64,000 nucleotides of DNA from an uncultured virus (IMG/VR IMGVR_UViG_3300017747_003095). Lineage: Duplodnaviria; Heunggongvirae; Uroviricota; Caudoviricetes. The position numbers and the translations under genes are program-made. Of this stretch, positions 1 through 64,000 are shown piece after piece; within the stretch, counting starts at the first letter, position 1, and every line of letters begins with the position of its first letter. Below the pieces are notes generated by a model that saw only the letters and a program-made list of their open reading frames with translations, was not told where the DNA came from and did no database searches. The stretch lies in IMG/VR virus record IMGVR_UViG_3300017747_003095. The stretch is one strand, 5' to 3'.

Positions 1-1
1 G

Positions 2-1336
2 TCCACCGCTTCAACACTATTCACTGTTACACAACAAGCTGGTATATTAGCAGGAACGGGGATTACTGGACTAGGAAAAGCAGGATTTATTCAGACAGGA
101 TCAGTTCAAACACTTATTGAAGGTACAAGCGGAACTGATTTTAACATAGTATCAAGCGCTAATACTCAGACTTTCAACCTTCCAACTGCATCGGCAACTA
201 ATAGAGGCGCGTTGAGTAGTGCTCATTGGACTGTCTTTAATGGAAAACAAAATGCTTTAACAACTACAAAGTCAGTTAAAATTGTATCTGACAATGTTGA
301 ACTTGATGGCGATTCTGCAAGTCCTGGCAATAATAAGGTTTACGGTACTGATGGATCGGGTGTCAAAGGATTTAAAAGCGATCCTGTAAATGCTGCATTG
401 GTTACTCTTTACGGGAGTGGTTTTGATGGTGATGTTACAATTTCTGTTAACACTACTTTAGCAAGGGATATGTATTACAATAACCTAACAGTTAATGTTG
501 GTGTTACTCTAAATACTAACGGATTCAAAGTTTATGTAAAAGCAACACTGACCAACAGCGGAACTATTGGTACAATTGGAAATAATGGTACTAATGGAAC
601 TTCATTTAGCGTTGTTGGTGCTGGTGGTGTAACAACTGCTATAGCAGCTGCAATTAATACAACCAACGGTGAAATATTTATAAACGGTGGTCCAGCGGGT
701 ACAGCTGGTGGTGCTGGAAGTACAACCAACGGTGCTGCTTCAACTAATGTTGCTTCTGCATCTATTTATTTGGGCGGTCTTGGAGGTCGTGGTGGAACGG
801 GTGGAACGGGACCAAGTGGAACGCCAGGTGCAAGTGGAACAGTTACTTCAGTTTATAATGGTATTGATGGGAAGCGTTACATAAATGCTATAACAGAATC
901 GTTTTGGCTTGGTATGTATTTCCCTTTTAGTTCAATTTCAGGTACGGGCGGTGGTGCTGGTGCTGGTGGTGGTGCTGGTACGGGTGGTGGATCAGGTGGA
1001 GGCGGTGGAAGCGGAGTTCGTGGAGTAAATATTCACGCACTTTCTTTAATTAATTCAGGTACAATTAGAGCAATTGGTGGTAATGGTGGTAACGGTTCAG
1101 CTGCTACGGGTACAAACGCTGGTGGTGGCGGTGGCGGTGGTGGTGGTGGTGGCGGTTATATGTATTTAATTTATGGATCAATAAATAATACAGGAACAAT
1201 TAGTGTTGCTGGTGGTACAGCTGGGACGGGTACAGCTGGAAATGGAACGGGTGGAGCAGGAGCAAATGGAGCCAATGGAAGTGCAGGAACTCTAATTCAA
1301 ATTAACACAACGCTTGGAACATTATCTCAGACATGA
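2..1336 (+). CDS. Glycine-rich tail fibre/spike-like protein, 5'-truncated by window edge
   Basis: Frame open from position 2 into ORF 212..1336; poly-Gly repeats (GGGGGGGGGGG, GGNGGNG), 'YGSGFDGDVTIS...YNNLTVN' segment typical of phage Gly-rich tail proteins; upstream of lysis genes. Confidence 0.7.
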   Translation, partial: STASTLFTVTQQAGILAGTGITGLGKAGFIQTGSVQTLIEGTSGTDFNIVSSANTQTFNLPTASATNRGALSSAHWTVFNGKQNALTTTKSVKIVSDNVELDGDSASPGNNKVYGTDGSGVKGFKSDPVNAALVTLYGSGFDGDVTISVNTTLARDMYYNNLTVNVGVTLNTNGFKVYVKATLTNSGTIGTIGNNGTNGTSFSVVGAGGVTTAIAAAINTTNGEIFINGGPAGTAGGAGSTTNGAASTNVASASIYLGGLGGRGGTGGTGPSGTPGASGTVTSVYNGIDGKRYINAITESFWLGMYFPFSSISGTGGGAGAGGGAGTGGGSGGGGGSGVRGVNIHALSLINSGTIRAIGGNGGNGSAATGTNAGGGGGGGGGGGGYMYLIYGSINNTGTISVAGGTAGTGTAGNGTGGAGANGANGSAGTLIQINTTLGTLSQT

Positions 1337-1500
1337 TAAACTACCCTATAAAATGCGCGGTTTGCCGAATTACAGTAGTCGGTAGTATAGAAATAAAAAC
1401 TAAAGAAGATTACCCAGGTGATGAGAAATGTGCTTTGATTTGCGATGCTTGTGTGGAGCAAATAAATAAAGATAACCCTGATCTTGAAAGTGATTCTTGA
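1333..1500 (+). CDS. 55-aa CxxC...CxxC zinc-ribbon-like protein (not in ORF track)
   Basis: ATGA overlap with upstream stop; MINYPIKCAVCRI...LICDACVEQ...SDS*. Confidence 0.6.
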   Translation: MINYPIKCAVCRITVVGSIEIKTKEDYPGDEKCALICDACVEQINKDNPDLESDS

Positions 1501-1544
1501 TTCTAAATAACTGTATAATTTGTAAATTCGCAAAAACAAAAGAC

Positions 1545-2033
1545 ATGAAGCAGATAAGAAACAGAGTGAGCCAGGTGTCAAGCGATACACTAGTAAATGT
1601 TATTATCCCGTCTAGTCCATTCCTAGGACAGGAGGCTATGGTTCCTGTTTCTGCGATAGGGGGAGGCGGCGAAAGCGGTTCTTGGAATCCGACTACAACA
1701 AATGTAACAGGTAGCCCTACAGTTAATGTTATTGCTGGCAATTATTCTCGTGTTGGCAGTGTTGTAACTTGCTCATTGTTTTTAGGAGTTACAATGGGTG
1801 TTGCTGAAAATGTTTGTGAATTTAGATTGGATCTTCCTATTGTATCAGATTTCGCACAGGAAAAAAATGCCTTTGGTATTATTGGCTATAATACTGCAAG
1901 TGATGGCGAACTTGTTAATTGGAATGTTAAAGCAAATACTTCAACTGATGATATTAGCATTGAGTTGGAATCTGTAACTGACGAGTTTGCATACGAATAC
2001 ATCTACGCCATCCTTCAATATGTAATCATCTAG
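1545..2033 (+). CDS. Hypothetical beta-rich protein, tail-fibre C-terminal-like
   Basis: 'GSWNPT...GNYSRVGSVVTC...LDLP' pattern of tail fibre distal domains; ATG after A-rich leader. Confidence 0.5.
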   Translation: MKQIRNRVSQVSSDTLVNVIIPSSPFLGQEAMVPVSAIGGGGESGSWNPTTTNVTGSPTVNVIAGNYSRVGSVVTCSLFLGVTMGVAENVCEFRLDLPIVSDFAQEKNAFGIIGYNTASDGELVNWNVKANTSTDDISIELESVTDEFAYEYIYAILQYVII

Positions 2034-2048
2034 TGAAATTACTTCACC

Positions 2049-2534
2049 ATGACAAAGGATCCAATCACCATCAAGCGTATAGACCTTCTCCATCCAGACG
2101 AAAGAGCTAGCGTACATACCATGTACGATGAAATCTGCGAGGCGTTAACAGGTAAGGCTGTATGCAGGTTCTCTCATACCCTAAGGACGGACAAGGAGCA
2201 GGACGAGCTCTATGCTCAGGGTCGTACCAAGGCGGGCAAGAAGGTTACTAACGCGAAGGGAGGACAGAGTTTCCATAACTTCGGACTAGCTTTTGATATC
2301 GTATTGATCATCGATGGGAAAGAGGCGTCATGGAACACCCTGAAAGATTTTGACGGGGATAAGGTAGCCGATTGGATGGAGGTCGTAGCCATCGCCAAGG
2401 AGCATGGATGGGAATGGGGCGGTGACTGGGCTAAGTTCAAGGACGCTCCTCACTTCCAGAAAACCCATGGCAAGACCGCAGCTCAACTAAGGGCTCTTCG
2501 TGGTAAGAATCTATACCCTACACTAAGGGCGTAA
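2049..2534 (+). CDS. Endolysin, M15-family (L-Ala-D-Glu-type) zinc peptidase
   Basis: Motifs LRTxxEQxxLYAQGRT, SxHNFGLAFD, WGGDW, DAPHFQ. Confidence 0.93.
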   Translation: MTKDPITIKRIDLLHPDERASVHTMYDEICEALTGKAVCRFSHTLRTDKEQDELYAQGRTKAGKKVTNAKGGQSFHNFGLAFDIVLIIDGKEASWNTLKDFDGDKVADWMEVVAIAKEHGWEWGGDWAKFKDAPHFQKTHGKTAAQLRALRGKNLYPTLRA

Positions 2535-2614
2535 GTTTAAACTAGAAAAACAAAAAACAAGTGGGTTCTTTTTTCGTAGAATTAACAACCGCAGAGACGG
2601 GAAATTCTAAAGGT

Positions 2615-2818
2615 ATGACAAGGCCAAAACCAAGCAAAGCGAAGCAGATATTTGACATCCTGCTAAAATATGGTAAGCCAACAATCGGCACCTCCATAGT
2701 TGTGATTTGCGTGTTCCTTGTCATCTTTAAGAAGATCTCGATAGAAACACTAGGAGGGATAGTCCTAGCTCTAATCTCTGCTGGGTTAATCCCCAAGAAA
2801 AAAGAAAGCGATGACTAA
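2615..2818 (+). CDS. Putative holin
   Basis: Small, two hydrophobic segments, charged C-terminus, directly after endolysin. Confidence 0.6.
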   Translation: MTRPKPSKAKQIFDILLKYGKPTIGTSIVVICVFLVIFKKISIETLGGIVLALISAGLIPKKKESDD

Positions 2819-3344
2819 CCTAGATAAAGACACCACTTGGACTATAACAAAAAGGTTTGTAGCTCCAGAGCAAAAAGATACGTCGATGAAAGATCATGTA
2901 ATAAAAATAGACACAATGATCTCCGAGGGCACTATTATCAAGATAGAACCTAGGGAGCCAAAGTCGTACACCAAGGTCATTAACGGGGAGGTATTCAAGT
3001 ACCACATCAATGAGCTTGGCGATACTATGATCGTGGATAATTTCTATTCACTAAAGAGCCCTATCTTAGCTCCAGAAAACAAAACCGATCAAAGCAAAAT
3101 CATGATCACACCTAGCGATAGCGATTTCCTAAAGCCTGGGGACAACAGATCCGCATCAGAGATAATCTCAGTGGATCTAAAGTCAAGCGGGACGGCAGGA
3201 TTAAAGTCCGAACTAGAATACGACCTAGGGGCTAGGGCTGTATTGTTTGTTTTCATGGTCTACGTAACGACCATGTACCTTTATAGATCAGCTCCAGATT
3301 GGGCTGCGATGACTAGCAAAATAAGATCTGTAATATCCTCTTAA
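2811..3344 (+). CDS. Hypothetical protein with C-terminal transmembrane segment
   Basis: Overlaps holin stop; AVLFVFMVYVTTMYLY hydrophobic stretch. Confidence 0.6.
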   Translation: MTNLDKDTTWTITKRFVAPEQKDTSMKDHVIKIDTMISEGTIIKIEPREPKSYTKVINGEVFKYHINELGDTMIVDNFYSLKSPILAPENKTDQSKIMITPSDSDFLKPGDNRSASEIISVDLKSSGTAGLKSELEYDLGARAVLFVFMVYVTTMYLYRSAPDWAAMTSKIRSVISS

Positions 3345-3349
3345 ATTGG

Positions 3350-3384
3350 TGCTAATTTACTAGACGAAAATCCGTAAATTAGCA
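3350..3384. promoter_or_regulatory. 11-bp perfect inverted repeat upstream of PAS-HisKA gene (operator or hairpin)
   Basis: TGCTAATTTAC-N13-GTAAATTAGCA. Confidence 0.5.
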
Positions 3385-3399
3385 TCACTTAAACAAGAG

Positions 3400-3969
3400 A
3401 TGATACCTACAAGCATTCTGCTAGAAAACTCGATAAGTATATTCTATTTGAAGGTCGCAGAAGATGGGGCTATAGACTATGCAAACGAACTTTTTAAATC
3501 CTATGCGTCCCATATACAGCCAACAAACATAAGTCATTTCATTTACGATGTTGATGACATGAAGTTGACTAAAAGCGCGATGGCTAAGGCGGTAAAGTCG
3601 AGTCCATTCCCTACTAGCTTTCAGTGCAAGATAACCCAGAAGAACGGAGCCAAGAGATGGTGTTCGTGGGAGGTTGCATACGGGAACAATCAGTATCATC
3701 TTTTCGGTATCCAGCTATTCGATGTGATCTCTATTACTGCCCACGAATATGAGGAGCAGCAAAGGTTGCTAGAGAAGATCGTATGGATACAGTCTCACAA
3801 GGTAAGGAAGCCACTAGCAAACATCATCGGACTGGTCGCTATGATCGGGAAAGATCCATCGGCATATACCGAGGAGGCTCAGGTGATCAATATGCTGAAA
3901 GAGTCCTCGGAAGAGTTAGATGGTGTCGTGAGAGAAATAACAGAATTGTGTCACGGCTTAAAGGGTTAA
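3400..3969 (+). CDS. PAS domain + HisKA phosphoacceptor/dimerisation helix pair, no ATPase domain
   Basis: PAS signatures DGxIxYANxxF and KNGxxRWxxW; H-box QSHKVRKPLANIIGL; protein ends ~55 aa later with no N/G1/F/G2 boxes. Confidence 0.8.
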   Translation: MIPTSILLENSISIFYLKVAEDGAIDYANELFKSYASHIQPTNISHFIYDVDDMKLTKSAMAKAVKSSPFPTSFQCKITQKNGAKRWCSWEVAYGNNQYHLFGIQLFDVISITAHEYEEQQRLLEKIVWIQSHKVRKPLANIIGLVAMIGKDPSAYTEEAQVINMLKESSEELDGVVREITELCHGLKG

Positions 3970-3999
3970 TTTGATATATTCGCATAACCCCTTGTAGTT

Positions 4000-4197
4000 A
4001 TGATCAATCATTTTTTTCTTTCTGAATCAGAACACAATGAAAGACTCATAGAAGTTCTGAAAGAGAAGTTAACCAACGGAGAGATGGATGAAGAGACGGC
4101 TAAAAGGATAGCCAAGGATATGTGGAGGCCAGTTAAGGGTAAAATACTTTCTATTAATAAGCTAAAATTGGCAATAATAAATGAAGGCTCTATTTGA
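4000..4197 (+). CDS. Hypothetical protein
   Basis: 65-aa ORF with TATATTCG promoter-like motif just upstream. Confidence 0.55.
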   Translation: MINHFFLSESEHNERLIEVLKEKLTNGEMDEETAKRIAKDMWRPVKGKILSINKLKLAIINEGSI

Positions 4198-4855
4198 AAA
4201 CCGAAGAAGCATTTATGTAATAGTATTATGCGTCCTGTTGCTATTCCTCGTAAAGTCTTGTGAGTCGATATTGGAAACAGAGTCCTTCATAGAAAGTCTG
4301 AATAGCAAATACTCTGTCCTTAAAACAAAGTCCCTACGCGATAGCTCTAAGATCTACAGCCAAGGTCTCGAGATTGTTTCTAGTAAGGCTCAGATCAAAG
4401 CCCTTGAGAAAGAGCTAGAGGCGATGAAGATCAAGGATCCTGAGGTGGTTATAAAAACCCAAGTGAAAACAGTTATCCAAACGAAGATAGAGCTGGTAGC
4501 AGACTCGACCCCTACGGGTCCTGTACTGCGATTGCCAAAAGACATCTTCAAGAGAGAGAAGTGGTTTACCCTTGGTGGCACTATAAACAGGCTAGGAACG
4601 CTTCAGATCGATTCAATCGTTACGCATGGTACATTGACCCATGCGATAGGAGATACGCTCAGAGCGGGGCTAATTAACAAGGTTTTTAGGAATAAAGACA
4701 AGGTTGTATCTCTGCACATGGATAACCCATACATGGAGATCACAGGAATGAAGACCATTGTTGTGTCTCAGGAGAAGAAATGGTATCAGACAACCGCCTT
4801 TAAGGTTGGTGCTGGCATACTGCTGGGTGCTACGGTAGTGTCGCTAGGGAAGTAG
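4181..4855 (+). CDS. Putative spanin-like lysis protein
   Basis: N-terminal hydrophobic segment ending VKSC, coiled coil, C-terminal KKWY...GILLG membrane anchor; lysis-cassette position. Confidence 0.6.
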   Translation: MKALFENRRSIYVIVLCVLLLFLVKSCESILETESFIESLNSKYSVLKTKSLRDSSKIYSQGLEIVSSKAQIKALEKELEAMKIKDPEVVIKTQVKTVIQTKIELVADSTPTGPVLRLPKDIFKREKWFTLGGTINRLGTLQIDSIVTHGTLTHAIGDTLRAGLINKVFRNKDKVVSLHMDNPYMEITGMKTIVVSQEKKWYQTTAFKVGAGILLGATVVSLGK

Positions 4856-4861
4856 CGTTGC

Positions 4862-5044
4862 TTAGTTTTTTCTGATATACTCTATTAAAAAATATATCCC
4901 GCCAATAACAAATATGGAAGGGATTAAAGCAACAATAGAAATAGTAAGTATTGTAAATGAGTGATCTCCTGTCAAAACGCCGTATCCATATCCCATTCCA
5001 ATAAAAATTAGGCACAGGGCGAGTATTGCAAGCAGTTTCTTCAT
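4862..5044 (-). CDS. Small two-TM membrane protein
   Basis: Two hydrophobic segments in 60 aa. Confidence 0.6.
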   Translation of the reverse strand: MKKLLAILALCLIFIGMGYGYGVLTGDHSFTILTISIVALIPSIFVIGGIYFLIEYIRKN

Positions 5045-5205
5045 GGTTTTTTTGTTAAGTGTTGATTTAGCTTCTCCTTGATATCATTTATGTCGGCAAG
5101 TATGACGAATAGAAAGCCAATGGTTATCAGCCCGTGCTCGTTAGAGTAAAATGATCCAAATAAAAGGCAAGCAATAGCCGCGGTCAAGTAAATGTATGTC
5201 CTCAT
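5041..5205 (-). CDS. Small two-TM membrane protein (not in ORF track)
   Basis: MRTYIYLTAAIACLLFG...ITIGFLFVILAD; ATGA overlaps at both ends. Confidence 0.55.
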   Translation of the reverse strand: MRTYIYLTAAIACLLFGSFYSNEHGLITIGFLFVILADINDIKEKLNQHLTKKP

Positions 5206-5528
5206 TTCTTTTGTGTTTTGATTCTAAATGATTCGTCTATCCCATCCTCATCCATCATCTCGTTGCATGCATCGATGTTTATTTGATAGAATTCTTTTTT
5301 AGGTATATCAAACAATTCCATGACCTTGTCTACATTGCATAGGGTAGGACGTTTGTCGTAGACTTTGCAAAAATTATCTTTGGTCAGCATCTCGCATCTT
5401 CCACTATCATCCCAGGAATACGGAAAGTATAAAGGGTTGTCTATGGTGTTTTCTCCAATAGACTTTACGGCTATGTTTATTCGCTTGCAGCAGCAGCCGC
5501 AGGCTGTACACGGAAACTTGTCTTGCAT
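5202..5528 (-). CDS. YkgJ-family (CxxCxxCC) cysteine-cluster protein
   Basis: FPCTACGCCC...RCEML...CKVYDKRPTLC. Confidence 0.85.
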   Translation of the reverse strand: MQDKFPCTACGCCCKRINIAVKSIGENTIDNPLYFPYSWDDSGRCEMLTKDNFCKVYDKRPTLCNVDKVMELFDIPKKEFYQINIDACNEMMDEDGIDESFRIKTQKK

Positions 5529-5542
5529 ACTAATTAGGTTTG

Positions 5543-5615
5543 TGACTAGAGGTGGGCTCGAACCACCGACGCATGAGTTAGACCCTCACCGCTCTACCAA
5601 CTGAGCTACCTAGCC
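5543..5615 (-). tRNA. Atypical tRNA, nominal anticodon TCT (Arg)
   Basis: GGCTAGG-TA-GCTC-AGTTGGTA-GAGC-G-GTGAG-GGTCTAA-CTCAT-GCGTC-GGTGG-TTCGAGC-CCACC-TCTAGTC-A; full cloverleaf, but G at position 33 and no encoded CCA. Confidence 0.8.
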
Positions 5616-5708
5616 AAGATCCCCACAGCCTTGCAAAAAAGTGTCGCCTTTGTACGAAACAGCTGTGGGGTATAAAGAACGAACCGGATACCCTCCGGCA
5701 GGGTTGTT

Positions 5709-5951
5709 TTAGAAATCGTCAGTGCACCAGATGGGAGTCTTCTCTCCGACGTATGCGCCTTCGATGTTGAAGCCATAGTGCTCAAGTGCCTCTTCGAATG
5801 TGAGCCCCTCGCTGACAAGGATGTTGATGACCTTACTCTTGGAGTATATTAACCTCAGGGAGCTTTCTTCAATCCCTATGATGGCGTCATCTAACCCATC
5901 AGCCTTCAGAATATCTTCGTCAGGATACCACTCAAGAATCTTATCAAGCAT
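5709..5951 (-). CDS. Conserved phage hypothetical protein
   Basis: ADGLDDAIIG...EEALEHYGFNIEGAYVGEKTP motif; start overlaps upstream stop. Confidence 0.7.
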   Translation of the reverse strand: MLDKILEWYPDEDILKADGLDDAIIGIEESSLRLIYSKSKVINILVSEGLTFEEALEHYGFNIEGAYVGEKTPIWCTDDF

Positions 5952-6900
5952 TTTCTGTCTTTTCAAATATTTTACGGAATCTGTAATTTTCAATAGGATC
6001 TTGCCCTAGCTGAACTATACCGAACGGGTGCAGGTACGTAGGGATGTTGTTCCTGACCTTATGCTTGGCGATCTGTAGCTTGGCAAAGATAACCGTAAGT
6101 GGGGTTGTTTGGGACTGATCCTTGAGGCTAAATGTAGGCTCGGTTCTCCATGCCTTTGGTGCCCAATTGAACAGCCTTATCGGGATGGTAGAGTTCCTGA
6201 ACTCGTCGTAGTTCTCCTTAAGCAAGAGCTCGCACAAGACCAGCTGGTCTGCATGCTTGTCGGTGAACCCATTGCGTCCGCTCTTGAAGTCGACTAAGCC
6301 ATAGATCTCTAGCTCTCGAGAGGTTTCTTTCGGCTGACCTTTTTTATCGCCAGTCTTGTAGACCTCTCCGAAGAAGCCTTTCTCTTTTACCACCATCTTG
6401 CAGATTAGATCCAGCGTACCACCGAAGCCATGGGTCTTTGATACCAGAGGAAGTTCGATGGCGATAGGCTGCACGTTATACTCAGCGCAGAAGGTGCAGA
6501 AGGAAAGCAAATCTTGGCACAAGTCCTCGTACCAAATGAACCACTTGTTCTTAGGGACATTGTGCTCGGTGTATAGTGTAGCTACACGGTTGCCAAGCAG
6601 ATCGAAGTCGATGGTCTTGTACTCAAGGAACTCGGCTATCAGGATGTGCATTATCGTGCCGTAGGTAGCACGTTCGTTGAGGAACTGCATCCACTTGTCG
6701 TATCCCATGTCGGACATCTTCCTGATCAAGCCCTCGTCCTGCTTGGTGGTCATGTCGATAAGCGACGTAACGGAAATGTACATCTTGTCTTCGCAGAGGT
6801 AGAACCTACCTTGTGCTGTGTTCACACGTCTTAGCGTGTACGGAGGAGGTTCAAGCAGGGAATAGTTAGACCCTACGTCCTCTATCTGTGGTTTCATCAT
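5944..6900 (-). CDS. PD-(D/E)XK (Cas4/RecB-like) exonuclease
   Basis: SVTSLI...GTIMH...IE...GGTLDLI...VDFKSG...QL motif order. Confidence 0.8.
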   Translation of the reverse strand: MMKPQIEDVGSNYSLLEPPPYTLRRVNTAQGRFYLCEDKMYISVTSLIDMTTKQDEGLIRKMSDMGYDKWMQFLNERATYGTIMHILIAEFLEYKTIDFDLLGNRVATLYTEHNVPKNKWFIWYEDLCQDLLSFCTFCAEYNVQPIAIELPLVSKTHGFGGTLDLICKMVVKEKGFFGEVYKTGDKKGQPKETSRELEIYGLVDFKSGRNGFTDKHADQLVLCELLLKENYDEFRNSTIPIRLFNWAPKAWRTEPTFSLKDQSQTTPLTVIFAKLQIAKHKVRNNIPTYLHPFGIVQLGQDPIENYRFRKIFEKTENA

Positions 6901-7100
6901 GATATCTTGAAAAGTTTTTTTAATGCGCCCTCGTCTTGGATGACCTTCTTCATCTTCCATACGCATAGGGCGTAGCTGCCTGTGATTATTTTTACGCCAT
7001 TGTAAGAAAGAGTCCAAGAGAACTTAGACTCTTTCTTCTTTGGCTTCTTTCCGTAGTGGAACTCTTTCCACTGCTCTCTAGAAAGACTCTCCTCGCTCAT
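6897..7100 (-). CDS. Hypothetical basic protein
   Basis: 67-aa ORF translationally coupled to nuclease. Confidence 0.55.
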   Translation of the reverse strand: MSEESLSREQWKEFHYGKKPKKKESKFSWTLSYNGVKIITGSYALCVWKMKKVIQDEGALKKLFKIS

Positions 7101-7254
7101 ACCTAGCCCAGTCTACTTAATCAATTGGTTAAGTATGCTCCTCTGCTCTACGATGTGATCATGACGATCCATCGCGGTCACAAACCCAGGATCTGCACTA
7201 AGCACCGCCTTAACGGTAGAGCAATGCTGCTTGTACATAGCGTAACTGTTCTCA

Positions 7255-7971
7255 TTAAAACGGAAGATCATCTTGATCCCCAATAGGTTCAGGAGTTTGT
7301 TCATGTTGTTTTGGGTTTTGGGTTTTGGTTGACTCTTCTAGCGCTTTTTGCTCCGCTAGTTTTTTTAACGCACTGTCGCCCTTCATCTCTTGCTCGGGAA
7401 GGCTTGGTGCAGCAGGTTGTTTCTTTGATACAGCTCCGACTCTGTTAGAGATCTCCTGAGCTAAACGCTCATAGAATTCGATCACCTCGGAGTCATCGAT
7501 CACTTCTTTCTTGCCGACGGTCACCTTGTGAGGCTTCGGCAGTTGGCTGGGCTCATACGCCCAAGAGGCTCGCTCTCCACCGTTCTCGATGTAGGCTGCT
7601 GCCATGTTCTTGTCATTGCCCTTCTTGACGTATAACTTGATCTTGATAGGCTTATCGAAGTCACATCCGTAAAGGGTATTGATCACGTTGTACGTTAGTA
7701 GCGTGAAAGAGCTCTCTACTTGGATTCTCTCGCCTGATTCATCTGTAAACACTAGCTTGAGTGTCTTTTTGGTGTCGTTCTGATAAACGAACTCGCCTAC
7801 CGTAGCAGAGACCAAGAGTCCCTCTACTGTGTCAAACCGTTGTGTGGTCTGCCATTTGCCGTCTACCTTTTCGCTCATGCCAAAGAAGGCATTAACATCG
7901 TCCGTTCCGGGCTCTTTTGAAAACATTTTGACGTAGCTTGTTTTTGTTTGTTCGGAGTTTGAAAGTCCCAT
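7255..7971 (-). CDS. Putative single-stranded DNA-binding protein
   Basis: Acidic C-terminal tail DQDDLPF after flexible linker; near exonuclease. Confidence 0.65.
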   Translation of the reverse strand: MGLSNSEQTKTSYVKMFSKEPGTDDVNAFFGMSEKVDGKWQTTQRFDTVEGLLVSATVGEFVYQNDTKKTLKLVFTDESGERIQVESSFTLLTYNVINTLYGCDFDKPIKIKLYVKKGNDKNMAAAYIENGGERASWAYEPSQLPKPHKVTVGKKEVIDDSEVIEFYERLAQEISNRVGAVSKKQPAAPSLPEQEMKGDSALKKLAEQKALEESTKTQNPKQHEQTPEPIGDQDDLPF

Positions 7972-8049
7972 TTTTGAATTGATTTTTAGTGAAAAAAGTT
8001 TTTTTTGTTATGCAATTATAGAGAGATTTAACTAAATCTCAAAGGCAAT

Positions 8050-8256
8050 TTACTTAAATATTTTGTCGAAAATTGAAAACCATCCAATAATCGAAAAAGC
8101 GTAGGCTATACACCATAGGATAGCGAAGCCTACGATCTGAAGTGAGCTCCAGTGGAATGAAAGAAAGGTGGCTTCAATGAAAGCCCATACACATAAACCT
8201 TGGGATGCGACTGACAATATCAGTGGTAGCCATCCATGCAATATCATATTTTTCAT
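8050..8256 (-). CDS. Small two-TM membrane protein
   Basis: Two hydrophobic helices; ATGA coupling to upstream gene. Confidence 0.55.
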   Translation of the reverse strand: MKNMILHGWLPLILSVASQGLCVWAFIEATFLSFHWSSLQIVGFAILWCIAYAFSIIGWFSIFDKIFK

Positions 8257-8522
8257 TGTTTCGAAACTAAGATTACTACTACTTTGTAAATTCTGCCCGT
8301 CTCGTCCAGAATACTTCTGGTGATGCATACGTAGGAAGGGTTGTACTTCCTGCGCCATTGGACAAGGGCTGCTGAGATGTTCCTAGAGGTGCGCTTGTTG
8401 AACGCCTTGCCCTCGGGAAAGAACTCTATCGAGTCACCTACCTTTTCTAAGGAGGAGAAGTTATACTTGCTCGGTCTCCCTAGAGTACTCTTCTTCTCTG
8501 ATTTTTCTGATGTTTGGTTCAT
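8253..8522 (-). CDS. Putative small DNA-binding phage protein
   Basis: GRPSKYNFSSLEKVGDS motif common in phage proteins. Confidence 0.5.
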   Translation of the reverse strand: MNQTSEKSEKKSTLGRPSKYNFSSLEKVGDSIEFFPEGKAFNKRTSRNISAALVQWRRKYNPSYVCITRSILDETGRIYKVVVILVSKQ

Positions 8523-9201
8523 AGCTGAGTATTCTTGAGATTGTTGTGGATTTGAATTCTGAATTTGATTTGGTGCGAACACCTGATCCGTTGAGTGAGT
8601 CTGCGATGTCTGCTAGGGTTCTGCCTTGTGCCCTTTGTGAGAACACGTCCCTAACAACAGCGAACTCTTTGCTGCACTGCAATAAGTTGTCACCGTCGTT
8701 ACAGATCCATCCGTATGGGATAATCCCGTTCTTCCGGTAAGTATCCTTCAGGTGTCGCTTGACATCCCTAGTGCGTTCTGAGATTTGATTGCGCTCAAAC
8801 TCAGCAAACATTACTAGCGTTTGAAAAAATAGCCAACCGACAGAAGTAATAGTGTTGAGTGAGTTTCCGCCCATGACAACAATGAACAGAGGTATCTCTT
8901 GGGTGTTCCAATTCTTTACCGTCACTAACGCATCAATAGAGTTACGGAACATCCTATCAACCTTGATGGAAACGACACCGACCTCCTTGCCTTGGCTCTT
9001 CATGACAGCCAGCTCCTTGAGTAGCTTAGCGCCCTGAGGTCTCCTTCCGATCTCCTTGTATGCGGACACATCCTCGTCAGCGAACACTGCACCCATCGTG
9101 TAATCGTTTTGGGTGCAGTATCTTTTTATCGTAGCGAGTTGCATCTCCATAGAGTTCTCCTGATCGTCAGTAGAGACCCTGATGTATGGGAGGATGATCA
9201 T
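8461..9201 (-). CDS. Serine recombinase (resolvase catalytic domain + short recombinase domain)
   Basis: YIRVSTDDQ (catalytic Ser), DEDVSA, RRPQ, VDRMFRN, AEFERNQISER, PYGW. Confidence 0.92.
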   Translation of the reverse strand: MIILPYIRVSTDDQENSMEMQLATIKRYCTQNDYTMGAVFADEDVSAYKEIGRRPQGAKLLKELAVMKSQGKEVGVVSIKVDRMFRNSIDALVTVKNWNTQEIPLFIVVMGGNSLNTITSVGWLFFQTLVMFAEFERNQISERTRDVKRHLKDTYRKNGIIPYGWICNDGDNLLQCSKEFAVVRDVFSQRAQGRTLADIADSLNGSGVRTKSNSEFKSTTISRILSYEPNIRKIREEEYSRETEQV

Positions 9202-9677
9202 GGTCTAGAGATTGAAAGGACTCCGTTTTCAGAGCTGATCTTTAGTTCTTGGACGCCATTGCTGACGATGACGGTGTAACGGTCATCTATGCCTATCCTG
9301 ATGGCATCTATCTTGGTCTCGGTGGTGGTCACGCTAACAACCTCGGGCTCTGTCTTGTTAGCAATCGCAGACGTAGGATCGGCTATGCCGAACACTGGCT
9401 TTGAGTTTGGTGACTTTGCTACGGGAATCCTTCTAGCACCCCTCTCGTGTTCACACTTAGGGCTGTACCCATCGGGGATTGGCTCGTCTAGCTCGCACCA
9501 CTTCCTGAACCAATTGATCAGGGTTCGTGGGTTTATCTCTACATGGGGATGCCTCTCAAGGGTTGAGGTGACTATGCTCAGGTAGTTTGCATGCACACCC
9601 GTGCCTTTCTTCTGACTTTCTAGGTCTAACCTGAAGTCAGCATCGATGTCAATTCTTTTCATTGCATTGTTTTTCAT
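9198..9677 (-). CDS. Hypothetical protein
   Basis: ORF coupled to recombinase start. Confidence 0.6.
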   Translation of the reverse strand: MKNNAMKRIDIDADFRLDLESQKKGTGVHANYLSIVTSTLERHPHVEINPRTLINWFRKWCELDEPIPDGYSPKCEHERGARRIPVAKSPNSKPVFGIADPTSAIANKTEPEVVSVTTTETKIDAIRIGIDDRYTVIVSNGVQELKISSENGVLSISRP

Positions 9678-9699
9678 AGCTCGGTTTTGGGTTTTGTTC

Positions 9700-9945
9700 T
9701 TATGGGAAAGGATCTTCTTCGTCATCATCATCTATCAAGCTGTTGAGCCAGCTCACTAGGTATGGTAAGTTCATCTTGAGTATGTGCACGGGCTGACCCC
9801 ATTGCGACCCTACGGAAGATGCTAGTATCTCGATGTAACCATTGGCTTGTGCGTCGTACCAAATAAATACCACCTCAGCCTCGGATATGATGTTCTCGTC
9901 ACCACGATGATGACGAGAACCAATAAACTCATACTCACTTTCCAT
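9700..9945 (-). CDS. Hypothetical acidic protein
   Basis: 81-aa ORF in co-oriented run. Confidence 0.55.
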   Translation of the reverse strand: MESEYEFIGSRHHRGDENIISEAEVVFIWYDAQANGYIEILASSVGSQWGQPVHILKMNLPYLVSWLNSLIDDDDEEDPFP

Positions 9946-10483
9946 AGTCTCCTAACTTGCCTTCAGTTGCTGCGTAAGTGGCAGCCGATGCCATAATAGA
10001 ATTCAATGCAGCCTCAGGGACTGACTGAAGTATCTGCTTGTAGTTAAACACAAGGGTCAACGGGTCTTTCAGGAACAAGGAATGGAAGTGGGATACTAGT
10101 ATCCCCTTTGAGAAGAATAGCGGAGGTAGTCCGCAGTCTGCTGTGAATTCAGCAAAGATCTCCGCTGTTGGGGTCTCTATCTTATGCTCCACCAAATACT
10201 TCCCGAACATAAAGCCTAGGTGCATCGATACCTCAGAGAACACCTCGGACAGCTCCTCTGCAAATCCGCCATCGAACATGTTCTTGTCCGTGCAGTTCGC
10301 TAAAGCCTGAGCGTCATTGGTCGAGTCATCTGTGTCCGATGTCATCATAGCCAAGCTAGGGGCTAAGGCTTTCCGAAGGAGGTGCATGAGCGTTTCCTTC
10401 TCTTGCTCTGTCAGCTCATTGTCCACTGCGTACTGTTCCTTGTACGACTTCACTGCCTGATTTACTAAATCGCTTTTTGTCAT
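9935..10483 (-). CDS. Hypothetical protein
   Basis: 182-aa ORF in co-oriented run. Confidence 0.65.
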   Translation of the reverse strand: MTKSDLVNQAVKSYKEQYAVDNELTEQEKETLMHLLRKALAPSLAMMTSDTDDSTNDAQALANCTDKNMFDGGFAEELSEVFSEVSMHLGFMFGKYLVEHKIETPTAEIFAEFTADCGLPPLFFSKGILVSHFHSLFLKDPLTLVFNYKQILQSVPEAALNSIMASAATYAATEGKLGDYGK

Positions 10484-10504
10484 TTCTGATTTGATTTTTG
10501 GGGT

Positions 10505-10774
10505 TTATTTTTGTTTTACAATAAATGCTTCGTAGTCCACTATGCCGATGCCGTAACCAATCTCTATAGCGGTTATCACTATTGCATAGCTAGGATGTAT
10601 GTTGCAGAATGAGTGACAGAAATCAGGGATTATTCTAATACCTTTTTTAATGTAATAATCCCTGATCATAGCCTCGGCTTCGAGGCTCATTTGTTTGGAG
10701 GTCAATTCATGACTAGACGTGATGCCTAGTGATAGCCTAGATCCTGGGCTTACACGGGTTACTGCGTATTCCAT
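10505..10774 (-). CDS. Hypothetical protein
   Basis: 89-aa ORF downstream of promoter at 10794-10801. Confidence 0.55.
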   Translation of the reverse strand: MEYAVTRVSPGSRLSLGITSSHELTSKQMSLEAEAMIRDYYIKKGIRIIPDFCHSFCNIHPSYAIVITAIEIGYGIGIVDYEAFIVKQK

Positions 10775-10793
10775 TTTGCTGGTTTTGGGTGGG

Positions 10794-10801
10794 CAAATAT
10801 A
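10794..10801 (-). promoter_or_regulatory. Bacteroidota sigma-A -7 element
   Basis: TATATTTG on minus strand with TTTG upstream, intergenic. Confidence 0.6.
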
Positions 10802-10826
10802 TTAATTTATTTACAAAACAAAATAT

Positions 10827-11240
10827 TTATGGTCTTGCCTGAGCTATTTCGTACTGTTTCTTGATCTTATTCGCCATGTACTGCTCTAGTTCGTCATGCC
10901 ATTCGCCATCCCATTGACGGGCTTGGTTGGTTCGTTCGAACTCTGTGGTAAACTCTTGCGCTGCCTGCCATTTGCTTCCCATCCCATCGAAGAGGTTGAT
11001 ATCCTCCTCCATCAAGGCTTTGTCTTCCGCCCGTTCGATGGCAGCGGCGATCTCGTAGTGGGACTCGAGGTAGCACTCGAAGCCTTCGATGTCAGCCTTG
11101 CCCCATATGGCGTCCTTGTGCTTGCCTTCGTCTTCTAGCTTGGCGAAGTATGCGGATGCGTCTGATTGGCTCAGGAATAAGCGCATGGATATCATTGCGC
11201 CAGTGTTTGGATTGTTGAGGATGATTACGTGTGCCTTCAT
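10827..11240 (-). CDS. Hypothetical early protein
   Basis: ATGA coupled to upstream ORF. Confidence 0.6.
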   Translation of the reverse strand: MKAHVIILNNPNTGAMISMRLFLSQSDASAYFAKLEDEGKHKDAIWGKADIEGFECYLESHYEIAAAIERAEDKALMEEDINLFDGMGSKWQAAQEFTTEFERTNQARQWDGEWHDELEQYMANKIKKQYEIAQARP

Positions 11241-11458
11241 GATGTCTGTAGGTTTTCTTTTTCTGATTCTATTTCGGTATCTATTGCGAACCATATCTGC
11301 TCCATTGTTGCAGGGTTTGTTAGTGCGCCATTGAGGATGTCTTGCGCTGTCTCAGGGTCACAAGTGAACCTGCTGTACACATCATCGATGTGCCATAGGT
11401 TGTCTACAAAGAACCCTGCGTCTCGCAAGGTGGCTTTAGCTTTTTCAATTTCATTCAT
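11237..11458 (-). CDS. Hypothetical early protein
   Basis: LRDAGFFVDNLWHIDDV...AQDIL motif. Confidence 0.6.
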   Translation of the reverse strand: MNEIEKAKATLRDAGFFVDNLWHIDDVYSRFTCDPETAQDILNGALTNPATMEQIWFAIDTEIESEKENLQTS

Positions 11459-11481
11459 TGGTCTTAGAATATGGGTTAGTT

Positions 11482-11844
11482 TTATTTTATGATCCAATGT
11501 AATCTACCTTCCTGCACTTCGAAGGTCTCGTCGCTTTCGTCCCAATCAAGGAACAGCTGAACGCCTCCCCTAATATCTTCCTCAGAAAAGGCGAACGGAA
11601 GAATTACTGAGTGTATGAACTCTCCGCTCACGACGTCGGAATGAAAGTATTCAGCCCTGAGCAAGTCGAAAATCTTTTCCTTGTCTCCAATCGGCTCATA
11701 AGAATCTGCTCTTATGAACTCTAGGTCAAACTTTTCAAGGCTAGTCTCTTCGGCTATCCTGATTGCTTCATTTTCGCTCTCTGCTTCGACCTCTATCACA
11801 CATCTGTATGTGGCGTAGCACTGTATTGCGATTTTCTTTTTCAT
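11482..11844 (-). CDS. Hypothetical early protein
   Basis: IEVEAESENEAIRIA motif frequent in small phage early proteins. Confidence 0.6.
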   Translation of the reverse strand: MKKKIAIQCYATYRCVIEVEAESENEAIRIAEETSLEKFDLEFIRADSYEPIGDKEKIFDLLRAEYFHSDVVSGEFIHSVILPFAFSEEDIRGGVQLFLDWDESDETFEVQEGRLHWIIK

Positions 11845-11855
11845 GATGATTTGGG

Positions 11856-12209
11856 TTATGGGTTTAGGGTTTCAATGGATCTATCGATTGATAGGATCAG
11901 TTCTCTTGGGATGCTGTGTTCGAACTCACAGTCTAGATCCGAGTGCTCGTAGTGGTCAGGTGTGTCTCTATCGCCTTGGATCTTGTGCTCGATCACGCTG
12001 CCGTTTACGAGCATAGATATGCGCAAGTAACCTCTCTGATGTAGTACAGATAGGTCAGTGTACTTCAGGTCAGGAAACCACTTGTCGAAGATGGTCTCTA
12101 GGAATAGCTGATCTACGTCTTCACTTGGGACTTGATTTAGTTCTTTGGGGACAGCAGCTAGGATATCAACCCTAGCTGTGATGGCGATTGGTTTTGGCTT
12201 GTTTCTCAT
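11856..12209 (-). CDS. Hypothetical early protein
   Basis: 117-aa ORF. Confidence 0.6.
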   Translation of the reverse strand: MRNKPKPIAITARVDILAAVPKELNQVPSEDVDQLFLETIFDKWFPDLKYTDLSVLHQRGYLRISMLVNGSVIEHKIQGDRDTPDHYEHSDLDCEFEHSIPRELILSIDRSIETLNP

Positions 12210-12234
12210 TTGGAGATGGTTGATTAAGTTTGGC

Positions 12235-12295
12235 TCAGGCAGAGGGGCTCGAACCCTCGAACGAGCATGTGCCCGTTTGCGCCTTGCTTACCCGA
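12235..12295 (-). ncRNA. tRNA-like element copy A (acceptor-like stem + T-arm, no D-stem or anticodon loop)
   Basis: TCGGGTA-AGCAAGGCGCA-AACGGGCA-CA-TGCTCGTT-C-GAGGG-TTCGAGC-CCCTC-TGCCTGA. Confidence 0.7.
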
Positions 12296-12301
12296 TGCGT
12301 G

Positions 12302-13261
12302 TTATGCCATCACAAAGGATGGTTCGTTGATCCAAGACAGTAACTGCTTGTATGCCCTCTCGTTGGTCTCAGCATCGCTGCCGAACATCAGGCTGTAGTC
12401 CTTGTCACGGGTGTTCGATGTGTGGTTAGTGTAACGGGTCACCGCATTGAACAGTGCCCATAGGGTCTCACCTTGCTCATCGATCGACTTGTCGATGTCC
12501 GCAGCGAATGCAGCCATGTTGTTCTTGGTCTTGCTGCTCACGTCCGCAGCGGATGTGGTGATGCTCTTCCCGAACACACTCGATACGATATCAGCGATGT
12601 GCTGACGTTCGAACCTGCGTGTACTGGCGATCTCGAATACCTGCATCTGATTGTCCTCGAACGTGAGCACCTTGCGCAGGGATGCTACTGCCTCATCGAT
12701 GCGCTGCTGCATTGAGGATGTGTGTCTGATCTTGCTCACGTCACGATTGGCGATGGCGAATGTGTTAGCGCAGCAGATCACCTGATTGGTCGTGCCGAAG
12801 CCGAGGGACATGCTCCCATCATGGCTGTTGGTCAGGGTGATGAAGCGATTGATACCGCTCTTGCCGATGTGCAGTTGAGGTAGCTCCATCTGAACGAACA
12901 CCCGAGATCCGCCTCGTAGTGACCCTCCGCCCATGTTCCCGAACGACCCGAGGGTCTCGGAATTGTTCCATGGGTGAATTAGTTCTAGGTCTGTGCTGAA
13001 GACCTCCTTTCCGGCATCGTATGCGATGCTCACCATCTCGCTGTTCTGTAGGTGCTCGTAACGTGACCCTACGATGCCGAGGTACGCATTCGAATCGCTG
13101 CGGATGGATGCGTATGAATCGGGCACTACGAGCAGGTCATCCGCTGCCGTGTTCACGTACATCTTTTCTTTGGTCACAGTCCAATTGAGACCCGTTGCCT
13201 GAAGGATTTCGAAAATGATTTCTTCTCTTGTCATGTTGTTGTTTGTTGATGCTGTGTTCAT
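12302..13261 (-). CDS. DUF932/DUF945 phage/plasmid-like protein
   Basis: GLNWTV, LGIVGSRYEHLQN, GSLRGGSRVF, NSHDGS, VICCANT, IRHT, TLWALFNAVTRY. Confidence 0.85.
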   Translation of the reverse strand: MNTASTNNNMTREEIIFEILQATGLNWTVTKEKMYVNTAADDLLVVPDSYASIRSDSNAYLGIVGSRYEHLQNSEMVSIAYDAGKEVFSTDLELIHPWNNSETLGSFGNMGGGSLRGGSRVFVQMELPQLHIGKSGINRFITLTNSHDGSMSLGFGTTNQVICCANTFAIANRDVSKIRHTSSMQQRIDEAVASLRKVLTFEDNQMQVFEIASTRRFERQHIADIVSSVFGKSITTSAADVSSKTKNNMAAFAADIDKSIDEQGETLWALFNAVTRYTNHTSNTRDKDYSLMFGSDAETNERAYKQLLSWINEPSFVMA

Positions 13262-13269
13262 GATTGAAT

Positions 13270-13308
13270 GTGCGTGTAGAGTCGCACCCCTCGGTCTTGT
13301 GTGGGTTA
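13270..13308 (-). repeat. 39-bp intergenic cassette repeat R1
   Basis: TAACCCACACAAGACCGAGGGGTGCGACTCTACACGCAC; begins with upstream stop, 8 nt before ATG 13261. Confidence 0.95.
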
Positions 13309-13848
13309 AGAAATGAATTTGTTGTATTGTTCCTCTGTGATCTCTGTGTATCCCGACCAACCATCGAACTCACTAAGCAATGTGGTTGGCGAATCTGTGA
13401 TTGGATCGTAGGCACACACAGAGAAGTCACCACTCTTTTTTATCTTATTGATAGCCTTGTCAATGTTAGAACTGTCATGATAAACCTCACACGCATCATA
13501 CCCGAATAGAAAGTATTGCATCTGTTTTTTGCGGTCATCAACAATTTGAATTAGCTTGATAAGACAAGCTAGTTCGTCCTCATGATTGGCAATCACAGTG
13601 TGCAGTTCGTACTTCTCTCGAAAGAATCTAAATGCTTGTGAGAATGTAGGTGCTGTTACTGTCTTAGGAGCGTAAGAATTATCAATGAGGTGCTCATCTG
13701 AATTGATCCGTGAGGATGCTGTATATGCAGCCCATAGGAACTTATTGTCGTCCTTCTCTGCTGCTGAATATAATGCCACGCATGGCTCTTTAAATCCTAG
13801 CCTTTTGAGTATTAATGATTGCTCGTATGGCACAAAGTCTTTTTGCAT
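13306..13848 (-). CDS. Hypothetical protein, YFLFG-domain paralogue 1
   Basis: C-terminal YFLFG...AYDP...LL..F.GW...EITEEQY shared with two neighbours. Confidence 0.75.
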   Translation of the reverse strand: MQKDFVPYEQSLILKRLGFKEPCVALYSAAEKDDNKFLWAAYTASSRINSDEHLIDNSYAPKTVTAPTFSQAFRFFREKYELHTVIANHEDELACLIKLIQIVDDRKKQMQYFLFGYDACEVYHDSSNIDKAINKIKKSGDFSVCAYDPITDSPTTLLSEFDGWSGYTEITEEQYNKFIS

Positions 13849-13856
13849 GATGAAAC

Positions 13857-13895
13857 GTGCGTATAGAGTCGCACCCCTCGGTCTTGTGTGGGTTA
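13857..13895 (-). repeat. 39-bp intergenic cassette repeat R2
   Basis: One transition vs R1 (loop); 8 nt before ATG 13848. Confidence 0.95.
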
Positions 13896-13898
13896 AAA

Positions 13899-14054
13899 TT
13901 AGTGTGATGAAAGGTCATTTAGGGCATCGATCTCAGCCTCTTCTAGGTAGATCCTGAAGCCATTACTTAGGACGATATAGTCAAAGCCTATATCGATTAT
14001 TCTCTTGTTTATGAGAACCTCTTTTGTCTGTTCTGATATGCCTGATGCGCTCAT
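13899..14054 (-). CDS. Small hypothetical protein
   Basis: MSASGISEQTKEVL...; fills gap between paralogue 2 and R2. Confidence 0.55.
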   Translation of the reverse strand: MSASGISEQTKEVLINKRIIDIGFDYIVLSNGFRIYLEEAEIDALNDLSSH

Positions 14055-14058
14055 GCTC

Positions 14059-14466
14059 TTAAGACTTGAATTTGTAGTATTGTTCTTCGGTGATCTCTGT
14101 GTGTAAAAACCATGCACCAAATGCAGATAGCAATTGGTTTGGAGTTGATGTCATCGGATTGTAAGCAAACACTTTGAAGTTGGCATCTCTTTTTATCTTA
14201 TCGATTGCTTGGTCTATGCTAATCGTGCCATTGTAAAGATCGGACGGCTCATAGCCAAAGAGAAAATATTTCGTATCCCTTTTGTAATGGTCAAAGAAGT
14301 CGATCATGCATGCGTACTCACCCTTGTCTTGCTTAGAGAACGCTGACTTGTCATATGCATCGTAAAGGCTTTGGTCGACATCAAACTGTCGGTCGTACTC
14401 TAGCTTACTAGGCAGGATCTCTACTCTGAGCTGAACGAATAGGTAAAATGAATATGTGTTTGACAT
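14059..14466 (-). CDS. Hypothetical protein, YFLFG-domain paralogue 2
   Basis: YFLFG...AYNP...LLSAFGAW..TEITEEQY. Confidence 0.75.
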   Translation of the reverse strand: MSNTYSFYLFVQLRVEILPSKLEYDRQFDVDQSLYDAYDKSAFSKQDKGEYACMIDFFDHYKRDTKYFLFGYEPSDLYNGTISIDQAIDKIKRDANFKVFAYNPMTSTPNQLLSAFGAWFLHTEITEEQYYKFKS

Positions 14467-14473
14467 TGTGAAT

Positions 14474-14512
14474 GTGCGTGTAGAGTCGCACCCCTCGGTC
14501 TTGTGTGGGTTA
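14474..14512 (-). repeat. 39-bp intergenic cassette repeat R3
   Basis: Identical to R1; contains upstream TAA, 7 nt before ATG 14466. Confidence 0.95.
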
Positions 14513-14824
14513 GATATTGTTGTATACTTTTAGTTCTCCGCTTTCTTCTAGCTCTTTTCTGATCGTGTATCTCCACGTTGAAAGTTCGCTGTACCTGCCA
14601 TCTTCAAAGTAGTAGTTCAGGTCTAGTATGTCCAATTCGGATAGGTTTGGTTGGAGTCCATATCTCCTGAAGAACCAATCGTTAAATTCAGCGACATCGA
14701 ACCTATCGATGAAGTCGATGTAACATGGCTCTTCTTCAGAGTCCTTATCGAATTGCAAGATCGCTCCGGTGGCTGTATCTATCTCTACGACACCCCACGA
14801 TGATATTAATCTTGTTGTATCCAT
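14510..14824 (-). CDS. Hypothetical acidic early protein
   Basis: MDTTRLISSWG...; lies exactly between R4 and R3. Confidence 0.7.
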   Translation of the reverse strand: MDTTRLISSWGVVEIDTATGAILQFDKDSEEEPCYIDFIDRFDVAEFNDWFFRRYGLQPNLSELDILDLNYYFEDGRYSELSTWRYTIRKELEESGELKVYNNI

Positions 14825-14831
14825 GGTAAGT

Positions 14832-14870
14832 GTGCGTATGGAGTCGCACCCCTCGGTCTTGTATGGGTTA
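14832..14870 (-). repeat. 39-bp intergenic cassette repeat R4
   Basis: Three transitions vs R1, none in stem; 7 nt before ATG 14824. Confidence 0.95.
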
Positions 14871-14871
14871 G

Positions 14872-15120
14872 TTATTTTGATGTGAATGCTACGATGCCCT
14901 TCATGGCTTCTGTGTCGATGTCGATCTCTTCCATGACCATCCCCTCGATGCCTAGCTCTTGTTGAGCCTTCTCGAGAGCCATGTCCCATTCATCGGAAAA
15001 GTCATCAGCGGTTATCTTTGGGACTTCCTTCCTGAAGTCGACAAAGTTAGACTTGAGTTTGTCCCAAAGCATATCCGCTCCCGTCTCAGTCTTAGCTACG
15101 ATTTGAAAGTATGTGCTCAT
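14872..15120 (-). CDS. Hypothetical acidic protein
   Basis: 82-aa ORF. Confidence 0.65.
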   Translation of the reverse strand: MSTYFQIVAKTETGADMLWDKLKSNFVDFRKEVPKITADDFSDEWDMALEKAQQELGIEGMVMEEIDIDTEAMKGIVAFTSK

Positions 15121-15121
15121 C

Positions 15122-15508
15122 CTATTTCTTTTTAAGTTCGTAATACTCTTCTTTGAAGATCTTGCAGTAGTCTGCCCATCCGCTGAATTTCTCTAGCAAT
15201 GTTTCGGGAGGGTCTACAATCGGATTGTATGCGAAGACAGCGTGAGATTTCTTGCTTATCTCTTGCAGATAGCAAGAAAGCCCTTCTCTGTGCTCATAAG
15301 CCTGAACAGCGAGCTCACCGAATAGGAAGTAGGTGATCCCATTCTTCACATGGGTCAGGAATTCCTCCATGCTGTGGGGTGACTTGAGCCATGCCTGATA
15401 GAGCGATTTGTCGATGCCGTACTGGGCGTTTGCCTCACGTTCGGCAGGGATCATCTTGTTGCGTAGGTCTACGAAAATGTAGAATTGATATTCTGAGTTA
15501 GAGTTCAT
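15122..15508 (-). CDS. Hypothetical protein, YFLFG-domain paralogue 3
   Basis: YFLFG...AYNP...LLEKFSGW; N-terminus similar to paralogue 2. Confidence 0.75.
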   Translation of the reverse strand: MNSNSEYQFYIFVDLRNKMIPAEREANAQYGIDKSLYQAWLKSPHSMEEFLTHVKNGITYFLFGELAVQAYEHREGLSCYLQEISKKSHAVFAYNPIVDPPETLLEKFSGWADYCKIFKEEYYELKKK

Positions 15509-15514
15509 GTGGAT

Positions 15515-15553
15515 GTGCGTGTAGAGTCGCACCCCTCGGTCTTGTATGGGTTA
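15515..15553 (-). repeat. 39-bp intergenic cassette repeat R5
   Basis: One transition vs R1; 6 nt before ATG 15508. Confidence 0.95.
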
Positions 15554-15573
15554 GTATGGGTTTCTTTGCACTA

Positions 15574-15858
15574 TCATCGGGTCACATATTCCCTCTTCGG
15601 AATGTTCCAAATGGATGGGATCGGCATCTCGATCTTGTAGTCGAGGGATGTCTCAAGGTCAGCTAACACTAGCTGTGCTGCTGTCCAATCGGATGGTATC
15701 ATGCTGCGCTCGATCGGGAGCACAGACTCAACTGTGCTCACTTGCCGGAGATAACGAACAGCCAAGATCACCTTGGTCTGTTCGTATGGCACAGCGATCG
15801 TAGGTCTGATCCTCTCGTAGGTCACACCTACAATCGATCTCTCGTTATATGCTCCCAT
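15574..15858 (-). CDS. Hypothetical protein
   Basis: 94-aa ORF. Confidence 0.6.
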   Translation of the reverse strand: MGAYNERSIVGVTYERIRPTIAVPYEQTKVILAVRYLRQVSTVESVLPIERSMIPSDWTAAQLVLADLETSLDYKIEMPIPSIWNIPKREYVTR

Positions 15859-15861
15859 GGG

Positions 15862-16032
15862 TTAGAATCTGATCTTTGAGCCCTTGGTGATGGATGTGTA
15901 CTTGCCCTGCTTCTTGCCGTGATTGGTACAGATACCTCCGCATCCGTGAGAAGATACGCAAGAGGAAAGCATAGAGATTAAGAGAACCAAGGCAACTAAT
16001 GCCTTCAGGATCATGAATGAGTTATTTTTCAT
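15862..16032 (-). CDS. Small predicted lipoprotein (not in ORF track)
   Basis: MKNNSFMILKALVALVLLISMLSS-CVSSHGCGGICTNHGKKQGK...; hydrophobic core + LSSC lipobox. Confidence 0.65.
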   Translation of the reverse strand: MKNNSFMILKALVALVLLISMLSSCVSSHGCGGICTNHGKKQGKYTSITKGSKIRF

Positions 16033-16061
16033 CGCTCGATGTGTTTTGGGATTGGGTTATG

Positions 16062-16337
16062 TTAAACTGCTGCCTTAACTAAGACAGATAATACTTGCAT
16101 GTGTAATTCGTACGGAAGATTGCCTTCCTTGGAGACCTTCAACAAGGTCTCGAATAGGTCAGGTGCTGATGCGATCAACTTTGCATTGGCATCGAATTCC
16201 TCGTAGTTAGGGATATGATGACCCCATCCTGCTACATGACAGATCCGTCTTACTGTAGCTGTATTATTGTCTTCAGCGATTACTGATAAGCTATCGAGGT
16301 CTCCTTCGACCTTCCATGTTCCTTTGGTGATGTTCAT
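16062..16337 (-). CDS. Conserved small phage protein (T-x-G-x-W ... ANAxLIAxAPDL family)
   Basis: TKGTWKV...ANAKLIASAPDLFETL. Confidence 0.75.
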   Translation of the reverse strand: MNITKGTWKVEGDLDSLSVIAEDNNTATVRRICHVAGWGHHIPNYEEFDANAKLIASAPDLFETLLKVSKEGNLPYELHMQVLSVLVKAAV

Positions 16338-16340
16338 GAC

Positions 16341-16775
16341 TCTATGAATTTGGGGTGAATTATTGAATGATTAAATCCTCAAGAATTGATTTGTAAAAAG
16401 GTCGAGATTCTTTATCGCTCTCAATGGCTTGACCGAGGTCACGAACTAGCATTCGGTGAGCATCGATGTAATCACCGAAGCACTCGTCTTGTATCTCATG
16501 CCATGACCCGTTAGAATCAAAGAACATGAGGATGGATAAAGCCTGCTTGAATTTTAGCTCTTCTGCCGTTACTTTTCTTAGGTTCATAGGTGTGCCACCC
16601 AATGCCCAATCGAAAATGTAACCATGGGGTTCTAATGCAGCCTCTAAGTGAAGGCATGAATCATAATCATTCTCTGCATCTAGGAATGATTCAACTAATG
16701 CCCGAACATTATCGGGCAGGAGGATTGTTGAATTGAATAAATCTTGCATGATCTATGAATTTGGGGTGAATTATT
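16341..16775 (-). repeat. Pair of 24-bp identical intergenic direct repeats flanking one gene
   Basis: TCTATGAATTTGGGGTGAATTATT at 16341-16364 and 16752-16775. Confidence 0.9.
16360..16749 (-). CDS. Hypothetical early protein
   Basis: MQDLF...LLPDNVRAL...GYIFDWALGG.P.NLR. Confidence 0.7.
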   Translation of the reverse strand: MQDLFNSTILLPDNVRALVESFLDAENDYDSCLHLEAALEPHGYIFDWALGGTPMNLRKVTAEELKFKQALSILMFFDSNGSWHEIQDECFGDYIDAHRMLVRDLGQAIESDKESRPFYKSILEDLIIQ

Positions 16776-16914
16776 TAAGATTGAAGAAGTACATTGTGGT
16801 ATCTCCTGAGAACGATACATTGAATTTGAACCTGCTACCATCCTCGTATTGGATGGCGCAGATCTCTCTGTTGGTTCGTGATTCGATCAGTCGGATGGCT
16901 TGAGCTAGGTTCAT
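16771..16914 (-). CDS. Small hypothetical protein (47 aa)
   Basis: MNLAQAIRLIES...IQYEDGSRFKFN; stop lies within 24-bp repeat. Confidence 0.55.
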   Translation of the reverse strand: MNLAQAIRLIESRTNREICAIQYEDGSRFKFNVSFSGDTTMYFFNLK

Positions 16915-16918
16915 GTCT

Positions 16919-17089
16919 CTATGAGTTAGGGGTTTCTTTAGGGGTGATGATATCGTATCCTACTACCTTCACATTCTTGCGATATAGGAAGTTCACGTAA
17001 TTGTCGAGATGTCTCTCGTCATTGAATGCTTTGACAAGTACATCGTACTTGCCATTTAGCTTACTGATCAGGATCTGTGCTTGGATCAT
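16919..17089 (-). CDS. Small hypothetical protein (56 aa)
   Basis: MIQAQILISKLNGK...FNDERHLDNYV. Confidence 0.55.
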   Translation of the reverse strand: MIQAQILISKLNGKYDVLVKAFNDERHLDNYVNFLYRKNVKVVGYDIITPKETPNS

Positions 17090-17262
17090 GGGTTAATTAT
17101 TTGGATGTTGTGTTGTGCGTGAATTCTGATGCCTCTCCAACTTTCGACCTTGACTCTGTTGTTGGATGTAAAGCCTACGATGACTCCTCTGTAGACATCT
17201 ACGAAGTAGCCATTCTTGGTGATTGTGGCAAGTACTTTCTGCCCGATTTCTAATTTTTCCAT
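17086..17262 (-). CDS. Small SH3/KOW-like protein
   Basis: MEKLEIGQKVL...GVIVGFT...VKV. Confidence 0.55.
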   Translation of the reverse strand: MEKLEIGQKVLATITKNGYFVDVYRGVIVGFTSNNRVKVESWRGIRIHAQHNIQIINP

Positions 17263-17281
17263 CTGTCTGTAGGTTAGGTAT

Positions 17282-17461
17282 TTATATTGGCTCAATAACA
17301 CTAAAAGATACCCAGCCTCCTCTCCAAATTTGAGAGCAATAACTAATTTGCGCTCTATTTTTTTTAGCGTCAATTGCTATAATGAAACCTACTCTACCTA
17401 CTACATTGCGACCTTTTACTCTTACTACTTGTAATCCGATTGTTGCGTCTTGAATGTTCAT
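17282..17461 (-). CDS. Small SH3-like protein (59 aa, not in ORF track)
   Basis: MNIQDATIGLQVVRVKG..VVGRVGFIIAID..KNRAQI. Confidence 0.55.
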   Translation of the reverse strand: MNIQDATIGLQVVRVKGRNVVGRVGFIIAIDAKKNRAQISYCSQIWRGGWVSFSVIEPI

Positions 17462-17493
17462 CTTTTTTGTTTTCTTGAATTTGAGTTTATAAA

Positions 17494-18177
17494 TTAAGAT
17501 ACCACGAAGCCCGTGGTATCTTTTCTTGCTTTGCCTTTTGCCTTCAGCCCTAGGATGCCTCCCTGAATGTCTAGCATCAGGTCATCTCTGCTGTCCCCAT
17601 CGTATACCTTGAAACCATTCCATGTCTCAGGAAGTTCGTTGAATACCACAGCAGCGATCCCGCCATTGTTCAGGTGAGATAGCACATCGCTCTCGTTTAC
17701 TTCCGATCTAGACAAGGTCACCACATATCGGTGACCTGATGCTAGGATGCGCTCTCCTGCCTTCGATGGGATCTTTGTGTAGTCATAGAAGACAATGTTG
17801 CTTTCGATGTGGCGCATCGTACCAACAGCCCATTCTACGATCTTGATGTCGGATGTCCCATTCAAGCGGATCGCAATCTCTTGTCCGGCATTCTTCTTTG
17901 CATAGGCATTCATCTCATCGATGATCTGATTAGTGAACATGCTTCGGTCAGATAGCATCGCCTCAGTACGTTTGATACGGGCATTCGCAACATTCGCAAA
18001 TGCACCACGACCTGCGGTGAATAGACATGCAGCCACACATCCTGCGGATGCCTTCGGGCACAAGTTGATCCCTTTGCTATTCTGTGTGAACGGCGCAAGG
18101 TATAGGATGAAAGATTTGCGATTGTTCTTCGCTGTCTTAGCGTTTGTTGATCCGTCTGATAAGAATTTGGTCTTCAT
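17494..18177 (-). CDS. GP88-family phage protein
   Basis: LYLAP...NLCP.AS.GC..ACL..AGRG, RLNGTSD, FYDYTK, DGD..D, GLKAKG. Confidence 0.8.
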   Translation of the reverse strand: MKTKFLSDGSTNAKTAKNNRKSFILYLAPFTQNSKGINLCPKASAGCVAACLFTAGRGAFANVANARIKRTEAMLSDRSMFTNQIIDEMNAYAKKNAGQEIAIRLNGTSDIKIVEWAVGTMRHIESNIVFYDYTKIPSKAGERILASGHRYVVTLSRSEVNESDVLSHLNNGGIAAVVFNELPETWNGFKVYDGDSRDDLMLDIQGGILGLKAKGKARKDTTGFVVS

Positions 18178-18189
18178 GATATTAGAGAA

Positions 18190-18414
18190 TTAGAGTTGAG
18201 AGATTTTAGAAATGAGTCTGATCTTGATTTGGTTGAAGGTATTGGATGAGTCGACATATTTTTTTCCGCTCATCTTAGGCATCTGCTCGGCATAGAACAA
18301 CAGCGAGTAGAATTCATCTAGGATTTCGAAATGTTCAGGATTGCGCTCAACATTGAAGTTGATCAAGCTAGTGAGGGTCTCACTGATCGATTTTTTTGTG
18401 ATTTCTTCGTTCAT
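18190..18414 (-). CDS. Hypothetical early protein
   Basis: 74-aa ORF. Confidence 0.55.
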   Translation of the reverse strand: MNEEITKKSISETLTSLINFNVERNPEHFEILDEFYSLLFYAEQMPKMSGKKYVDSSNTFNQIKIRLISKISQL

Positions 18415-18416
18415 GA

Positions 18417-18671
18417 TTACAAGATTTTCTCGATTTGTTTCTGTTGGTTCTTTGGTAGTTCGTAGAGGTGATTGAGGTATCGGTCGAAGACCTCCTCACA
18501 TTGTCTGTCTAGCTTTCTGACCGATCTCTCATCGCCATTGTTGTCGGCAACATTTCGTAGATCGTTCAGGTGATTGTATCTGTCCAATGCTTTCAGGCAT
18601 CTATTGACAGTCGTTTGATTCTTGGGGTTGATTGCCTTCATGACTAGAATAGTTGATTTGGTTTGTTCCAT
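18417..18671 (-). CDS. Hypothetical early protein
   Basis: 84-aa helical ORF. Confidence 0.6.
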   Translation of the reverse strand: MEQTKSTILVMKAINPKNQTTVNRCLKALDRYNHLNDLRNVADNNGDERSVRKLDRQCEEVFDRYLNHLYELPKNQQKQIEKIL

Positions 18672-18814
18672 GTTCTGATGATCAAAGAGATGCCGAAAAC
18701 ATCAGCAAATGCTGATGAATACATGCACAGATCGATGTTCTGAGTTACTAGTGACAACATCATTAGCACTACATTGAAGAAGAAAAGGAAGAATAGAATG
18801 CGATTGGCTTTCAT
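18644..18814 (-). CDS. Small membrane protein, first ORF of the early transcript
   Basis: MKANRILFFLFFFNVVLMMLSLV... Confidence 0.5.
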   Translation of the reverse strand: MKANRILFFLFFFNVVLMMLSLVTQNIDLCMYSSAFADVFGISLIIRTWNKPNQLF

Positions 18815-18830
18815 GGTTTCTAAGATTTAG

Positions 18831-18887
18831 TGAGAGCAGAGGGACTCGAACCCTCGATGTATATACATTGCGCCTTGCTTACTCTCA
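18831..18887 (-). ncRNA. tRNA-like element copy B
   Basis: TGAGAGTA-AGCAAGGCGCA-ATGTA-TA-TACAT-C-GAGGG-TTCGAGT-CCCTC-TGCTCTCA. Confidence 0.7.
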
Positions 18888-18894
18888 TCGTGTG

Positions 18895-19238
18895 ATTTTT
18901 ACATGCATCATTAACAACACAGCATGTCTATTTATTGGATATGACCCCTTCCCTTTTAGAGCCCAATTGCCAAGCATTTCTGCCATCGGTTAAGAGCTAA
19001 CCCCATAAATCTTTAATTCACTTGGAGTCCATCGTTTACATTGCTTGCTTATGATTGCACTGCGAATGGCATCACTACTGAGGATGCATCGGCTGATTTA
19101 ACAGCATGCGTTAGAGTCGCATCCCTCTGCTGTCTGAATCAACTCTGTAGCATGCTGTCATCACGACATGAGCTACAAGGAAGAGACGAAACAAACAAGT
19201 AAAGAACGAGTGCCCTGATGAGTGACTCATCGTTTGGA
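18895..19238 (-). ncRNA. Candidate long structured leader/ncRNA of early transcript
   Basis: No ORF of 60 aa or more; several hairpins (GGTTA/TAACC, GCA-GAAA-TGC, ACATGC/GCATGT, TGTAGC/GCTACA, TGATTCA-GACAGC...GCTGT-TAAATCA). Confidence 0.45.
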
Positions 19239-19243
19239 CAGCA

Positions 19244-19274
19244 CGAAAGTACAACCATTTATTGGATTAGCAAA
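19244..19274 (-). promoter_or_regulatory. Main leftward early promoter (Bacteroidota -33/-7)
   Basis: TTTG-N19-TACTTTCG, near consensus TTTG-N19-TAnnTTTG. Confidence 0.65.
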
Positions 19275-19598
19275 TAAAATAAAACGTAGTGATACCAAGG
19301 GTTACAGAGGACTGACCCTTGTAAGCTATTGTTTATCAGTACTTTACGAAGGTGTAAAATAATGAAAAATAAATTAGTCGAAAATGTAACTACCTGATTA
19401 TCAATACCATTATTTTCATCTAGCTTATTTTAGCCTATTTTATTTGCTTATACATATATATGCTAAAGGAGATGACGTATTTCTAGTCATATGACGAGTT
19501 TATTGTCATCGTCAATTTAGTCGTTTTAAAGCGATTTAAGCGACTTTAGGGTCAAAATGAGGGTGTAGTATCACCCATGCCGAGATCGTCGATTTGCC

Positions 19599-20183
19599 CT
19601 ATTTTACTGGTGGTTCAGCTAGGTTATAAGTACGGATCAACTCGGAAGGTATCCTTCGGGCTATGATGTCCATGTTGTCAGGAATTTTGGCATGGATCGG
19701 TTTCAACTTGAGCGCAGCATAGTCTTGGGTGATGAATCTGCTCAGGGGTTCACAATGGTACGCTGCAAGACTCGCAGGGAGCATGAACGATGCAGTCCTA
19801 TACTTTCCATGCTTCATGCTTTTCATGGTCTTCTCAGTATAGATGATACCATAGGAGCGCAGAGTGATCTGTTGTTCTTTCTCGGTGATGTTGCGCAGAG
19901 CTAGCAAGTAGTCATTGTTACTAAATGCCAATTGACATACATGATCAATTTCCTGAATAATACGTGCATAAGTCGCTGATTGTGAGCGAGTTCGCTGCAA
20001 TTTTCTAAAGTAATAGCGACTACTAGAAGGTGGTTTTGCGATGGTTCTCAGGAGGGGTCTATCTTCCTGAAAGCCTCGTCCCCGTTGGATTTCAGCGATT
20101 ATGGCTGTTTCTTCTTCAAGGCAGTACAAAAGATCACCGATTGGTGTTGGGATATCCTGCCATATGCTAGTGATTTCGGGCAT
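19599..20183 (-). CDS. Hypothetical protein
   Basis: 194-aa ORF, no recognisable motif. Confidence 0.45.
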   Translation of the reverse strand: MPEITSIWQDIPTPIGDLLYCLEEETAIIAEIQRGRGFQEDRPLLRTIAKPPSSSRYYFRKLQRTRSQSATYARIIQEIDHVCQLAFSNNDYLLALRNITEKEQQITLRSYGIIYTEKTMKSMKHGKYRTASFMLPASLAAYHCEPLSRFITQDYAALKLKPIHAKIPDNMDIIARRIPSELIRTYNLAEPPVK

Positions 20184-20606
20184 TGTAGGTGTATTGGTAT
20201 GTGTTACTACTATAAATGGATCGCTGTGTTACATTATGTTGGTAGTGTAACGGGCTGAACCCTGCATGGCTGTAGGGCTGGATGCCAATCGACTAGAGCA
20301 GAGTAATGGGTGCATTGGTCTTGATTTAAATGGATGCAGCGACTACTAACTACCTGCATCCAGCGATTACGTAGGGCTACAGCAGAAAAGGGGATGGGGG
20401 GCATGTTCCGATGCTTCCACTGCCGCCCCCGCCCGGCGTAACCCACCCCCTCTCGTAAAAATTATTAATCTACTAATCAGAGCATTAAGTGATTGTGAAT
20501 AAATAGCTCCAGGCATAGCGACGCCCTTTATATCAAAGGAGTTCTGGCTCATTGTAATCATTGCTACATCGTTTTTGAGGTATTGCAAATTTAATAATTT
20601 CATAGA

Positions 20607-20614
20607 TACATTTG
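20607..20614 (+). promoter_or_regulatory. Rightward promoter -7 element for replication operon
   Basis: TACATTTG with TTG 21 nt upstream. Confidence 0.6.
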
Positions 20615-20742
20615 TGGTTCTCGCTCATTGGGTGGAATCGAAGAGCTGGAATAAAGACCTTAACGCCCCTTTTTAATTGACCCGGTGCCCTCAAAAGCAA
20701 CGATTCCAACAGTTAGATCGGGGCTTATTTTTTCGACAATAT

Positions 20743-21705
20743 ATGGACAAAAAAGAAACAATGGTCCTGTACGTTTCGCACTACGAGGCCATCAAAACGC
20801 TGCCTGAAAAAGAGCAACTCATTACCCTAAAATCGATCATCGAGTACTCACTTTACGGAATTATTCCTGAATTAAGCGGAATTCCTAACCTAGTTTTCTC
20901 TATGGCGAGGCCGAATATCGATGCCTCAAATAAGCGAAGAGATGCCAGCCGAGCAAATGGCGTGAAAGGTGGGCCACACGGGGAAAAGGGAGGAAGACCG
21001 AAGAGTCAAGAAACCCCTACCATAACCCCTAGCGAAACCCCTAACATAACCCCTAATAAACCCCAACAAGAACCCCTAGAGAAACCCCAAACCAAACCCC
21101 TAGCAAAACCCCTTAATGTAAATGTAAAGGAGAATGTAAATGCAAATGTGAATGTGAATGTGAAAGCGAATGCAAAAGACAAAAAAAAATTAATTGAAAA
21201 AAAAAGCAATTTTGAGGTTTTGGAAACCAGTGCTGAACAGATTCCCAAAAGCCAACCCGCCGAGGTAGCTGAGGGCGCACCGACAAAAACCTTCCGGCAG
21301 TGGGCTAAGGCCGACCTCGCATCGGCTATCCAGCCACATGTCGCCAAGCATGGCCGAGACCTGTGCAACGACTTCTTCGCCTACTGGGCTGAGCCGACAG
21401 CCAACGGCAAGATTCGCGTCAACCTCGAAACGGCTTGGGACACCGCCAGAAGGCTGGGGACTTGGCGGAGGAATAACTTCTCAAAGCCTACTCAGTCAAG
21501 CGCAGCAGCAGCCCAGATACCCATCCCAAGATTCAAATCACAGCCCGAGGCAGAGCAGTGGGTCATCGACACCCATTACCACGGCAGACGTGAGCTTTCA
21601 GCCCTTGGCATGGGGATTTCCCTGACCACCGAGGACGGACAGCCGAGACCCATCGAGGACATCCGCAAAGAGGTCGAAATTCACATGACCTCATACCAGC
21701 TCTAG
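20743..21705 (+). CDS. Replication initiator (DUF6291-like N-terminus, lambda O-type organisation)
   Basis: VLYxSxYEAIxxL...IIEYSLYG..P....VF....NID.S...NG.KGGRP; internal iterons; C-terminal FFAYWAE...W...RL.TW. Confidence 0.75.
   Translation: MDKKETMVLYVSHYEAIKTLPEKEQLITLKSIIEYSLYGIIPELSGIPNLVFSMARPNIDASNKRRDASRANGVKGGPHGEKGGRPKSQETPTITPSETPNITPNKPQQEPLEKPQTKPLAKPLNVNVKENVNANVNVNVKANAKDKKKLIEKKSNFEVLETSAEQIPKSQPAEVAEGAPTKTFRQWAKADLASAIQPHVAKHGRDLCNDFFAYWAEPTANGKIRVNLETAWDTARRLGTWRRNNFSKPTQSSAAAAQIPIPRFKSQPEAEQWVIDTHYHGRRELSALGMGISLTTEDGQPRPIEDIRKEVEIHMTSYQL
21010..21165 (+). repeat. Iterons (nine ~12-bp AACCCC units) plus AATGTR hexamer tract: probable replication origin
   Basis: gaaacccctacc ataacccctagc gaaacccctaac ataacccctaat ... 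then aatgta/aatgtg repeats inside initiator gene. Confidence 0.75.
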
Positions 21706-21709
21706 GCCC

Positions 21710-23863
21710 ATGAAAGACAGAGCAAAACAATTGATTTCACTGGGATTCTCAGTGATCCCTGTGGACAGCCTAAAGCGCCCAATGGTCGCCTTCAAACGCA
21801 ACGGCTACACCCAAAACCTGCCAGGGTCTGAGCTTGACCTGATGTTCGACAAGAGCCATGGCATCGCAATCATTGCCGGGAAAGTCTCTAGAAACCTTAT
21901 CTGCATTGACGTTGACCTGAAATACGACCTCACCAAAACCCTCATGCCACGGCTCAAGGAGCGTATCCGAGAAACCATCCCTGATTTCTTCCAAAAAGCA
22001 GTCGTACAGCAAACACAGTCAGGAGGTTACCACCTGATTTTTACCTGCGATAGTTCGGTCACGATTCCCGGAAACAAAAAACTGGCTATGCGCCAGTCAA
22101 CAGACGAGGAACTCTCTGAGGATAAGCGCAATAACTCAAAACTCACCCGCTCAGAACGGGTCCTGATCGAGACCAGAGGGGAGGGGGGATATTTTTTGGT
22201 GGACCCAAGTCCGAACTACCACCTCGTTAAAAATTCATTTGACACCATCGGCGCACTCTCTCATGACGAATTAGATGCCGTATTTGCCACCTGCCGTTCG
22301 TTTTCCGAGATCTTCTATGACGAATCGACCTTAGCTATACCCCGCCCTGAGATCGTGCGTCAGAAGGCTTCTAATGAGATTTCGCCTTGGGATGATTACA
22401 ACCAAAAGAACACAGGCATCGATATCCTTGAGCTATACGGCTGGAAGTCAACGGGTTACATAAATAATACCACCATAAAACTACTCCGTCCCGGTAAATC
22501 TAACTCCGGTGAGCATTCGGCGTACTACCACACCGACACAAATCGGCTGGTTGTGTTTAGCACCTCTACACCGTTCGAGACCGAGGCCAATGGAAAGGTT
22601 CCCTCGTACACCGCCTTTGCTATATATGCCATCTACGAGCACAACGGTGATTATCATAAGGCCATACTAGCACTAAGGGACGAGGGGTACGGATCTAAAG
22701 GCTATGACAAGATCCCTGAATCCAGGAGTGTGCTCAGACCGAAAGACCTAGCCCATGGTAGCAATGACGACCATTCGCTAGGCGATCCTAACAATACCAA
22801 CGAGGAGATCTCCAAGTACATCGGGGACTTCAATAACGCTGTCGGGTATCTCAACATGGCTAGGAGTAATTCGCTTCCTGAGGGGCTTAAGTTTGGCTAT
22901 GAGCTTCTTGACAAGCATTGGCGCTTAAAGAAAGGGCAGCTCAACATCGTCCACGGTCTAGCCAACGTAGGTAAGTCGACGTTCATGTGGTATCTGGCCG
23001 TGCTCAGCGCGATAGCCCATGGCTGGAAATGGGTTATCTATACCGGAGAGAATGACTACGAGTTTGTGATCCGTCGTATGATGGAGACCTACATCGGAAA
23101 GCAGCTGCACCTGTTCACTAGCAAAGAGTGGGACGAGTCAGAACTGTTTATCCGCACCCACTTTGTTTTCATCACCAATGAGTTTACTTACTCGTTCCGG
23201 GATATCCTAGACATTGCCGAGAAACTCAGGAATGATTCGTTCTACTTCGACGCACTTATGATCGACCCGTACAACTCATTAGTTGTCGATGATACTATCG
23301 CCAAAAGCATCAGCAAGCTATCGGGTAGTAAACACGATTACGATTATGCTGCAACTACCGAGATCAGGGTGTTCTGCCGAAAGACTGGTGCTAGTGTGTT
23401 CCTGAACGTCCACACCGGAACAGAGGGCGCTAGGCGTGTCAACCGCGAGCCGAAAAACCCACCTAGGATGTACGAGGTTGAGGGTGGTAATAAGTTCGCC
23501 GCTAGGGCCGATGACTTTATCACCGTGCACCGTAACACCAAGGACGAGGACTCATGGATGTTTACCGAGGTACACGTCGACAAGGTAAAGACCCAGGAAA
23601 CAGGCGGTCGGCCGACACCAGAGGCTAGTCCTATCGTAATGAGATTCGTGCCCGAGCGTGGCAGGATTCTGGCGCTACACGAAGGCTTCCACAGGTTTGA
23701 TATCATTGACTACCATAAGACAGGACAGGGCCTTAAAGCCGAGCGAGACAGGGCCCTTACGCAGGAGAACTACGCCACACCTAACTCACCCGCGATGTCC
23801 ACGGCTAGAGAAGAAGTAAAAAATTATTTTTTGTCTGACGAAGAGGATGATGCACCATTTTAA
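21710..23863 (+). CDS. Prim-Pol primase / SF4-type helicase fusion
   Basis: GFSVIPV...ICIDVD...TQSGGYHL...ETRGEGGY; Walker A GLANVGKS; MIDPYN; acidic DDAPF tail. Confidence 0.88.
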   Translation: MKDRAKQLISLGFSVIPVDSLKRPMVAFKRNGYTQNLPGSELDLMFDKSHGIAIIAGKVSRNLICIDVDLKYDLTKTLMPRLKERIRETIPDFFQKAVVQQTQSGGYHLIFTCDSSVTIPGNKKLAMRQSTDEELSEDKRNNSKLTRSERVLIETRGEGGYFLVDPSPNYHLVKNSFDTIGALSHDELDAVFATCRSFSEIFYDESTLAIPRPEIVRQKASNEISPWDDYNQKNTGIDILELYGWKSTGYINNTTIKLLRPGKSNSGEHSAYYHTDTNRLVVFSTSTPFETEANGKVPSYTAFAIYAIYEHNGDYHKAILALRDEGYGSKGYDKIPESRSVLRPKDLAHGSNDDHSLGDPNNTNEEISKYIGDFNNAVGYLNMARSNSLPEGLKFGYELLDKHWRLKKGQLNIVHGLANVGKSTFMWYLAVLSAIAHGWKWVIYTGENDYEFVIRRMMETYIGKQLHLFTSKEWDESELFIRTHFVFITNEFTYSFRDILDIAEKLRNDSFYFDALMIDPYNSLVVDDTIAKSISKLSGSKHDYDYAATTEIRVFCRKTGASVFLNVHTGTEGARRVNREPKNPPRMYEVEGGNKFAARADDFITVHRNTKDEDSWMFTEVHVDKVKTQETGGRPTPEASPIVMRFVPERGRILALHEGFHRFDIIDYHKTGQGLKAERDRALTQENYATPNSPAMSTAREEVKNYFLSDEEDDAPF

Positions 23864-23867
23864 TTTA

Positions 23868-23875
23868 TATATTTG
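23868..23875 (+). promoter_or_regulatory. -7 promoter element
   Basis: TATATTTG intergenic. Confidence 0.55.
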
Positions 23876-23896
23876 CACGAGCAAAACCCAAAACCA

Positions 23897-24280
23897 ATGG
23901 CAGCAAACCAGTTACTGTTCATACCGTGCTCTATCGAGAACGTATCGACAAGAAAAGACAAGACCCTAAAGATAACAATCGGCACCCAGGAGCTTACCCC
24001 TGACAAGACCGCTAGCCTGATGACCCTATGGGCCAGTGGCTACGGTGTTATGTGCTTCAAAGGTGAGCAGTTCTCACACGATGAGCAGGAGATAATAAGC
24101 TCGATTAAGTTATCCGCACAAGACTTAGGAGCTAAGACCCCTTCAGAGAGGTTAAGGAACACCTTATACGTCCTGTTCAAGGACGACAGCAAGGGTTTCC
24201 AGACATTCGACGCATTCTATCTCCACCACATGGAAGAGGTAATCAACATGATCAAACGCAGACTAGACAAAAGAGTATGA
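23897..24280 (+). CDS. Conserved phage hypothetical protein
   Basis: STRKDKTLKITIGTQEL...KTPSERLRNTLY. Confidence 0.7.
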   Translation: MAANQLLFIPCSIENVSTRKDKTLKITIGTQELTPDKTASLMTLWASGYGVMCFKGEQFSHDEQEIISSIKLSAQDLGAKTPSERLRNTLYVLFKDDSKGFQTFDAFYLHHMEEVINMIKRRLDKRV

Positions 24281-24495
24281 AAAAAACAGCGGTACAATGG
24301 CTGGTTGAGCAAGTAAACTCAGACTGCCTAAACTCTTCCTTCATAAGACCTGACCTAATCAAACAAGCAGAGGCAATGGAGAAGGAAAACAGTGAGATTT
24401 CTTTCTTTGCAGGATATAACTACGAACGTGGGCATCCTATTGACGAACACGAAAAATTTTACAACGAAACATTCACCAAACCCGAATCAAAATGA
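24277..24495 (+). CDS. Small phage protein (TAVxWL...AMEKE family)
   Basis: MKKTAVQWLVEQ...AEAMEKE...YNETF. Confidence 0.7.
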   Translation: MKKTAVQWLVEQVNSDCLNSSFIRPDLIKQAEAMEKENSEISFFAGYNYERGHPIDEHEKFYNETFTKPESK

Positions 24496-24740
24496 AAACG
24501 ATCAAAGAAGTTTACAGCGGATTTATCCGCCTTACGAGCAACACAAGAAAAGGCACCTTTAACATTGGAACCTACGATCAGGTGGTTGAAAACACTAGCA
24601 TTACAGACCACCTAGGCTGTAAGTTGTCGGTTAGTGAGATACTAGAAGAACGTCCAGCTAGAGGTAACTTTTCCGATACCCCTCCGACGGTGTATGTCAT
24701 CAAGGCAAAGATCACTTATCGACCTGAACTAAAAGAATAA
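24492..24740 (+). CDS. Hypothetical protein
   Basis: Coupled ORF. Confidence 0.6.
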   Translation: MKTIKEVYSGFIRLTSNTRKGTFNIGTYDQVVENTSITDHLGCKLSVSEILEERPARGNFSDTPPTVYVIKAKITYRPELKE

Positions 24741-24750
24741 AACCTATACT

Positions 24751-25074
24751 ATGGCGGTAACCAAAAATAGGCTCGGCATAGAGGATCAGTGCAGGTTAAT
24801 TTTCGAAACCAAGAAGGGGAACAATATGCTTTTTACCTTTATGTACATCCCTGAGAATCCAAAGAGGCCTGTGTTCGACTGTAGTGATTACATCTACGAG
24901 CTGATGAACGCAGAAACCGGGGAGAAGTATCTTATGACAGGAGAGAAGTATGACAGTCATGTCAGGAATGGGAACTTTCATTCCATCAAGCAAACCAAAA
25001 GATACGAGGATCTTATCGACACCCTGGCAAAGGAGTCGATGATCAAAGTAATCTACATAGCAAAAGACTTATGA
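24751..25074 (+). CDS. Hypothetical protein
   Basis: 107-aa ORF. Confidence 0.6.
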   Translation: MAVTKNRLGIEDQCRLIFETKKGNNMLFTFMYIPENPKRPVFDCSDYIYELMNAETGEKYLMTGEKYDSHVRNGNFHSIKQTKRYEDLIDTLAKESMIKVIYIAKDL

Positions 25075-25484
25075 ATGGAAGAATAAAAAGAAAGATACCT
25101 CTTGATAAACCAACCTCAGTAGAGTTTGTAACCAAGGTTAGTAATAGGCCGTCGGAGACAATAACGGTACCGGAGAAGTACGCTGGTATTATGGAGCGAT
25201 TATTCTTTGAGTTTGAAACAAACCCATTTACTGTAGCACAGGTGGTAGACTCTTTCGATGGCTTCTATGGATACGAACACGCGAAGTCTATATTGACTTC
25301 TATGCTAGATGACGGAATGCTAAAAAGGCCAAAGCTATCCGTTGACCCACATTGTTTTATGTTTACAGCGGATGACGAGGTAATGGAAAGATTGCTTGAG
25401 ATAATAAGTAAGCTATCCGAAAAGCAGAAAGAACTTAAATCGATCTACAATGAAATCAAGTCAAAGCACTCAAAGCAAAACTAG
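25071..25484 (+). CDS. Hypothetical protein, possible winged-helix + coiled coil
   Basis: FTVAQVV...AKSILTSMLDDGMLKR. Confidence 0.5.
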   Translation: MNGRIKRKIPLDKPTSVEFVTKVSNRPSETITVPEKYAGIMERLFFEFETNPFTVAQVVDSFDGFYGYEHAKSILTSMLDDGMLKRPKLSVDPHCFMFTADDEVMERLLEIISKLSEKQKELKSIYNEIKSKHSKQN

Positions 25485-25722
25485 CATCGAGGTTCACTAT
25501 CGAGTATTTTCAATGACCTTTGTGTGTTACATAACGATACAAGAAAAAAACTCTATTCCTCAAGCGGTTGAGGACTTCATCAAATCAATCAGAAAAACAA
25601 CATCTAACTCTGCTTATATACTATGCATCAAGGATGATCAAAAGGTAGTATACACAAGCGCAGTTCAAAAAAGAGAAAACGAAATATGGCAACAACAAAG
25701 AAATCAAAAGCAGTCGGCGTAA
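25450..25722 (+). CDS. Hypothetical protein
   Basis: Overlapping ORF in operon. Confidence 0.5.
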   Translation: MKSSQSTQSKTSIEVHYRVFSMTFVCYITIQEKNSIPQAVEDFIKSIRKTTSNSAYILCIKDDQKVVYTSAVQKRENEIWQQQRNQKQSA

Positions 25723-26102
25723 ACGGATCTGGATTTTCGGCCGAGGATTGGGAGCATCTAGAAAGACTAGCAGAAACCGACAAGGTGGTGTTCAGTCTTT
25801 TCGAACTAGTAAAGACGATCTACCCAAGGGTTCACGTACAGAGCTTCGAGGCGATTACCGAAACAATCACTTTCCTTAACGACTCTTTACTAGCGGTTAC
25901 CAGGGATGCAGACAGCAGACCTAACCTACTAGACAACAACAAAGAAAAAGAGTTTGACTCAATTCTTAAGGTGGCTGCATCTATTCCCAAACTAAACATC
26001 GAGCTCCAGAGCATGAAAGATAGTTTGATTTCAGAGGTAGATGAACAGTCAGGTAAATCGATCTCAAGGATAGATAAATGGGCGAACGAAGGAAGAAAGT
26101 AA
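25686..26102 (+). CDS. Hypothetical protein (terminase small subunit candidate by position)
   Basis: Helical 138-aa ORF shortly upstream of terminase. Confidence 0.45.
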   Translation: MATTKKSKAVGVNGSGFSAEDWEHLERLAETDKVVFSLFELVKTIYPRVHVQSFEAITETITFLNDSLLAVTRDADSRPNLLDNNKEKEFDSILKVAASIPKLNIELQSMKDSLISEVDEQSGKSISRIDKWANEGRK

Positions 26103-26461
26103 TATCGACAACCTATAAGGTAGTCGAGGAGGGTCACGTACCCAGAAGGATACTAAGCGCCTCCGAGGTACGCGAGAGGGTGTACGGGGTATTTGAGATC
26201 TACGGCTTCTTTGTTGTGGATGAAAAATACCTGTACTGCTTCGTGTCTTATCTGGACCATATGGGAAGCGTTCAGTACACAGCTAGACAGTTTATGTCCA
26301 CCATCGAGTTTCTTCCTTTTAAAATAAGGCAAGAGATTTTTTCGGATATTGTACCCTACCTTAAGGAGAAGTTTGTCAAGAACCCTCACCTTATGGTTAC
26401 CAAGAAATCTGAGATGGAAAAGTTCATGAAGTACAAGCCAAGGAAGATTGAGTTTCTATGA
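26078..26461 (+). CDS. Hypothetical protein
   Basis: 127-aa ORF. Confidence 0.55.
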   Translation: MGERRKKVISTTYKVVEEGHVPRRILSASEVRERVYGVFEIYGFFVVDEKYLYCFVSYLDHMGSVQYTARQFMSTIEFLPFKIRQEIFSDIVPYLKEKFVKNPHLMVTKKSEMEKFMKYKPRKIEFL

Positions 26462-26868
26462 GTTTCGAAAACACCGGATATGAAAGACCTGAATGGTTCA
26501 GACACTCTGACTTCTACAAAAGGTTAAGAGAGTCTGAGGTTAATAGAGATTTGTTTATGGACAACGTAGGAACCATACCGGATGAAAAACCGGAACAGTT
26601 ATGGCCAATAGAAAGGCCGTTGACTCCAAAAGAGGTTGACGATGCATTGCGCATGAACAAACTAAGGAGGCTGTATCTGGAATGGGAGAAGTGGGAGATC
26701 CTGCAGCTCGGGGATATAAACACAGAGGTAAACGACAATGACTACTGGGACTTCGTTATGCTTCTAGTGGAGTGTTACGAAAGGCTAGGGGAACAATACG
26801 TAAATCATATCCTAGCTCCGCTAGGGTTTAAGCAGCAATACTATGTCACCAATAAAAGGATCCGGTAA
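26458..26868 (+). CDS. Hypothetical protein
   Basis: 136-aa ORF coupled to terminase. Confidence 0.6.
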   Translation: MSFENTGYERPEWFRHSDFYKRLRESEVNRDLFMDNVGTIPDEKPEQLWPIERPLTPKEVDDALRMNKLRRLYLEWEKWEILQLGDINTEVNDNDYWDFVMLLVECYERLGEQYVNHILAPLGFKQQYYVTNKRIR

Positions 26869-28765
26869 GAAGCTGGTCAATATCATAGACTCGAAAGCCG
26901 CAGAAAAGCCTATCTATAAATGGGAGGGTAAGCCTGAGCATTTCAGGACCAGACGCGATGGCGATGCATGGTGGGACAGAGAAAGAGGCAGATGGCTAAA
27001 AGGCCATGGAGGCCTTACCGGGGCGCATTACTTTACCGTAACCCAAGGTACCTACAAAAACTCATTGAATCAATACATCCGTCCAGATGTCAGGGATGGC
27101 GATATGCTAGTCTTTGAAGAGTACGACGCCTGTAAGACATCTCAGGAGGATTTGTTTATTGCCAAGCGAAGGGGTTTCGCGTTATCCTCAATCTTCGGAG
27201 GCGCGATGCCGATGTACCACTCCATCACAAACCCAGGCGCGACTAACCTGATAACATCTGCCGACAAGACTAGGCTAGAGGAGTTGTATAAAGAAAAGCC
27301 TTTGGTGTTTTACTCGGAGTTAGACCCGTCTATAAAACCATCGCTTATATCTAGTCGACAGAGCGGGTACCTGCACTTTGGTAAAAAAGAATCAGACGGA
27401 ACGATCACTGGTTTGAATTCTAAGATCATGATGATCCAGACTAGCGAAACTGCAAAAGACGCAACAGCGTTTGAGGCGTACCGTGCTACGTCGATATTTG
27501 TCGACGAGGTGTTTCTCCATAACCGACCAGACACAGTGGTGGCATCTAGTCAGGACTCAATCAAAAGCGGCTTTAGAAAGATCAACCCTATCGTACTAGG
27601 CGGAAGTTGCGGTGTTGCGTCATCTGAAGGGGCTAACAAGATGCAGCAATACTGGTTAGACTCTCATAACAACATGGTCAGGACGGTATTCATTCCGGGT
27701 TGGATGTGTATAACCGAGGCGCCAGAACTAGACGACGAAGGTATCCAGACGGGCAAGATGCTGAACTTCTGTCCAAACGGAAGAAGCAAGCAAAAAGAAG
27801 CTACAGAGTGGATCCTAAGAATGCGCTCTAGGCTAGAGAAGGCTAAAAACAAAGCCAAGCTACTTCAGTTTATAAAAGCATATCCTCTCAGCATCGAGGA
27901 GGTGTTTGACGTGAACACTCAAGGTGTATTTACCGAAGATGTAATGGAGAGGCTCACTGTAGCCTCTATCAGGATCACAAAAGAGAATTACCCAATCGGG
28001 AGATACGACCTGTATGAGACGCCATCCGGTTTGGTGACCGCCAAGGTAAATTCTTTCTCCGGGATGTTTCACATCCTAGAGCATCCGTTAAAGGACGTTC
28101 CATACGGCGCCGGAAATGACCCTATCCCATTTGGGCACAATGAGGACATTACCTATAGAAGATCTGAGAACTCAATCGCTATTGGATCCTTTACCGATAT
28201 GAAGCTGGTAGCGTACCACACCGAAAGGACACACGATGCGGACCTAGCGGCCCAGAACATGATCCTCCTTAGCAGGTATTACAACAACGCCAAGATCATG
28301 GTAGAGAGGAACCGGGGAGGCATGCTGATAGATAAGATCAAAACCCAGGGCTACACACACCTCCTAGCGAACCAACCAAGATGGCTAGGGGCTTATGCGT
28401 TCGACAAGCGGGCTAGGTACGGATGGTATAAGGACGGCGTATCATCGCAGGCCGCATACGCCGAGCTTATCACCTTTATCACAAAGCACTCGGATAGCAT
28501 ATATGTAAAAAGGTTAGTCGACGAGCTTAAGAAGTTTATTGTTGAGAACACCGACTTAGCCGATGCATGGGTTTCTTTCTTAGTGTATGCTAGGGAATAC
28601 CATGAAAGGATATCAAAGAGCGTAGAGACTAACGTCCGGGCTGTTGAAACAAGTGTTGTCACAATAAGAAACGGACAACGACTAGTGGAAAGAAAAACTG
28701 TGTATATTCAAGGCGAAAATAGCAACCAAAGTAATCGACCAGACACATTCAACCATGGTAGGTGA
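26843..28765 (+). CDS. Terminase large subunit
   Basis: Walker A-like AKRRGFALSS, Walker B IFVDE, nuclease motifs AGNDP, VERN, DLADAW. Confidence 0.85.
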   Translation: MSPIKGSGKKLVNIIDSKAAEKPIYKWEGKPEHFRTRRDGDAWWDRERGRWLKGHGGLTGAHYFTVTQGTYKNSLNQYIRPDVRDGDMLVFEEYDACKTSQEDLFIAKRRGFALSSIFGGAMPMYHSITNPGATNLITSADKTRLEELYKEKPLVFYSELDPSIKPSLISSRQSGYLHFGKKESDGTITGLNSKIMMIQTSETAKDATAFEAYRATSIFVDEVFLHNRPDTVVASSQDSIKSGFRKINPIVLGGSCGVASSEGANKMQQYWLDSHNNMVRTVFIPGWMCITEAPELDDEGIQTGKMLNFCPNGRSKQKEATEWILRMRSRLEKAKNKAKLLQFIKAYPLSIEEVFDVNTQGVFTEDVMERLTVASIRITKENYPIGRYDLYETPSGLVTAKVNSFSGMFHILEHPLKDVPYGAGNDPIPFGHNEDITYRRSENSIAIGSFTDMKLVAYHTERTHDADLAAQNMILLSRYYNNAKIMVERNRGGMLIDKIKTQGYTHLLANQPRWLGAYAFDKRARYGWYKDGVSSQAAYAELITFITKHSDSIYVKRLVDELKKFIVENTDLADAWVSFLVYAREYHERISKSVETNVRAVETSVVTIRNGQRLVERKTVYIQGENSNQSNRPDTFNHGR

Positions 28766-28964
28766 GAGACTAGATATTAGAGAACAGGCTCAGCAGGTTT
28801 CGTTTACCAACGCTCAGAATGCTACTGAGGTAGGGTACTTCATGAAATTCGCTGAATTCTCTCCTGAAGCAAAAGGAGCCGTCGGGTTGGTTGCTGTCAT
28901 CTTAGATAAAACAGGCAAAATACATTATCGTGAGCCAAGATCCGTTAGATTCATATTTCACTAG
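28755..28964 (+). CDS. Hypothetical protein
   Basis: 69-aa ORF. Confidence 0.5.
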   Translation: MVGERLDIREQAQQVSFTNAQNATEVGYFMKFAEFSPEAKGAVGLVAVILDKTGKIHYREPRSVRFIFH

Positions 28965-29238
28965 CGACGATTCGTCGTTCGCCACAGTGCCTTCTATGGT
29001 TTTAACAAACCCAAAGAGAGCAAAGAACGGGCCTTACGCTGGTGCAGATAAATCAGGCGATCAATACACGATAAGAGTATCTAAAATAGAGACCCCACTA
29101 GAGGGATCTAAAAAAAAATTTAAGGCAGTCTTTTTGAAACGCGGAACGATGCTAGTGTTTTCATTCAAGGAAAACCCAGGCGTACACGACATAATTTTAA
29201 GACTAGAAAAGATAGGATATAAGTTTATTCCTTCGTAA
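28930..29238 (+). CDS. Hypothetical protein
   Basis: 102-aa ORF. Confidence 0.5.
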   Translation: MSQDPLDSYFTSDDSSFATVPSMVLTNPKRAKNGPYAGADKSGDQYTIRVSKIETPLEGSKKKFKAVFLKRGTMLVFSFKENPGVHDIILRLEKIGYKFIPS

Positions 29239-29282
29239 CTTCGCCGAGCCGTGTTATCTTGCTCGTACCATGGTTTTTGGGT

Positions 29283-29316
29283 TAACCAGTCAATCTAATT
29301 GGCTGGTTATTTTTTT
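29283..29316 (+). terminator. Intrinsic terminator
   Basis: TAACCAGTCAAT-CTA-ATTGGCTGGTTA followed by T run. Confidence 0.75.
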
Positions 29317-29353
29317 ACTAGTAAAAACAAAAAAATAATTATTTCTTTGCATC

Positions 29354-29707
29354 ATGGATAGACGGTTTGTAAACGTAAACTATGATGCTCCCATAGAAAT
29401 ACACCTAGCGATAAGATCTATCTGCGACAAGGTGTATGTAGAAACAGGCGAGAAGAAAAAGATACCAGAGCTATATCAGGATCTAGTTGTTTTTGCCATA
29501 TCTACCATAAAGGCAGGAGAGGAGCTAAGCGTGTCAGATCTTTCCGGGCGCTGCTGTAGGACCATCTTCTACGTGAGCAGAGACCAAAGGGATCAGGTGG
29601 CAGAAATGCTAGGAGGAAGGAATTCCCTTAGCTTCAGAGAGAAGTACGATATTCTTCTAGAGTATTCACTAAGGCATTTATACAACATAAAACTACAGAA
29701 AGCATGA
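29354..29707 (+). CDS. Hypothetical protein, possible tandem ribbon-helix-helix regulator
   Basis: Two beta-alpha-alpha-like halves. Confidence 0.45.
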   Translation: MDRRFVNVNYDAPIEIHLAIRSICDKVYVETGEKKKIPELYQDLVVFAISTIKAGEELSVSDLSGRCCRTIFYVSRDQRDQVAEMLGGRNSLSFREKYDILLEYSLRHLYNIKLQKA

Positions 29708-30174
29708 TGTACTTTATAGGTTGCGATCCAGGCCAGTCAGGAGGCTTTGTTGTTTTAGATCAATTTATGTCTGTCGTAAATGTCTTTAAAACACCTGAGA
29801 CAAAAAACGACTTCATACAGAAGCTAAAGGATATTAAGGATCTTCCGGGGAATATCTTCTTAATGAAGGAAAGGGTTCATTCGCAGCCTAAGAACGGAGG
29901 TAAATCTAACTTTACCTTTGGGTACAACATTGGCGTACTAGAGGCGTCCTTGTCTTTTGTTGGAATTCCATATCAAGACATCACTCCCCAGACATGGATG
30001 AAGTGGTATATGCTTAAAAAGGAAAAAGAAGAAACAGGTCCCCATTGGAAGGGAAGGCTAAAGCAGAGAGCTCAGGAGCTGTTCCCTGACCAGAAAATAA
30101 CACTCTGGAATGCAGATGCATTTTTGATAGCCGAATATTGCCGTAGGATTATGCAGGGCACTAGCTCCTCATAA
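29704..30174 (+). CDS. RuvC-like Holliday junction resolvase
   Basis: IGCDPGQSGG, ERV, FTFGYNIG, ITPQTW, ADAFLIA. Confidence 0.85.
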   Translation: MMYFIGCDPGQSGGFVVLDQFMSVVNVFKTPETKNDFIQKLKDIKDLPGNIFLMKERVHSQPKNGGKSNFTFGYNIGVLEASLSFVGIPYQDITPQTWMKWYMLKKEKEETGPHWKGRLKQRAQELFPDQKITLWNADAFLIAEYCRRIMQGTSSS

Positions 30175-30217
30175 TCAAGAATAAAATGTATATTTGCTCA
30201 TTGCAATAGCGTCAAAA

Positions 30218-32482
30218 ATGGCACAAAAGGCTTCAAAGGAAAGAGATACAACTGACATCATAAATTACCAGCCGCCTAGACAAGATCTTACAGATAGGCA
30301 GTTAATCGCTCAGTATGGATCGATAGACGCCTACGATAGGCAGATGGTCAGGTACTGCTGCACGTTCTATAACCGACCTAATGAATTCTATGACATCTTC
30401 TATCAGCAGATGCCATCAGTGCAGGCTAATCTTAAAAAGAAGCCATACTCTCCAGTTTTACAGATCCTTGAAAACTATCGATACTACAACGGGGAGCAGT
30501 TCAATTTCAACTACGCATTCCTAGGAAAAACAGTAAGCGGTGATGAAATCCCTGCACCATTCATCCCAGGTCAAAAGATCTACCAGATAGTAGAGTTCCT
30601 AAAGGGGTCCTATGCGTCTGTAATAAGAAACGCAAAGATTAGATGTAGATCACTTTCGAAAGAAGCCGAGGGTAATAGATACAAAAGATTGGCTTTGGCT
30701 ATGCTGAAGTACAACTACAAGGATCTGTTCGATGCAATGGAAGATGAATCCGGTATGGAGGTCGATCCAATGCCAGAGGATAAAATGGAAAGCGAAGAGG
30801 CTATCCATAGGTTCATAGAAGAGAATCCGTTCGAGGCCTCTGAAAGGATCGGAAATGTTTTCGCTGAATTTATAGTTAGAGATAATGACTTCACAAACAA
30901 GGCAATTCGAAGTTACTTCGACACTAGGGTTGGAAGATATTCAGGAATGGTTTGTAGGATACTCAACGGCAGAGTCGACATCCAGGCAATACCACCATAC
31001 CAACTCATTATCGATAACAGGGTTGACGATGACCTTAATAGCCAAGCAAGGTTCAGAGGACTAATTGAATACCTAACCCCTGAAGAGATCTTCGAAAGAT
31101 TCCCTTGTAATGAGGCGGAAAGAAATGAGATACTAGCTAACGCCGGAGGCCTTAACGAATTCATGGCTCCGTTTAATAGCTTCTCTGATCCAATCAATTT
31201 CAGATGGTGGTCAACAACAAATCGTCAGATCGCTGTTGTGACAATGTACTGGATGCAGCTAGTTGACACTAGATATGTTTACAAAAAAGACAGCAACGGT
31301 AAGATCAAGTATCCTTATGAATACAAGATTCTATCTGATTCAGACACTAGGACTGGTGAATTTTTTGTATCAGTTCCTAGGCAGGCTACTTTGATAGGAA
31401 ACAAGTACATCAAGGATAATAAGTATTGCGATGAAATAGTCTACCATCCAAACGATAAAAAACAACCGCTACTTCCGCTTCATATCATCTGCCCTAACAT
31501 GGTAAATGGTATGTGCAAAAGCGTAGTAGATAGACTAAGGGCTCACCAAGACATGCATGATGCCATATCTCTTAGAATTAGAGATAAAATGGCTAAGGCC
31601 CATGGCAAGATACCGATCATTGATGGATCTCAAATACAGGGAGTTAGTTCACTTGACTTAGAGGATGACTTTAAGAAGCTAGGATTTACAGTTTTGAACC
31701 TAGCGTCTACCGAGGCCGGAGACCCGACTGTTAGGCCGCTAGTTCAGTATGCTGACTTTACGATGGACCCGGACGTAAGATCATTATTGTCTCTCAAGCA
31801 AGAAGAGGAGAGACTAATGAACGATATGTACAACACTAGTCCAATTGTAATGGGAACTCAGCAGACGTACACCGGATACGGTACGCAACAGTCTGCTATT
31901 TCCCAGGCAACAATGAGTATCGTAAACGACACCCAGACTCACGTTCAGTTTCTAGCTAACGTACTTCAATACGCGATCAACTGTGCTAAGAAATTCTATA
32001 CCTCAAAAGAAGGCAAGCCTTTCGCGAAAGAAATTTTCAGCGAACGAACTATGTACCTGCTAGAGCAAACAGAGGACTTGAGATTCGAGGAGCTTTCAAC
32101 GATTGTTGACATCCTTGACAACATCGATCAGGTAGAAAGAAAAGAGTTGATGATGCTAGCTCAGACGATTATCCCTACCGGAAATCTAGCAGCGCTAGAG
32201 ATGATGGTAGACCTACAGTCTCAGCCTACCAAGACATCTCTGAAGAATGCGATCTCGTACATCGTGAACAAGCAGAAGCGCGAAAAGCAGAAGGAGCAAG
32301 AAACTGCTATGCTGCAGCAAGCGGCAATGCAAGACGCAGCAGCTCAAAATTCAATGGAGCAGCAGGCTATGATCCAAGACGCAGGACTAGAGAAAGAAAT
32401 CATCAAGCAAGAGGGGGCGATAGACAAAGAAGTTGTGAAAGCAGAAGCCAAGCAAGTTCCTAGTCAGCAAGCTCCAATGTAG
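30218..32482 (+). CDS. Portal protein
   Basis: ~750 aa after terminase, Q-rich C-terminal coil, TATATTTG promoter at 30189-30196. Confidence 0.75.
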   Translation: MAQKASKERDTTDIINYQPPRQDLTDRQLIAQYGSIDAYDRQMVRYCCTFYNRPNEFYDIFYQQMPSVQANLKKKPYSPVLQILENYRYYNGEQFNFNYAFLGKTVSGDEIPAPFIPGQKIYQIVEFLKGSYASVIRNAKIRCRSLSKEAEGNRYKRLALAMLKYNYKDLFDAMEDESGMEVDPMPEDKMESEEAIHRFIEENPFEASERIGNVFAEFIVRDNDFTNKAIRSYFDTRVGRYSGMVCRILNGRVDIQAIPPYQLIIDNRVDDDLNSQARFRGLIEYLTPEEIFERFPCNEAERNEILANAGGLNEFMAPFNSFSDPINFRWWSTTNRQIAVVTMYWMQLVDTRYVYKKDSNGKIKYPYEYKILSDSDTRTGEFFVSVPRQATLIGNKYIKDNKYCDEIVYHPNDKKQPLLPLHIICPNMVNGMCKSVVDRLRAHQDMHDAISLRIRDKMAKAHGKIPIIDGSQIQGVSSLDLEDDFKKLGFTVLNLASTEAGDPTVRPLVQYADFTMDPDVRSLLSLKQEEERLMNDMYNTSPIVMGTQQTYTGYGTQQSAISQATMSIVNDTQTHVQFLANVLQYAINCAKKFYTSKEGKPFAKEIFSERTMYLLEQTEDLRFEELSTIVDILDNIDQVERKELMMLAQTIIPTGNLAALEMMVDLQSQPTKTSLKNAISYIVNKQKREKQKEQETAMLQQAAMQDAAAQNSMEQQAMIQDAGLEKEIIKQEGAIDKEVVKAEAKQVPSQQAPM

Positions 32483-32532
32483 CTAGATGAAAAAATTTTG
32501 TTTTAAACCCAATAACTTATAAATTTGCGAGC

Positions 32533-33558
32533 ATGACAGAGCAAGTAGACCCAACAGTAGAACAAACCAACGACGCTGACCCAGCGGTAGTAGTCAATGA
32601 TACAATTCAAGCAACGGGTGATCCAAGTGATCCAAGTAATCCGACAGATGATATATCTGATGATGAACTAGATGGGGTTGTACACATCCCGTCATTCTTC
32701 GCCGGTCAGGCGCCTAGCTCAGCCGCTGCTAGTGAAAACCAAGAATCTGTAGACAAAGCAGAGCTAGAAAGGCTTAGAGGTATAGAACAAGAATACCTTT
32801 CATTATCATCAGACCCTCTAGTTGAAGCTGCATTCAACTTTAGAAAAGCTGGCAACAGCAACATCATGGACTTCGTTTCTGAATTGACAGGAGGATACAA
32901 GGACGTATCCAAGATGTCGATGGATGAAATGTATGAGCAGCATTACAGAAGCACCATTGCTAAGCGATATAATCTAAGTGATGATGACATCGAAGAGGCG
33001 CTAGATGAATTTAACTCAAAAAGCCCCGCGCAAAAGGCTCAAGTCATTGATCCTATTCGCGAAAAGCTAGAGCAGGACAGCAAGAATTCAATTAAATCTT
33101 TGAGCGATAAGTTTTCCCAGAAAGCCAAAGACGACGAAAGTATAACAAAAGAATTTGAGGATAGAGAAAAGAAATCCTTGAATTATCTAGATAGTAAACT
33201 GAACGAATTAACAGGAAAGACAATTCACCGGGTCCAAGTAACTCCAGAGATAGCCAAGGAAATCCGTGATCTTTCCACCCAATTCGCAATCAGAAACCCG
33301 CAGACTCTAGAAGCTGATGTGGATGCAACCATCTCTATGTGGATGTGGCTCCGACATGGTGAAAAGATTCTCAAGCAGCATATAAGATACGGTCAGAACC
33401 GTGGACTAGAAGCCGGCGTAATCGGTAGGTCGAATGGAAACGCAAGCCCGATTAAGACAAACGGTGTATCACCGTCCGCGACTCAGGACAAGTATCAAAA
33501 TGCGCTAAAAAACTCCGGTGGGAAACTCCCCCGGACAGGAAGTCCAACCCCTAATTAA
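32533..33558 (+). CDS. Putative capsid scaffolding protein
   Basis: Acidic N-terminus, coiled coil, between portal and capsid. Confidence 0.6.
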   Translation: MTEQVDPTVEQTNDADPAVVVNDTIQATGDPSDPSNPTDDISDDELDGVVHIPSFFAGQAPSSAAASENQESVDKAELERLRGIEQEYLSLSSDPLVEAAFNFRKAGNSNIMDFVSELTGGYKDVSKMSMDEMYEQHYRSTIAKRYNLSDDDIEEALDEFNSKSPAQKAQVIDPIREKLEQDSKNSIKSLSDKFSQKAKDDESITKEFEDREKKSLNYLDSKLNELTGKTIHRVQVTPEIAKEIRDLSTQFAIRNPQTLEADVDATISMWMWLRHGEKILKQHIRYGQNRGLEAGVIGRSNGNASPIKTNGVSPSATQDKYQNALKNSGGKLPRTGSPTPN

Positions 33559-33566
33559 TATTCAAA

Positions 33567-34928
33567 ATGGCTAATCAAGTCTCAACCCTCAACATTGAGG
33601 ACAATTTATACAGCCGTGCGTTAAATGACCGCAACGATTTCAGTCGTGTGTACGACCTTTCAGGTGGGTACTCTAAACTGTTGACCGTTATCAACATTAT
33701 TAACGCTGGTAATTCTAAGTCCATCGACGTGGACAAGTACGAGAAATCGTTCATGACTAATGGATACGTTATCCAGCAGTTATCTGGAACTCCAACTAAC
33801 AATGTAACTAACATTACCGTAGTTCTTGCAGACCCAACGTATGACAACTTCCGTATCAACGACCTTGTTATGTGTGAGTCTCTTACGATCCAAGGTATCG
33901 TTATTGCTAAGGCGCCAGGCTTTTTAACAATCGCCCCTGCTCCAGGAGGAACAACAGTAGCTGAACTAGTTGCTGAGTTCACAAACAACAAATTCTTGAA
34001 GGCTTACGGCGATGCTCAGCCTTTGCGTAATTCTGTTGGTCGTGAGTCACTCTATCAGTTTCCTGATGTTGACTACAACTACACACAGGTAATCCGCGAA
34101 AGTACTTCTGTATCTCGCCGCGACAAAATCCGTTCACGCGTTATGTGGCAAGACGGAATGTGGTGGGAAGCACAGCAGCCTTTGGCTATCGAGATGATGC
34201 TTAAGCGCAAGGAGTTTATGGCTCTTTGGGGTCGTCGTGGTAAAGGTCTTGTTAATGGACAAGAAACCAACACTAACGGTGGTATCGACTGGGCTATCAA
34301 AGAACGTCCAATCGGACGTGGTGTGTACTACCCACTAGCAGGTTTGCCTTCTGAGGCTACATTTGAGAAATTCCTTTCTGATGTTTATGACCGTAAGGCA
34401 CAACAAGGAGAGAAATTCTTGATGATGGGCCGCGGTATGCTTCATCACATCCAAAAGAACATGACTCGTGACTTCATCCAGTATGCTGGTCAGCTTAACA
34501 CATTTGGTGGTGCTGATGTATCTGGTTTGAACGTAATGCAGTACACTGTTGCTGGTATGAAGTACAACTTCATGGAGATGCCAATCCTTAACGACCCAGA
34601 CTTCTTCCCAGAGGCTGCTGGCGTACCGGGTGCTGCATTCCGTAAGCGTCAGTACGATTGCTACTGCCTAGACATGGATGCAATTCCAGTAAAAGGTGGT
34701 GGAACAGCTCCTGCTATCGAAAAGATTCACTTCGGTGACTCTGAATACTACGAAGCATTCATCGCTGGTATGGACTCTGCTCCTTCTGGAGGTGTAACTG
34801 AAGATGCTATTCGTGCCGCTTCCGCAACACGCGTTGTTACTGATGTAGATAACTCTACATACCACGTAATGAGCGATTGTGGATATGACATGATCGGTAA
34901 GTTCTCAGGTAAAATGGAGCTGATTTAA
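33567..34928 (+). CDS. Major capsid protein
   Basis: 453 aa, NYTQVIRE...EFMALWG...TNGGI pattern, high-expression codon bias, position. Confidence 0.8.
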   Translation: MANQVSTLNIEDNLYSRALNDRNDFSRVYDLSGGYSKLLTVINIINAGNSKSIDVDKYEKSFMTNGYVIQQLSGTPTNNVTNITVVLADPTYDNFRINDLVMCESLTIQGIVIAKAPGFLTIAPAPGGTTVAELVAEFTNNKFLKAYGDAQPLRNSVGRESLYQFPDVDYNYTQVIRESTSVSRRDKIRSRVMWQDGMWWEAQQPLAIEMMLKRKEFMALWGRRGKGLVNGQETNTNGGIDWAIKERPIGRGVYYPLAGLPSEATFEKFLSDVYDRKAQQGEKFLMMGRGMLHHIQKNMTRDFIQYAGQLNTFGGADVSGLNVMQYTVAGMKYNFMEMPILNDPDFFPEAAGVPGAAFRKRQYDCYCLDMDAIPVKGGGTAPAIEKIHFGDSEYYEAFIAGMDSAPSGGVTEDAIRAASATRVVTDVDNSTYHVMSDCGYDMIGKFSGKMELI

Positions 34929-34959
34929 TTCATTGTTTAACTTTTAAAAACTAAGAAAA

Positions 34960-35745
34960 ATGAGTACAGTTCAGCCAAATTATTTATTTTTGAATACTGT
35001 CGTAGGGGCCGCAGATATCACGGTATCCGAAGGCGCTGTGGTGTTTGGAAATACAACTACAACCAATGTTTCTCCATCTGTTAAGTTGAAAAATATTTCA
35101 AATATTTTCACAAAATCTCCAGGAGCAGCAGCTGTAGCTAGAGTTCAGACGGTTACAGCCACAAATCCAGCAACTGTTGGAACAGACTATTCTTTCCAGA
35201 TTACGCAGCTTATCGGTGGCGTATATCAAACATCTTTTGTTTCTTATGAATCAATAGCTGGAGATACTGGAATTACTGTTGCTACAGCACTAGTTTCTGT
35301 TGTAAATGCGCTTATCTCGTCTGGATCAATTCAGTTGGCGTCTGCCACTAATGTTGGTGGTACATCAGCCGTAATTACACTTACTGGATCTTCATCAAAC
35401 CCTCTGTTTGTAACAGAAGTTTTGGATGCTGGATCTGGTTTAGTTGTAGCTACTTCTACGGCTGGTAGCGAAGCATTCGGAGTTGGTTCTGATTTAGTCG
35501 CAGATGGAATCATTGGTATTTCAGATCAACCAACATCAGGAACCTTATACGGTCTAGTCGTTGTTAACTATTATACAGAAGCAAATTCTTTGAACGCTCA
35601 AAAGCGCGATATTGAACAGCAATTGTATGTATATGTAGCAAATGGCGCAAACCAGGCTGCGTTCATTACAGCTATCGGAACTAAACTATCTGCAATCACG
35701 CTGGAAGCAAATGCAGGCCCAGCTGTTTCTGTAGAGCGTTTGTAA
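34960..35745 (+). CDS. Putative auxiliary capsid/decoration protein
   Basis: A/T/V/G-rich beta protein right after capsid, followed by terminator. Confidence 0.55.
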   Translation: MSTVQPNYLFLNTVVGAADITVSEGAVVFGNTTTTNVSPSVKLKNISNIFTKSPGAAAVARVQTVTATNPATVGTDYSFQITQLIGGVYQTSFVSYESIAGDTGITVATALVSVVNALISSGSIQLASATNVGGTSAVITLTGSSSNPLFVTEVLDAGSGLVVATSTAGSEAFGVGSDLVADGIIGISDQPTSGTLYGLVVVNYYTEANSLNAQKRDIEQQLYVYVANGANQAAFITAIGTKLSAITLEANAGPAVSVERL

Positions 35746-35767
35746 TCCAATTAATCATCACTTACAG

Positions 35768-35793
35768 GAGGTCAGATTCGTCTGGCCTCTTTT
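35768..35793 (+). terminator. Intrinsic terminator
   Basis: GAGGTCAGA-TTCG-TCTGGCCTC-TTTT. Confidence 0.85.
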
Positions 35794-35849
35794 GTTTTTA
35801 TACAATAAAAAACAAAAATATTTTTATCTTTGCATAAAAGACAATACAA

Positions 35850-36782
35850 ATGGCAAGAGAAACACTAATACTAACACCATACGGTATAAACGGATCAGGA
35901 ATCCGACTATTCCAGTATTCGTACTACGATACTCAGAAAAGAAAACAGTTAAACTTCCTAGTAAACGGGACCATCTACGAAGGTTCTCTAGCGAACGGAA
36001 AAGACCCTGCAGCACACAGGGAAGAGAAGAAGATTTACTTCGATGCCAAGATGCTTAGGTACGTCCTTGATTACGATACTGACGACAAGAGTTCTCAGGA
36101 GTACCAGGAGGCAAAGTTTATCCTTGGGCACCCTAACGTCCAGAAGGTGTACGGAGAGCAGAATCACAACTACACGGGCAAGGTGATGTGGCTAGCTGAA
36201 TTAGTTCAGCAGAAGCTAGAGAACACATATAGCGACATGGTTTTATTCCTAGGCGTTCAGAATGAATTCCTAGCAATGTCGCCAATCGAATGGAGAGAGT
36301 GTGCTTTCCACTTTGGAATTAACCCAACAGGGAAAGGTCCTCATGAAGTAGCAGCGGAACTAGTAGGCCAAAAGACTGGGTTAATCTTAAGGTCTACAGC
36401 AGACGCAGATGACTTCATGAAGTGGAAAGCCTCTCACCATAGCGATGATCCTAAATTTGTTTCCGAGAAGGCAACTGCACTAGGGATCATTCGAAAAGAC
36501 AACGAGGTTTACAAGTTTGATGGAATCCCAATGGGAAGAACCATTGACGAAGTAGCTGCAGCGTTGACTGTTGATAGAACAACCCTTCGTCAGATCGTTA
36601 AAGATATCGAGTCTAGCGACTCAGACCTAGCGGACTACATCGACAAGCTGAACTTATACTTCCCGGACTGGGAAAATAAAGGAAAGGAAGGGCCGATGGA
36701 GCTCTCCTCAGCCGATAAACCTGAGGTCAATAAGATCGCAGCAGCGAAGGCTGCGCAAGGGAGCAAGAAAGTAACAGCATAA
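35850..36782 (+). CDS. Hypothetical morphogenesis protein
   Basis: 310 aa with own promoter (TATCTTTG 35825-35832) and terminator. Confidence 0.65.
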   Translation: MARETLILTPYGINGSGIRLFQYSYYDTQKRKQLNFLVNGTIYEGSLANGKDPAAHREEKKIYFDAKMLRYVLDYDTDDKSSQEYQEAKFILGHPNVQKVYGEQNHNYTGKVMWLAELVQQKLENTYSDMVLFLGVQNEFLAMSPIEWRECAFHFGINPTGKGPHEVAAELVGQKTGLILRSTADADDFMKWKASHHSDDPKFVSEKATALGIIRKDNEVYKFDGIPMGRTIDEVAAALTVDRTTLRQIVKDIESSDSDLADYIDKLNLYFPDWENKGKEGPMELSSADKPEVNKIAAAKAAQGSKKVTA

Positions 36783-36815
36783 AAAAAAGGCCATTCAAAA
36801 CGAATGGCCTTTTTT
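36783..36815. terminator. Bidirectional-type intrinsic terminator
   Basis: AAAAAAGGCCATTC-AAAAC-GAATGGCCTTTTTT. Confidence 0.85.
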
Positions 36816-36843
36816 ATTATATTTGCTTCATAACAGCCTTACA

Positions 36844-36954
36844 ATGAACAAGCCATCTAAATCAGCAACCATCAAGTCTATCAGTCCGAAGTCTGTACTA
36901 GCATTTGCTAAGAAAGGTGCAAACAAGCCTAAGGGCGGCAAGAAGTCCTGCTAA
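36844..36954 (+). CDS. 36-aa basic peptide
   Basis: MNKPSKSATIKSISPK...GGKKSC*; TAATG coupling; promoter TATATTTG 36818-36825. Confidence 0.55.
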   Translation: MNKPSKSATIKSISPKSVLAFAKKGANKPKGGKKSC

Positions 36955-37247
36955 TGGCAACAGACGCAAGAGTTAAATCAGCTCTTAAAAAGGCTGGCGT
37001 CTCGGCTGTAAATAAGCCGAAGCGAACACCTGACCATCCTAAGAAGTCACATGTTGTCGTGGCTAAGGAAGGTGATAAGGTGAAACTCGTCCGTTTTGGC
37101 CAGCAGGGCGTAAAGGGAGCTGGCAAGAACCCTAAGTCTGCAAAAGACAAAGCTCGAAAGAAGAGCTATTATGCTAGGCACAATGCACAAGATGCTAGCC
37201 CTAGTAAACTTTCCGCTAGGTATTGGTCCCACAAAGTCAAGTGGTAG
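36954..37247 (+). CDS. Basic protein, DUF6321-like
   Basis: KSHVVVAK...VRFGQQG...RKKSYYARH...SARYWS..KW. Confidence 0.7.
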   Translation: MATDARVKSALKKAGVSAVNKPKRTPDHPKKSHVVVAKEGDKVKLVRFGQQGVKGAGKNPKSAKDKARKKSYYARHNAQDASPSKLSARYWSHKVKW

Positions 37248-37248
37248 T

Positions 37249-37515
37249 ATGGCACGGAACACTCTAGCCGGAAAAGGCAAAGGCAAGTATAACGAAAAGA
37301 CCGGAAGGGACTATGAATACGATAAAGAGTATCAGTCCACCGAGGAAAGAACGAAGTATAGGACTGCTCTAAACAAAGAAAACCGTAAGAAGAAAACATA
37401 CGGCAACAAGGACGGTAAGGACGTTTCTCATAAGAAGGACGGTAAGCTCACTAGCGAAAAGCAATCTAAGAACCGGGCTAGAAATGGCCATAATGGAAAA
37501 TCAACCAGGAAATAA
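37249..37515 (+). CDS. Small basic protein with HNH-like tail
   Basis: RDYEYDKEYQ...GKDVSHKKDG...SKNRARNG. Confidence 0.65.
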   Translation: MARNTLAGKGKGKYNEKTGRDYEYDKEYQSTEERTKYRTALNKENRKKKTYGNKDGKDVSHKKDGKLTSEKQSKNRARNGHNGKSTRK

Positions 37516-37540
37516 TAATAACCCTTTAAATCTTATAATC

Positions 37541-38011
37541 ATGCCAATTGACGAGAAAAAAGTAGTTCGAACTAGAACTGGACTAGGAGGTAGAAAAATC
37601 ACTGTTGAAAAAGAAAAAACTAGATCGGAAATCCCAAAAGGAGACACGACTATGGGAATGGATTTTAAGAAAAAAACGAGGACTGTAACTAACCCTAGAA
37701 CGGGGGATGTTAAAAAAACTATACGCGAAAAAAGAGTGTCAGAAATGCCAAGCGGAGAAAAGTATAGCAGAAGTCAAAGATTCAAGTCAAAGACATCTGG
37801 AACCGGAGAAGGTACTACAAAGTTAGTTACTAAGACAAAGGGAATGAGGGCTGTGCAAAAAGAAACTATATCTAAACCATTTATGGATTCTAAAAATACA
37901 ATGAAAAATAAAGTAGAATTAGAGCAAAAAAATAGGTATAAATCAAGAGGTAAGACTGTTAGAAGTAGGGCTAGCACATCTTATGACAGAATGAATTACG
38001 GCAATAAATAA
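37541..38011 (+). CDS. Lys/Arg/Thr-rich basic protein
   Basis: Composition. Confidence 0.65.
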   Translation: MPIDEKKVVRTRTGLGGRKITVEKEKTRSEIPKGDTTMGMDFKKKTRTVTNPRTGDVKKTIREKRVSEMPSGEKYSRSQRFKSKTSGTGEGTTKLVTKTKGMRAVQKETISKPFMDSKNTMKNKVELEQKNRYKSRGKTVRSRASTSYDRMNYGNK

Positions 38012-38024
38012 CCGCCAGGAAATA

Positions 38025-38540
38025 ATGGCAAAATTAGACGGTGATAAAAAGTTGCTTCAAGGTAGATACAAGGCCTTCAAAAAATCTCTTCCAGAAAACT
38101 TAGCGAAGGGTAAGGAGAGGGATTATTCTATGAGAAGGAATTGGAGGGAATCTGGAAAGCCTAAAGATTTCAAGGAAGCTGTGTCAAGGGATATGATTAG
38201 TCCTGTTTATCACCCAGAAAAAAATAAGACTATTTATCATGCAGGCTCAACAAGTCCTAAAACTGGTAAAATGTACAAGCCTAAGAAGCATGAAAGTTCC
38301 TATAAAGAACTAGAGGGTGTTAGGAATAGTCCAGAATCAAAGGAGTATAAAGAAAATACAAAACTAGTATCAAGAGGAAGGTATTGGAAATTCAAGGAAA
38401 AGAGTAAAAGAGAAAAGAACAATCCTAAGGTTGCTGAAAGAGTAAATAAAAGGACAGAAAAGAATTACGACAAAGGAATCTCGATGTCTAAAAAAACAGA
38501 GGAGAAGAATAAAGCTAAAAAAGTCACACTTAAGAAATGA
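38025..38540 (+). CDS. Lys-rich basic protein
   Basis: DYSMR...YHAGS...GKMYKPKKHES. Confidence 0.65.
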   Translation: MAKLDGDKKLLQGRYKAFKKSLPENLAKGKERDYSMRRNWRESGKPKDFKEAVSRDMISPVYHPEKNKTIYHAGSTSPKTGKMYKPKKHESSYKELEGVRNSPESKEYKENTKLVSRGRYWKFKEKSKREKNNPKVAERVNKRTEKNYDKGISMSKKTEEKNKAKKVTLKK

Positions 38541-38917
38541 GCTCTGTAGCCGAGAAATCCAATCCTGCCCTTTGGGAGAAAGCTAAAGCGCAAGCTAAAG
38601 CTAAGATGGGTGGCCATTCCGCGAGAGCGATGCAACTAGCTACCAAGATTTACAAAGAGAAAGGCGGCTCATACGAAGGCGCAAAATCACCATCGAATAA
38701 ACTTACGAAGTGGACCAAGCAGAAGTGGAGAACAAAGTCTGGTAAGCCATCTGGAGAGACCGGAGAGAGGTACCTTCCAGAGAAGGCTATTAAGTCATTG
38801 TCGCCATCAGAATACGCAGCAACAACAGCCGCTAAGAGAAAAGGAACTAAGCAAGGAAAGCAGTTTGTGAAGCAGCCGAAAAAAGTCGCTGAGAAAACAA
38901 AGAAATACAGATCATAA
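38537..38917 (+). CDS. Basic protein, DUF5872-like
   Basis: SARAMQLA...YKEKGGSY...KWTKQKW...GERYLPEKA. Confidence 0.75.
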   Translation: MSSVAEKSNPALWEKAKAQAKAKMGGHSARAMQLATKIYKEKGGSYEGAKSPSNKLTKWTKQKWRTKSGKPSGETGERYLPEKAIKSLSPSEYAATTAAKRKGTKQGKQFVKQPKKVAEKTKKYRS

Positions 38918-38918
38918 C

Positions 38919-39389
38919 ATGGCAAAGAAAGCTAAGCAATCAGATAATGGAGGTGGCTCGTATCTCGGCGCAGCAAGCGTAAAAGATGGAAGTAAAGGCG
39001 CCGCAACTAGGGCTGGATCAACTCCTAAAGATCCAGGTAGATTAAAGCGAGACGCACAGCAGAAGAAGGAAGAGATGAAACGGGTAATGGAAGTTAACCG
39101 TAAGAAGCAGCAAAAGGAACCACCAGCAAGCGGCAGGGCAGAACCTTTTGGCGAAGTGCTTGGGAAAGCTATTCTTACAGGAGGAAGAGGCTACGGAGTA
39201 CGGGGTGGGACAGGCTTTTCAAAGGGCAGAACTAAATTCCAAGGGGCTCCAGATAAAGAAGATGGCTCAATTAATCCACCAATCAGGGCAAAAACACCTG
39301 CTAAAATAGATCGTACTTATATCAGGAAGTCTAAGGAAGTAAAGTCGATAAAAAAGGTTGAAAAGGGACCAAAAAAATCAAGATCTTAG
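38919..39389 (+). CDS. Lys/Gly-rich basic protein
   Basis: Composition. Confidence 0.6.
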   Translation: MAKKAKQSDNGGGSYLGAASVKDGSKGAATRAGSTPKDPGRLKRDAQQKKEEMKRVMEVNRKKQQKEPPASGRAEPFGEVLGKAILTGGRGYGVRGGTGFSKGRTKFQGAPDKEDGSINPPIRAKTPAKIDRTYIRKSKEVKSIKKVEKGPKKSRS

Positions 39390-39417
39390 TATAACCACAA
39401 ACAAGAACATAGAAACC

Positions 39418-39861
39418 ATGCAAAAGGACAATATACCCAAAACCCGCAAATCTTTATTTGGGAATAAAGAAATCACTAAATCCAAATACAAGGATCCCAA
39501 AACCAAAGAGGTCATAAAAAGCAGGTCTGTAAAATACAGCGATGGCTCTGAAAAGTCAAGAGTGGTTGAAAAGAAGCCAGGTCTTTTTGCAAAAAAAGTA
39601 ACCACTAGGACATATCGCGGTCCGGGAGTCAAAGAAGATGTAGTTACTGAAAAGAGAACTAGAAAGAAAGGGATTTTGCCAAGAGTAACAACAGTTACCA
39701 CGGATAATCTTATGGAAACAAAGAAGGTTAAGAGAAATCTTCTCTATAAACTTGGAAGTAAAAGAGAGAGAGGAAAATTAAAAAGTGATGTAAGAGGCGA
39801 GGGAGAGCGATTTACACCAAAAAACTGCCTTAAAGGCTGCGCTGCTGGAGTTAAAAATTAA
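39418..39861 (+). CDS. Lys-rich basic protein
   Basis: Composition. Confidence 0.6.
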   Translation: MQKDNIPKTRKSLFGNKEITKSKYKDPKTKEVIKSRSVKYSDGSEKSRVVEKKPGLFAKKVTTRTYRGPGVKEDVVTEKRTRKKGILPRVTTVTTDNLMETKKVKRNLLYKLGSKRERGKLKSDVRGEGERFTPKNCLKGCAAGVKN

Positions 39862-39880
39862 TCACGATAAAAAATCAACC

Positions 39881-40342
39881 ATGAAAAGCATGAAACCTAA
39901 ATCCGTTGCCCCTAAAAAGGTAAAAGACCCTACAGCAAAAACAAAAATGTCTGGGCCTAAAAACCCTAAGCCAAACGATCCATACACAGAGAAGGAGCTT
40001 CAAAGACAAGGCAGAAAAAAAGGCTTTGATATTGGGCTTAAATTTTTTGGAACTACCGTAGGGTTAGGCTTTCCTGCTGTTACTGCGAAGTCAGAAGAGG
40101 CAAAGCTAGATGCAAAAGGAAGTCGTCAATTAAATCGCGCTAACAGAAAAGAAAGTCGCTCCAATAGGCTCTCAAACCGTGCAGAGGAAATGGTTGAAAC
40201 TAGACCGATGAAAGCTAGTAGATTAGAAAATAGATCAGTTAATCTAAAGAAGAAAGCTAGCGAGCTGAGAAGTAAGGGAGAAGCTAATAAGAAAGCAGCA
40301 GAAAAGATTTATAACGCAAAGCAAAACAAGAAGAAATCATGA
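39881..40342 (+). CDS. Lys-rich basic coiled-coil protein
   Basis: Composition. Confidence 0.6.
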   Translation: MKSMKPKSVAPKKVKDPTAKTKMSGPKNPKPNDPYTEKELQRQGRKKGFDIGLKFFGTTVGLGFPAVTAKSEEAKLDAKGSRQLNRANRKESRSNRLSNRAEEMVETRPMKASRLENRSVNLKKKASELRSKGEANKKAAEKIYNAKQNKKKS

Positions 40343-40482
40343 TGAAAAAGCCAATCAAAACCGCAATGCCTAAAGCGGCAGCCGAAAGCAAGAAAGTAAT
40401 GAAGCCACTAGTAGGCAAACTGCCAGCAACAAAGCTTTCTGCTAGCACATCTACCGGAGCCGGAAGAAGAATTGTCAACTAA
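40339..40482 (+). CDS. 47-aa basic peptide
   Basis: MMKKPIKTAMPKAAAESKK...; ATGA coupling. Confidence 0.5.
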   Translation: MMKKPIKTAMPKAAAESKKVMKPLVGKLPATKLSASTSTGAGRRIVN

Positions 40483-40499
40483 TTAATCAATAAGAAATC

Positions 40500-40913
40500 A
40501 TGTCAAACGAAAAGAAAAAACCAGCGGCATTAACTCCCGCAGAAAAAAGAGCGCAAGACCTAAAGGTGAAAGCTCTTGAAGCAAAAGCTAAAGCAGCAAA
40601 ATCCAAGTTTAAATCAAGCAAACTGCGCGATGAAAACACTCCTATGCCGCTTGCAAAAGGTCAGCCTATTGCAAGTGGACAAAGAAAAATGTATAAGGCA
40701 GCTGGAATGTCAGGTAAAGACATAATGAAACAGGAGGCAAGAGAAAATAGAATGACAGAGCGCGATAATCCAGAGATTTACAAAAAAAATAAAACTGCAT
40801 CTGAAAAAAGAGATTCAGTTTTTTTAACAAGCAAACCAATGGATGCCTTAAGAGGAACTCGCAAGATTGAGTACAAAGAAGTTCGTAAATCAAAAATGGG
40901 CAAAAATAAATAA
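40500..40913 (+). CDS. Lys-rich basic protein
   Basis: Composition. Confidence 0.6.
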   Translation: MSNEKKKPAALTPAEKRAQDLKVKALEAKAKAAKSKFKSSKLRDENTPMPLAKGQPIASGQRKMYKAAGMSGKDIMKQEARENRMTERDNPEIYKKNKTASEKRDSVFLTSKPMDALRGTRKIEYKEVRKSKMGKNK

Positions 40914-40915
40914 TC

Positions 40916-41119
40916 ATGTCAAAAGGATCATCAAAAATCAAAAAAGCGATTGATAAGATCGTGAACCAAAGCGCTGATAAGCAAAGTAATGAAGAAGTAA
41001 ATGTACCAACGGTAGAAGCAGCTCCAGAGCAAGCTCCTGAAGTAGTGCAGCCTCTTCCTGACCTAGGTCAAAAGACAATGCCTGGCATTCTAGCGCTACG
41101 CAAAAAGTTCGGTAAGTAA
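40916..41119 (+). CDS. Small hypothetical protein
   Basis: 67-aa ORF. Confidence 0.55.
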   Translation: MSKGSSKIKKAIDKIVNQSADKQSNEEVNVPTVEAAPEQAPEVVQPLPDLGQKTMPGILALRKKFGK

Positions 41120-41146
41120 TCACTAAACCAATAACACATAAGACTT

Positions 41147-41311
41147 ATGAAAAAGCCAGCCGCAAAGAAACCAGCAAAGAAAATGGTTAAGGAAAAAAAG
41201 ACGGGCGAAATGTACGCTTCACCAAAAGCTAAAAAGAAGCACGAAATGAAAGAAGGCCCAAGAGAGCGCATGATGGAATACGGAAGTCCTAAAAGGAGAA
41301 TGGGCATGTAA
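41147..41311 (+). CDS. 54-aa basic peptide
   Basis: MKKPAAKKPAKKMVKEKKTGEMYASPKAKKKHEMKE. Confidence 0.6.
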   Translation: MKKPAAKKPAKKMVKEKKTGEMYASPKAKKKHEMKEGPRERMMEYGSPKRRMGM

Positions 41312-41341
41312 CTGCCTAGTATGCATGCATTCGTTTTACAT

Positions 41342-41363
41342 AGGGCCACTCAAGTGGCTCTTT
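41342..41363 (+). terminator. Intrinsic terminator closing basic-protein operon
   Basis: AGGGCCACT-CA-AGTGGCTCT-TT. Confidence 0.7.
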
Positions 41364-41395
41364 GTATTTGATACTGTTTTTATTACATTTGTACT

Positions 41396-42241
41396 ATGAC
41401 AGGCGTAGAGATAAATCAGGTTTTTTCCCAGCAAATAGGCCAGACTTATTCCGGGATTGAAGATATACCCAAAAAGAATCGAAGATTCAAAAAGGCGCTT
41501 ATCAACGCTATCGAAGAGAAGTACAGAAACCTCAACGAGCAAAGGGAGTTTGACGAAATAAAGAGCGTCATAAAAACAGAGCAAGAATTTACACCTGTCC
41601 AAAACACAATCGATATCTCGGGTAATGACATCCTTCACGTACTAGCAATCAAGGCTAAGTACAAAAAGCCAATACCTGCAATCATAATCAAGAACATCAC
41701 CAACACAACACCGATTGTTGTTGAAACATTTGGTCCTACAAACATCCGTACAGGAGATGTACTTGACATCTCGAACGTAGTAGGTAATATAGCGGCAAAC
41801 GGCGAATACAGAATAACACAAAAGAGTCTTACAAAGTTTACACTAGAGGGCTCTGCCGGGAATGGACAATTTGCCCAATCGACAAACATCACCATCAACA
41901 GAGTTTTCTATAACTACTGTCAATTCCTAAAGAGCGACGAGAAGATCTCCTCATTCAAGGTTGGTACTCCAGATTATCCGCAGTACGAGATCGCCAATGA
42001 AAAGATAAAGCTCTATCCATACGTGCAAGGCGCTATTGAGCCAACCAAGGCAACGATTGATTACATATCAAGAACTCTAGTTACTTTCGATCTAGACAAC
42101 AATGTAATAGACTACTCTACCACATACACAGATAAATTCATTTATCATGTGATCGACATAGCGGCAAAAGACTTTAATCTCACATTCAGAGACTACCCAG
42201 CATCACAAGGTACTGATCAGCAAATGCTAATTAACCCATGA
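41396..42241 (+). CDS. Head-tail adaptor/ring protein with inserted beta domain
   Basis: Position; insert ITNTTPIVV...TGDVLDISNVVG...NG.Y. Confidence 0.55.
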   Translation: MTGVEINQVFSQQIGQTYSGIEDIPKKNRRFKKALINAIEEKYRNLNEQREFDEIKSVIKTEQEFTPVQNTIDISGNDILHVLAIKAKYKKPIPAIIIKNITNTTPIVVETFGPTNIRTGDVLDISNVVGNIAANGEYRITQKSLTKFTLEGSAGNGQFAQSTNITINRVFYNYCQFLKSDEKISSFKVGTPDYPQYEIANEKIKLYPYVQGAIEPTKATIDYISRTLVTFDLDNNVIDYSTTYTDKFIYHVIDIAAKDFNLTFRDYPASQGTDQQMLINP

Positions 42242-42909
42242 CCCGTAAGCAATACATAGACATACTCCAAGCAGAGACCGCAGGTGGTAACATCACCGAC
42301 GAGGTTCGTATGGACTACAGACTAATGGGAGCATTGCTAGACATTGCTAGAGAAAAAGCGATTGTGGCTTACGTTTCTCAGAAAAAAGTAATCCCAGCAA
42401 TGTTGTATCAAACAACATACTTGAGATACAATTCAGATTATCAAGAAAGCAGTTGCGATACGCTATTCCCATTCCCTAGTAAAACAATCCAAACGGACTC
42501 TGCGTTCTCAGGTATTGCTTATATCGGAGGGGAGGACGGAAGGTCTCCATACATCAGATCATCTAGTCAGGTGGACTACGCTAATCAGATGCAGCACTTC
42601 TTAATGAGCGCTGTAGCGACAAAGAATCCGGTTTGTATTTACATACCAGAGTTCAATACATTGAAGATAAACAAGACTCCTGGAGCCCTTCCTAAAAGAA
42701 TTATGGTTACAGGTGTTTTCACATTACCCATGTTGATAACGGAATACAATGAGCAGATTGATGACTATCCTTTGACCATGGAGATCTTTACCATGGCTAA
42801 GGACTATCTGCTACAGGTAGACATCAAACAAGCGCTATCCACATTGCCAGATGAAATAAGCAACGCTTCGGACGATGCATCAGTCGCTGCTAACGCAAAT
42901 AGGAAATGA
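42238..42909 (+). CDS. Tail ring/tubular protein
   Basis: ~220 aa, DDYP..ME motif, coupled in tail operon. Confidence 0.55.
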   Translation: MTRKQYIDILQAETAGGNITDEVRMDYRLMGALLDIAREKAIVAYVSQKKVIPAMLYQTTYLRYNSDYQESSCDTLFPFPSKTIQTDSAFSGIAYIGGEDGRSPYIRSSSQVDYANQMQHFLMSAVATKNPVCIYIPEFNTLKINKTPGALPKRIMVTGVFTLPMLITEYNEQIDDYPLTMEIFTMAKDYLLQVDIKQALSTLPDEISNASDDASVAANANRK

Positions 42910-43592
42910 AAAGAAGCATAGCTACGCCAGTAAGTATTAGATCCGTAATCGCCTCTGCAAAGCAGCAGTTGAGAATTGCTAACACTAGTGAGCATGATCT
43001 TATGCTCTACAGGCTAGCAGACGAAGCCTTAGGCCAAGTCGGGTCGCTTGATACGTTTGTAAAACAGACAGAGTGCTTTGAAATTGAAAACTATATGTTT
43101 GAACTTCCTAATGGATTTGTGAGACCTATCGCGATCCGATTAGAAGGTGAAAACACAATGAACACAGGCGCTACCGTAACGTACTTTAACCAAGAATTCT
43201 TGCGTCAATGCCAGTGTGACGACCCTGAGTTCAGGAACTATTCTGACCTCCAGGCTACCGGGCAGATCGTTAACGGTCATTGGATGTTCAACACAGATAT
43301 CAAGGCAACAAAAGCCGTGATGACATACCTTTCAAGAAACCTTGACGAGGACTGCATGATGATCATGTACGAGCATCAGGAAAGAGCTGTTAGGTCATAC
43401 ATAAGCTGGAACTTCTCTAGGACGTACTATGAATTGTATCCTCCAAACATATCTGAGTCATATCGTCAAGAGTGGATGGCACAGAGGAGATTCTTAATAG
43501 GAGAAGCGTATCAGAGGGATTATCTAAACAATAGAACCCAGATTGGATCTATTTACAGCGCTCTTGTTAATAATCAAAACTTCGCCATCTAA
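42906..43592 (+). CDS. Tail ring/tubular protein
   Basis: FELPNGF...Y.S..LDED..M pattern; precedes muzzle gene. Confidence 0.55.
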   Translation: MKRSIATPVSIRSVIASAKQQLRIANTSEHDLMLYRLADEALGQVGSLDTFVKQTECFEIENYMFELPNGFVRPIAIRLEGENTMNTGATVTYFNQEFLRQCQCDDPEFRNYSDLQATGQIVNGHWMFNTDIKATKAVMTYLSRNLDEDCMMIMYEHQERAVRSYISWNFSRTYYELYPPNISESYRQEWMAQRRFLIGEAYQRDYLNNRTQIGSIYSALVNNQNFAI

Positions 43593-46500
43593 TGCCATCA
43601 GTACAACTACGTAGCTTCGGAGGGTTAAACACAGATAGTCACATCCAGGACATTCGAAACGGGGACTATCCAGACGCCAAGAACATAGACCACGTTTCTA
43701 TTTCTGACGGGCAGTCAATGGCCGTCACTCCTAGACTAGGTAACGAGTATGCGTTTGATTTAGGAGAAGTATTGCCACAGAACAAAGTTTATGTAATCAC
43801 GTTTCCAACGACACTTTCCGGCACTAGGATACTACAGTTCTACGATTCATCAGGAACAGCGCCTTTGCTAGACGGATCACCCAATGGAGTTATCGTTAAT
43901 GGGCCATCTAGTGTAGTGGCTCAGATACAGAATGCATTTAACGCCAATACGAATCCACCGCTATCTGTTATAGTAGAACCGGCTTCGCTGCTTTACCCTA
44001 GCAATACAAATCCTAATGCATTTGCGATCTACGCAGACCCAAATAGCCAGTATCTGCAATACTACGATTTCATACTAAGAAACATTGGAACAGATCCTAT
44101 TGATGTTGTTACAATGGCTGAGGCTATCTCTCCTTCTAGAGCCGGAGAGCTAGAGGTTATTGGAAGCTACGATTTGCTAGGTGATCTTTTCGTGATATCA
44201 TCACCCAAAAGAGAGAAGCCGATAGAGATAAGTATCGTAGCGGCTCAAACATATCTTTCTGGCGTTGTTTATAACCTTGGTGTCATTGGAGATGTTTCAA
44301 TATCAGTATATCAAGAGGTTTTTGTCTCTGGCGTAGAAGGAGCACCATGGGCAAATGGTATATTTATTGTTTCTTCTGTTTTTGTAGACCCTTCCACAGG
44401 AATAGCATTAATAGAAGTTATAAACCCAGTAGCTCCACCAGCAATAGGCGTTTCAGTATTAAATACAGGAACTTTTACTCTTAATCCATACGGACTAGGA
44501 GAGATCGGCGTTGCTGTAAAGGATTTGTCAAAAGATCAGTGGACATACACTAGACTCTTAAGGTCTAAGGAGCTAGGACTAACTATTTACAATCAATGTG
44601 ACGTTCAAGGTGATATTTCATCTGGAGGCAAATCAATTTATTTTGTAGATGGATCGACGCCGAAATTTTTCACATACAATCAAAAAGCTCCATACGTTTT
44701 AGATGGCGCCATAAAGGTTTTGAATCCTGAGTTTGGGACATATTCTTATGGTAACATAGCCGAGCAGACAAGGCAAATCCAGGGCAGGCCTTCGTTCGAT
44801 ATAAACTTTATTGAGCAGCCTCAGTCTGGAGGAAATCTTTACTCTGGAAATCACAGATATTTTGCTAGAGGTGTACTTGCGGATGGTGCTAGAACAGACT
44901 GGTCGCTTCCTTCTAACGAGATTCCTGTATTTGCTTCTAATACAACCCAGGCAGCAGTCAGGATAAAAGGAGATATAGAAGGAACGCAAACCGGAAAGGT
45001 TAACATCATCTCTATCTCAAACATTAACCCTGACCTATATAAATTCATAGAAGTTGCTTGTATCAACTACCTACAAGATGGTATAGATACCACAATTTAT
45101 GGAATATTCGCTAAGGTTTTAACTCAAAGCGGAGTTACTTCGATTCAACTAACCCACACAGGTAGAGAAGAAGGCCAAGATCTGATACCAGACGAGCTGA
45201 GTGTTGAAACGATTATTTACACAACGGCCAAAAACAATGAGATCGTAGATAATAGATATCTGCTTTCAAACCTATCTACTCCACCTCAAGAGGATATAGA
45301 AAAACTGCTATCCCAGGCAAAATACTCTATCAAGAAAAAGGAGATATCCCGAGCCGGTCAGTACCCTGCGTTCACGTTTGGTTCTTACCAAGATCCTGCG
45401 AATGTGTTCTACAATAAAGGATACATGATCAATGAAACATATCGGATCGCTGCTAGGGTAAGATTTGTGAATGGATTTACATCAGACATTTACAAGCTGT
45501 TTGATGTAACCATAAACACCGACGGGCCTAGCTCTAGCCACCCAGGCAGAATCGCAGGACTAGATTCTTATGACCTAAATACGTTTGCTCCATTTCCAGA
45601 CAAAAACCTACTGGTTCCATATATTGAAATCTCTGGAATTGACATACAGAACACGCTTATCCTAGGAGTTCCCGCCTCTACGATTATAGAGAGGGTTGAG
45701 TTCTTTCGCGCAGAGGTTGATACTAAAACAATTCTAGGCTGGGCTTTGTGTGTCCCGCAGGTACAGTGTAAGTTTACGAATGATGGAAACGACTTTAACT
45801 CCACGCCACCATTTTGGTGTGCAAATGCTGGAGTAAACAATGTAGGAATTCGCATGACAAATGTTCTTGCAAACGCCTTGCAACCAGTCCCAGAATCTTC
45901 ATCTGTAGACGGGGTTGCGGTCTTGAGTTACGATTTCCCGTTTATTTCTGGAGTAGAGGCAACTGTTGGTGCAATATCTGCTGAACCAGGGAGTCCGATA
46001 TCATTTCCAACAGAACTAGGAATACCTCTTAATCTACGTTATTACGACGACAGATATACACTTGGAAGCCCAGAAATGCTAGACGAGGCAAATGGATACA
46101 AGTGGAACGATTTGTATTATGGTGCTTATTTCATGGATGATCTAATATCTGGAGCCAATTCTGAAATCAAAGCAAACGACACTGTAATAAACTTTGGACA
46201 ACAAGACTTTGAAGCGCAACAGCTAGACGCTACCGTTGTGCCAAAAAATTTTTACAGGCCATATATGTTTATGCTAACCTCTGACCCAGAGCAAGTTCCG
46301 GTGTCATTTTCAAGGCTAGTTAACCTAGATGAAACCGTTCTTTTTGAGGGCGCTTATGTCACTAAAGCATACGGACTGTTCCCCTCGGCTGCAACTCCAG
46401 CGTTTGCAAATAGACCTGGCTACGTTCTAAAGACAAGCCAAAAGCTAAATTCCTTAACAGGGAATATTGATTTTGGCGCAAGACTCTGCCAAATAAAAAG

Positions 46501-48205
46501 ACCTACAACATCTCAGTATTCTACCACAGGGCAAGATAGATATATTTATCTAGGAGCATACCAAAGCCTAGAAACAGGATCTATCGTACCTTTGTTTGGA
46601 GGAGATACATTCACTAGCGAGGTTCGATACAGGCATCTTGTAAAAACAAAAGCATCAACTTCTGCGGTCTATACAGGCGGACTTCAGCAAGGTGTTTCAT
46701 TTGTAACTCAAACTAGAGTTAATCCATACATGGTCTATAAACAAGAGGACGTCCCTCTATGGCCTAGCGACTTTGAATCTCAAGGAGAAGCAAATCTTCT
46801 CGATGACTGGTTTAAGAACCTAGAGCTAGATCAGTATTTTTACAATAATGGATACAGCCCTCAGCTCATTGCTGGATACAGAATCGGTGCAGATCCTGAG
46901 GGATCTTCTGCAACCTTTGAAACAAGGATCATTTACTCCGACCTAAAGATTCAGGGGTCTAGGGTAAATAACTACAGGAGATTTGGGCTGTTGTCATACA
47001 CAGATCTAGATCCGTCGTTTGGAGCAATCATTGACATGAAGAACGTCAACGGTGAGCTCTTCACGCTACAGCCAAATAAATACCAAAGGCAGTTCTTCAA
47101 CACTCGCGGTACGCTGCAGCTCAGCGACTCAAGTCAAATCGTTCTAGGCGATGCTAGTGTACTATCTAGGCCAGGAGTCACTATCACTAGCTTCGGATGT
47201 TCCGACAAGTGGTCAGTAAGGAAAGGGCGAAGCCAAGGCGGGGACGATGTGCTGTACTGGTATGATAAACTCAGAAAGAAATTTATCAGGTTCGGATCTG
47301 ATGGGGCCGTTCCGCTCTCAGATCGGGCACAAATCAGAACACTAGCCTCTAACGGCTTTAAGTGGCTACTTAACAATAATACTCCAGCTCTAGACTACGG
47401 AATTCATGGGGTGTGGAACCAGCTACTTTCGGAGGTTACATGGACCTGTCGTGCACATAAAAAGCCAGACCTAGAGTGGTCGTTAGGTGCTGATATACAG
47501 CAAGGTGAGATAGTTTACTTGAGTGACGAGATTAACTTCATAAACTTTGAGCAGACTACCGTTCTTTATGTAGCCCTACAGACTCACGTAGCGACTAATG
47601 AAACCAAGCCAGGTCAAGGGGTTGATTGGCAGTCATACTTCTCAAGGCCTGATACTAGTAATCAAGATTACTATAGCATTCGAACAATCTCATTCTCTGA
47701 GCTAAAGAATAGATTCATAGCTAGAGACGAAGAGCCGCATCCTAGGATTTATCTTCAATGGAACGACACATACCTAAGCCCAAGGCCAGTTGGATCTCTG
47801 AGTAAAGTGTATGAACACAACTCTGGCTCTTATCTGAAATGGTATGAGCTTAATGGAGATTCTCAGACAGGCGAGGGTTATATCGATGTTGTTTTCAATA
47901 TCGATCCAAACACCGTTAAGAGATTCATATCAGTGATCTGTAATAGCGAGATCCAACCTACTAGAGTCGAGTTATTCACCAAGAGTCAACAGACGGTTAT
48001 CACAACTGTAGAGTTCGAGGATCAGCTAGAGCAATTTGTGGCGCCGATTCCTAACCAGCTTTTGTCCGGGCAGACTACGCTTGACAATGATTTTATGTAC
48101 GGTCAGTGGGTTAAGATCAGGTTCTTTTATAGCCCTGAGCAGTTTCAGCGACTAACAAATATTGTCCTGAAGTTTAATCCAATGGCTAGACTTTGGAACT
48201 CATAA
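43592..48205 (+). CDS. Tail stabilisation/muzzle protein (P22 gp10-/crAss-like)
   Basis: N-terminal FGGLNTD...YPDAKNI; later FGGDTF, RIIYSD, FGAI, FGCSDKWS, YWYD motifs; 1537 aa. Confidence 0.75.
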   Translation: MPSVQLRSFGGLNTDSHIQDIRNGDYPDAKNIDHVSISDGQSMAVTPRLGNEYAFDLGEVLPQNKVYVITFPTTLSGTRILQFYDSSGTAPLLDGSPNGVIVNGPSSVVAQIQNAFNANTNPPLSVIVEPASLLYPSNTNPNAFAIYADPNSQYLQYYDFILRNIGTDPIDVVTMAEAISPSRAGELEVIGSYDLLGDLFVISSPKREKPIEISIVAAQTYLSGVVYNLGVIGDVSISVYQEVFVSGVEGAPWANGIFIVSSVFVDPSTGIALIEVINPVAPPAIGVSVLNTGTFTLNPYGLGEIGVAVKDLSKDQWTYTRLLRSKELGLTIYNQCDVQGDISSGGKSIYFVDGSTPKFFTYNQKAPYVLDGAIKVLNPEFGTYSYGNIAEQTRQIQGRPSFDINFIEQPQSGGNLYSGNHRYFARGVLADGARTDWSLPSNEIPVFASNTTQAAVRIKGDIEGTQTGKVNIISISNINPDLYKFIEVACINYLQDGIDTTIYGIFAKVLTQSGVTSIQLTHTGREEGQDLIPDELSVETIIYTTAKNNEIVDNRYLLSNLSTPPQEDIEKLLSQAKYSIKKKEISRAGQYPAFTFGSYQDPANVFYNKGYMINETYRIAARVRFVNGFTSDIYKLFDVTINTDGPSSSHPGRIAGLDSYDLNTFAPFPDKNLLVPYIEISGIDIQNTLILGVPASTIIERVEFFRAEVDTKTILGWALCVPQVQCKFTNDGNDFNSTPPFWCANAGVNNVGIRMTNVLANALQPVPESSSVDGVAVLSYDFPFISGVEATVGAISAEPGSPISFPTELGIPLNLRYYDDRYTLGSPEMLDEANGYKWNDLYYGAYFMDDLISGANSEIKANDTVINFGQQDFEAQQLDATVVPKNFYRPYMFMLTSDPEQVPVSFSRLVNLDETVLFEGAYVTKAYGLFPSAATPAFANRPGYVLKTSQKLNSLTGNIDFGARLCQIKRPTTSQYSTTGQDRYIYLGAYQSLETGSIVPLFGGDTFTSEVRYRHLVKTKASTSAVYTGGLQQGVSFVTQTRVNPYMVYKQEDVPLWPSDFESQGEANLLDDWFKNLELDQYFYNNGYSPQLIAGYRIGADPEGSSATFETRIIYSDLKIQGSRVNNYRRFGLLSYTDLDPSFGAIIDMKNVNGELFTLQPNKYQRQFFNTRGTLQLSDSSQIVLGDASVLSRPGVTITSFGCSDKWSVRKGRSQGGDDVLYWYDKLRKKFIRFGSDGAVPLSDRAQIRTLASNGFKWLLNNNTPALDYGIHGVWNQLLSEVTWTCRAHKKPDLEWSLGADIQQGEIVYLSDEINFINFEQTTVLYVALQTHVATNETKPGQGVDWQSYFSRPDTSNQDYYSIRTISFSELKNRFIARDEEPHPRIYLQWNDTYLSPRPVGSLSKVYEHNSGSYLKWYELNGDSQTGEGYIDVVFNIDPNTVKRFISVICNSEIQPTRVELFTKSQQTVITTVEFEDQLEQFVAPIPNQLLSGQTTLDNDFMYGQWVKIRFFYSPEQFQRLTNIVLKFNPMARLWNS

Positions 48206-48238
48206 TTTCTATCTTTGTAACAACAAAAGAATTTAATC

Positions 48239-48856
48239 ATGGCACCATTACCTACACCTCCTCTATCAGGAGCTCTAGGCCCAATAGGGCTTGGCATCGG
48301 CTTGGCATCGGCAGGCATCGGAGCAATTTCATCATTTGCGACACAGCGAAAAGCTGAAAGGGCAATGAGTAGAATGGGTAAAAGGCCAGGCATAACAGTG
48401 CCAAAGGAAATCATGAGTGCGTACACCAATCGACTCAAGAGGTCGAAGATGTATCAAGGCTTTTCTCCAGCTGAACTAGAGCAAATGAACAGAGCCCAAG
48501 CAAGGCAGAGAGCTACAATTACTGCAGGCGCTAGGTCGCTAGGGTCATCAGCTCAAGCATTACAAGCAATGGTCGGAAGCAATGCACTAAATAACTCTGC
48601 AGAAGTAGCGATGCGAAGCGCTCAGATGAACAGGCAAGGTCAGAATTACGACCTGGCTGCGGCTGATGCATTAGCAGGGTCTATAGGTGGATTCAGAAAT
48701 CAACAGGAGTTAAGTGTACTAGGTAACTATGACAATACGATGCAGACGCTTGGCGGTGCTGTTGCTAACGAGAAGGCATATCGAAGCTCTTTAATATCGG
48801 GAATTGGCAATCTCGGATCAGTATTGGCTACCGAGCCTACGTTATGGAATGCGTAG
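48239..48856 (+). CDS. Putative ejection/internal virion protein
   Basis: Gly/Ala-rich hydrophobic N-terminus, Q/A helical body; promoter TATCTTTG 48210-48217. Confidence 0.55.
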   Translation: MAPLPTPPLSGALGPIGLGIGLASAGIGAISSFATQRKAERAMSRMGKRPGITVPKEIMSAYTNRLKRSKMYQGFSPAELEQMNRAQARQRATITAGARSLGSSAQALQAMVGSNALNNSAEVAMRSAQMNRQGQNYDLAAADALAGSIGGFRNQQELSVLGNYDNTMQTLGGAVANEKAYRSSLISGIGNLGSVLATEPTLWNA

Positions 48857-48892
48857 AAAACCTAGATATAGAAACGAAATAAAGAGCAAAAA

Positions 48893-50446
48893 ATGGCAGA
48901 ACCATCACTAGGATACGCAATAGGCCTTAACGTAAAGAGACAGGATATATTCGCTCCAGCAGCGAAGCAGCTTTCTCAAAATCTAGCAGCCTGGAAAGCA
49001 GACAAGGCCCAAGCTAAAAAAGAAAAAGAAGCCAAGGCCTCTAAGGCCATGGACGAAATGATGAAGTTTGATCCATCTACTTTTAATAGAAAGATTAGAA
49101 GCGAGGCTACCGCTGGTTTCGAGAAGTCTAAAAAAGAACTTGAGAACGCAATAGAGGCGGGCAAGAGCGAGAGAGAGCTTCTAGATATCGTTTATCAAGC
49201 TGGGAAGAATCTTGCTTCATATAAAGATCAGAGTAATAACAGGGACTTGCTAGATAAATATGTTTTAGCAAACCCAGGAAAAGCTCCGACTGTATTAACA
49301 AACTATTCTGCAAACAACAGAAGCAGACTCTCTGAAGATGAAATAGTTCTTTTGCAAGGATTTGGTGTTGGTTACGATAGAGAAACAAATATTTTAACAT
49401 CCTTTGGATATGAGCCTGTTGACGTAAGGGCGGCACTTAATCAAGCTAAACCAACAGAGGATGAGCTACTTGCGACCACAAGTCAAGATGATATACAAAA
49501 AAATATATCCATCATCAAAACTAAAGCAGGATACGATCCGATAGCATTTGCAAGACTAAAGCCACCCGAGCAGAGATATGCATTAAGCTTGGCTAATGTA
49601 ATGTACAACGAGCCAGGAGCTATTGGGTCTATATCTGAAGAGGTTTTAAGAAAGGATTATGGAGGAAACTATGACAGATATCTCGTAGCAACAAGATCCA
49701 AGCTGGATGAAATGATGAAAAATACAAAGGAAGGAGATCCTCTTCCGACGCCTTTCGATGCACAGAGAGCTATCGCTATTGATTATATGGTCAAAACCCA
49801 TGCTCCCGAATGGATACAGGCGTCTACAAAAACGATAAACTTAACCGAGCCCCCCAAAGTTACTGATCCTAAAAATAAGGGAGCACAAGGAAATCCCGCA
49901 GCTGCTACTGCTGAAGGACATCTTTCGACAGCTGGAAAAAAGCTAGCAAAAAATCTAGGCATGGATGAACAGACGGCTATAAATATTTCTTTGAATAGGG
50001 TAGAGGCAACACCTGAACAGAGAAAGATAGCCAATAAAATAACTAAAAACAATATACTTGGAGAAGGGCCAACGGTATCTTTCAATACAGGAGGCACAGA
50101 GGTAGTTACCATAGGATCTATAAATGTAAATCCAAGAAAACTCTGGTATGACACGAAGAATAAAAAGTTTCACCTCTCTTACGATAAGCAGGTCTCTGGA
50201 GAAGGGACTTCTTATAATCTAGCAGCAGAAGATAAGGTTCTTACATGGGAAGAATTAAAGCAGTTAGATAGCTCTGGTAACACTAATGTAAAAGCGCAAT
50301 TGGAGCAATGGGATCTTAACGCAGCAGCGAACAAAGTTCCTACTGTCTCTAATTATATTTTATCTAAAGGCACAGCTAGAGCAGCAGCAGCAGCGCCATC
50401 AGGATCAGGATCGGCCTCTTCATATAATTGGACTGGAGGTAAATAA
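48893..50446 (+). CDS. Putative internal virion (cargo) protein
   Basis: Helical 517-aa ORF preceding giant protein. Confidence 0.55.
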   Translation: MAEPSLGYAIGLNVKRQDIFAPAAKQLSQNLAAWKADKAQAKKEKEAKASKAMDEMMKFDPSTFNRKIRSEATAGFEKSKKELENAIEAGKSERELLDIVYQAGKNLASYKDQSNNRDLLDKYVLANPGKAPTVLTNYSANNRSRLSEDEIVLLQGFGVGYDRETNILTSFGYEPVDVRAALNQAKPTEDELLATTSQDDIQKNISIIKTKAGYDPIAFARLKPPEQRYALSLANVMYNEPGAIGSISEEVLRKDYGGNYDRYLVATRSKLDEMMKNTKEGDPLPTPFDAQRAIAIDYMVKTHAPEWIQASTKTINLTEPPKVTDPKNKGAQGNPAAATAEGHLSTAGKKLAKNLGMDEQTAINISLNRVEATPEQRKIANKITKNNILGEGPTVSFNTGGTEVVTIGSINVNPRKLWYDTKNKKFHLSYDKQVSGEGTSYNLAAEDKVLTWEELKQLDSSGNTNVKAQLEQWDLNAAANKVPTVSNYILSKGTARAAAAAPSGSGSASSYNWTGGK

Positions 50447-50455
50447 CAAATCAAC

Positions 50456-53400
50456 ATGGACGAAAGAGCAATTGACGATTTATTTAATCATGCTAGGTCT
50501 TTAGGATATAAAGACTCTAGAGGCAACTTCCTTAATCTGATTTATACAGATCAGAGGGCGTTTAATGACATGTTCTCTTACGCTAAGTCTAAGGGATTTA
50601 ATAAGAACGAGGATGATTTTTCGATTCTAATAGGAAAGAAACAAGGCTCGGGAAAAGCAGCCCCTGGAAGCGGAGCTGGGCCTTCTGGGGGATTAAGATT
50701 ACCATCGAATCTAAATAAGCAGCAGGTAAAAAGCTTTCTGGGTAGGTATGGCGCATCTTTTACAGATGATCAATACGACCAGATAGCTAGTAGGGTGAAA
50801 GGTAAGTCGATGGAAGAGGCGATGCAAATCGCTAGAGAGATCACTACTCCGACACCACAACCTGTACGGATGTCATCTCTTGATGCTGGAAGGCAAATGC
50901 TTGCATCCGCAGCAGAGCAAAGGACAGGCCTTGCTGAACAAGTACAGCAAGAAGAGCCGTCAACAAGTGGCTATCTTTCACCAGAGCAACTCCGACGCGC
51001 CGAAATGGAAGATGCTAGAATACCATCATCCACGCTGCCTACGCAAGGGCAGCTAAGGGCTGATTTCGCAACGCAATTTAGAAAAGAAGGAGAAGCAAAT
51101 GCTGCTGATCTGGTTTCTAATTGGGACTCGGAAGGAAAGAAAAAAATGCTCGCAATCTATGCCGAAGAGGCTATGGAAAACGATAGCGACGAGCTAGACT
51201 TCGGCCCTTTTGGAACCGTTAAGATGGGCGAAACGCCAGAAGAGGTTCAAAGAAACTTAGATCAGCTTATAAGCATCCCGCAACTAGGGACTCTAAAGGC
51301 CGAATATGGATTTAGTACAAAACAAATTTATGATAAACTAAAGTCTGACCTTGGCTATGAAAATGATAAGAAGTTTGAAGAAACCTTGCTTAAGTATTTT
51401 AAGTCAAACGAAGGTCTTAAATACGTAGTTGACGATAGTAAGCAAAAGCTAAGCATATATAATCAACTGTACGAAGAGGCCCTGCAAAACCCAAACACAC
51501 CCCAAGAGGATCTTGATGGCTTAAAGCAAATGATTAATAAAGAGCTCAAGATACAGGGCATGGGTGAGATTATAGATCAAGCTCAATATAATAGATTATC
51601 AATTGGTGAAAAGGCGCCAATAGCCTTGGCGTATGGAGGCAGCACACTTAGGTCACTTGCAAATTCGCTAGAGCTATCTCTTACAGAATTTACTGTTGGA
51701 GTTATGGAAGTCGTGTACGAGCCATTCCTAGCAGATGAACATCAAGGCATGGTTAGAGACCTTTTGATGTATCAACCATTGTCGGAAAAAAGAAAAGCTG
51801 CAGAAAAAACCGCAGAACTTCCCTATCAAAGCGTATCCTCTCAATCTGTTATAGATGGTCTCAATATACTTAATTTCACAACAACGGCAACGCAGGTCAC
51901 TGGCTCTATAGCTGTGACTTACGCTGGAGGATTTATGGGAGGCGCTGCTTTAGTATATGGTGACGCTGTAGATGAAGCCTTAAAAGGAGGTTATAGCCGA
52001 AACGAAGCTAAGGCTTACGGACTACTTAACGCAGGAATATCTGGATACCTTGAAAAAATAGGTCTTAAAGGCATAACAAAAACGATTACCACAGACGCTG
52101 AGAGAAGATTAGTATTATCCGCTATAAGATCGGAGTTAAAGAAGGGAACAAGCGTAGATAAAGTAGTCTCTATAGTCACAAATAAAATAGCTAATTCTAT
52201 TGGATCTCTAGTTAAAGGTGGAACTCCAGAAGGCTTTACAGAGTTCGCTCAGACAGGCCAAGAGCTTCTATTGAAAAAGGCATTCAATAGAATGGTTTTA
52301 GATGAAGGAGAGAAGGGGTTTGAAGAACCATCACTAGACGAAGCTTCCAAGATGTTAGGCGAGGCGTTTGTTGTCGGATTTTTTAGTGGAGGATCCGTCC
52401 CGTCTCTTATATCAGCATTTTCAAAAGGAAACACCAAGTATGAAGATGTAGCTAATGCCGTAGTGGCTGGCAAGAAAAAGGTGTCTGATATCGTAGAGAC
52501 AACAAAGGGTCTTATATTGTCTGGGAAGGTAAGCGCAGTTGATGGACGTGCATTTATTGAAAATCTTAAGATAGCAGAAGCAGCAAAAGCTACGCTACCA
52601 ACTTATGTGAAAGATAAGCAACAGCGCATCCGTGCCATATCACTTGTTATGGAGCGAAACAAGCTCACACAAGAAATGAATAGTGCAGATCCAGACCTTC
52701 AGGATGGGTATAAGAAAAGGCTAAATGAAATAAAGCAGGAGCTTAAATCTATCGCCGACAAGAACTGGGTAGCGCCAACTAATGCATTCACTGCGTCGAC
52801 ATCGCCGGGCTTCTCTGCCGCGATGAGCGCATTGTCACAAGAGCCAGATACCGACAAGGCTGCAAGGGTTTTCAACAAGACTCTTGGCGTAAACAACGGA
52901 CTTCTGACAAAGATAACGAAGGCGATGGAAGCTGGGACTGAGATAGCTACTCAATTATCTAAAAACGTAGCTGCAGATCTTGAGATGTTTGTTGAAAAGT
53001 TGTCTAGCATGGACAACAAGACCCCTGCAATGCAGGAGGCGATAAAGTCAGCTACAGACATCATCCAGAAGTTAAATGATTATGGCAACAAGCGAGATTC
53101 CGTGCCAAGTGAAGCAGGTGTAAGCCTGAATATGGATGAAATCATTGGAAGAATTGCCGCTGGCGCTGAAGCCGGAGACATGGACTTCATGGAAAATGTT
53201 CCAGAAGAAACATTAGATCAAGTCGCTACCACTCTTTCAGGAATAATGTCTGGTGCGGATGTGTCAGAGGAGGATGCAGGAGCTGCCGCAGATTTTCTAT
53301 ACGGCAGATATAAGCAGCTTACGGACCTAAAGGCAAAGATCAGTAAGAAAATAGAAACAGAAAAGGATGCTACCAAAAAGACTAGGCTAGAAAAATCTTT

Positions 53401-56400
53401 ATCTGCTATCAACGAGGCTCAGTCCAAGCTTGACCAGGACATAAGTGTCACTGTTAAGTACCAACAAGAGAAAGCCCTCCGTGATGAAGCTGCAGGTACA
53501 AGAAAGCAGGTGCCACTAGGAGAACCCCAAGCAGAGCGAAAGAGCGAGAAAGAAAGCGAGAAAGAGCTCCCGGGCAAGGTATCGCAAGAGTACAGTCCTG
53601 AAAACATGGACGCGATACAAGAGGAGTTCGAAGCTGAAAACGGTCGACTAGATCCGCTTATCATACGAGCAATCAACTCAGTAAACAAGCTACTTTCTAA
53701 GATAGCTCCTAACGTAAAGATATACGTACACACCTCTGTTGATGATTACGTTAAGACGCTCGCAGAAGAAGGTCTAAGACCTGCTGATGTCGCTGGGGCT
53801 TCTAGGACCTACGGTAAGGTCGTTCAGGACGAAAATAAACGTATACAGTCGCTTCATATAAACCTTCAGCTTATAAACGACTCAGCTAATGCTGAAGAAG
53901 GCGTTAGAGGCATATACCACGAGGCTACTCACGTAATACTTGATGTATTCTTTAGGGCTAATCCAAAGATGATCGCTGATATGATCGACTCTATCAAGTC
54001 GTTTGTACCTAAGGGAGTATCTGAGCAATTGGATGAGTTTCTTGAAGAGTACGTGAATGAAACTGACGAAATAAACGCCGAGGAGTACATATCCGAGTTG
54101 GTTGATATTCTCGCCAGAACAGAGAGTCAGCTTGATAAACCGACCATATCGAAGATAATCGGTGCAATAAACGACGTTATACGCCGTGCTGCACGAGCCT
54201 TAAATATACAGGACCCAGAAAGGTTCCTTATCAAGAATGATCGCACCGACTTTATTGACTTCTTAAACTCATTAGCTACCGCTACAACTAGTGGTCTTGA
54301 GTCGGATATTAAAAACAAAGAAAGACTACAGAAAAAGTATGCCGTTCAAAAGCAAACAGCAGGTAAAGTACCTGTACAGCCAAGAGCCAGAGGTGGCCAA
54401 GAGGTGGCGGAAGGAGAACCCGAAGCAGAACCTGAAAACATTGCCGAAGAAGGCGAAACCCAAGAGCGGACCAGCAAGTCAAGTAAAAAACGTAAGAAGA
54501 AAAAAGAAGTAGGAACAGAATTCTCTGATGCATCAAGTCCTCAGTTTAGTCTTAATTTGAATAAAAACCTTAGCGAGGACCAACAGAACTCCGTAGGGCA
54601 AATATTCGATCAGGTACTTAGTAATGATGATGCGACATTTAGTGAGACTGTAAATATAGATGGATCTATTGGCAAAGACGTTCCTAAGCAGAAAATAGAA
54701 ATAAGCGAATCTGACAACAGACCTGAAGCTGATTTTATGAGAAGGCTTAGGATTCCGCTTGATTTTATACTTGGGAAGTCTGTAGGATTAGGCATGTCTG
54801 ACACTCTAACTACTGGCGAAAGAAATGTAGAGGTGCTTGATCTTAAAACAAATAAGAAGAGCAAGCAAAAAGTTAGGGACGAAGGTGGAATCGGATATCC
54901 ATTTAAATCTCTTATGGACTTGCTTAATGGCAAGATCAAAAAAGGAGAAAAGATTTTCGGCTGGGCTTCGGTGAGTAAAGGCGCTGGAACAGGAATGATC
55001 ACGGCTGCAAAAAAAGCATCAAAAATATCAGGCAGGGAATTAAAGGACATATACATAAGTAATCTAGGTCTTAATAAAGAGCAAATAAGTAGACTAGAAG
55101 ATGCTATTCCAGACAATAAACAATATGGAATAGTTGCCATATATAAAATGGGTGCAGATGGTATATATAGCAATGAAGCATATTCGAGAGAGGCCTTTAG
55201 ACAGATTGAAACTCTGCTAGATCAGGATGAAAAGAATCAATTTTTTGTCCTAGCAAAGCAGCGTCTTAATGATTTAAAGTGGGAAAATAAATCAAGCTTT
55301 ATTGGTTCAATTAATGCAGCCAATTCGTTTATAGAACTTGAGAATATTCTTCATGGAAGCGAGTCTAAAATGCCATTAAAGGCTAAGGCTAGTATAATGA
55401 AGAAAGTTTTTCTGTCATCAGAAGAAACGGAATCAAAAGGTAAATCGGGCAATAAATTAGGTGAGCTATTAAAGAGTAAAGGAATTTCTATAGAAAGCGT
55501 AGCTAGAGCTATAGAAGAACCTGTTATGTCTGACCTTAGTAAGGGTCAGCCAGTGATACTTGTCGCTATAGATGGTAGTTCCAAAACAATAGAGGACAAG
55601 CTTCGGGAAAGACATAAGAACTACCCTTTTGGTGTAGAAGGATTTCCTATTGGAGTATTTGAAGAAACAACTCAAATGCATCAGTTATCAACTGTTTTAA
55701 TGGATGCGTTTGTCAAGTCATCTACAGTTATAGTTGATGAAAACGCTAAGTTTACAGACCCTGCTAAACCAGGAGCTAAAGCTGAAGAAGCACGTGTCAG
55801 TATATATCAAGATTCTGAAGGTGATTTCCGTGCCGATAAAGGAAAGGGTGGAGATAAAGAAAGAATAAAAGACAGCAATGGAGATCCTGTAAAAGCTAAA
55901 ACAAAGGATCTATTATTAAGCAAACTCAAGAAGCTAGGGTACGTCATTAGTAAAAGCATAGCCCAGACAAGATATACTCAGGTTATTAATGGAAGTACAT
56001 TTGGGGATGTAATGCAAAAGCTTAAGATTGGATTTACATCAATACTAGAAAGTCCACAATTAACAGCTCAGCAGAAACTAGTAAAATATTTACAGTTAGC
56101 ATTCCCTGGTATTGTTGTAGAAATGGACTCAGTAGAGTACGATAAAATACAGCAAGGCTTCGTAGATCAAAAGCTAATAAATAAAGACGGTAAGGTATAT
56201 GGATTTGTAAAAGAAGGACGGGTGTATCTTAACCCTACTTACTTAAATAACAATACGCCAATACATGAATTTGGTCACGTATGGAATTTCGTGGCTAAGA
56301 ATTTCAGACCAGAAATATATTCAAAAGGTGTTAGTCTAGTAGAGGGAAGTGAATATCAAGATTCTGTACTTCAAGATGTTAAGTATAGAAAATTGATAGA

Positions 56401-59400
56401 AGCAGAATTTGGAAGAAAGGCTCTCATTAAAGACAAGAAAACAGGTAAGTATGTTATAAATAAGCAATTTGACAGGGCTAATGAAGTTGCTGATTCAGTT
56501 GCTGACGAAGCCTTGGCTAAGGCGATAGGCGATAAAGGAGAGTTGTTTGTTAACGAAGCACAAAAGCGCGATTTTAAAGACTGGCTTAATACGCTATACA
56601 AGGCAATAAAGAAGGTTATCGGATTTGGAGACATGACCGAGGACCAGTTCCAGAATTTAACATTAGATCAATTCGTTGACTCGGCTCTTAAAGAGATTCT
56701 AGGTGGCCAGGAAATAACCAAGGTAACTAGTAGTGAATTGGCTTCTGTGGGAAAAACTTCAGCGAAGTTCCTGATTGCCGGGGAGAATGCTAATCTAGAG
56801 CAGAATGTATTAGGCAATTTGCGTGTTGCTAACGAAATGGAGGCAAGCAATCAAGACGCTAAAACCATTCGCCTTGCAACGGGATGGGAAAGAGGTGCTG
56901 ATGATAAATGGAGATACGAGGTTCAAGACAATATTCCTTTCTTAAAGGATACTGTTAAGCAGATGAAAGAGTTTTTATCTGAAAATGATGCTCAAAATAC
57001 AAGCCAGAAGGCAAATTATTTTCTTCCAAAAGAGCTGTTAAAGCTTTATCCTGAATTGAATGATGTGACCATAGTCTTCAACGATAAATTCAATGACGAT
57101 GAAGCTTCATACAATCCACGCACCAAAACTATTGAAGTAAACGTAGGCGTATATCCTAAGAATACAGTATCTGCATTGCTGCACGAGATACAGCATGTAA
57201 TACAAGATATAGAGGGCTTCGCTAAGGGAGGTAATGTTGAGGAATTTTCTGACTTTAGAAACGAGCAAATTATTAATCAAGTTTCGTTTGAAAAAGAACA
57301 GCTAGAGAGGCAATATAAAAAACAGCCTTTATCAAGAGATATTATACTAGAGTTTGATAACTACATAAATCAGAAAGATGGTATTACTAAAATGTATAAT
57401 GAATTAAGTGATAAATACGACATTTCAGTAAAGTCAGTAAGAGATGCCGCTAATTACCTATATGAATTGATAGGAGATGATCCTACGATGGATAATTATG
57501 TTAACAAGATTGCCTTTTTTAATGACGTAATATCTAGTAAAAACCCATTTAGGCAATATGAGAAATTAGCTGGAGAGGTAGAAGCTCGGAATGTACAGGC
57601 TCGTATGGAGATGACTCCCGAGCAACGTAGGGCAACTACTCTGCAGGAAACCGAAAGCGTACCAAGAGAAGAACAAACAGTAAGGGGTGTACTAACCTCA
57701 AAGTCATCGAAGGTAAGTTCTGCATTGGCAAATGTTAAGAATACGGCTAAGGCCCTGGAGGGGAAAAATACATTCGACCAGCAAGATGAAAAAGCAGAAG
57801 TTATAGTTGGTAAAGAAAAAGACAGATGGGGTCGTTCTCAAGTTTGGAGAGAAAGAATAGAAAACGCAGGAGATATACTTAGGGAATTGTCAGGTAGAGG
57901 CAACAATCCTGATGTTAAATATTTACAAGAAAAAATAAATAAGATAAAGAATTGGATTTTAGATGGAAGCGGATTTAGCGAACTACCAAAAAGCATTAAA
58001 ACCTTAAAGGATGTTGATGAATCAAATGTTAGATTTTCTTCCGCTGTTGATGGGAAGAAATATTTAGATAAGTTTCATAATGATGTCTTACAAGAAACTA
58101 TTGACGCTTATAAAGGTATTGTTGTAAAAACAGAAGAAGAGCAAGTTGTAAAAGATTTTATATTAACCTTACTACAAGGAGATAAATCATCTATATCTTC
58201 TAGCTTAAAAGAAGTTGAGGATATTGTTGGTAGAATAAAAAAACAAGGGGAATTAAAATCAACTCCATTAAATGTTTCTGAAGCCTATCACGAAGCCAAG
58301 GCGGACGGAAGTAACCCTGAGTTAGTTGAAGCGGTAGAGGCGTTGCTTGGGGATCAGGAAGTAAAACCTGAATTAACCTCAAAATCTTCGAAGGCAAGTT
58401 CTGGACTAACATCAAAGTCATCAAAGTCCAAAGGCCCGCTAGGCTACGATCCGAACCAAGCGGCCGACAGAGGCACTAAACAAGATCGTGACCTACAGCA
58501 GAATATCTACGACTTGGCTCTTAGTATATGGGACTCGACAAAGGATCTCATGGATATGACTGCTGATATCTACGTAGCAGTTAGCGACGAGTTAGACACG
58601 CCTCTTAATGCTGTGCACATAGCCGAGTTGATAAAAGACCTTCGCATTGGCAACAGACCGGAATATACTAAAACACCAGAAGGCAAGTACAAGCGCAACA
58701 AAACGAAGCTAAATGTCAGCTCTGTAATGGACAGCGCTCTTGTGGCATTGAGCGGCCTTGTTACAAACAGAAGAGTGGATAAGGGTATTATCGCTAGTCT
58801 TATAAACTCCCTTAAAGGTGGACCTCAATATACCGTGGAAAATCAGATAGATGTAGATGCTATAGCCGATACTCTTTTTGACATATTCGGTGACTCTGCT
58901 AATATTGCGACCTTACAGGAGCTTTACAAAATCGCAGAACTGGCTAAGGGTGGTTTGAGAACTACGATGTTTGCCAGAATCGCTAATAATTCATGGAACA
59001 AAGCAAGAGAGTCTAAGGATCAACAGGAGAAGCTGGCGTATAGAGATCTTGGGAATATGGCCTTGAATCAATTAGCTCAAGAAGCTACTGAGTCAGGAAG
59101 GTTTAATGCTATGATCTACAGGATCCAGAAGCTCAACCCAGAATTCCTTGCCTCTTTCGAGAAGTCAAGGGTTAGGCGAGAGACTGAATCGCAAATGAGA
59201 GGGGCGGGCCAGAAGAAGTCAGATGTGGATTCTGTCACAACAGAACTCAACACGGCTCAGGAGCAGGCAGCTGAACAGGCTGTTAACTCACCGTCTGTAC
59301 AAGCGGCTATCAATACCGCTACTGGCGTCCCTCCGGGACCTAGTACACCTCCTCCTGCGCCAAAACCAAAACCAGCCGGACCAAAACCAGGCGGACCAAA

Positions 59401-62400
59401 ACCTCCTGCGCCAAAGCCAACAGGCCCTCCTGTTAGTGAGGCTGCAAGTAAAGCGGCTGATGCTAGGATCAAAGACCTGAAAGGGAAGCTAAAGAACCTC
59501 TTCTCTGGTAAAACTTCGAAGTCAGCGAGAGCAATCCCTGCAGGTATGAATCCAGAAATTCTGGATATCATCACAGAGCTTGCTAGGAATTACATCGTAA
59601 AAGGATTCACGGATAGGACGGCGTTGATTTCAAAGATCAATGGTGACATAACCGCTGCAGGTGGGTCTGTGACAATGGACTACTTCACAGAGATGTGGAA
59701 CGAGGTTCAGGTTGAGGCTGTTCAGCAAAGGAACACTATAGCTGCAAATTCTCTAGCGAACAGAATCGTCGGCAAGGTAAAGAGTACAATTAGGGAGTCT
59801 ACCAAGACGTTTGATCCAATCGATGAGTTAATAACAAATCTTGTTAATAAGGCGACAGAAGATGTTAAAACGCCAAAGAAAGCCAAGGAGTCTCCACTAG
59901 AAATAATCAAGAGACTGGTAGTAGAATACGATACAGCCAAAAAGATCTGGGAGGCTTCAAAAGCAAATGTCAAAGCGAAGATTGACCTACTAGACCCTGC
60001 TAAGTTCACTCCTGCAGAGAAGCAGGCTATGAAAGACAAGCTGAATTCTTTCTTTGAGAATGATCTAAGCTACTTCGAGATCAAGAAAACACCTACAGCA
60101 TCTCCTAATGCGACAGTCAGAAATGTTATCAAGCAGGAGATGAAAGAGAAGAAGCTCAAGATTGAGGAGATTTTGCTGATGGCTACTTCGAAGCAGGCTA
60201 AAACCAAGGAGGAGTTCATTCAGAATATTGTAGATGATATTGTTAACTCAACTGGCATATCCTATAGCGATGCAATCAGAATCGCCGAGGACTTCGCTAA
60301 CAAATACGATCAAATTGTAAGCAAGAAGCAGGAGTCTATCCTTAAGAGGTTTTCTAACTCTATCAGGGTAAGGAACATTAAGAAAAAGTCTCAGGGCCAA
60401 CGTGCTTTTGAGATGATTAAGTACGGCGTAATAGATCCATCCATTAAGATCCATGATAAAAATGGAGATATTATAGACTCGGCAATGCTTTTAGCTGAGT
60501 TATTCGGCGTTCCATATATTGATGAGGAGACGAGAAATGAGCTAGACAAGTTTGCAGAGGAGATCGCAGCTGCTCCTGAGGGCGTTATCCGTCAGCAGGT
60601 TATCAATGAAATGATGATGTTTATGAAGATGCATCAGTTCATACAGTTAGGGTCGCTAGGAACTCGTATTATGACTCAGTTCTACGCCAACATACTTACC
60701 AGCGGTGATACGCTCTTGAAGGCCTTTAACTCGAACATTGTAATGAATCCGTTTGAGTTTCTGACCATAGCCACAAGGGCTGCAATAAAGCGTGACTTTG
60801 CTTTAATACCTCTCCTTACAAAAGGTTACTATCAGAAGAAAGGCGTAGGCTCAATAAAAGAGTTAAAAGCTGATCGACCGCTGAGGGATATTGATGGGTA
60901 TGTAATCAACCAAGGCGAGACATACTACCTATTCAGTGACAAAAATATAATGAGCCAAGCGAATCCAAGGGCAGCTGCGCTTAGCGGTCACTACCAAGGG
61001 CTTCTTCAATACAGCACCTCAATTAACCAAGCTAGAGCGGTGCTAGGAGGTCTTATCGAGCATGAAAACTATACCGACAATATCACAGGTGCTGTTTATG
61101 CAAAATACGGAAGAACAAAAGCAGGTAGGGCATGGGGTAGGTATGTGACAGCCGCTCAGAAGGGTCTTGGGGCAATAGACGTACTATTGACAGCAGGTGC
61201 TACCGGAGCTAGATACAGTGACTTATTGTATGACGCAATCAGGTTCTATGCTAAGTCAAAAGGAGAGAAAATAAAGGGCTCTGAGATTGTTAAGATCATA
61301 AACCTTTTGCAGGGATACTCTCCAATGGTCCAGTTAGATGCTTACAATCAAGCAATAGCCGAGATGCAGGGCCTTGAAAACGGCCGTCTTGATCTATCTG
61401 ATAAAAAGAAAAAGACATTACTTCTACTAAGGGTTGAGGATATTGTCAGACAGAAAATGTCAGACAGATACCAGCAAGCTGTTAATGCAAGTCCTTGGTT
61501 AGCGGGACTTAGTCAGCAAGAGATCGCCGACCTGCTCGACGGAGCAAAAGACATTACAACCAAGATCGGATTAATGGGCACTCCTCCTGGGACAGGCGGG
61601 GTATTGTCTCACTATTTAGCAATCCCTGGAAGAGCCTTTAGGTTCTCTAATATGCAAGTGGGCGCATTCGTAAAAGCGCCTATTAACGGCGCTATGTTCC
61701 TTGTGCAAGGAAACACGCCGCTTGCAGCTATTATGACAGGCGTAAGGCTACTGAAGAGTCAACGGGGCTTTGGTTTAGGATCTAATGAGTTCTTTAAGAA
61801 GGAAGGTATCAGGACTAGCATGTACGGAAAGACCAGATATTCTAGACAATTGGGTAAAAATGCATCGTTAATATGGAACCTAGAAAAGGAGGATTTGCTA
61901 GTTAAGTTTGCCTTGATACAAACTGCAGCTATATCATTGACTTTTATGTCGACTAATGCAGTCATCGTAGGTCTTGCGTCTATGTTTGATGATGACGACG
62001 AGGGCAGAAAAAAGAGAGATCTACTGCTTAAGGATGGACTTGAATACTTGAAAAAGATTCCACAAAATGAAAGGGAGTTAATGTTCTTTGGGGACATATT
62101 ATCCCCTGATAAAAAGAAAAGAGAAGGTATATGGAAGCAGCTTCCGTTCTATACTACTGGTTCAATGTATGGATACCAGGCCGGAGGTTACGGAAAGATG
62201 CAAAGTCTTAAGGCTAGATACGGAATTGAGCCACATACCGCCTATTCTTATGGAGTAAAATTATTTACATACAAGGACAATCCTTTACTGGGGGCCTTCT
62301 TTATGGAGATGGCTGCGTCAACGGATGCGATACTATTCAACGAGTCCGCAAATCTTGAGGACAATCAGTTAGGTTTGGTTCTGATGTCAACTTGGGCTCA

Positions 62401-63268
62401 AATGAACTTATTTAGAGATCAAGCTAGTTTAAAAAGTATCTCTGAAATCACAGAGGCATTTGCAGGGCAAAGGGCTTACGAAGGTCTAGATAGTCCGCTT
62501 CAAAGGCTTGAGATGTACGGAGGTAAATCAATTGGAAATCTTGTATCAAACCTAACTATGCCAGCCGCGATGAAGAACATTAACCAAGACGTAATGGCGA
62601 TGCTAGGTCAGCATATGGATGACCCAAAGACCTTTAAGGAGTTTGTTGTATATAGATGGCCGATCATCGGAAGTGTTGTTATAGAAGGCGAAAAGACAGG
62701 TCCGTTTGGATATCCAGTCAAGACTCAACCTAAGCGAGTGTTCCCAATCATAGCTGAGCCATTTAAGTTGCCTTTGATGCTAGACGGAAGTATAGACTTG
62801 CCTACTGTAGATCAGCTGCTTTCGACAGAGGATGCTAAGTACACCGCCTTGTTCGTAAGAAACAATAACGATAAATTTCTCAACCCTGAGATATCTGGGT
62901 ATTACAAGGCGGATAAATACGGTGACTTCGAAAGGAAGACCTTTTCTTTGGAACAGAGGAAGAAAATCAAAGAAGAGTACAAGCTCTTAATGAGAGAATT
63001 CGCTGAACAGAATATTAACGTAGTTCAATCTCCTAAAGAATTTAATACTAATCTAAAGCTATTCTTAAGTTTATACGGAGCAGAAATGGGCAAAAATACA
63101 GTTACTACTGTAGGTTATAAGCGATACATCATCAACAAGGTAATGGGTGCCGAGGCGAAAGATATACTTCTCGATGAAGCGGATGGCTTTTACAATATGG
63201 GCAAAGATGAGTTGACTCTTGACAAGATCAAAAAGACCGAAGAAGGATTTGTGCCGCTAGAAAGGTAG
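50456..63268 (+). CDS. Giant polyvalent virion cargo protein (three HExxH zincin-like modules, LPD23-like domain)
   Basis: 4270 aa; HEATH 53918, HEFGH 56264, HEIQH 57182; IRLATGWERGADDKWRYE and YEKLAGEVEARNVQAR. Confidence 0.8.
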   Translation: MDERAIDDLFNHARSLGYKDSRGNFLNLIYTDQRAFNDMFSYAKSKGFNKNEDDFSILIGKKQGSGKAAPGSGAGPSGGLRLPSNLNKQQVKSFLGRYGASFTDDQYDQIASRVKGKSMEEAMQIAREITTPTPQPVRMSSLDAGRQMLASAAEQRTGLAEQVQQEEPSTSGYLSPEQLRRAEMEDARIPSSTLPTQGQLRADFATQFRKEGEANAADLVSNWDSEGKKKMLAIYAEEAMENDSDELDFGPFGTVKMGETPEEVQRNLDQLISIPQLGTLKAEYGFSTKQIYDKLKSDLGYENDKKFEETLLKYFKSNEGLKYVVDDSKQKLSIYNQLYEEALQNPNTPQEDLDGLKQMINKELKIQGMGEIIDQAQYNRLSIGEKAPIALAYGGSTLRSLANSLELSLTEFTVGVMEVVYEPFLADEHQGMVRDLLMYQPLSEKRKAAEKTAELPYQSVSSQSVIDGLNILNFTTTATQVTGSIAVTYAGGFMGGAALVYGDAVDEALKGGYSRNEAKAYGLLNAGISGYLEKIGLKGITKTITTDAERRLVLSAIRSELKKGTSVDKVVSIVTNKIANSIGSLVKGGTPEGFTEFAQTGQELLLKKAFNRMVLDEGEKGFEEPSLDEASKMLGEAFVVGFFSGGSVPSLISAFSKGNTKYEDVANAVVAGKKKVSDIVETTKGLILSGKVSAVDGRAFIENLKIAEAAKATLPTYVKDKQQRIRAISLVMERNKLTQEMNSADPDLQDGYKKRLNEIKQELKSIADKNWVAPTNAFTASTSPGFSAAMSALSQEPDTDKAARVFNKTLGVNNGLLTKITKAMEAGTEIATQLSKNVAADLEMFVEKLSSMDNKTPAMQEAIKSATDIIQKLNDYGNKRDSVPSEAGVSLNMDEIIGRIAAGAEAGDMDFMENVPEETLDQVATTLSGIMSGADVSEEDAGAAADFLYGRYKQLTDLKAKISKKIETEKDATKKTRLEKSLSAINEAQSKLDQDISVTVKYQQEKALRDEAAGTRKQVPLGEPQAERKSEKESEKELPGKVSQEYSPENMDAIQEEFEAENGRLDPLIIRAINSVNKLLSKIAPNVKIYVHTSVDDYVKTLAEEGLRPADVAGASRTYGKVVQDENKRIQSLHINLQLINDSANAEEGVRGIYHEATHVILDVFFRANPKMIADMIDSIKSFVPKGVSEQLDEFLEEYVNETDEINAEEYISELVDILARTESQLDKPTISKIIGAINDVIRRAARALNIQDPERFLIKNDRTDFIDFLNSLATATTSGLESDIKNKERLQKKYAVQKQTAGKVPVQPRARGGQEVAEGEPEAEPENIAEEGETQERTSKSSKKRKKKKEVGTEFSDASSPQFSLNLNKNLSEDQQNSVGQIFDQVLSNDDATFSETVNIDGSIGKDVPKQKIEISESDNRPEADFMRRLRIPLDFILGKSVGLGMSDTLTTGERNVEVLDLKTNKKSKQKVRDEGGIGYPFKSLMDLLNGKIKKGEKIFGWASVSKGAGTGMITAAKKASKISGRELKDIYISNLGLNKEQISRLEDAIPDNKQYGIVAIYKMGADGIYSNEAYSREAFRQIETLLDQDEKNQFFVLAKQRLNDLKWENKSSFIGSINAANSFIELENILHGSESKMPLKAKASIMKKVFLSSEETESKGKSGNKLGELLKSKGISIESVARAIEEPVMSDLSKGQPVILVAIDGSSKTIEDKLRERHKNYPFGVEGFPIGVFEETTQMHQLSTVLMDAFVKSSTVIVDENAKFTDPAKPGAKAEEARVSIYQDSEGDFRADKGKGGDKERIKDSNGDPVKAKTKDLLLSKLKKLGYVISKSIAQTRYTQVINGSTFGDVMQKLKIGFTSILESPQLTAQQKLVKYLQLAFPGIVVEMDSVEYDKIQQGFVDQKLINKDGKVYGFVKEGRVYLNPTYLNNNTPIHEFGHVWNFVAKNFRPEIYSKGVSLVEGSEYQDSVLQDVKYRKLIEAEFGRKALIKDKKTGKYVINKQFDRANEVADSVADEALAKAIGDKGELFVNEAQKRDFKDWLNTLYKAIKKVIGFGDMTEDQFQNLTLDQFVDSALKEILGGQEITKVTSSELASVGKTSAKFLIAGENANLEQNVLGNLRVANEMEASNQDAKTIRLATGWERGADDKWRYEVQDNIPFLKDTVKQMKEFLSENDAQNTSQKANYFLPKELLKLYPELNDVTIVFNDKFNDDEASYNPRTKTIEVNVGVYPKNTVSALLHEIQHVIQDIEGFAKGGNVEEFSDFRNEQIINQVSFEKEQLERQYKKQPLSRDIILEFDNYINQKDGITKMYNELSDKYDISVKSVRDAANYLYELIGDDPTMDNYVNKIAFFNDVISSKNPFRQYEKLAGEVEARNVQARMEMTPEQRRATTLQETESVPREEQTVRGVLTSKSSKVSSALANVKNTAKALEGKNTFDQQDEKAEVIVGKEKDRWGRSQVWRERIENAGDILRELSGRGNNPDVKYLQEKINKIKNWILDGSGFSELPKSIKTLKDVDESNVRFSSAVDGKKYLDKFHNDVLQETIDAYKGIVVKTEEEQVVKDFILTLLQGDKSSISSSLKEVEDIVGRIKKQGELKSTPLNVSEAYHEAKADGSNPELVEAVEALLGDQEVKPELTSKSSKASSGLTSKSSKSKGPLGYDPNQAADRGTKQDRDLQQNIYDLALSIWDSTKDLMDMTADIYVAVSDELDTPLNAVHIAELIKDLRIGNRPEYTKTPEGKYKRNKTKLNVSSVMDSALVALSGLVTNRRVDKGIIASLINSLKGGPQYTVENQIDVDAIADTLFDIFGDSANIATLQELYKIAELAKGGLRTTMFARIANNSWNKARESKDQQEKLAYRDLGNMALNQLAQEATESGRFNAMIYRIQKLNPEFLASFEKSRVRRETESQMRGAGQKKSDVDSVTTELNTAQEQAAEQAVNSPSVQAAINTATGVPPGPSTPPPAPKPKPAGPKPGGPKPPAPKPTGPPVSEAASKAADARIKDLKGKLKNLFSGKTSKSARAIPAGMNPEILDIITELARNYIVKGFTDRTALISKINGDITAAGGSVTMDYFTEMWNEVQVEAVQQRNTIAANSLANRIVGKVKSTIRESTKTFDPIDELITNLVNKATEDVKTPKKAKESPLEIIKRLVVEYDTAKKIWEASKANVKAKIDLLDPAKFTPAEKQAMKDKLNSFFENDLSYFEIKKTPTASPNATVRNVIKQEMKEKKLKIEEILLMATSKQAKTKEEFIQNIVDDIVNSTGISYSDAIRIAEDFANKYDQIVSKKQESILKRFSNSIRVRNIKKKSQGQRAFEMIKYGVIDPSIKIHDKNGDIIDSAMLLAELFGVPYIDEETRNELDKFAEEIAAAPEGVIRQQVINEMMMFMKMHQFIQLGSLGTRIMTQFYANILTSGDTLLKAFNSNIVMNPFEFLTIATRAAIKRDFALIPLLTKGYYQKKGVGSIKELKADRPLRDIDGYVINQGETYYLFSDKNIMSQANPRAAALSGHYQGLLQYSTSINQARAVLGGLIEHENYTDNITGAVYAKYGRTKAGRAWGRYVTAAQKGLGAIDVLLTAGATGARYSDLLYDAIRFYAKSKGEKIKGSEIVKIINLLQGYSPMVQLDAYNQAIAEMQGLENGRLDLSDKKKKTLLLLRVEDIVRQKMSDRYQQAVNASPWLAGLSQQEIADLLDGAKDITTKIGLMGTPPGTGGVLSHYLAIPGRAFRFSNMQVGAFVKAPINGAMFLVQGNTPLAAIMTGVRLLKSQRGFGLGSNEFFKKEGIRTSMYGKTRYSRQLGKNASLIWNLEKEDLLVKFALIQTAAISLTFMSTNAVIVGLASMFDDDDEGRKKRDLLLKDGLEYLKKIPQNERELMFFGDILSPDKKKREGIWKQLPFYTTGSMYGYQAGGYGKMQSLKARYGIEPHTAYSYGVKLFTYKDNPLLGAFFMEMAASTDAILFNESANLEDNQLGLVLMSTWAQMNLFRDQASLKSISEITEAFAGQRAYEGLDSPLQRLEMYGGKSIGNLVSNLTMPAAMKNINQDVMAMLGQHMDDPKTFKEFVVYRWPIIGSVVIEGEKTGPFGYPVKTQPKRVFPIIAEPFKLPLMLDGSIDLPTVDQLLSTEDAKYTALFVRNNNDKFLNPEISGYYKADKYGDFERKTFSLEQRKKIKEEYKLLMREFAEQNINVVQSPKEFNTNLKLFLSLYGAEMGKNTVTTVGYKRYIINKVMGAEAKDILLDEADGFYNMGKDELTLDKIKKTEEGFVPLER
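54339..54512 (+). CDS. Nested alternate-frame 57-aa basic protein (MPFKS family)
   Basis: MPFKSKQQVKYLYSQEPEVAKRW...; A-rich leader; +1 frame within giant gene. Confidence 0.5.
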   Translation: MPFKSKQQVKYLYSQEPEVAKRWRKENPKQNLKTLPKKAKPKSGPASQVKNVRRKKK

Positions 63269-63318
63269 CGGTACAAATCATTTTTTTTGTATATTTGAAA
63301 CCATAAAAACGTATAGCA

Positions 63319-63900
63319 TTGGCACTTAAGATCAACTTCTCCTACAGCCAGAGTGCAGACGCCAAGACGCTGTATATCTACGACACGACAGGCGTTTATG
63401 ATGCGGTTATGAACGATACAGGGTGGGGAGGTCCGAACCCGGCGATAGGGTCTGCGACCTCTGACCAAGTTTCAATTCAGATGATTGGGTCAAGTGAGGT
63501 TTATACGGTACCGATGTACCCCACACTTCCGAACACAAACAGCATTCCGTTTTCTATAGACTCCTCGATGCTAGGGCTAGGTCTTGACGCTCAGATTCCT
63601 GACGGTCAGTATATCATTACTAGGCAGGTGGTTGTTTCTGGTACCAATTACCAAGCGACAAAAAGAGTATTCTTTATTAGCATCCTAAAATGCTGTGCCG
63701 ATACAATGCTAGACTCCGATACCAATACTGGACGTTGTAGTTGTGGGTGTAGTGGTAATGGATTTACAAATGCTACGATCTTGCAATACTCTATTTTCAC
63801 TCTAAAGAAAGCCTTTAAGTCATTAAAATTTGAGAAGGCTGATCAAATATTCAGATACGCACAAGGTTTGTGCAAAGAAAAAAACTGTAAAAACTGTTAA
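63319..63900 (+). CDS. Structural protein with Cys-rich C-terminus
   Basis: DTTGVY...GWG.PN, IPDGQY, CSCGC, CKEKNCKNC; promoter TATATTTG 63290-63297. Confidence 0.6.
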   Translation: MALKINFSYSQSADAKTLYIYDTTGVYDAVMNDTGWGGPNPAIGSATSDQVSIQMIGSSEVYTVPMYPTLPNTNSIPFSIDSSMLGLGLDAQIPDGQYIITRQVVVSGTNYQATKRVFFISILKCCADTMLDSDTNTGRCSCGCSGNGFTNATILQYSIFTLKKAFKSLKFEKADQIFRYAQGLCKEKNCKNC

Positions 63901-63902
63901 TC

Positions 63903-64000
63903 ATGGTTGACTTAGGCTGCGGATGTGATTCAATAGAGCTGCCATTTGGCCCTAGCGGCAATGACGGTAGAAGCGTCTTTAATGTAACGACAGGTCCGTT
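63903..64000 (+). CDS. Start of probable tail fibre/collagen-like protein (truncated)
   Basis: MVDLGCGCDSIELPFGPSGNDGRS... open to window end. Confidence 0.45.
   Translation, partial: MVDLGCGCDSIELPFGPSGNDGRSVFNVTTGP

What the first reader, a model, noticed from the sequence alone, without database searches (positions are those of the whole stretch)
12235..18887. Two covarying ~60-nt anticodon-less tRNA-like elements in the early transcript
Seen: copies at 12235-12295 and 18831-18887 share GTAAGCAAGGCGCA and CGAGGGTTCGAGYCCCTCTGC. Their closing stems differ in sequence yet still pair (TCGGGTA/TGCCTGA vs TGAGAGTA/TGCTCTCA). Their middle hairpins are entirely different yet still pair (AACGGGCA/TGCTCGTT vs ATGTA/TACAT). 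The architecture is acceptor-like stem, stemless GG-containing D-like loop, variable hairpin and canonical T-arm, resembling the tRNA-like domain of tmRNA. Both are intergenic and bracket the 12.3-18.8 kb cassette-rich block. Inference: an RNA family I do not recognise, acting as RNase P/Z processing punctuation or as tRNA-elbow decoys against tRNA-targeting defences.
Basis: partly seen in the sequence, partly recalled or inferred. Interest (0 to 1): 0.82.

Follow-up and report, generated by a model that had tools for sequence, protein, structure and literature searches.

The report
Anticodon-less tRNA-like elements between phage genes
Two short tRNA-shaped RNA folds with no codon-reading loop sit just in front of genes in the early operon of an uncultured freshwater phage; other phages keep the same fold through matched base changes, so they are probably cut marks for the host's tRNA-trimming enzymes, though no RNA data exist to show it.

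Summary
elA (12295-12234) and elB (18886-18831) each have a 7-bp acceptor stem, a mini D-arm (2-bp stem, pentaloop AAGGC), a short hairpin with a 4-nt loop where the anticodon arm should be, and a canonical T-arm.

ARAGORN and Rfam do not call either one a tRNA, a tmRNA or any other family.

I found three further full members. Two lie at the position of elB in the phage's only syntenic relatives that hold the early region (G008, G007). One lies in an unrelated phage contig (G009).

Across the five, 69 of 70 pair cells are standard pairs, and 9 of 14 pairs change on both sides. The middle hairpin varies from 12 to about 50 nt.

Every member ends 15-24 nt before a start codon.

Best reading (0.45): tRNA-derived processing punctuation in the early polycistronic transcript, cut by RNase P and RNase Z, working like plant mitochondrial t-elements. 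A trans-acting tRNA mimic or decoy is not excluded (0.23).

No RNA run was found, so cutting is inferred, not shown.

This scan has noted similar anticodon-less tRNA look-alikes before, in other phages. I found no paper describing this family.

The parts
12234..12295 (-). elA, 62 nt. Acceptor 5' strand 12295-12289; mini D-arm (GC-AAGGC-GC) 12287-12279; middle hairpin (7 bp, loop ACAU) 12277-12260; T-arm (GAGGG-UUCGAGC-CCCUC) 12258-12242; acceptor 3' strand 12241-12235; discriminator G 12234.
   Evidence: the unconstrained MFE is this fold; CM scores, by construction; pair counts.
12210..12233 (-). 24-nt trailer of elA (CCAAACUUAAUCAACCAUCUCCAA), running to the ATG of the 117-aa gene (11856-12209). 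It is the predicted 5' leader of the downstream mRNA after 3' cleavage.
   Evidence: The stretch AAACUUAAU is shared with the trailer of the G009 element.
18831..18886 (-). elB, 56 nt. Acceptor 5' strand 18886-18880; mini D-arm 18878-18870; middle hairpin (4 bp, loop AUAU) 18868-18857; T-arm (GAGGG-UUCGAGU-CCCUC) 18855-18839; acceptor 3' strand 18838-18832; discriminator A 18831.
   Evidence: (tRNA model 23.3 bits, below the cut-off of 29).
18815..18830 (-). 16-nt trailer of elB (CUAAAUCUUAGAAACC), running to the ATG of the 56-aa ORF (18644-18814).
   Evidence: One low-depth contig of a related strain drops 18644-18825 and joins 5 nt after elB (table 5).
5543..5615 (-). Comparator: a true tRNA-Arg(UCU) in the same leftward operon. 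It has no encoded CCA and ends 14 nt before the ATG at 5528.
   Evidence: (46.3 bits).

Best explanation
elA and elB belong to a conserved, tRNA-derived family of structured RNAs that keeps only the parts tRNA-maturation enzymes read: the stacked acceptor and T helices, and an elbow formed by the T-loop with the GG of a mini D-loop. The anticodon arm is replaced by a freely varying hairpin. They lie inside the leftward early operon, just after a stop codon or non-coding leader and 15-24 nt before a start codon. They most likely act as punctuation. Host RNase P cuts at the 5' end of the fold, ending the upstream message. RNase Z, or an equivalent 3' endonuclease, cuts after the discriminator. 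The phage's own tRNA-Arg has no encoded CCA, which suggests this route. That second cut would give the downstream gene a short, A/C-rich, unstructured leader and release a small tRNA-like by-product of about 56-96 nt. Shown: the fold, its conservation with compensatory changes, its absence from tRNA, tmRNA and Rfam models, and its fixed placement relative to genes. Inferred: transcription as part of the operon, the two cleavages, and their effect on expression.
For: (1) Family and covariation. Five full members were aligned: elA, elB, L186:14538-14633 in G008, L190:5979-6074 in G007, and L357:2490-2567 in G009. Across them 69 of 70 cells form standard pairs (98.6%). Nine of 14 pairs change on both sides, and 0 of 500 shuffles reach the covariation score. 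Sliding the partners by 1-3 columns gives 41.5-54.3% paired. The acceptor stem has 6 of 7 pairs with double changes. The mini D-stem shows GC:3 and CG:2. The T-stem shows GAGGG/CCCUC, GGCGG/CCGCC and GGAGG/CCUCC.

(2) Synteny. G008 and G007 are true syntenic relatives. Each carries its element between the 194-aa gene homologue and the next small gene, where elB sits.

(3) The anticodon arm is dispensable. The middle region is 12 nt in elB, 18 in elA, 33 in G009 and about 50 in G007 and G008. No member has a 7-nt loop. One low-depth contig of a close strain carries insertions inside the elB hairpin only (table 4).

(4) Placement. The discriminator-to-ATG distances are 24, 16, 18, 15 and 21 nt for the five members. 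They are 20 nt for a reduced element in G009 and about 20 nt for a 54-nt look-alike in L268. elA starts 6 nt after a stop codon. Two reduced elements in G009 (acceptor stem, 11-12-nt linker, T-arm) overlap the TAA of the upstream gene by 2 nt.

(5) True or near-true tRNAs sit in the same kind of slot. The window's tRNA-Arg ends 14 nt before an ATG. The odd tRNA of G007 (Rfam 38.5 bits) ends 28 nt before one, near the position of elA.

(6) Precedent. Plant mitochondrial t-elements are non-canonical cloverleaves with the GGTTCRANYCC T-arm motif. Their ends coincide with mRNA ends, and they receive non-encoded C and A (PMC1920247, passages read). RNase P also processes phage M3 and C4 RNAs and operon mRNAs (PMC11143913, passages read).
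Against: There is no RNA evidence of any kind. No listed run is on record as RNA, so transcription, cleavage and CCA addition are all untested.

The same conserved features would also be selected in a trans-acting tRNA mimic.

elA is followed by CCA, which in known systems counteracts RNase Z (recalled, not tested here). The other four members are not, so the 3' step may differ between copies.

Position +1 is U, G, A, U and U in the five members, not the G that RNase P prefers (the preference is recalled).

G008 has no element at the position of elA, so the punctuation is not obligatory.

Only five full members were found, two of them paralogues and two from close relatives. Independent events are therefore few.

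The host is unknown.
Confidence: 0.45

Rival explanations
1. Trans-acting tRNA mimic. The released RNA of about 60 nt is itself the product. It would occupy or distract a host factor that reads the acceptor end or the elbow of tRNAs: a defence toxin that modifies or cleaves tRNA 3' ends, the CCA-adding enzyme, EF-Tu or a modification enzyme. This is a decoy or titrator role.
For: The same conservation of acceptor stem, mini D-arm and T-arm. Two copies per genome, in an early operon rich in small unknown genes. The conserved AAGGC loop and UUCGA T-loop would give a tRNA-like elbow. A message-less tmRNA tRNA-like domain in phage DS6A has been proposed to titrate SmpB (PMC4131195, passage read).
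Against: Acceptor-stem sequences and discriminators differ freely between members (G, A, C, C, C), so no single tRNA identity is mimicked. The tight coupling to start and stop codons is not needed for a trans-acting RNA. No tRNA-targeting or tRNA-repair gene was recognised among the 35 window proteins scanned against Pfam.
Confidence: 0.23
2. Cis-acting 5'-UTR structure. The fold stays attached to the downstream (or upstream) mRNA and stabilises it, or insulates translation of the neighbouring gene, without being cut out.
For: The spacing to the start codon is constant and short at 15-24 nt. Leaders in this operon lack Shine-Dalgarno motifs.
Against: A plain hairpin would do the job. Nothing in this role requires a T-loop, a GG D-loop and a 7-bp acceptor stem stacked as in tRNA.
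Confidence: 0.1
3. Decaying tRNA genes or tRNA-gene fragments, such as attachment-site remnants, with no present function.
For: The elements look tRNA-derived. The same AAGGC mini D-arm occurs in phage tRNAs that ARAGORN calls and that have true 7-nt anticodon loops (L241 Met; L294 and L299 Gln). The window encodes a serine recombinase.
Against: Pairing is kept through double changes in 9 of 14 pairs, and 69 of 70 cells pair. That is not expected of decay. An att fragment carries only the 3' part of a tRNA and needs no matching 5' strand. The position is conserved in phages whose flanking 194-aa protein is only 34% identical.
Confidence: 0.07
4. DNA-level role. The conserved blocks and trailers serve as recombination linkers that let gene cassettes be swapped between phages.
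For: elA and elB are direct repeats flanking a 6.5-kb block whose genes are mostly absent from G007 and G008. In G007 the corresponding block is also flanked by two tRNA-like genes. A contig of a related strain lacks the 56-aa ORF, with the joint 5 nt after elB (depth 2, so weak). The trailer motif AAACUUAAU is shared with an unrelated phage.
Against: Recombination does not select for base-pairing, so this cannot explain. It could be a side effect of conserved RNA genes.
Confidence: 0.08
5. Message-less tmRNA tRNA-like domain that binds SmpB and blocks or hijacks ribosome rescue.
For: The overall shape is similar: acceptor stem, reduced D region, T-arm, no anticodon arm. elA has G3:U70. There is a precedent in phage DS6A (PMC4131195).
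Against: G3:U70 is present in 1 of 5 members (pair 3-94: CG 3, GC 1, GU 1). The discriminator is A in only 1 of 5. ARAGORN reports no tmRNA, and Rfam reports no family of the tRNA/tmRNA clan above threshold.
Confidence: 0.04

Closest known systems
Plant mitochondrial t-elements (Forner et al. 2007, PMC1920247; passages read)
   Same: Both are non-canonical cloverleaves that keep the T-arm motif GGTTCRANYCC and an acceptor-like stem. Both lie next to the ends of coding regions, some inside or touching reading frames. t-elements are proposed, and partly shown, to direct RNase P and RNase Z cuts that make mRNA ends.
   Different: The genetic system differs (organelle versus phage), and there is no sequence homology. 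For t-elements the ends and the added C/A were mapped; here nothing is mapped. The phage family has a defined mini D-arm with the pentaloop AAGGC.
mascRNA / MALAT1 3' tRNA-like element (Rfam mascRNA-menRNA; PMC8457004 seen in the search listing only)
   Same: A tRNA-like fold of about 60 nt without a decoding anticodon loop. It is cut out of a longer transcript by RNase P and RNase Z, so defining the end of the long RNA (recalled).
   Different: It is a eukaryotic nuclear RNA. No Rfam match to it was found in 12000-19100 at E <= 10.
tRNA-like-domain-only tmRNA of mycobacteriophage DS6A (Hudson et al. 2014, PMC4131195; passage read)
   Same: A phage-encoded tRNA-like RNA that lacks an anticodon arm.
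   Different: The alanine identity pair G3:U70 is not conserved here (1 of 5 members), and the tmRNA finders do not call these elements.
Canonical tRNA (Rfam RF00005), and phage tRNAs with the AAGGC mini D-arm
   Same: A 7-bp acceptor stem, a 5-bp T-stem with the loop UUCGAGY, and no spacer between T-stem and acceptor stem. The same mini D-arm is seen in phage tRNA-Met and tRNA-Gln genes called by ARAGORN.
   Different: There is no 7-nt anticodon loop. Scores are below the Rfam cut-off and ARAGORN does not call them. With model R2 the five members score 58-76 bits, against at most 37.5 bits for all other hits in the 154 sources searched.
Phage RNase P substrates: P1/P7 C4 antisense RNA, M3 RNA, and the T4 stable RNAs (PMC11143913, passages read; the T4 species 1 and 2 RNAs are recalled)
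   Same: Small phage RNAs with tRNA-like features that the tRNA-processing machinery matures.
   Different: There is no Rfam C4 match. No antisense target for the elA hairpin exists in the window. The architecture differs.

Membership tests
tRNA (RF00005) | Score at or above the Rfam gathering cut-off (29 bits), or a call by a tRNA finder | tested here: not met
   elB scores 23.3 bits (E 0.25). elA has no match at E <= 10. ARAGORN calls neither.
tRNA (RF00005) | Anticodon arm with a 7-nt loop | tested here: not met
   The middle hairpins have 4-nt loops in elA, elB and G009. G007 and G008 have a long branched helix in that place.
tRNA (RF00005) | 7-bp acceptor stem stacked on a 5-bp T-stem with a UUCRA T-loop | tested here: met
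   Across the five members 34 of 35 acceptor cells and 25 of 25 T-stem cells pair. The T-loop is UUCGAGY or UUCGAUU in all five.
tmRNA tRNA-like domain (including message-less forms) | G3:U70 alanine identity pair | tested here: not met
   Pair 3-94 is CG in 3, GC in 1 and GU in 1 (elA only).
tmRNA tRNA-like domain (including message-less forms) | Detected by tmRNA models | tested here: not met
   ARAGORN finds no tmRNA. Rfam finds no family of the tRNA/tmRNA clan above threshold.
tmRNA tRNA-like domain (including message-less forms) | Binding of SmpB and charging with alanine | not testable with these tools
   This needs biochemistry.
t-element-like processing signal (a functional class, not a homology family) | Non-canonical cloverleaf with the conserved T-arm motif GGTTCRANYCC | tested here: met
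   GGTTCGAGCCC in elA and GGTTCGAGTCC in elB. The motif definition comes from PMC1920247.
t-element-like processing signal (a functional class, not a homology family) | Ends of the fold coincide with mapped mRNA ends, and non-encoded CCA is added | not testable with these tools
   No RNA holder is listed. Only the placement relative to ORFs could be measured.
tRNA-gene fragment / attachment-site remnant | Only the 3' part of a tRNA, with no selected complementary 5' strand | tested here: not met
   The 5' strand is present and covaries: 6 of 7 acceptor pairs change on both sides.
C4-type antisense RNA | Rfam C4 model match, and loops complementary to a target in the phage | tested here: not met
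   No Rfam match. The reverse complement of the elA hairpin occurs only at itself. The elB hairpin was not searched.

The most novel reading that the evidence does not exclude
The elements are not mere cut marks. They would be a phage-encoded class of anticodon-less tRNA mimics whose released RNA of about 60 nt acts in trans. It would present a generic acceptor end and elbow, and so soak up a host anti-phage factor or a translation or quality-control factor that reads tRNA ends. The hypervariable middle hairpin would then be either irrelevant or a second, fast-evolving specificity module.
Probability: 0.2. Interest if true: 0.85.

Novelty: new variant of a known kind. Interest (0 to 1): 0.6.

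Why it matters
If these folds are cut by RNase P and RNase Z, this phage group uses the 'tRNA punctuation' logic known from mitochondria to divide an early operon into separate messages. It would do so with purpose-built elements that have lost decoding. That would add a gene-expression mechanism to phage biology and explain tRNA-like sequences that gene finders miss.

If the released RNAs act in trans, they would be a new kind of RNA-based host manipulation.

Either way the family is small, cleanly defined and easy to test in vitro.

Tried and rejected
- **Exact-motif scans.**
  - The viral scan gave 11 stretches, none with a T-stem.
  - The genome scan gave 9 stretches. Eight had no T-arm. 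One (L019) had a T-arm but no matching 5' acceptor strand, and neither ARAGORN nor Rfam calls it.
None of the 119 had a 5/5 T-stem.
- **Neighbours of DUF932 and GP88 homologues.** L012-L016 and L026-L033 hold no element. G001 proved unrelated to this phage.
- **The quick 'handles' search with model R1.** It found nothing in 11 records, although G007, G008 and G009 do hold members. Its blanks mean nothing.
- **GenBank phages.** There was no blastn match for the block, for elB plus its upstream region, or for the G008 element.
- **RNA evidence.** No RNA holder is listed among the 12 runs returned, all freshwater DNA. The laid DNA contigs gave only weak, depth-2 variants.
- **Antisense target for the elA hairpin.** None in the window.
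- **tRNA-related enzymes near the elements.** Pfam on 35 proteins and PHROGs on 30 proteins found none.
- **Literature.** Six full-text searches found no description of this family. The supplements of the csRNA catalogue (PMC10690425) were not opened and could list it.


Full report
**What is there.** The window is a novel uncultured phage.
- Genes at about 4.8-20.6 kb run leftward. From 20.7 kb rightward lie a primase-helicase, terminase, portal and a 4270-aa ORF.
- There is no near match in GenBank phages.
- The runs that hold this DNA are freshwater metagenomes.
- The two elements read as RNA on the minus strand, the sense strand of the leftward operon.
- elA is 12295-12234 and elB is 18886-18831.
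- Each folds by unconstrained MFE into the same four parts:
  - a 7-bp acceptor stem;
  - a mini D-arm GC-AAGGC-GC;
  - a short hairpin with a 4-nt loop;
  - a T-arm GAGGG-UUCGAGY-CCCUC that abuts the 3' acceptor strand as in tRNA.
- The two shared blocks occur exactly twice in 64 kb. The 21-nt block occurred in none of 100 shuffles.

**What it is not.**
- ARAGORN finds only the tRNA-Arg(UCU) at 5542-5615, and no tmRNA.
- Rfam at gathering score finds only that tRNA.
- At E <= 10, elB reaches 23.3 bits against the tRNA model (cut-off 29) and elA nothing.
- No member has a 7-nt anticodon loop.

**Relatives.**
- Exact-motif scans of the viral, genome and metagenome collections gave no member of the family. 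Nearly all hits lacked a T-arm. One (L019) had a T-arm but no matching 5' acceptor strand.
- Portal and primase searches found the phage's true relatives. tblastn shows that G008 and G007 are syntenic along most of the genome, at about 25-87% protein identity. G006 starts at the primase gene and so lacks the early region.
- Between the homologue of the 194-aa gene and the next small gene, where elB sits, both relatives carry a 96-nt element:
  - G008 at L186:14538-14633;
  - G007 at L190:5979-6074.
- These two elements have a different acceptor stem, a mini D-arm CC-AAGGC-GG, a T-arm GGCGG/CCGCC, and a middle helix of about 50 nt.
- A degenerate pattern scan found a fifth full member in an otherwise unrelated 21-kb phage contig, G009 (L357:2490-2567). 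It has a D-arm CGC-AAGGC-GCG and a 33-nt middle hairpin.
- The same contig holds two reduced copies: acceptor stem, 11-12-nt linker, T-arm.

**Covariation.** On the five-member alignment:
- 69 of 70 cells form standard pairs.
- Nine of 14 pairs change on both sides.
- 0 of 500 shuffles reach the covariation score.
- Sliding the partners drops pairing to 41.5-54.3%.
- With the model R2 built from these five, they score 58-76 bits. That is by construction.
- Everything else in the 154 sources searched scores at most 37.5 bits. Those sources include more than 900 tRNAs called by ARAGORN.

Caveats: there are only five sequences. Two are paralogues, and G007 and G008 are close to each other.

**Placement.**
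- Distances from the discriminator to the next ATG are 24 nt (elA), 16 (elB), 18 (G008), 15 (G007) and 21 (G009). They are 20 nt for a reduced G009 copy and about 20 nt for a 54-nt look-alike in L268.
- elA begins 6 nt after the DUF932 stop codon.
- The two reduced G009 copies overlap the upstream TAA by 2 nt. One of them is followed by a terminator-like hairpin.
- True tRNAs sit in the same kind of slot. The window's tRNA-Arg ends 14 nt before an ATG and has no encoded CCA. G007 has an odd 77-nt tRNA (Rfam 38.5 bits) with 17 nt where the anticodon loop should be, 28 nt before an ATG and near the position of elA.
- Trailers resemble each other: elA GCCAAACUUAAU, G009 CUAAACUUAAU, elB ACUAAAU, G007 CUAAAC.

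**Origin.** The AAGGC mini D-arm is also found in phage tRNAs that ARAGORN calls and that have true anticodon loops: L241 (Met), and L294 and L299 (Gln). The family therefore probably descends from such tRNAs by loss of the anticodon loop. This is an inference.

**Mechanism.**
- What is conserved is the set of features that RNase P, RNase Z and the CCA-adding enzyme are known to read: the stacked acceptor and T helices, and the T-loop/D-loop elbow. This rests on established knowledge, partly read in PMC1920247 and PMC11143913.
- What is free to vary is the arm those enzymes ignore.
- Together with the tight fit between stop and start codons, this makes processing punctuation the best reading (0.45).
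- A trans-acting mimic (0.23), a cis 5'-UTR role (0.10), a recombination linker (0.08), decay (0.07) and an SmpB-titrating tmRNA-like domain (0.04) are ranked under the rival explanations.
- Pairing kept through double changes argues against decay and against att remnants.
- G3:U70 in only 1 of 5 members argues against the tmRNA reading.

**Limits.**
- No listed run is on record as RNA. No cut, RNA end or CCA tail has been seen.
- DNA contigs of related strains gave only weak hints at depth 2. One has insertions confined to the elB middle hairpin. One deletes the 56-aa ORF, with its joint 5 nt after elB.
The true size of the family is therefore unknown.

**Earlier notes of this scan.** One search lists several anticodon-less tRNA look-alikes in other phages, some read the same way. 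They are unchecked AI notes and not independent evidence. One of them led me to the DS6A paper, which I then read in part.

**Literature.** Six searches found no description of this family.

**Verdict.** This is a real, conserved family of structured RNAs, a tRNA-derived variant in no library searched here. Its function is inferred. Interest 0.6.

Noticed in passing
window ~18925-19058 (minus strand), just upstream of elB; L186 ~14400-14530: A non-coding block of about 135 nt is about 95% identical between the window and G008, although the flanking 194-aa proteins are only 34% identical. It is absent from G007 and G009 and has one copy in the window. No Rfam or GenBank phage match was found. 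The fold is no better than shuffles (z = -0.15). It may be a promoter or operator, or an exchanged module.
   Followed up: partly
window 13252-13309, 13839-13896, 14456-14513, 14814-14871, 15497-15554: Five copies of a leader repeat of about 45-58 nt (72-100% identical) lie upstream of ORF starts inside the block between elB and elA. Read on the minus strand, each contains the hairpin GUGCG-ACUCUACA-CGCAC. These look like cassette leaders. Metagenome contig depth peaks at 13369-13902.
   Followed up: partly
window 16341-16367 and 16752-16778: A 27-nt leader repeat (96% identical) lies upstream of two neighbouring small genes (16062-16337 and 16360-16749).
   Followed up: no
L190:2536-2613 (minus), phage G007: A 77-78-nt tRNA passes the Rfam cut-off (38.5 bits), and ARAGORN calls it Gly(gcc). 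It has 17 nt where the 7-nt anticodon loop should be. It lies 28 nt before an ATG, near the position that elA holds in the window.
   Followed up: partly
L437:18357-18402 and 19330-19373 (phage contig G009); also L437:14665-14739: Two reduced tRNA-like elements of 42-45 nt (acceptor stem, 11-12-nt GG-containing linker, T-arm) overlap the TAA stop codon of the upstream gene by 2 nt. One is followed by a terminator-like hairpin. An odd 'tRNA-Cys(aca)' lies 8 nt before another ATG.
   Followed up: partly
IMG/VR loci L241, L263, L294, L299, L399: Phage tRNAs with true 7-nt anticodon loops (Met CAU, Gln CUG, perhaps Gly UCC) carry a mini D-arm with the pentaloop AAGGC. ARAGORN misses some of them.
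   Followed up: no
L268:1493-1546; L425:158-215: Two further short tRNA-like folds occur in unrelated phage contigs. L268 is 54 nt, with an AAGGC loop and no middle hairpin, about 20 nt before an ATG (R2 36 bits). L425 is 58 nt, with normal D and T arms and no anticodon arm.
   Followed up: no
window 18826-18857, run X2 (table 7): A contig of another organism matches the T-arm and 3' acceptor part of elB and then continues with unlike sequence. By my reading, that sequence looks like the anticodon and long variable arm of a tRNA-Leu(CAA). This hints at the tRNA type the elements derive from.
   Followed up: no
window 4800-20600, start-codon upstream regions: The 32 leftward genes show no Shine-Dalgarno motif. 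Their leaders are A/C-rich. This would fit a Bacteroidota-type host, which is an inference and was not tested.
   Followed up: no
window 19561-19576 (minus): A terminator-like hairpin lies right after the 194-aa gene and is partly conserved in G008. It is followed by about 600 nt of AT-rich non-coding DNA before elB. elB may therefore head its own transcription unit.
   Followed up: no

Follow-up and report, generated by a model that had tools for sequence, protein, structure and literature searches.

A compact RNA pseudoknot predicted at the gene boundaries of a crAss-like phage array and of many unrelated phages

The stretch of DNA analysed here (the window) comprises 64,000 nucleotides from the uncultured virus IMGVR_UViG_3300017747_003095, which is crAss-like in that a 4270-aa ORF comes after a gene for a muzzle protein (PF25731 at 1.8e-37); a PF25731 search of five records gave no match, but its control matched nowhere either. 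An SD-like motif is present in just 5 of the 69 window genes, and the host-type TAnnTTTG promoters that precede the rightward genes are almost lacking from a leftward, early-type operon. This operon holds an array of small genes with five copies of a 39-nt repeat (R1 to R5), together with a sixth, divergent copy:

8461-9201, strand not given: serine recombinase, 246 aa (Resolvase, PF00239), 4 kb off the array
12302-13261, minus strand: gene after R1, 319 aa, DUF932 (PF06067, 1.4e-29)
13270-13308, minus strand: R1; its TAA (13308-13306) is the stop of ORF 13306-13848, and the ATG of the DUF932 gene lies 8 nt on
13270-13308, minus strand, parts of R1 in order: TAA, CA-rich spacer, S1 GAG (13292-13290), L1 GG, S2 GUGCG (13287-13283), A, S1' CUC (13281-13279), L3 UACA, S2' CGCAC (13274-13270)
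13306-13848, minus strand: 180-aa gene after R2, paralogous in its C-terminal half to the 135-aa and 128-aa genes
13857-13895, minus strand: R2; L3 is UAUA; starts 3 nt past the stop of the 51-aa ORF, with the ATG of the 180-aa paralog 8 nt on
13899-14054, minus strand: 51-aa ORF with no repeat in front
14059-14466, minus strand: gene after R3, the 135-aa paralog
14474-14512, minus strand: R3, with the same sequence as R1; ORF 14510-14824 ends in its TAA, and the ATG of the 135-aa paralog lies 7 nt on
14510-14824, minus strand: gene after R4, 104 aa, no family match in PHROGs or Pfam
14832-14870, minus strand: R4; L3 is CAUA; starts 1 nt past the stop of ORF 14872-15120, with the ATG of the 104-aa ORF 7 nt on
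14872-15120, minus strand: 82-aa ORF with no repeat in front
15122-15508, minus strand: gene after R5, the 128-aa paralog, 45/133 identical to the 135-aa gene
15515-15553, minus strand: R5; starts 20 nt past the TGA of ORF 15574-15858, with the ATG of the 128-aa paralog 6 nt on
19102-19135, minus strand: sixth, divergent copy, A-GAG GG AUGCG A CUC-U AA CGCAU (covariance model E 3.2e-5)

The original prediction of a five-copy repeat with an invariant stem is borne out: a degenerate 39-mer matches exactly five sites, all on the minus strand, and none in 100 dinucleotide-preserving shuffles. R1-R5 are pairwise identical at 36-39 of 39 positions, differing solely at position 8 of the 5' flank (C/T) or within the loop that separates CTC from CGCAC. 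The geometry that had been described for the array is likewise reproduced, including unit lengths (repeat spacings of 587, 617, 358 and 683 nt), distances to the ATG of 8, 8, 7, 7 and 6 nt, the use of the leading TAA of R1 and R3 as the upstream stop, and the start of R2 and R4 at 3 and 1 nt after one. The sixth copy, found by scanning the entire window with an unfiltered covariance model, has an A-U in place of a G-C of S2 on both sides; it has neither an adjoining ORF nor a following start codon and lies inside the ORF-free interval 18815-19598. Beyond these six copies, the same unfiltered search of the whole window returned nothing below E 2.8.

The repeats are far better preserved than the genes that they precede. 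The C-terminal half of the 180-aa gene is identical to the 135-aa gene at 44/103 residues and to the 128-aa gene at 27/69, and at the nucleotide level the paralogous genes agree at 226/417 and 187/297 positions, against 36-39/39 for the repeats. The array may have arisen by duplication of gene-plus-leader units in which the element was copied along with the gene; the five copies would then be the product of this duplication, with a nearly unchanged leader in front of genes that now share 34-43% of their amino acids.

Judged from comparative sequence, the 39-nt repeat represents, in the window phage, a structured element that is widespread and strand-specific and is predicted to be a compact H-type RNA pseudoknot of 23-30 nt with two crossing helices. 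Its layout consists of S1 (3-5 bp, free to covary), GG, the 5' arm of S2 as (G/A)(U/C)GCG, one nucleotide and the 3' arm of S1, followed by a loop of 3-8 nt that mostly ends in AA (YAYA or YAA in the window) and by the 3' arm of S2, CGC(A/G)(C/U). S1 is NGAG/CUCN', with all four Watson-Crick types at N, and is replaced by CCGG/CCGG in mycobacteriophages. Across 77 rows, the pair flanking GAG/CUC is CG in 44, UA in 9, AU in 6, GC in 6, UG in 2 and another combination in 10, giving a covariation score of 0.129 in comparison to 0.069 in shuffles (0/500 reach 0.129) and a maximum of 0.066 in slid controls; a fifth S1 pair, C-G or G-C, is present in two carriers (G004 and G005). In the window itself S1 has just 3 bp, as the fourth position is C-U or C-C in 5/5 copies, and RNAfold gives a competing CCC/GGG pairing for the window copies.

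S2 covaries as well, occurring as GUGCG/CGCAC, AUGCG/CGCAU and GCGCG/CGCGC. When matches to its 5' half were collected without requiring a partner, AUGCG was paired with CGCAU in 4/4 cases and GCGCG with CGCGC in 2/2, while GUGCG also had the wobble partners CGCAU (10) and CGCGC (6); G·U wobbles are confined to the sense strand. Covariation in two helices together with sense-strand wobble points to RNA rather than to a duplex crossover site. L1 (GG), S2 and the AA end of L3 are very strongly conserved and S1 varies freely; part of the constancy of GAG, GG, GUGCG and CUC among the IMG/VR copies reflects the search itself, since the majority of them were retrieved with an exact 14-mer.

The core is not private to the window phage but common to unrelated lineages and hosts. 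The 14-mer at the core of the repeat occurs in at least 120 IMG/VR stretches and at least 98 IMG/VR phage loci, and among its 122 matches in the examined loci, 98 have CGCA[C/T] 2-9 nt downstream. Variants of the motif are also found in phi92-like coliphages (122 records listed, phi92 examined) and in cluster-B mycobacteriophages (329 Mycobacterium records listed; Oline, Serendipitous and Qyrzula examined). Carriers thus include phages of Enterobacteria, Actinobacteria and Bacteroidota, the last judged from the window's promoter and leader style, and the copies elsewhere usually number 1-3 per phage, often one. With Rfam 15, the whole window at gathering scores matched just the tRNA, the region 13200-15620 at E up to 10 gave no match on the repeats, with preQ1 and other small riboswitches, ribozymes and xrRNAs among the models, and seven other motif loci at E up to 1 gave only tRNAs and chance matches. 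The element, carried by hundreds of unrelated phages, thus had no Rfam 15 match at the loci searched.

As the array had been proposed to be integron-like, its relatives are informative. The relatives L131, L143/L145 and L133/L159 have 2 copies with different genes alongside, which upholds the view of a variable accessory-gene array; a homolog of the 51-aa ORF is found in L133/L134 (61% over 46 aa, tblastx). In the cassette reading, the part that stands is that each unit carries one standard, strongly constrained signal before its gene, and the part left unsupported is the integron-like or recombination-site nature. That the repeats are crossover points of integron-like or PeSL-like cassettes, allowing gene gain, loss and shuffling, is highly improbable. 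It would account for the differing copy number and flanking genes among relatives and for one IMG/VR lineage with a hypervariable gene upstream of a motif that begins right at the TAA of that gene and, like the gene downstream, is conserved, and any 39-nt repeat gives recombination homology as a by-product. The sole resolved rearrangement, however, between L131 and the window (flanking coding sequence 76-86% identical), has its junction inside paralogous coding sequence and not at a repeat; one of the two L131 copies has the compensated AUGCG/CGCAU. No tyrosine or integron integrase was matched among the window ORFs in PHROGs and Pfam scans, which left the distant serine recombinase as the sole recombinase; the core is a structured element of unrelated phages, usually single in them, and its sense-strand-wobble covariation is evidence of selection on an RNA fold. 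An integron attC site is an imperfect palindrome of about 57-141 bp forming one bulged hairpin, with low conservation between sites, whereas the window repeat is 39 nt, nearly invariant and made of two crossing helices, with no IntI nearby. On the best reading, the array element is not an integron-like recombination site.

A structured RNA with such a conserved surface could be an operator for a trans-acting factor, either a protein, from phage or host, or a small ligand as in a mini-riboswitch, that would switch translation or termination of adjacent genes together. Such constancy in L1, in S2 and at the AA end of L3 is usual where a surface is recognised, and the knot lies within the 30S footprint of five window genes. 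This is nevertheless distinctly unlikely, as the carriers span phages of three host phyla and no protein family is common to the lineages within 3 kb of the motif, the largest cluster covering 21/99 loci; the suggestion of a regulon bound by one phage protein could hold for the window phage, but the same survey does not extend it across lineages. For a riboswitch, five in-line copies before unrelated small genes would be unusual, and no Rfam riboswitch model matched at E up to 10.

Action on transcription must also be weighed, with the element as a hairpin-type single-strand promoter for a crAss-like virion RNA polymerase or as a nut/put-like antiterminating RNA. The crAss-like nature of the window (muzzle PF25731 and the 4270-aa ORF) fits a virion polymerase, and all six copies lie in the operon nearly without TAnnTTTG promoters. 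In Oline the knot lies directly after the operon's first gene, which resembles lambda nutR. For phi14:2, the early promoters of the virion polymerase are reported as not known, and the enzyme transcribes denatured DNA (preprint 10.1101/2020.03.07.982082). The window and G005 (4260 aa) have giant ORFs of this kind, whereas G006 bears the motif without one: it is 33.8 kb, complete according to CheckV and too small for a virion polymerase, with a longest ORF of 756 aa and no polymerase among the 26 of its 55 ORFs that were scanned. The mycobacteriophages and coliphages that carry the motif presumably rely on the host polymerase, and a sigma-70-type scan found no sites at the repeats (14 in the region against 18.5 expected). 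Further, loop lengths span 3-8 nt, the sense strand carries the G·U wobbles, ORFs end short of the knot, which a DNA promoter would not require, and there would be no need for five antitermination sites within 2.3 kb; a transcription signal is accordingly a poor prospect.

Relative to genes, the knot is invariably found in the untranslated gaps within co-directional operons, outside ORFs and on the sense strand. In 82 of 89 distinct contexts a co-directional ORF ends upstream, and in 86 a co-directional start follows 5-110 nt downstream; from the upstream stop to GAG the distance is 6-7 nt in 52 contexts, 6-10 nt in 69 and closer in just one (4 nt). The last codons before the stop vary freely. 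Downstream, the knot-to-ATG distance is 6-8 nt in 5/5 window copies and in 12/12 distinct metagenome relatives (17/17), whereas in phi92 and the mycobacteriophages 15-45 nt separate the knot from the AUG, and an ordinary SD comes after the knot. In L084 and L119 a tRNA gene begins 3-4 nt past the knot, and the phi92 knot has a tRNA array before it instead of an ORF. In some lineages a U-rich run follows the knot (AUUCUUUAAAC), although this is not general.

The main rival, itself somewhat unlikely, holds that a stable knot protects or punctuates RNA ends, either stopping exoribonucleases or shielding a processed end from an end-dependent endonuclease, so that after cleavage of the early message the upstream cistron would keep a protected 3' end or the downstream cistron a protected 5' end. 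Parallels are REP and terminator hairpins, the RNase III sites of phage T7 and viral xrRNAs. Tight coupling to the stop and loose coupling to the next start, as seen in most lineages, is what a 3' cap for the upstream cistron would give, and the stop-to-knot coupling fits there being no naked RNA between ribosomes and knot; the tRNA genes after the L084 and L119 knots and the phi92 knot behind a tRNA array fit as well. E. coli, the host of the phi92 group, is not known to have a 5'-to-3' exoribonuclease, which weighs against this rival. Plant-virus xrRNAs are also intergenic pseudoknots between a loop and downstream sequence, 5-20 nt before a start codon, but their constructs are far larger than a 23-30-nt knot and share no sequence with it (PMC6299227). 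The strict 6-8-nt spacing to the AUG in the window lineage is left unexplained by end protection.

The preferred reading, to which a probability of roughly 45% is assigned, is that the knot would be a cis-acting mRNA element at cistron boundaries, duplicated with its genes, with ribosome docking or presentation of the start site as the favoured function. It would act as RNA, in cis, on a polycistronic message, and would have to remain folded, which would explain why ORFs end at least about 5 nt before it, this being the distance at which a terminating ribosome would touch the knot without unwinding it. The broad host range and the lack of a common neighbour protein suggest that its most likely target is universally conserved host machinery, if it does not act alone. 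The host of the window phage would not use SD pairing, and the 3' edge of the knot, 6-8 nt before the AUG, would occupy the place of the SD/anti-SD helix; from this position a stacked helix of roughly 8-9 bp could present the start codon by docking on the 30S platform, giving each accessory gene a self-contained initiation signal independent of upstream events. Docking in the window phage is the least certain step of this mechanism. The 15-45-nt spacing and ordinary SD in phi92 and the mycobacteriophages speak against the generality of docking. Counting against the preferred reading are also the sixth window copy, which precedes no start codon, the L084 and L119 knots, which precede tRNA genes, the phi92 knot behind its tRNA array, the 3-bp S1 of the window copies and the competing CCC/GGG pairing.

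A wider version, in which the knot is a universal host-directed initiation module whose stacked helix of 8-9 bp docks into the 30S platform cleft of the SD/anti-SD helix or onto protein S1, is unlikely. Were it true, phages could have selected genes translated with no pairing to 16S rRNA at their starts, one module would serve Bacteroidota, Proteobacteria and Actinobacteria alike, and in SD-less hosts the knot, at its fixed distance of 6-8 nt before the AUG, would wholly take the place of a ribosome-binding site.

Among known systems close to this putative cis-acting element, the -1 frameshift pseudoknots of luteoviruses and poleroviruses are compact, H-type and under 30 nt with an A-rich last loop. 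Shared with them are the size class, the A-rich last loop, a pair of short stems, a first loop of 2 nt, one nucleotide at the junction and a position 5-8 nt downstream of the ribosomal A-site codon; in the phage knot, however, this codon is the stop of unrelated genes, and there is no slippery heptamer. A role as stimulator of frameshifting or read-through was rejected, as in-frame read-through of R1 meets a TGA after 15 codons and the pre-stop codons vary; spacings of 6, 7 or 8 nt also place the downstream ATG in different frames, so no consistent frame links the flanking ORFs.

Among phage systems, the PeSL (promoter-early stem-loop) cassettes of T4-type phages likewise have a short regulatory module repeated in front of small genes, early or accessory, of a variable region, where repeats may aid shuffling. 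The PeSL repeat contains a host early promoter, whereas the window 39-mer has no sigma-70-like site and, as originally claimed, no Bacteroidota-type TAnnTTTG element, since it holds no TTTG. The phage knot moreover covaries in the manner of RNA and is common to different phage families and to phages of different host phyla. SAS/ESAS of cluster K mycobacteriophages are short asymmetric conserved repeats just before starts and by the preceding stop codon, but belong to another sequence family with no pseudoknot described, and the knot is found in cluster-B-type Oline, Serendipitous and Qyrzula and far beyond mycobacteriophages. The T4 gene 32 operator is likewise an H-type pseudoknot, placed at the 5' end and linked to the ribosome-binding site by an unstructured, G-poor leader; it is a single-copy autoregulatory site bound by gp32, in contrast to 1-6 knots before unrelated genes with no common protein. 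The lambdoid nut site comprises a boxA consensus and a boxB hairpin bound by N protein; the phage element is a pseudoknot and not a small hairpin. Type III toxin-antitoxin loci have head-to-tail tandem RNA repeats beside an endoribonuclease toxin gene and were dismissed as a model, as the window copies are 358-683 nt apart with genes between, and no toxin family matched among the window ORFs in PHROGs or Pfam.

In class 3 xrRNA-D (Steckelberg et al. 2018, PMC6299227), the apical loop of a hairpin pairs just downstream, with conserved loops and covarying stems. Such an RNA has a P1-P2 stem with conserved L1 and L2B loops and a pseudoknot between L2B and the 3' strand, and halts a 5'-to-3' exoribonuclease at the base of P1. 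The phage knot is about half as long, lacks the P1/P2 internal-loop architecture and the second stem, and has no sequence likeness to the PLRV, MYDV and HuPLV1 constructs; the two are alike in general topology and in an intergenic position a few nt before a start codon (PMC6299227).

The repeat is a real feature of the window, and an ordinary one when taken as a cassette array. Five matches to a degenerate 39-mer are present, all on the minus strand (13270, 13857, 14474, 14832 and 15515), compared to none in 100 shuffles, and the copies, R1-R5, agree pairwise at 36-39 of 39 positions. The original prediction described differences restricted to transitions outside the stem, a start codon shortly after each copy and upstream stop codons within or within 3 nt of four of them; the ORF coordinates bear out these stop-codon relations, an ATG lies 6-8 nt past the copy end at all five repeats, and the transitions fall only in the 5' spacer or the CTC-CGCAC loop. 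An unfiltered scan of both strands with a covariance model built from related sequences recovers R1-R5 at E about 1e-8 and adds a sixth, divergent one (19102-19135, E 3.2e-5), beyond which the best match has E 2.8. All six copies sit in a leftward operon whose genes are small and mostly unknown. Of the five genes that follow repeats, three are paralogs with 34-43% amino-acid and 54-63% nucleotide identity, while the repeats stay near-identical; the leader has thus been held constant during gene divergence. Searching GenBank phages by blastn with the 4.1-kb array gave no matches.

The surrounding genome is that of a phage, with terminase, portal, endolysin and primase-helicase genes found, and its genes diverge from a point at about 20650. 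The 4270-aa ORF near its right end, in which no domain of a polymerase was recognised, is probably the cargo protein ejected by a crAss-like phage or its virion polymerase. The serine recombinase has a possible role in inversion, resolution or integration.

Features of the window
5542-5615, minus strand: tRNA-Arg (TCT), called by ARAGORN and Rfam
8461-9201, minus strand: serine recombinase, 246 aa, with Resolvase and Recombinase domains, inside the early operon
43592-48205: homolog of the crAss muzzle protein, 1537 aa (PF25731, 1.8e-37)
50456-63268: 4270-aa ORF with LPD23 and DUF6782 metallopeptidase-like domains

Only 5 of 69 window genes have a Shine-Dalgarno (SD)-like motif. The sequence TAnnTTTG precedes many rightward genes and almost none in the leftward early operon, lying about 10-25 nt before the starts of genes at 1545, 10505 (minus), 23897, 29354, 30218, 32533, 35850, 41396 and 48239; together with the scarce SD motifs, this is the promoter and leader style of Bacteroidota. 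A second repeated leader, the 24-nt AATAATTCACCCCAAATTCATAGA (16338-16361 and 16750-16773, minus strand), directly precedes the starts of the adjacent genes 16062-16337 and 16360-16749 and is unrelated to the 39-nt repeat.

Near the sixth copy begins a stretch of 780 nt in the early operon (18815-19598, minus strand) that is devoid of ORFs of 40 codons. It is conserved as non-coding DNA, since 18871-19043 is 85% identical in L159, a metagenomic relative of the window phage. The stretch ends in the tRNA T-arm-like GAGGGUUCGAGUCCCUC; the UGCUCUC after it could base-pair to GAGAGUA, 24 nt upstream, and so form an armless mini-tRNA-like shape not called by ARAGORN. Base pairing at long range between the sixth copy and this T-arm-like element, which lies 250 nt downstream, was also considered and dismissed (z-score -1.33, not significant).

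The core of the repeat is arranged in the order S1 5' arm, GG, S2 5' arm, one nucleotide, S1 3' arm, a loop of 3-8 nt and S2 3' arm, so that the 5' arm of helix S2 lies inside the loop of helix S1 and its partner is the downstream pentamer; the predicted topology is that of a classical H-type pseudoknot of 23-30 nt. Both helices covary. The S1 pair flanking GAG/CUC, over 77 distinct rows among the matches listed, is CG in 44, UA in 9, AU in 6, GC in 6 and UG in 2, with 10 unpaired, and the covariation score of S1 is 0.129 versus 0.069 in shuffles (0 of 500 reach 0.129) and no more than 0.066 with a slid partner. A fifth S1 pair alternates between C-G and G-C in the phage records G004 and G005, and in mycobacteriophages all of S1 is CCGG/CCGG, with the GG, GUGCG, CCAA loop and CGCAC unchanged. 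For S2, matches to the 5' half were collected without requiring a partner: AUGCG is accompanied by CGCAU in all four cases (the sixth window copy, the second copy of the close relative L131, G004 and G005), and GCGCG by CGCGC in both (the third copy of Serendipitous, and Qyrzula). Among the matches listed, GUGCG is partnered by CGCAC in 95 cases, by CGCAU in 10 and by CGCGC in 6; another 33, in loci chosen because they contain the exact search string, have no partner, look like chance and lie mostly in G+C-rich sequence. Because the opposite strand would have A-C mismatches in place of the wobble pairs, the fold is selected on the sense strand, and the selected molecule would most simply be RNA. 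Neither in the window nor at seven further loci does an Rfam 15 model match the knot. A self-cleaving ribozyme, a preQ1 or other riboswitch and a tRNA-like element were each rejected, as Rfam support was absent.

The same knot is found well beyond the window. An exact IMG/VR scan with the 14-mer GAGGGGTGCGACTC returned at least 120 stretches; CGCA[C/T] follows 2-9 nt downstream in 98 of 122 among the matches listed, and the remaining 24, including two CRISPR arrays, look like chance. G004 and G005 carry three copies each, G001 two, and G002 and G003 one each plus one chance-like match with two mismatches. The 66.6-kb G005 has terminal repeats, all three copies in a leftward operon, and a 4260-aa ORF with no detectable kinship to the 4270-aa ORF, since a tblastn search with 46 window proteins, covering G005 and 122 loci, yielded only five weak matches, all outside G005. 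G006 is a 33.8-kb phage, complete by CheckV, whose longest ORF is 756 aa and whose one copy lies between an exonuclease gene and SSB/replication genes. The motif is also carried by phi92-like coliphages (122 records among the matches listed) and by cluster-B-type mycobacteriophages (329 Mycobacterium records among the matches listed), of which phi92 and, in detail, Oline, Serendipitous and Qyrzula were examined. In phi92 it lies about 50 nt past the final tRNA of an array and 25 nt upstream of the gp114 SD; none of 5,426 complete E. coli genomes contains the phi92-type motif. The clustering of 1023 ORFs from 99 motif loci yielded no protein family common to the lineages.

This distribution bears on the attractive possibility that the knot is a promoter for the crAss-type virion polymerase, an enzyme whose early promoters in phi14:2 are given as unknown in 10.1101/2020.03.07.982082. 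Against the promoter reading stand the presence of the motif in small phages apparently lacking a virion polymerase, such as G006, where none appears among the 26 of 55 ORFs scanned, the variable loop length and the asymmetry of the wobble pairs.

Two further groups of IMG/VR loci deserve mention. In L074 and L102, CRISPR-like arrays have repeats ending in CGAGGGGTGCGAC, the 13 nt of the motif's 5' half, with CGCAC upstream, giving the same helix in permuted order; this may be a chance likeness among G+C-rich hairpins. In L035, L002, L042 and L115 the knot is followed directly by a stable UUCG- or CUAG-looped hairpin, a G+C-rich stretch and a gene of roughly 250 aa, and the knot may belong, with the hairpin, to a larger leader structure.

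The position of the knot relative to genes was assessed in 89 distinct IMG/VR contexts among the matches listed. Within this set a co-directional ORF ends upstream in 82 (TAA 72, TAG 7, TGA 3) and in 86 the following start is found 5-110 nt downstream; the distance from the ORF end to GAG is 6-7 nt in 52 and 6-10 nt in 69, with one closer (4 nt). Mycobacteriophage copies begin 5-8 nt past a stop, and downstream of them come a G-poor stretch, an SD and ATG. In L084 and L119 a tRNA gene comes next, 3-4 nt from the knot. A ribosome on a stop codon reaches a set distance downstream, and the sharp lower bound of the stop-knot distance appears to match this reach; it is read here as selection keeping the knot untranslated and folded. 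In L165 (= L001), both copies are preceded by TAA triplets 7 or 8 nt apart, as in TAACAACTAACAACTAAGACC, which places stops in all three frames just ahead of the knot and fits a need to exclude ribosomes of any frame. An RNase E site, AUU directly after the knot, was rejected: the UU is absent from mycobacteriophage and window-lineage copies, and only a purine at +1 is general. A split SD, with GAGG brought near AUG by the S2 hairpin, fails on the CCGG of mycobacteriophage S1.

Relatives of the window phage were found by a metagenome scan with an 18-mer. In this lineage AAGACC precedes the motif, S1 consists of just 3 bp, YAYA or YAA forms the final loop, and the ATG lies 6-8 nt past the motif in 12 of 12 distinct relative contexts (17 of 17 including the window). 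L131, with 76-86% nucleotide identity, has two copies, one with compensated AUGCG/CGCAU, and is without the window genes at 11482-12209. A single paralog in L131 takes the place of four window elements, namely the 135-aa gene, 51-aa ORF, R2 and 180-aa gene, and the junction falls within paralogous coding sequence. Its positions 4-460, aligned with window 13306-14512, encode a chimeric paralog, 135-aa-like in its 5' part and 180-aa-like in its 3' part, as would be expected from unequal recombination between paralogs deleting the 51-aa ORF and R2. L143/L145 and L133/L159 have several genes in common with the window, yet two copies and different neighbours; a further relative, L129/L130, found through the DUF932 protein (71% identity), has no motif. 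Of the recombination-driven accessory array originally proposed, the variable accessory array therefore stands, from the differing copy numbers and neighbours of relatives, whereas the repeats are not demonstrably its crossover points. Logan contigs covering 11000-17500, from four DNA runs labelled freshwater metagenome, end at repeats (for example 13297, 13893, 14833 and 15555) and none joins two repeats, but a 39-nt repeat is longer than De Bruijn contigs can bridge, leaving them neutral on excision or deletion.

A sense-strand pseudoknot is thus conserved in untranslated gaps, and it would act in cis as RNA. Given hosts from several phyla and no protein common to the neighbourhoods, the knot would target conserved host machinery or work alone. 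In the window phage a role in translation initiation is favoured, because the 3' edge of the knot occupies the place of the SD helix and the host does without SD pairing; this leaves the tRNA-adjacent and SD-containing contexts of other phages unexplained. Those contexts are accommodated by the main rival, in which the knot protects or punctuates RNA ends, at the cost of the fixed 6-8-nt spacing to ATG, for which protection of ends does not account. For crAss-like phages, the knot marks six sites in the early region.

That a fold of 23-30 nt is nearly invariant in sequence among phages infecting at least three bacterial phyla implies that these hosts have a target in common, namely ribosome, RNA polymerase or RNase, or else that the fold has an autonomous property such as extreme mechanical stability; in either case the knot would be a new and very small device in phage gene expression. 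Its function is directly testable, as laboratory strains support the growth of phi92 relatives (E. coli K-12) and of cluster-B mycobacteriophages (M. smegmatis mc2 155). Being compact, portable and context-independent, the knot could also find use in synthetic operons, as a leader or insulator. Literature, sequence-string and word searches, mainly of abstracts, returned no description of the motif. In comparing it to known systems, the defining features of integrons, of PeSL cassettes and of Rfam families were tested for and not found. The architecture is similar to that of the compact luteoviral frameshift knots and more loosely like that of plant-virus xrRNAs (PMC6299227); the knot lacks those defining features of both that were tested, and belongs to a cross-phylum phage RNA motif that is apparently undescribed so far and remarkable as such.
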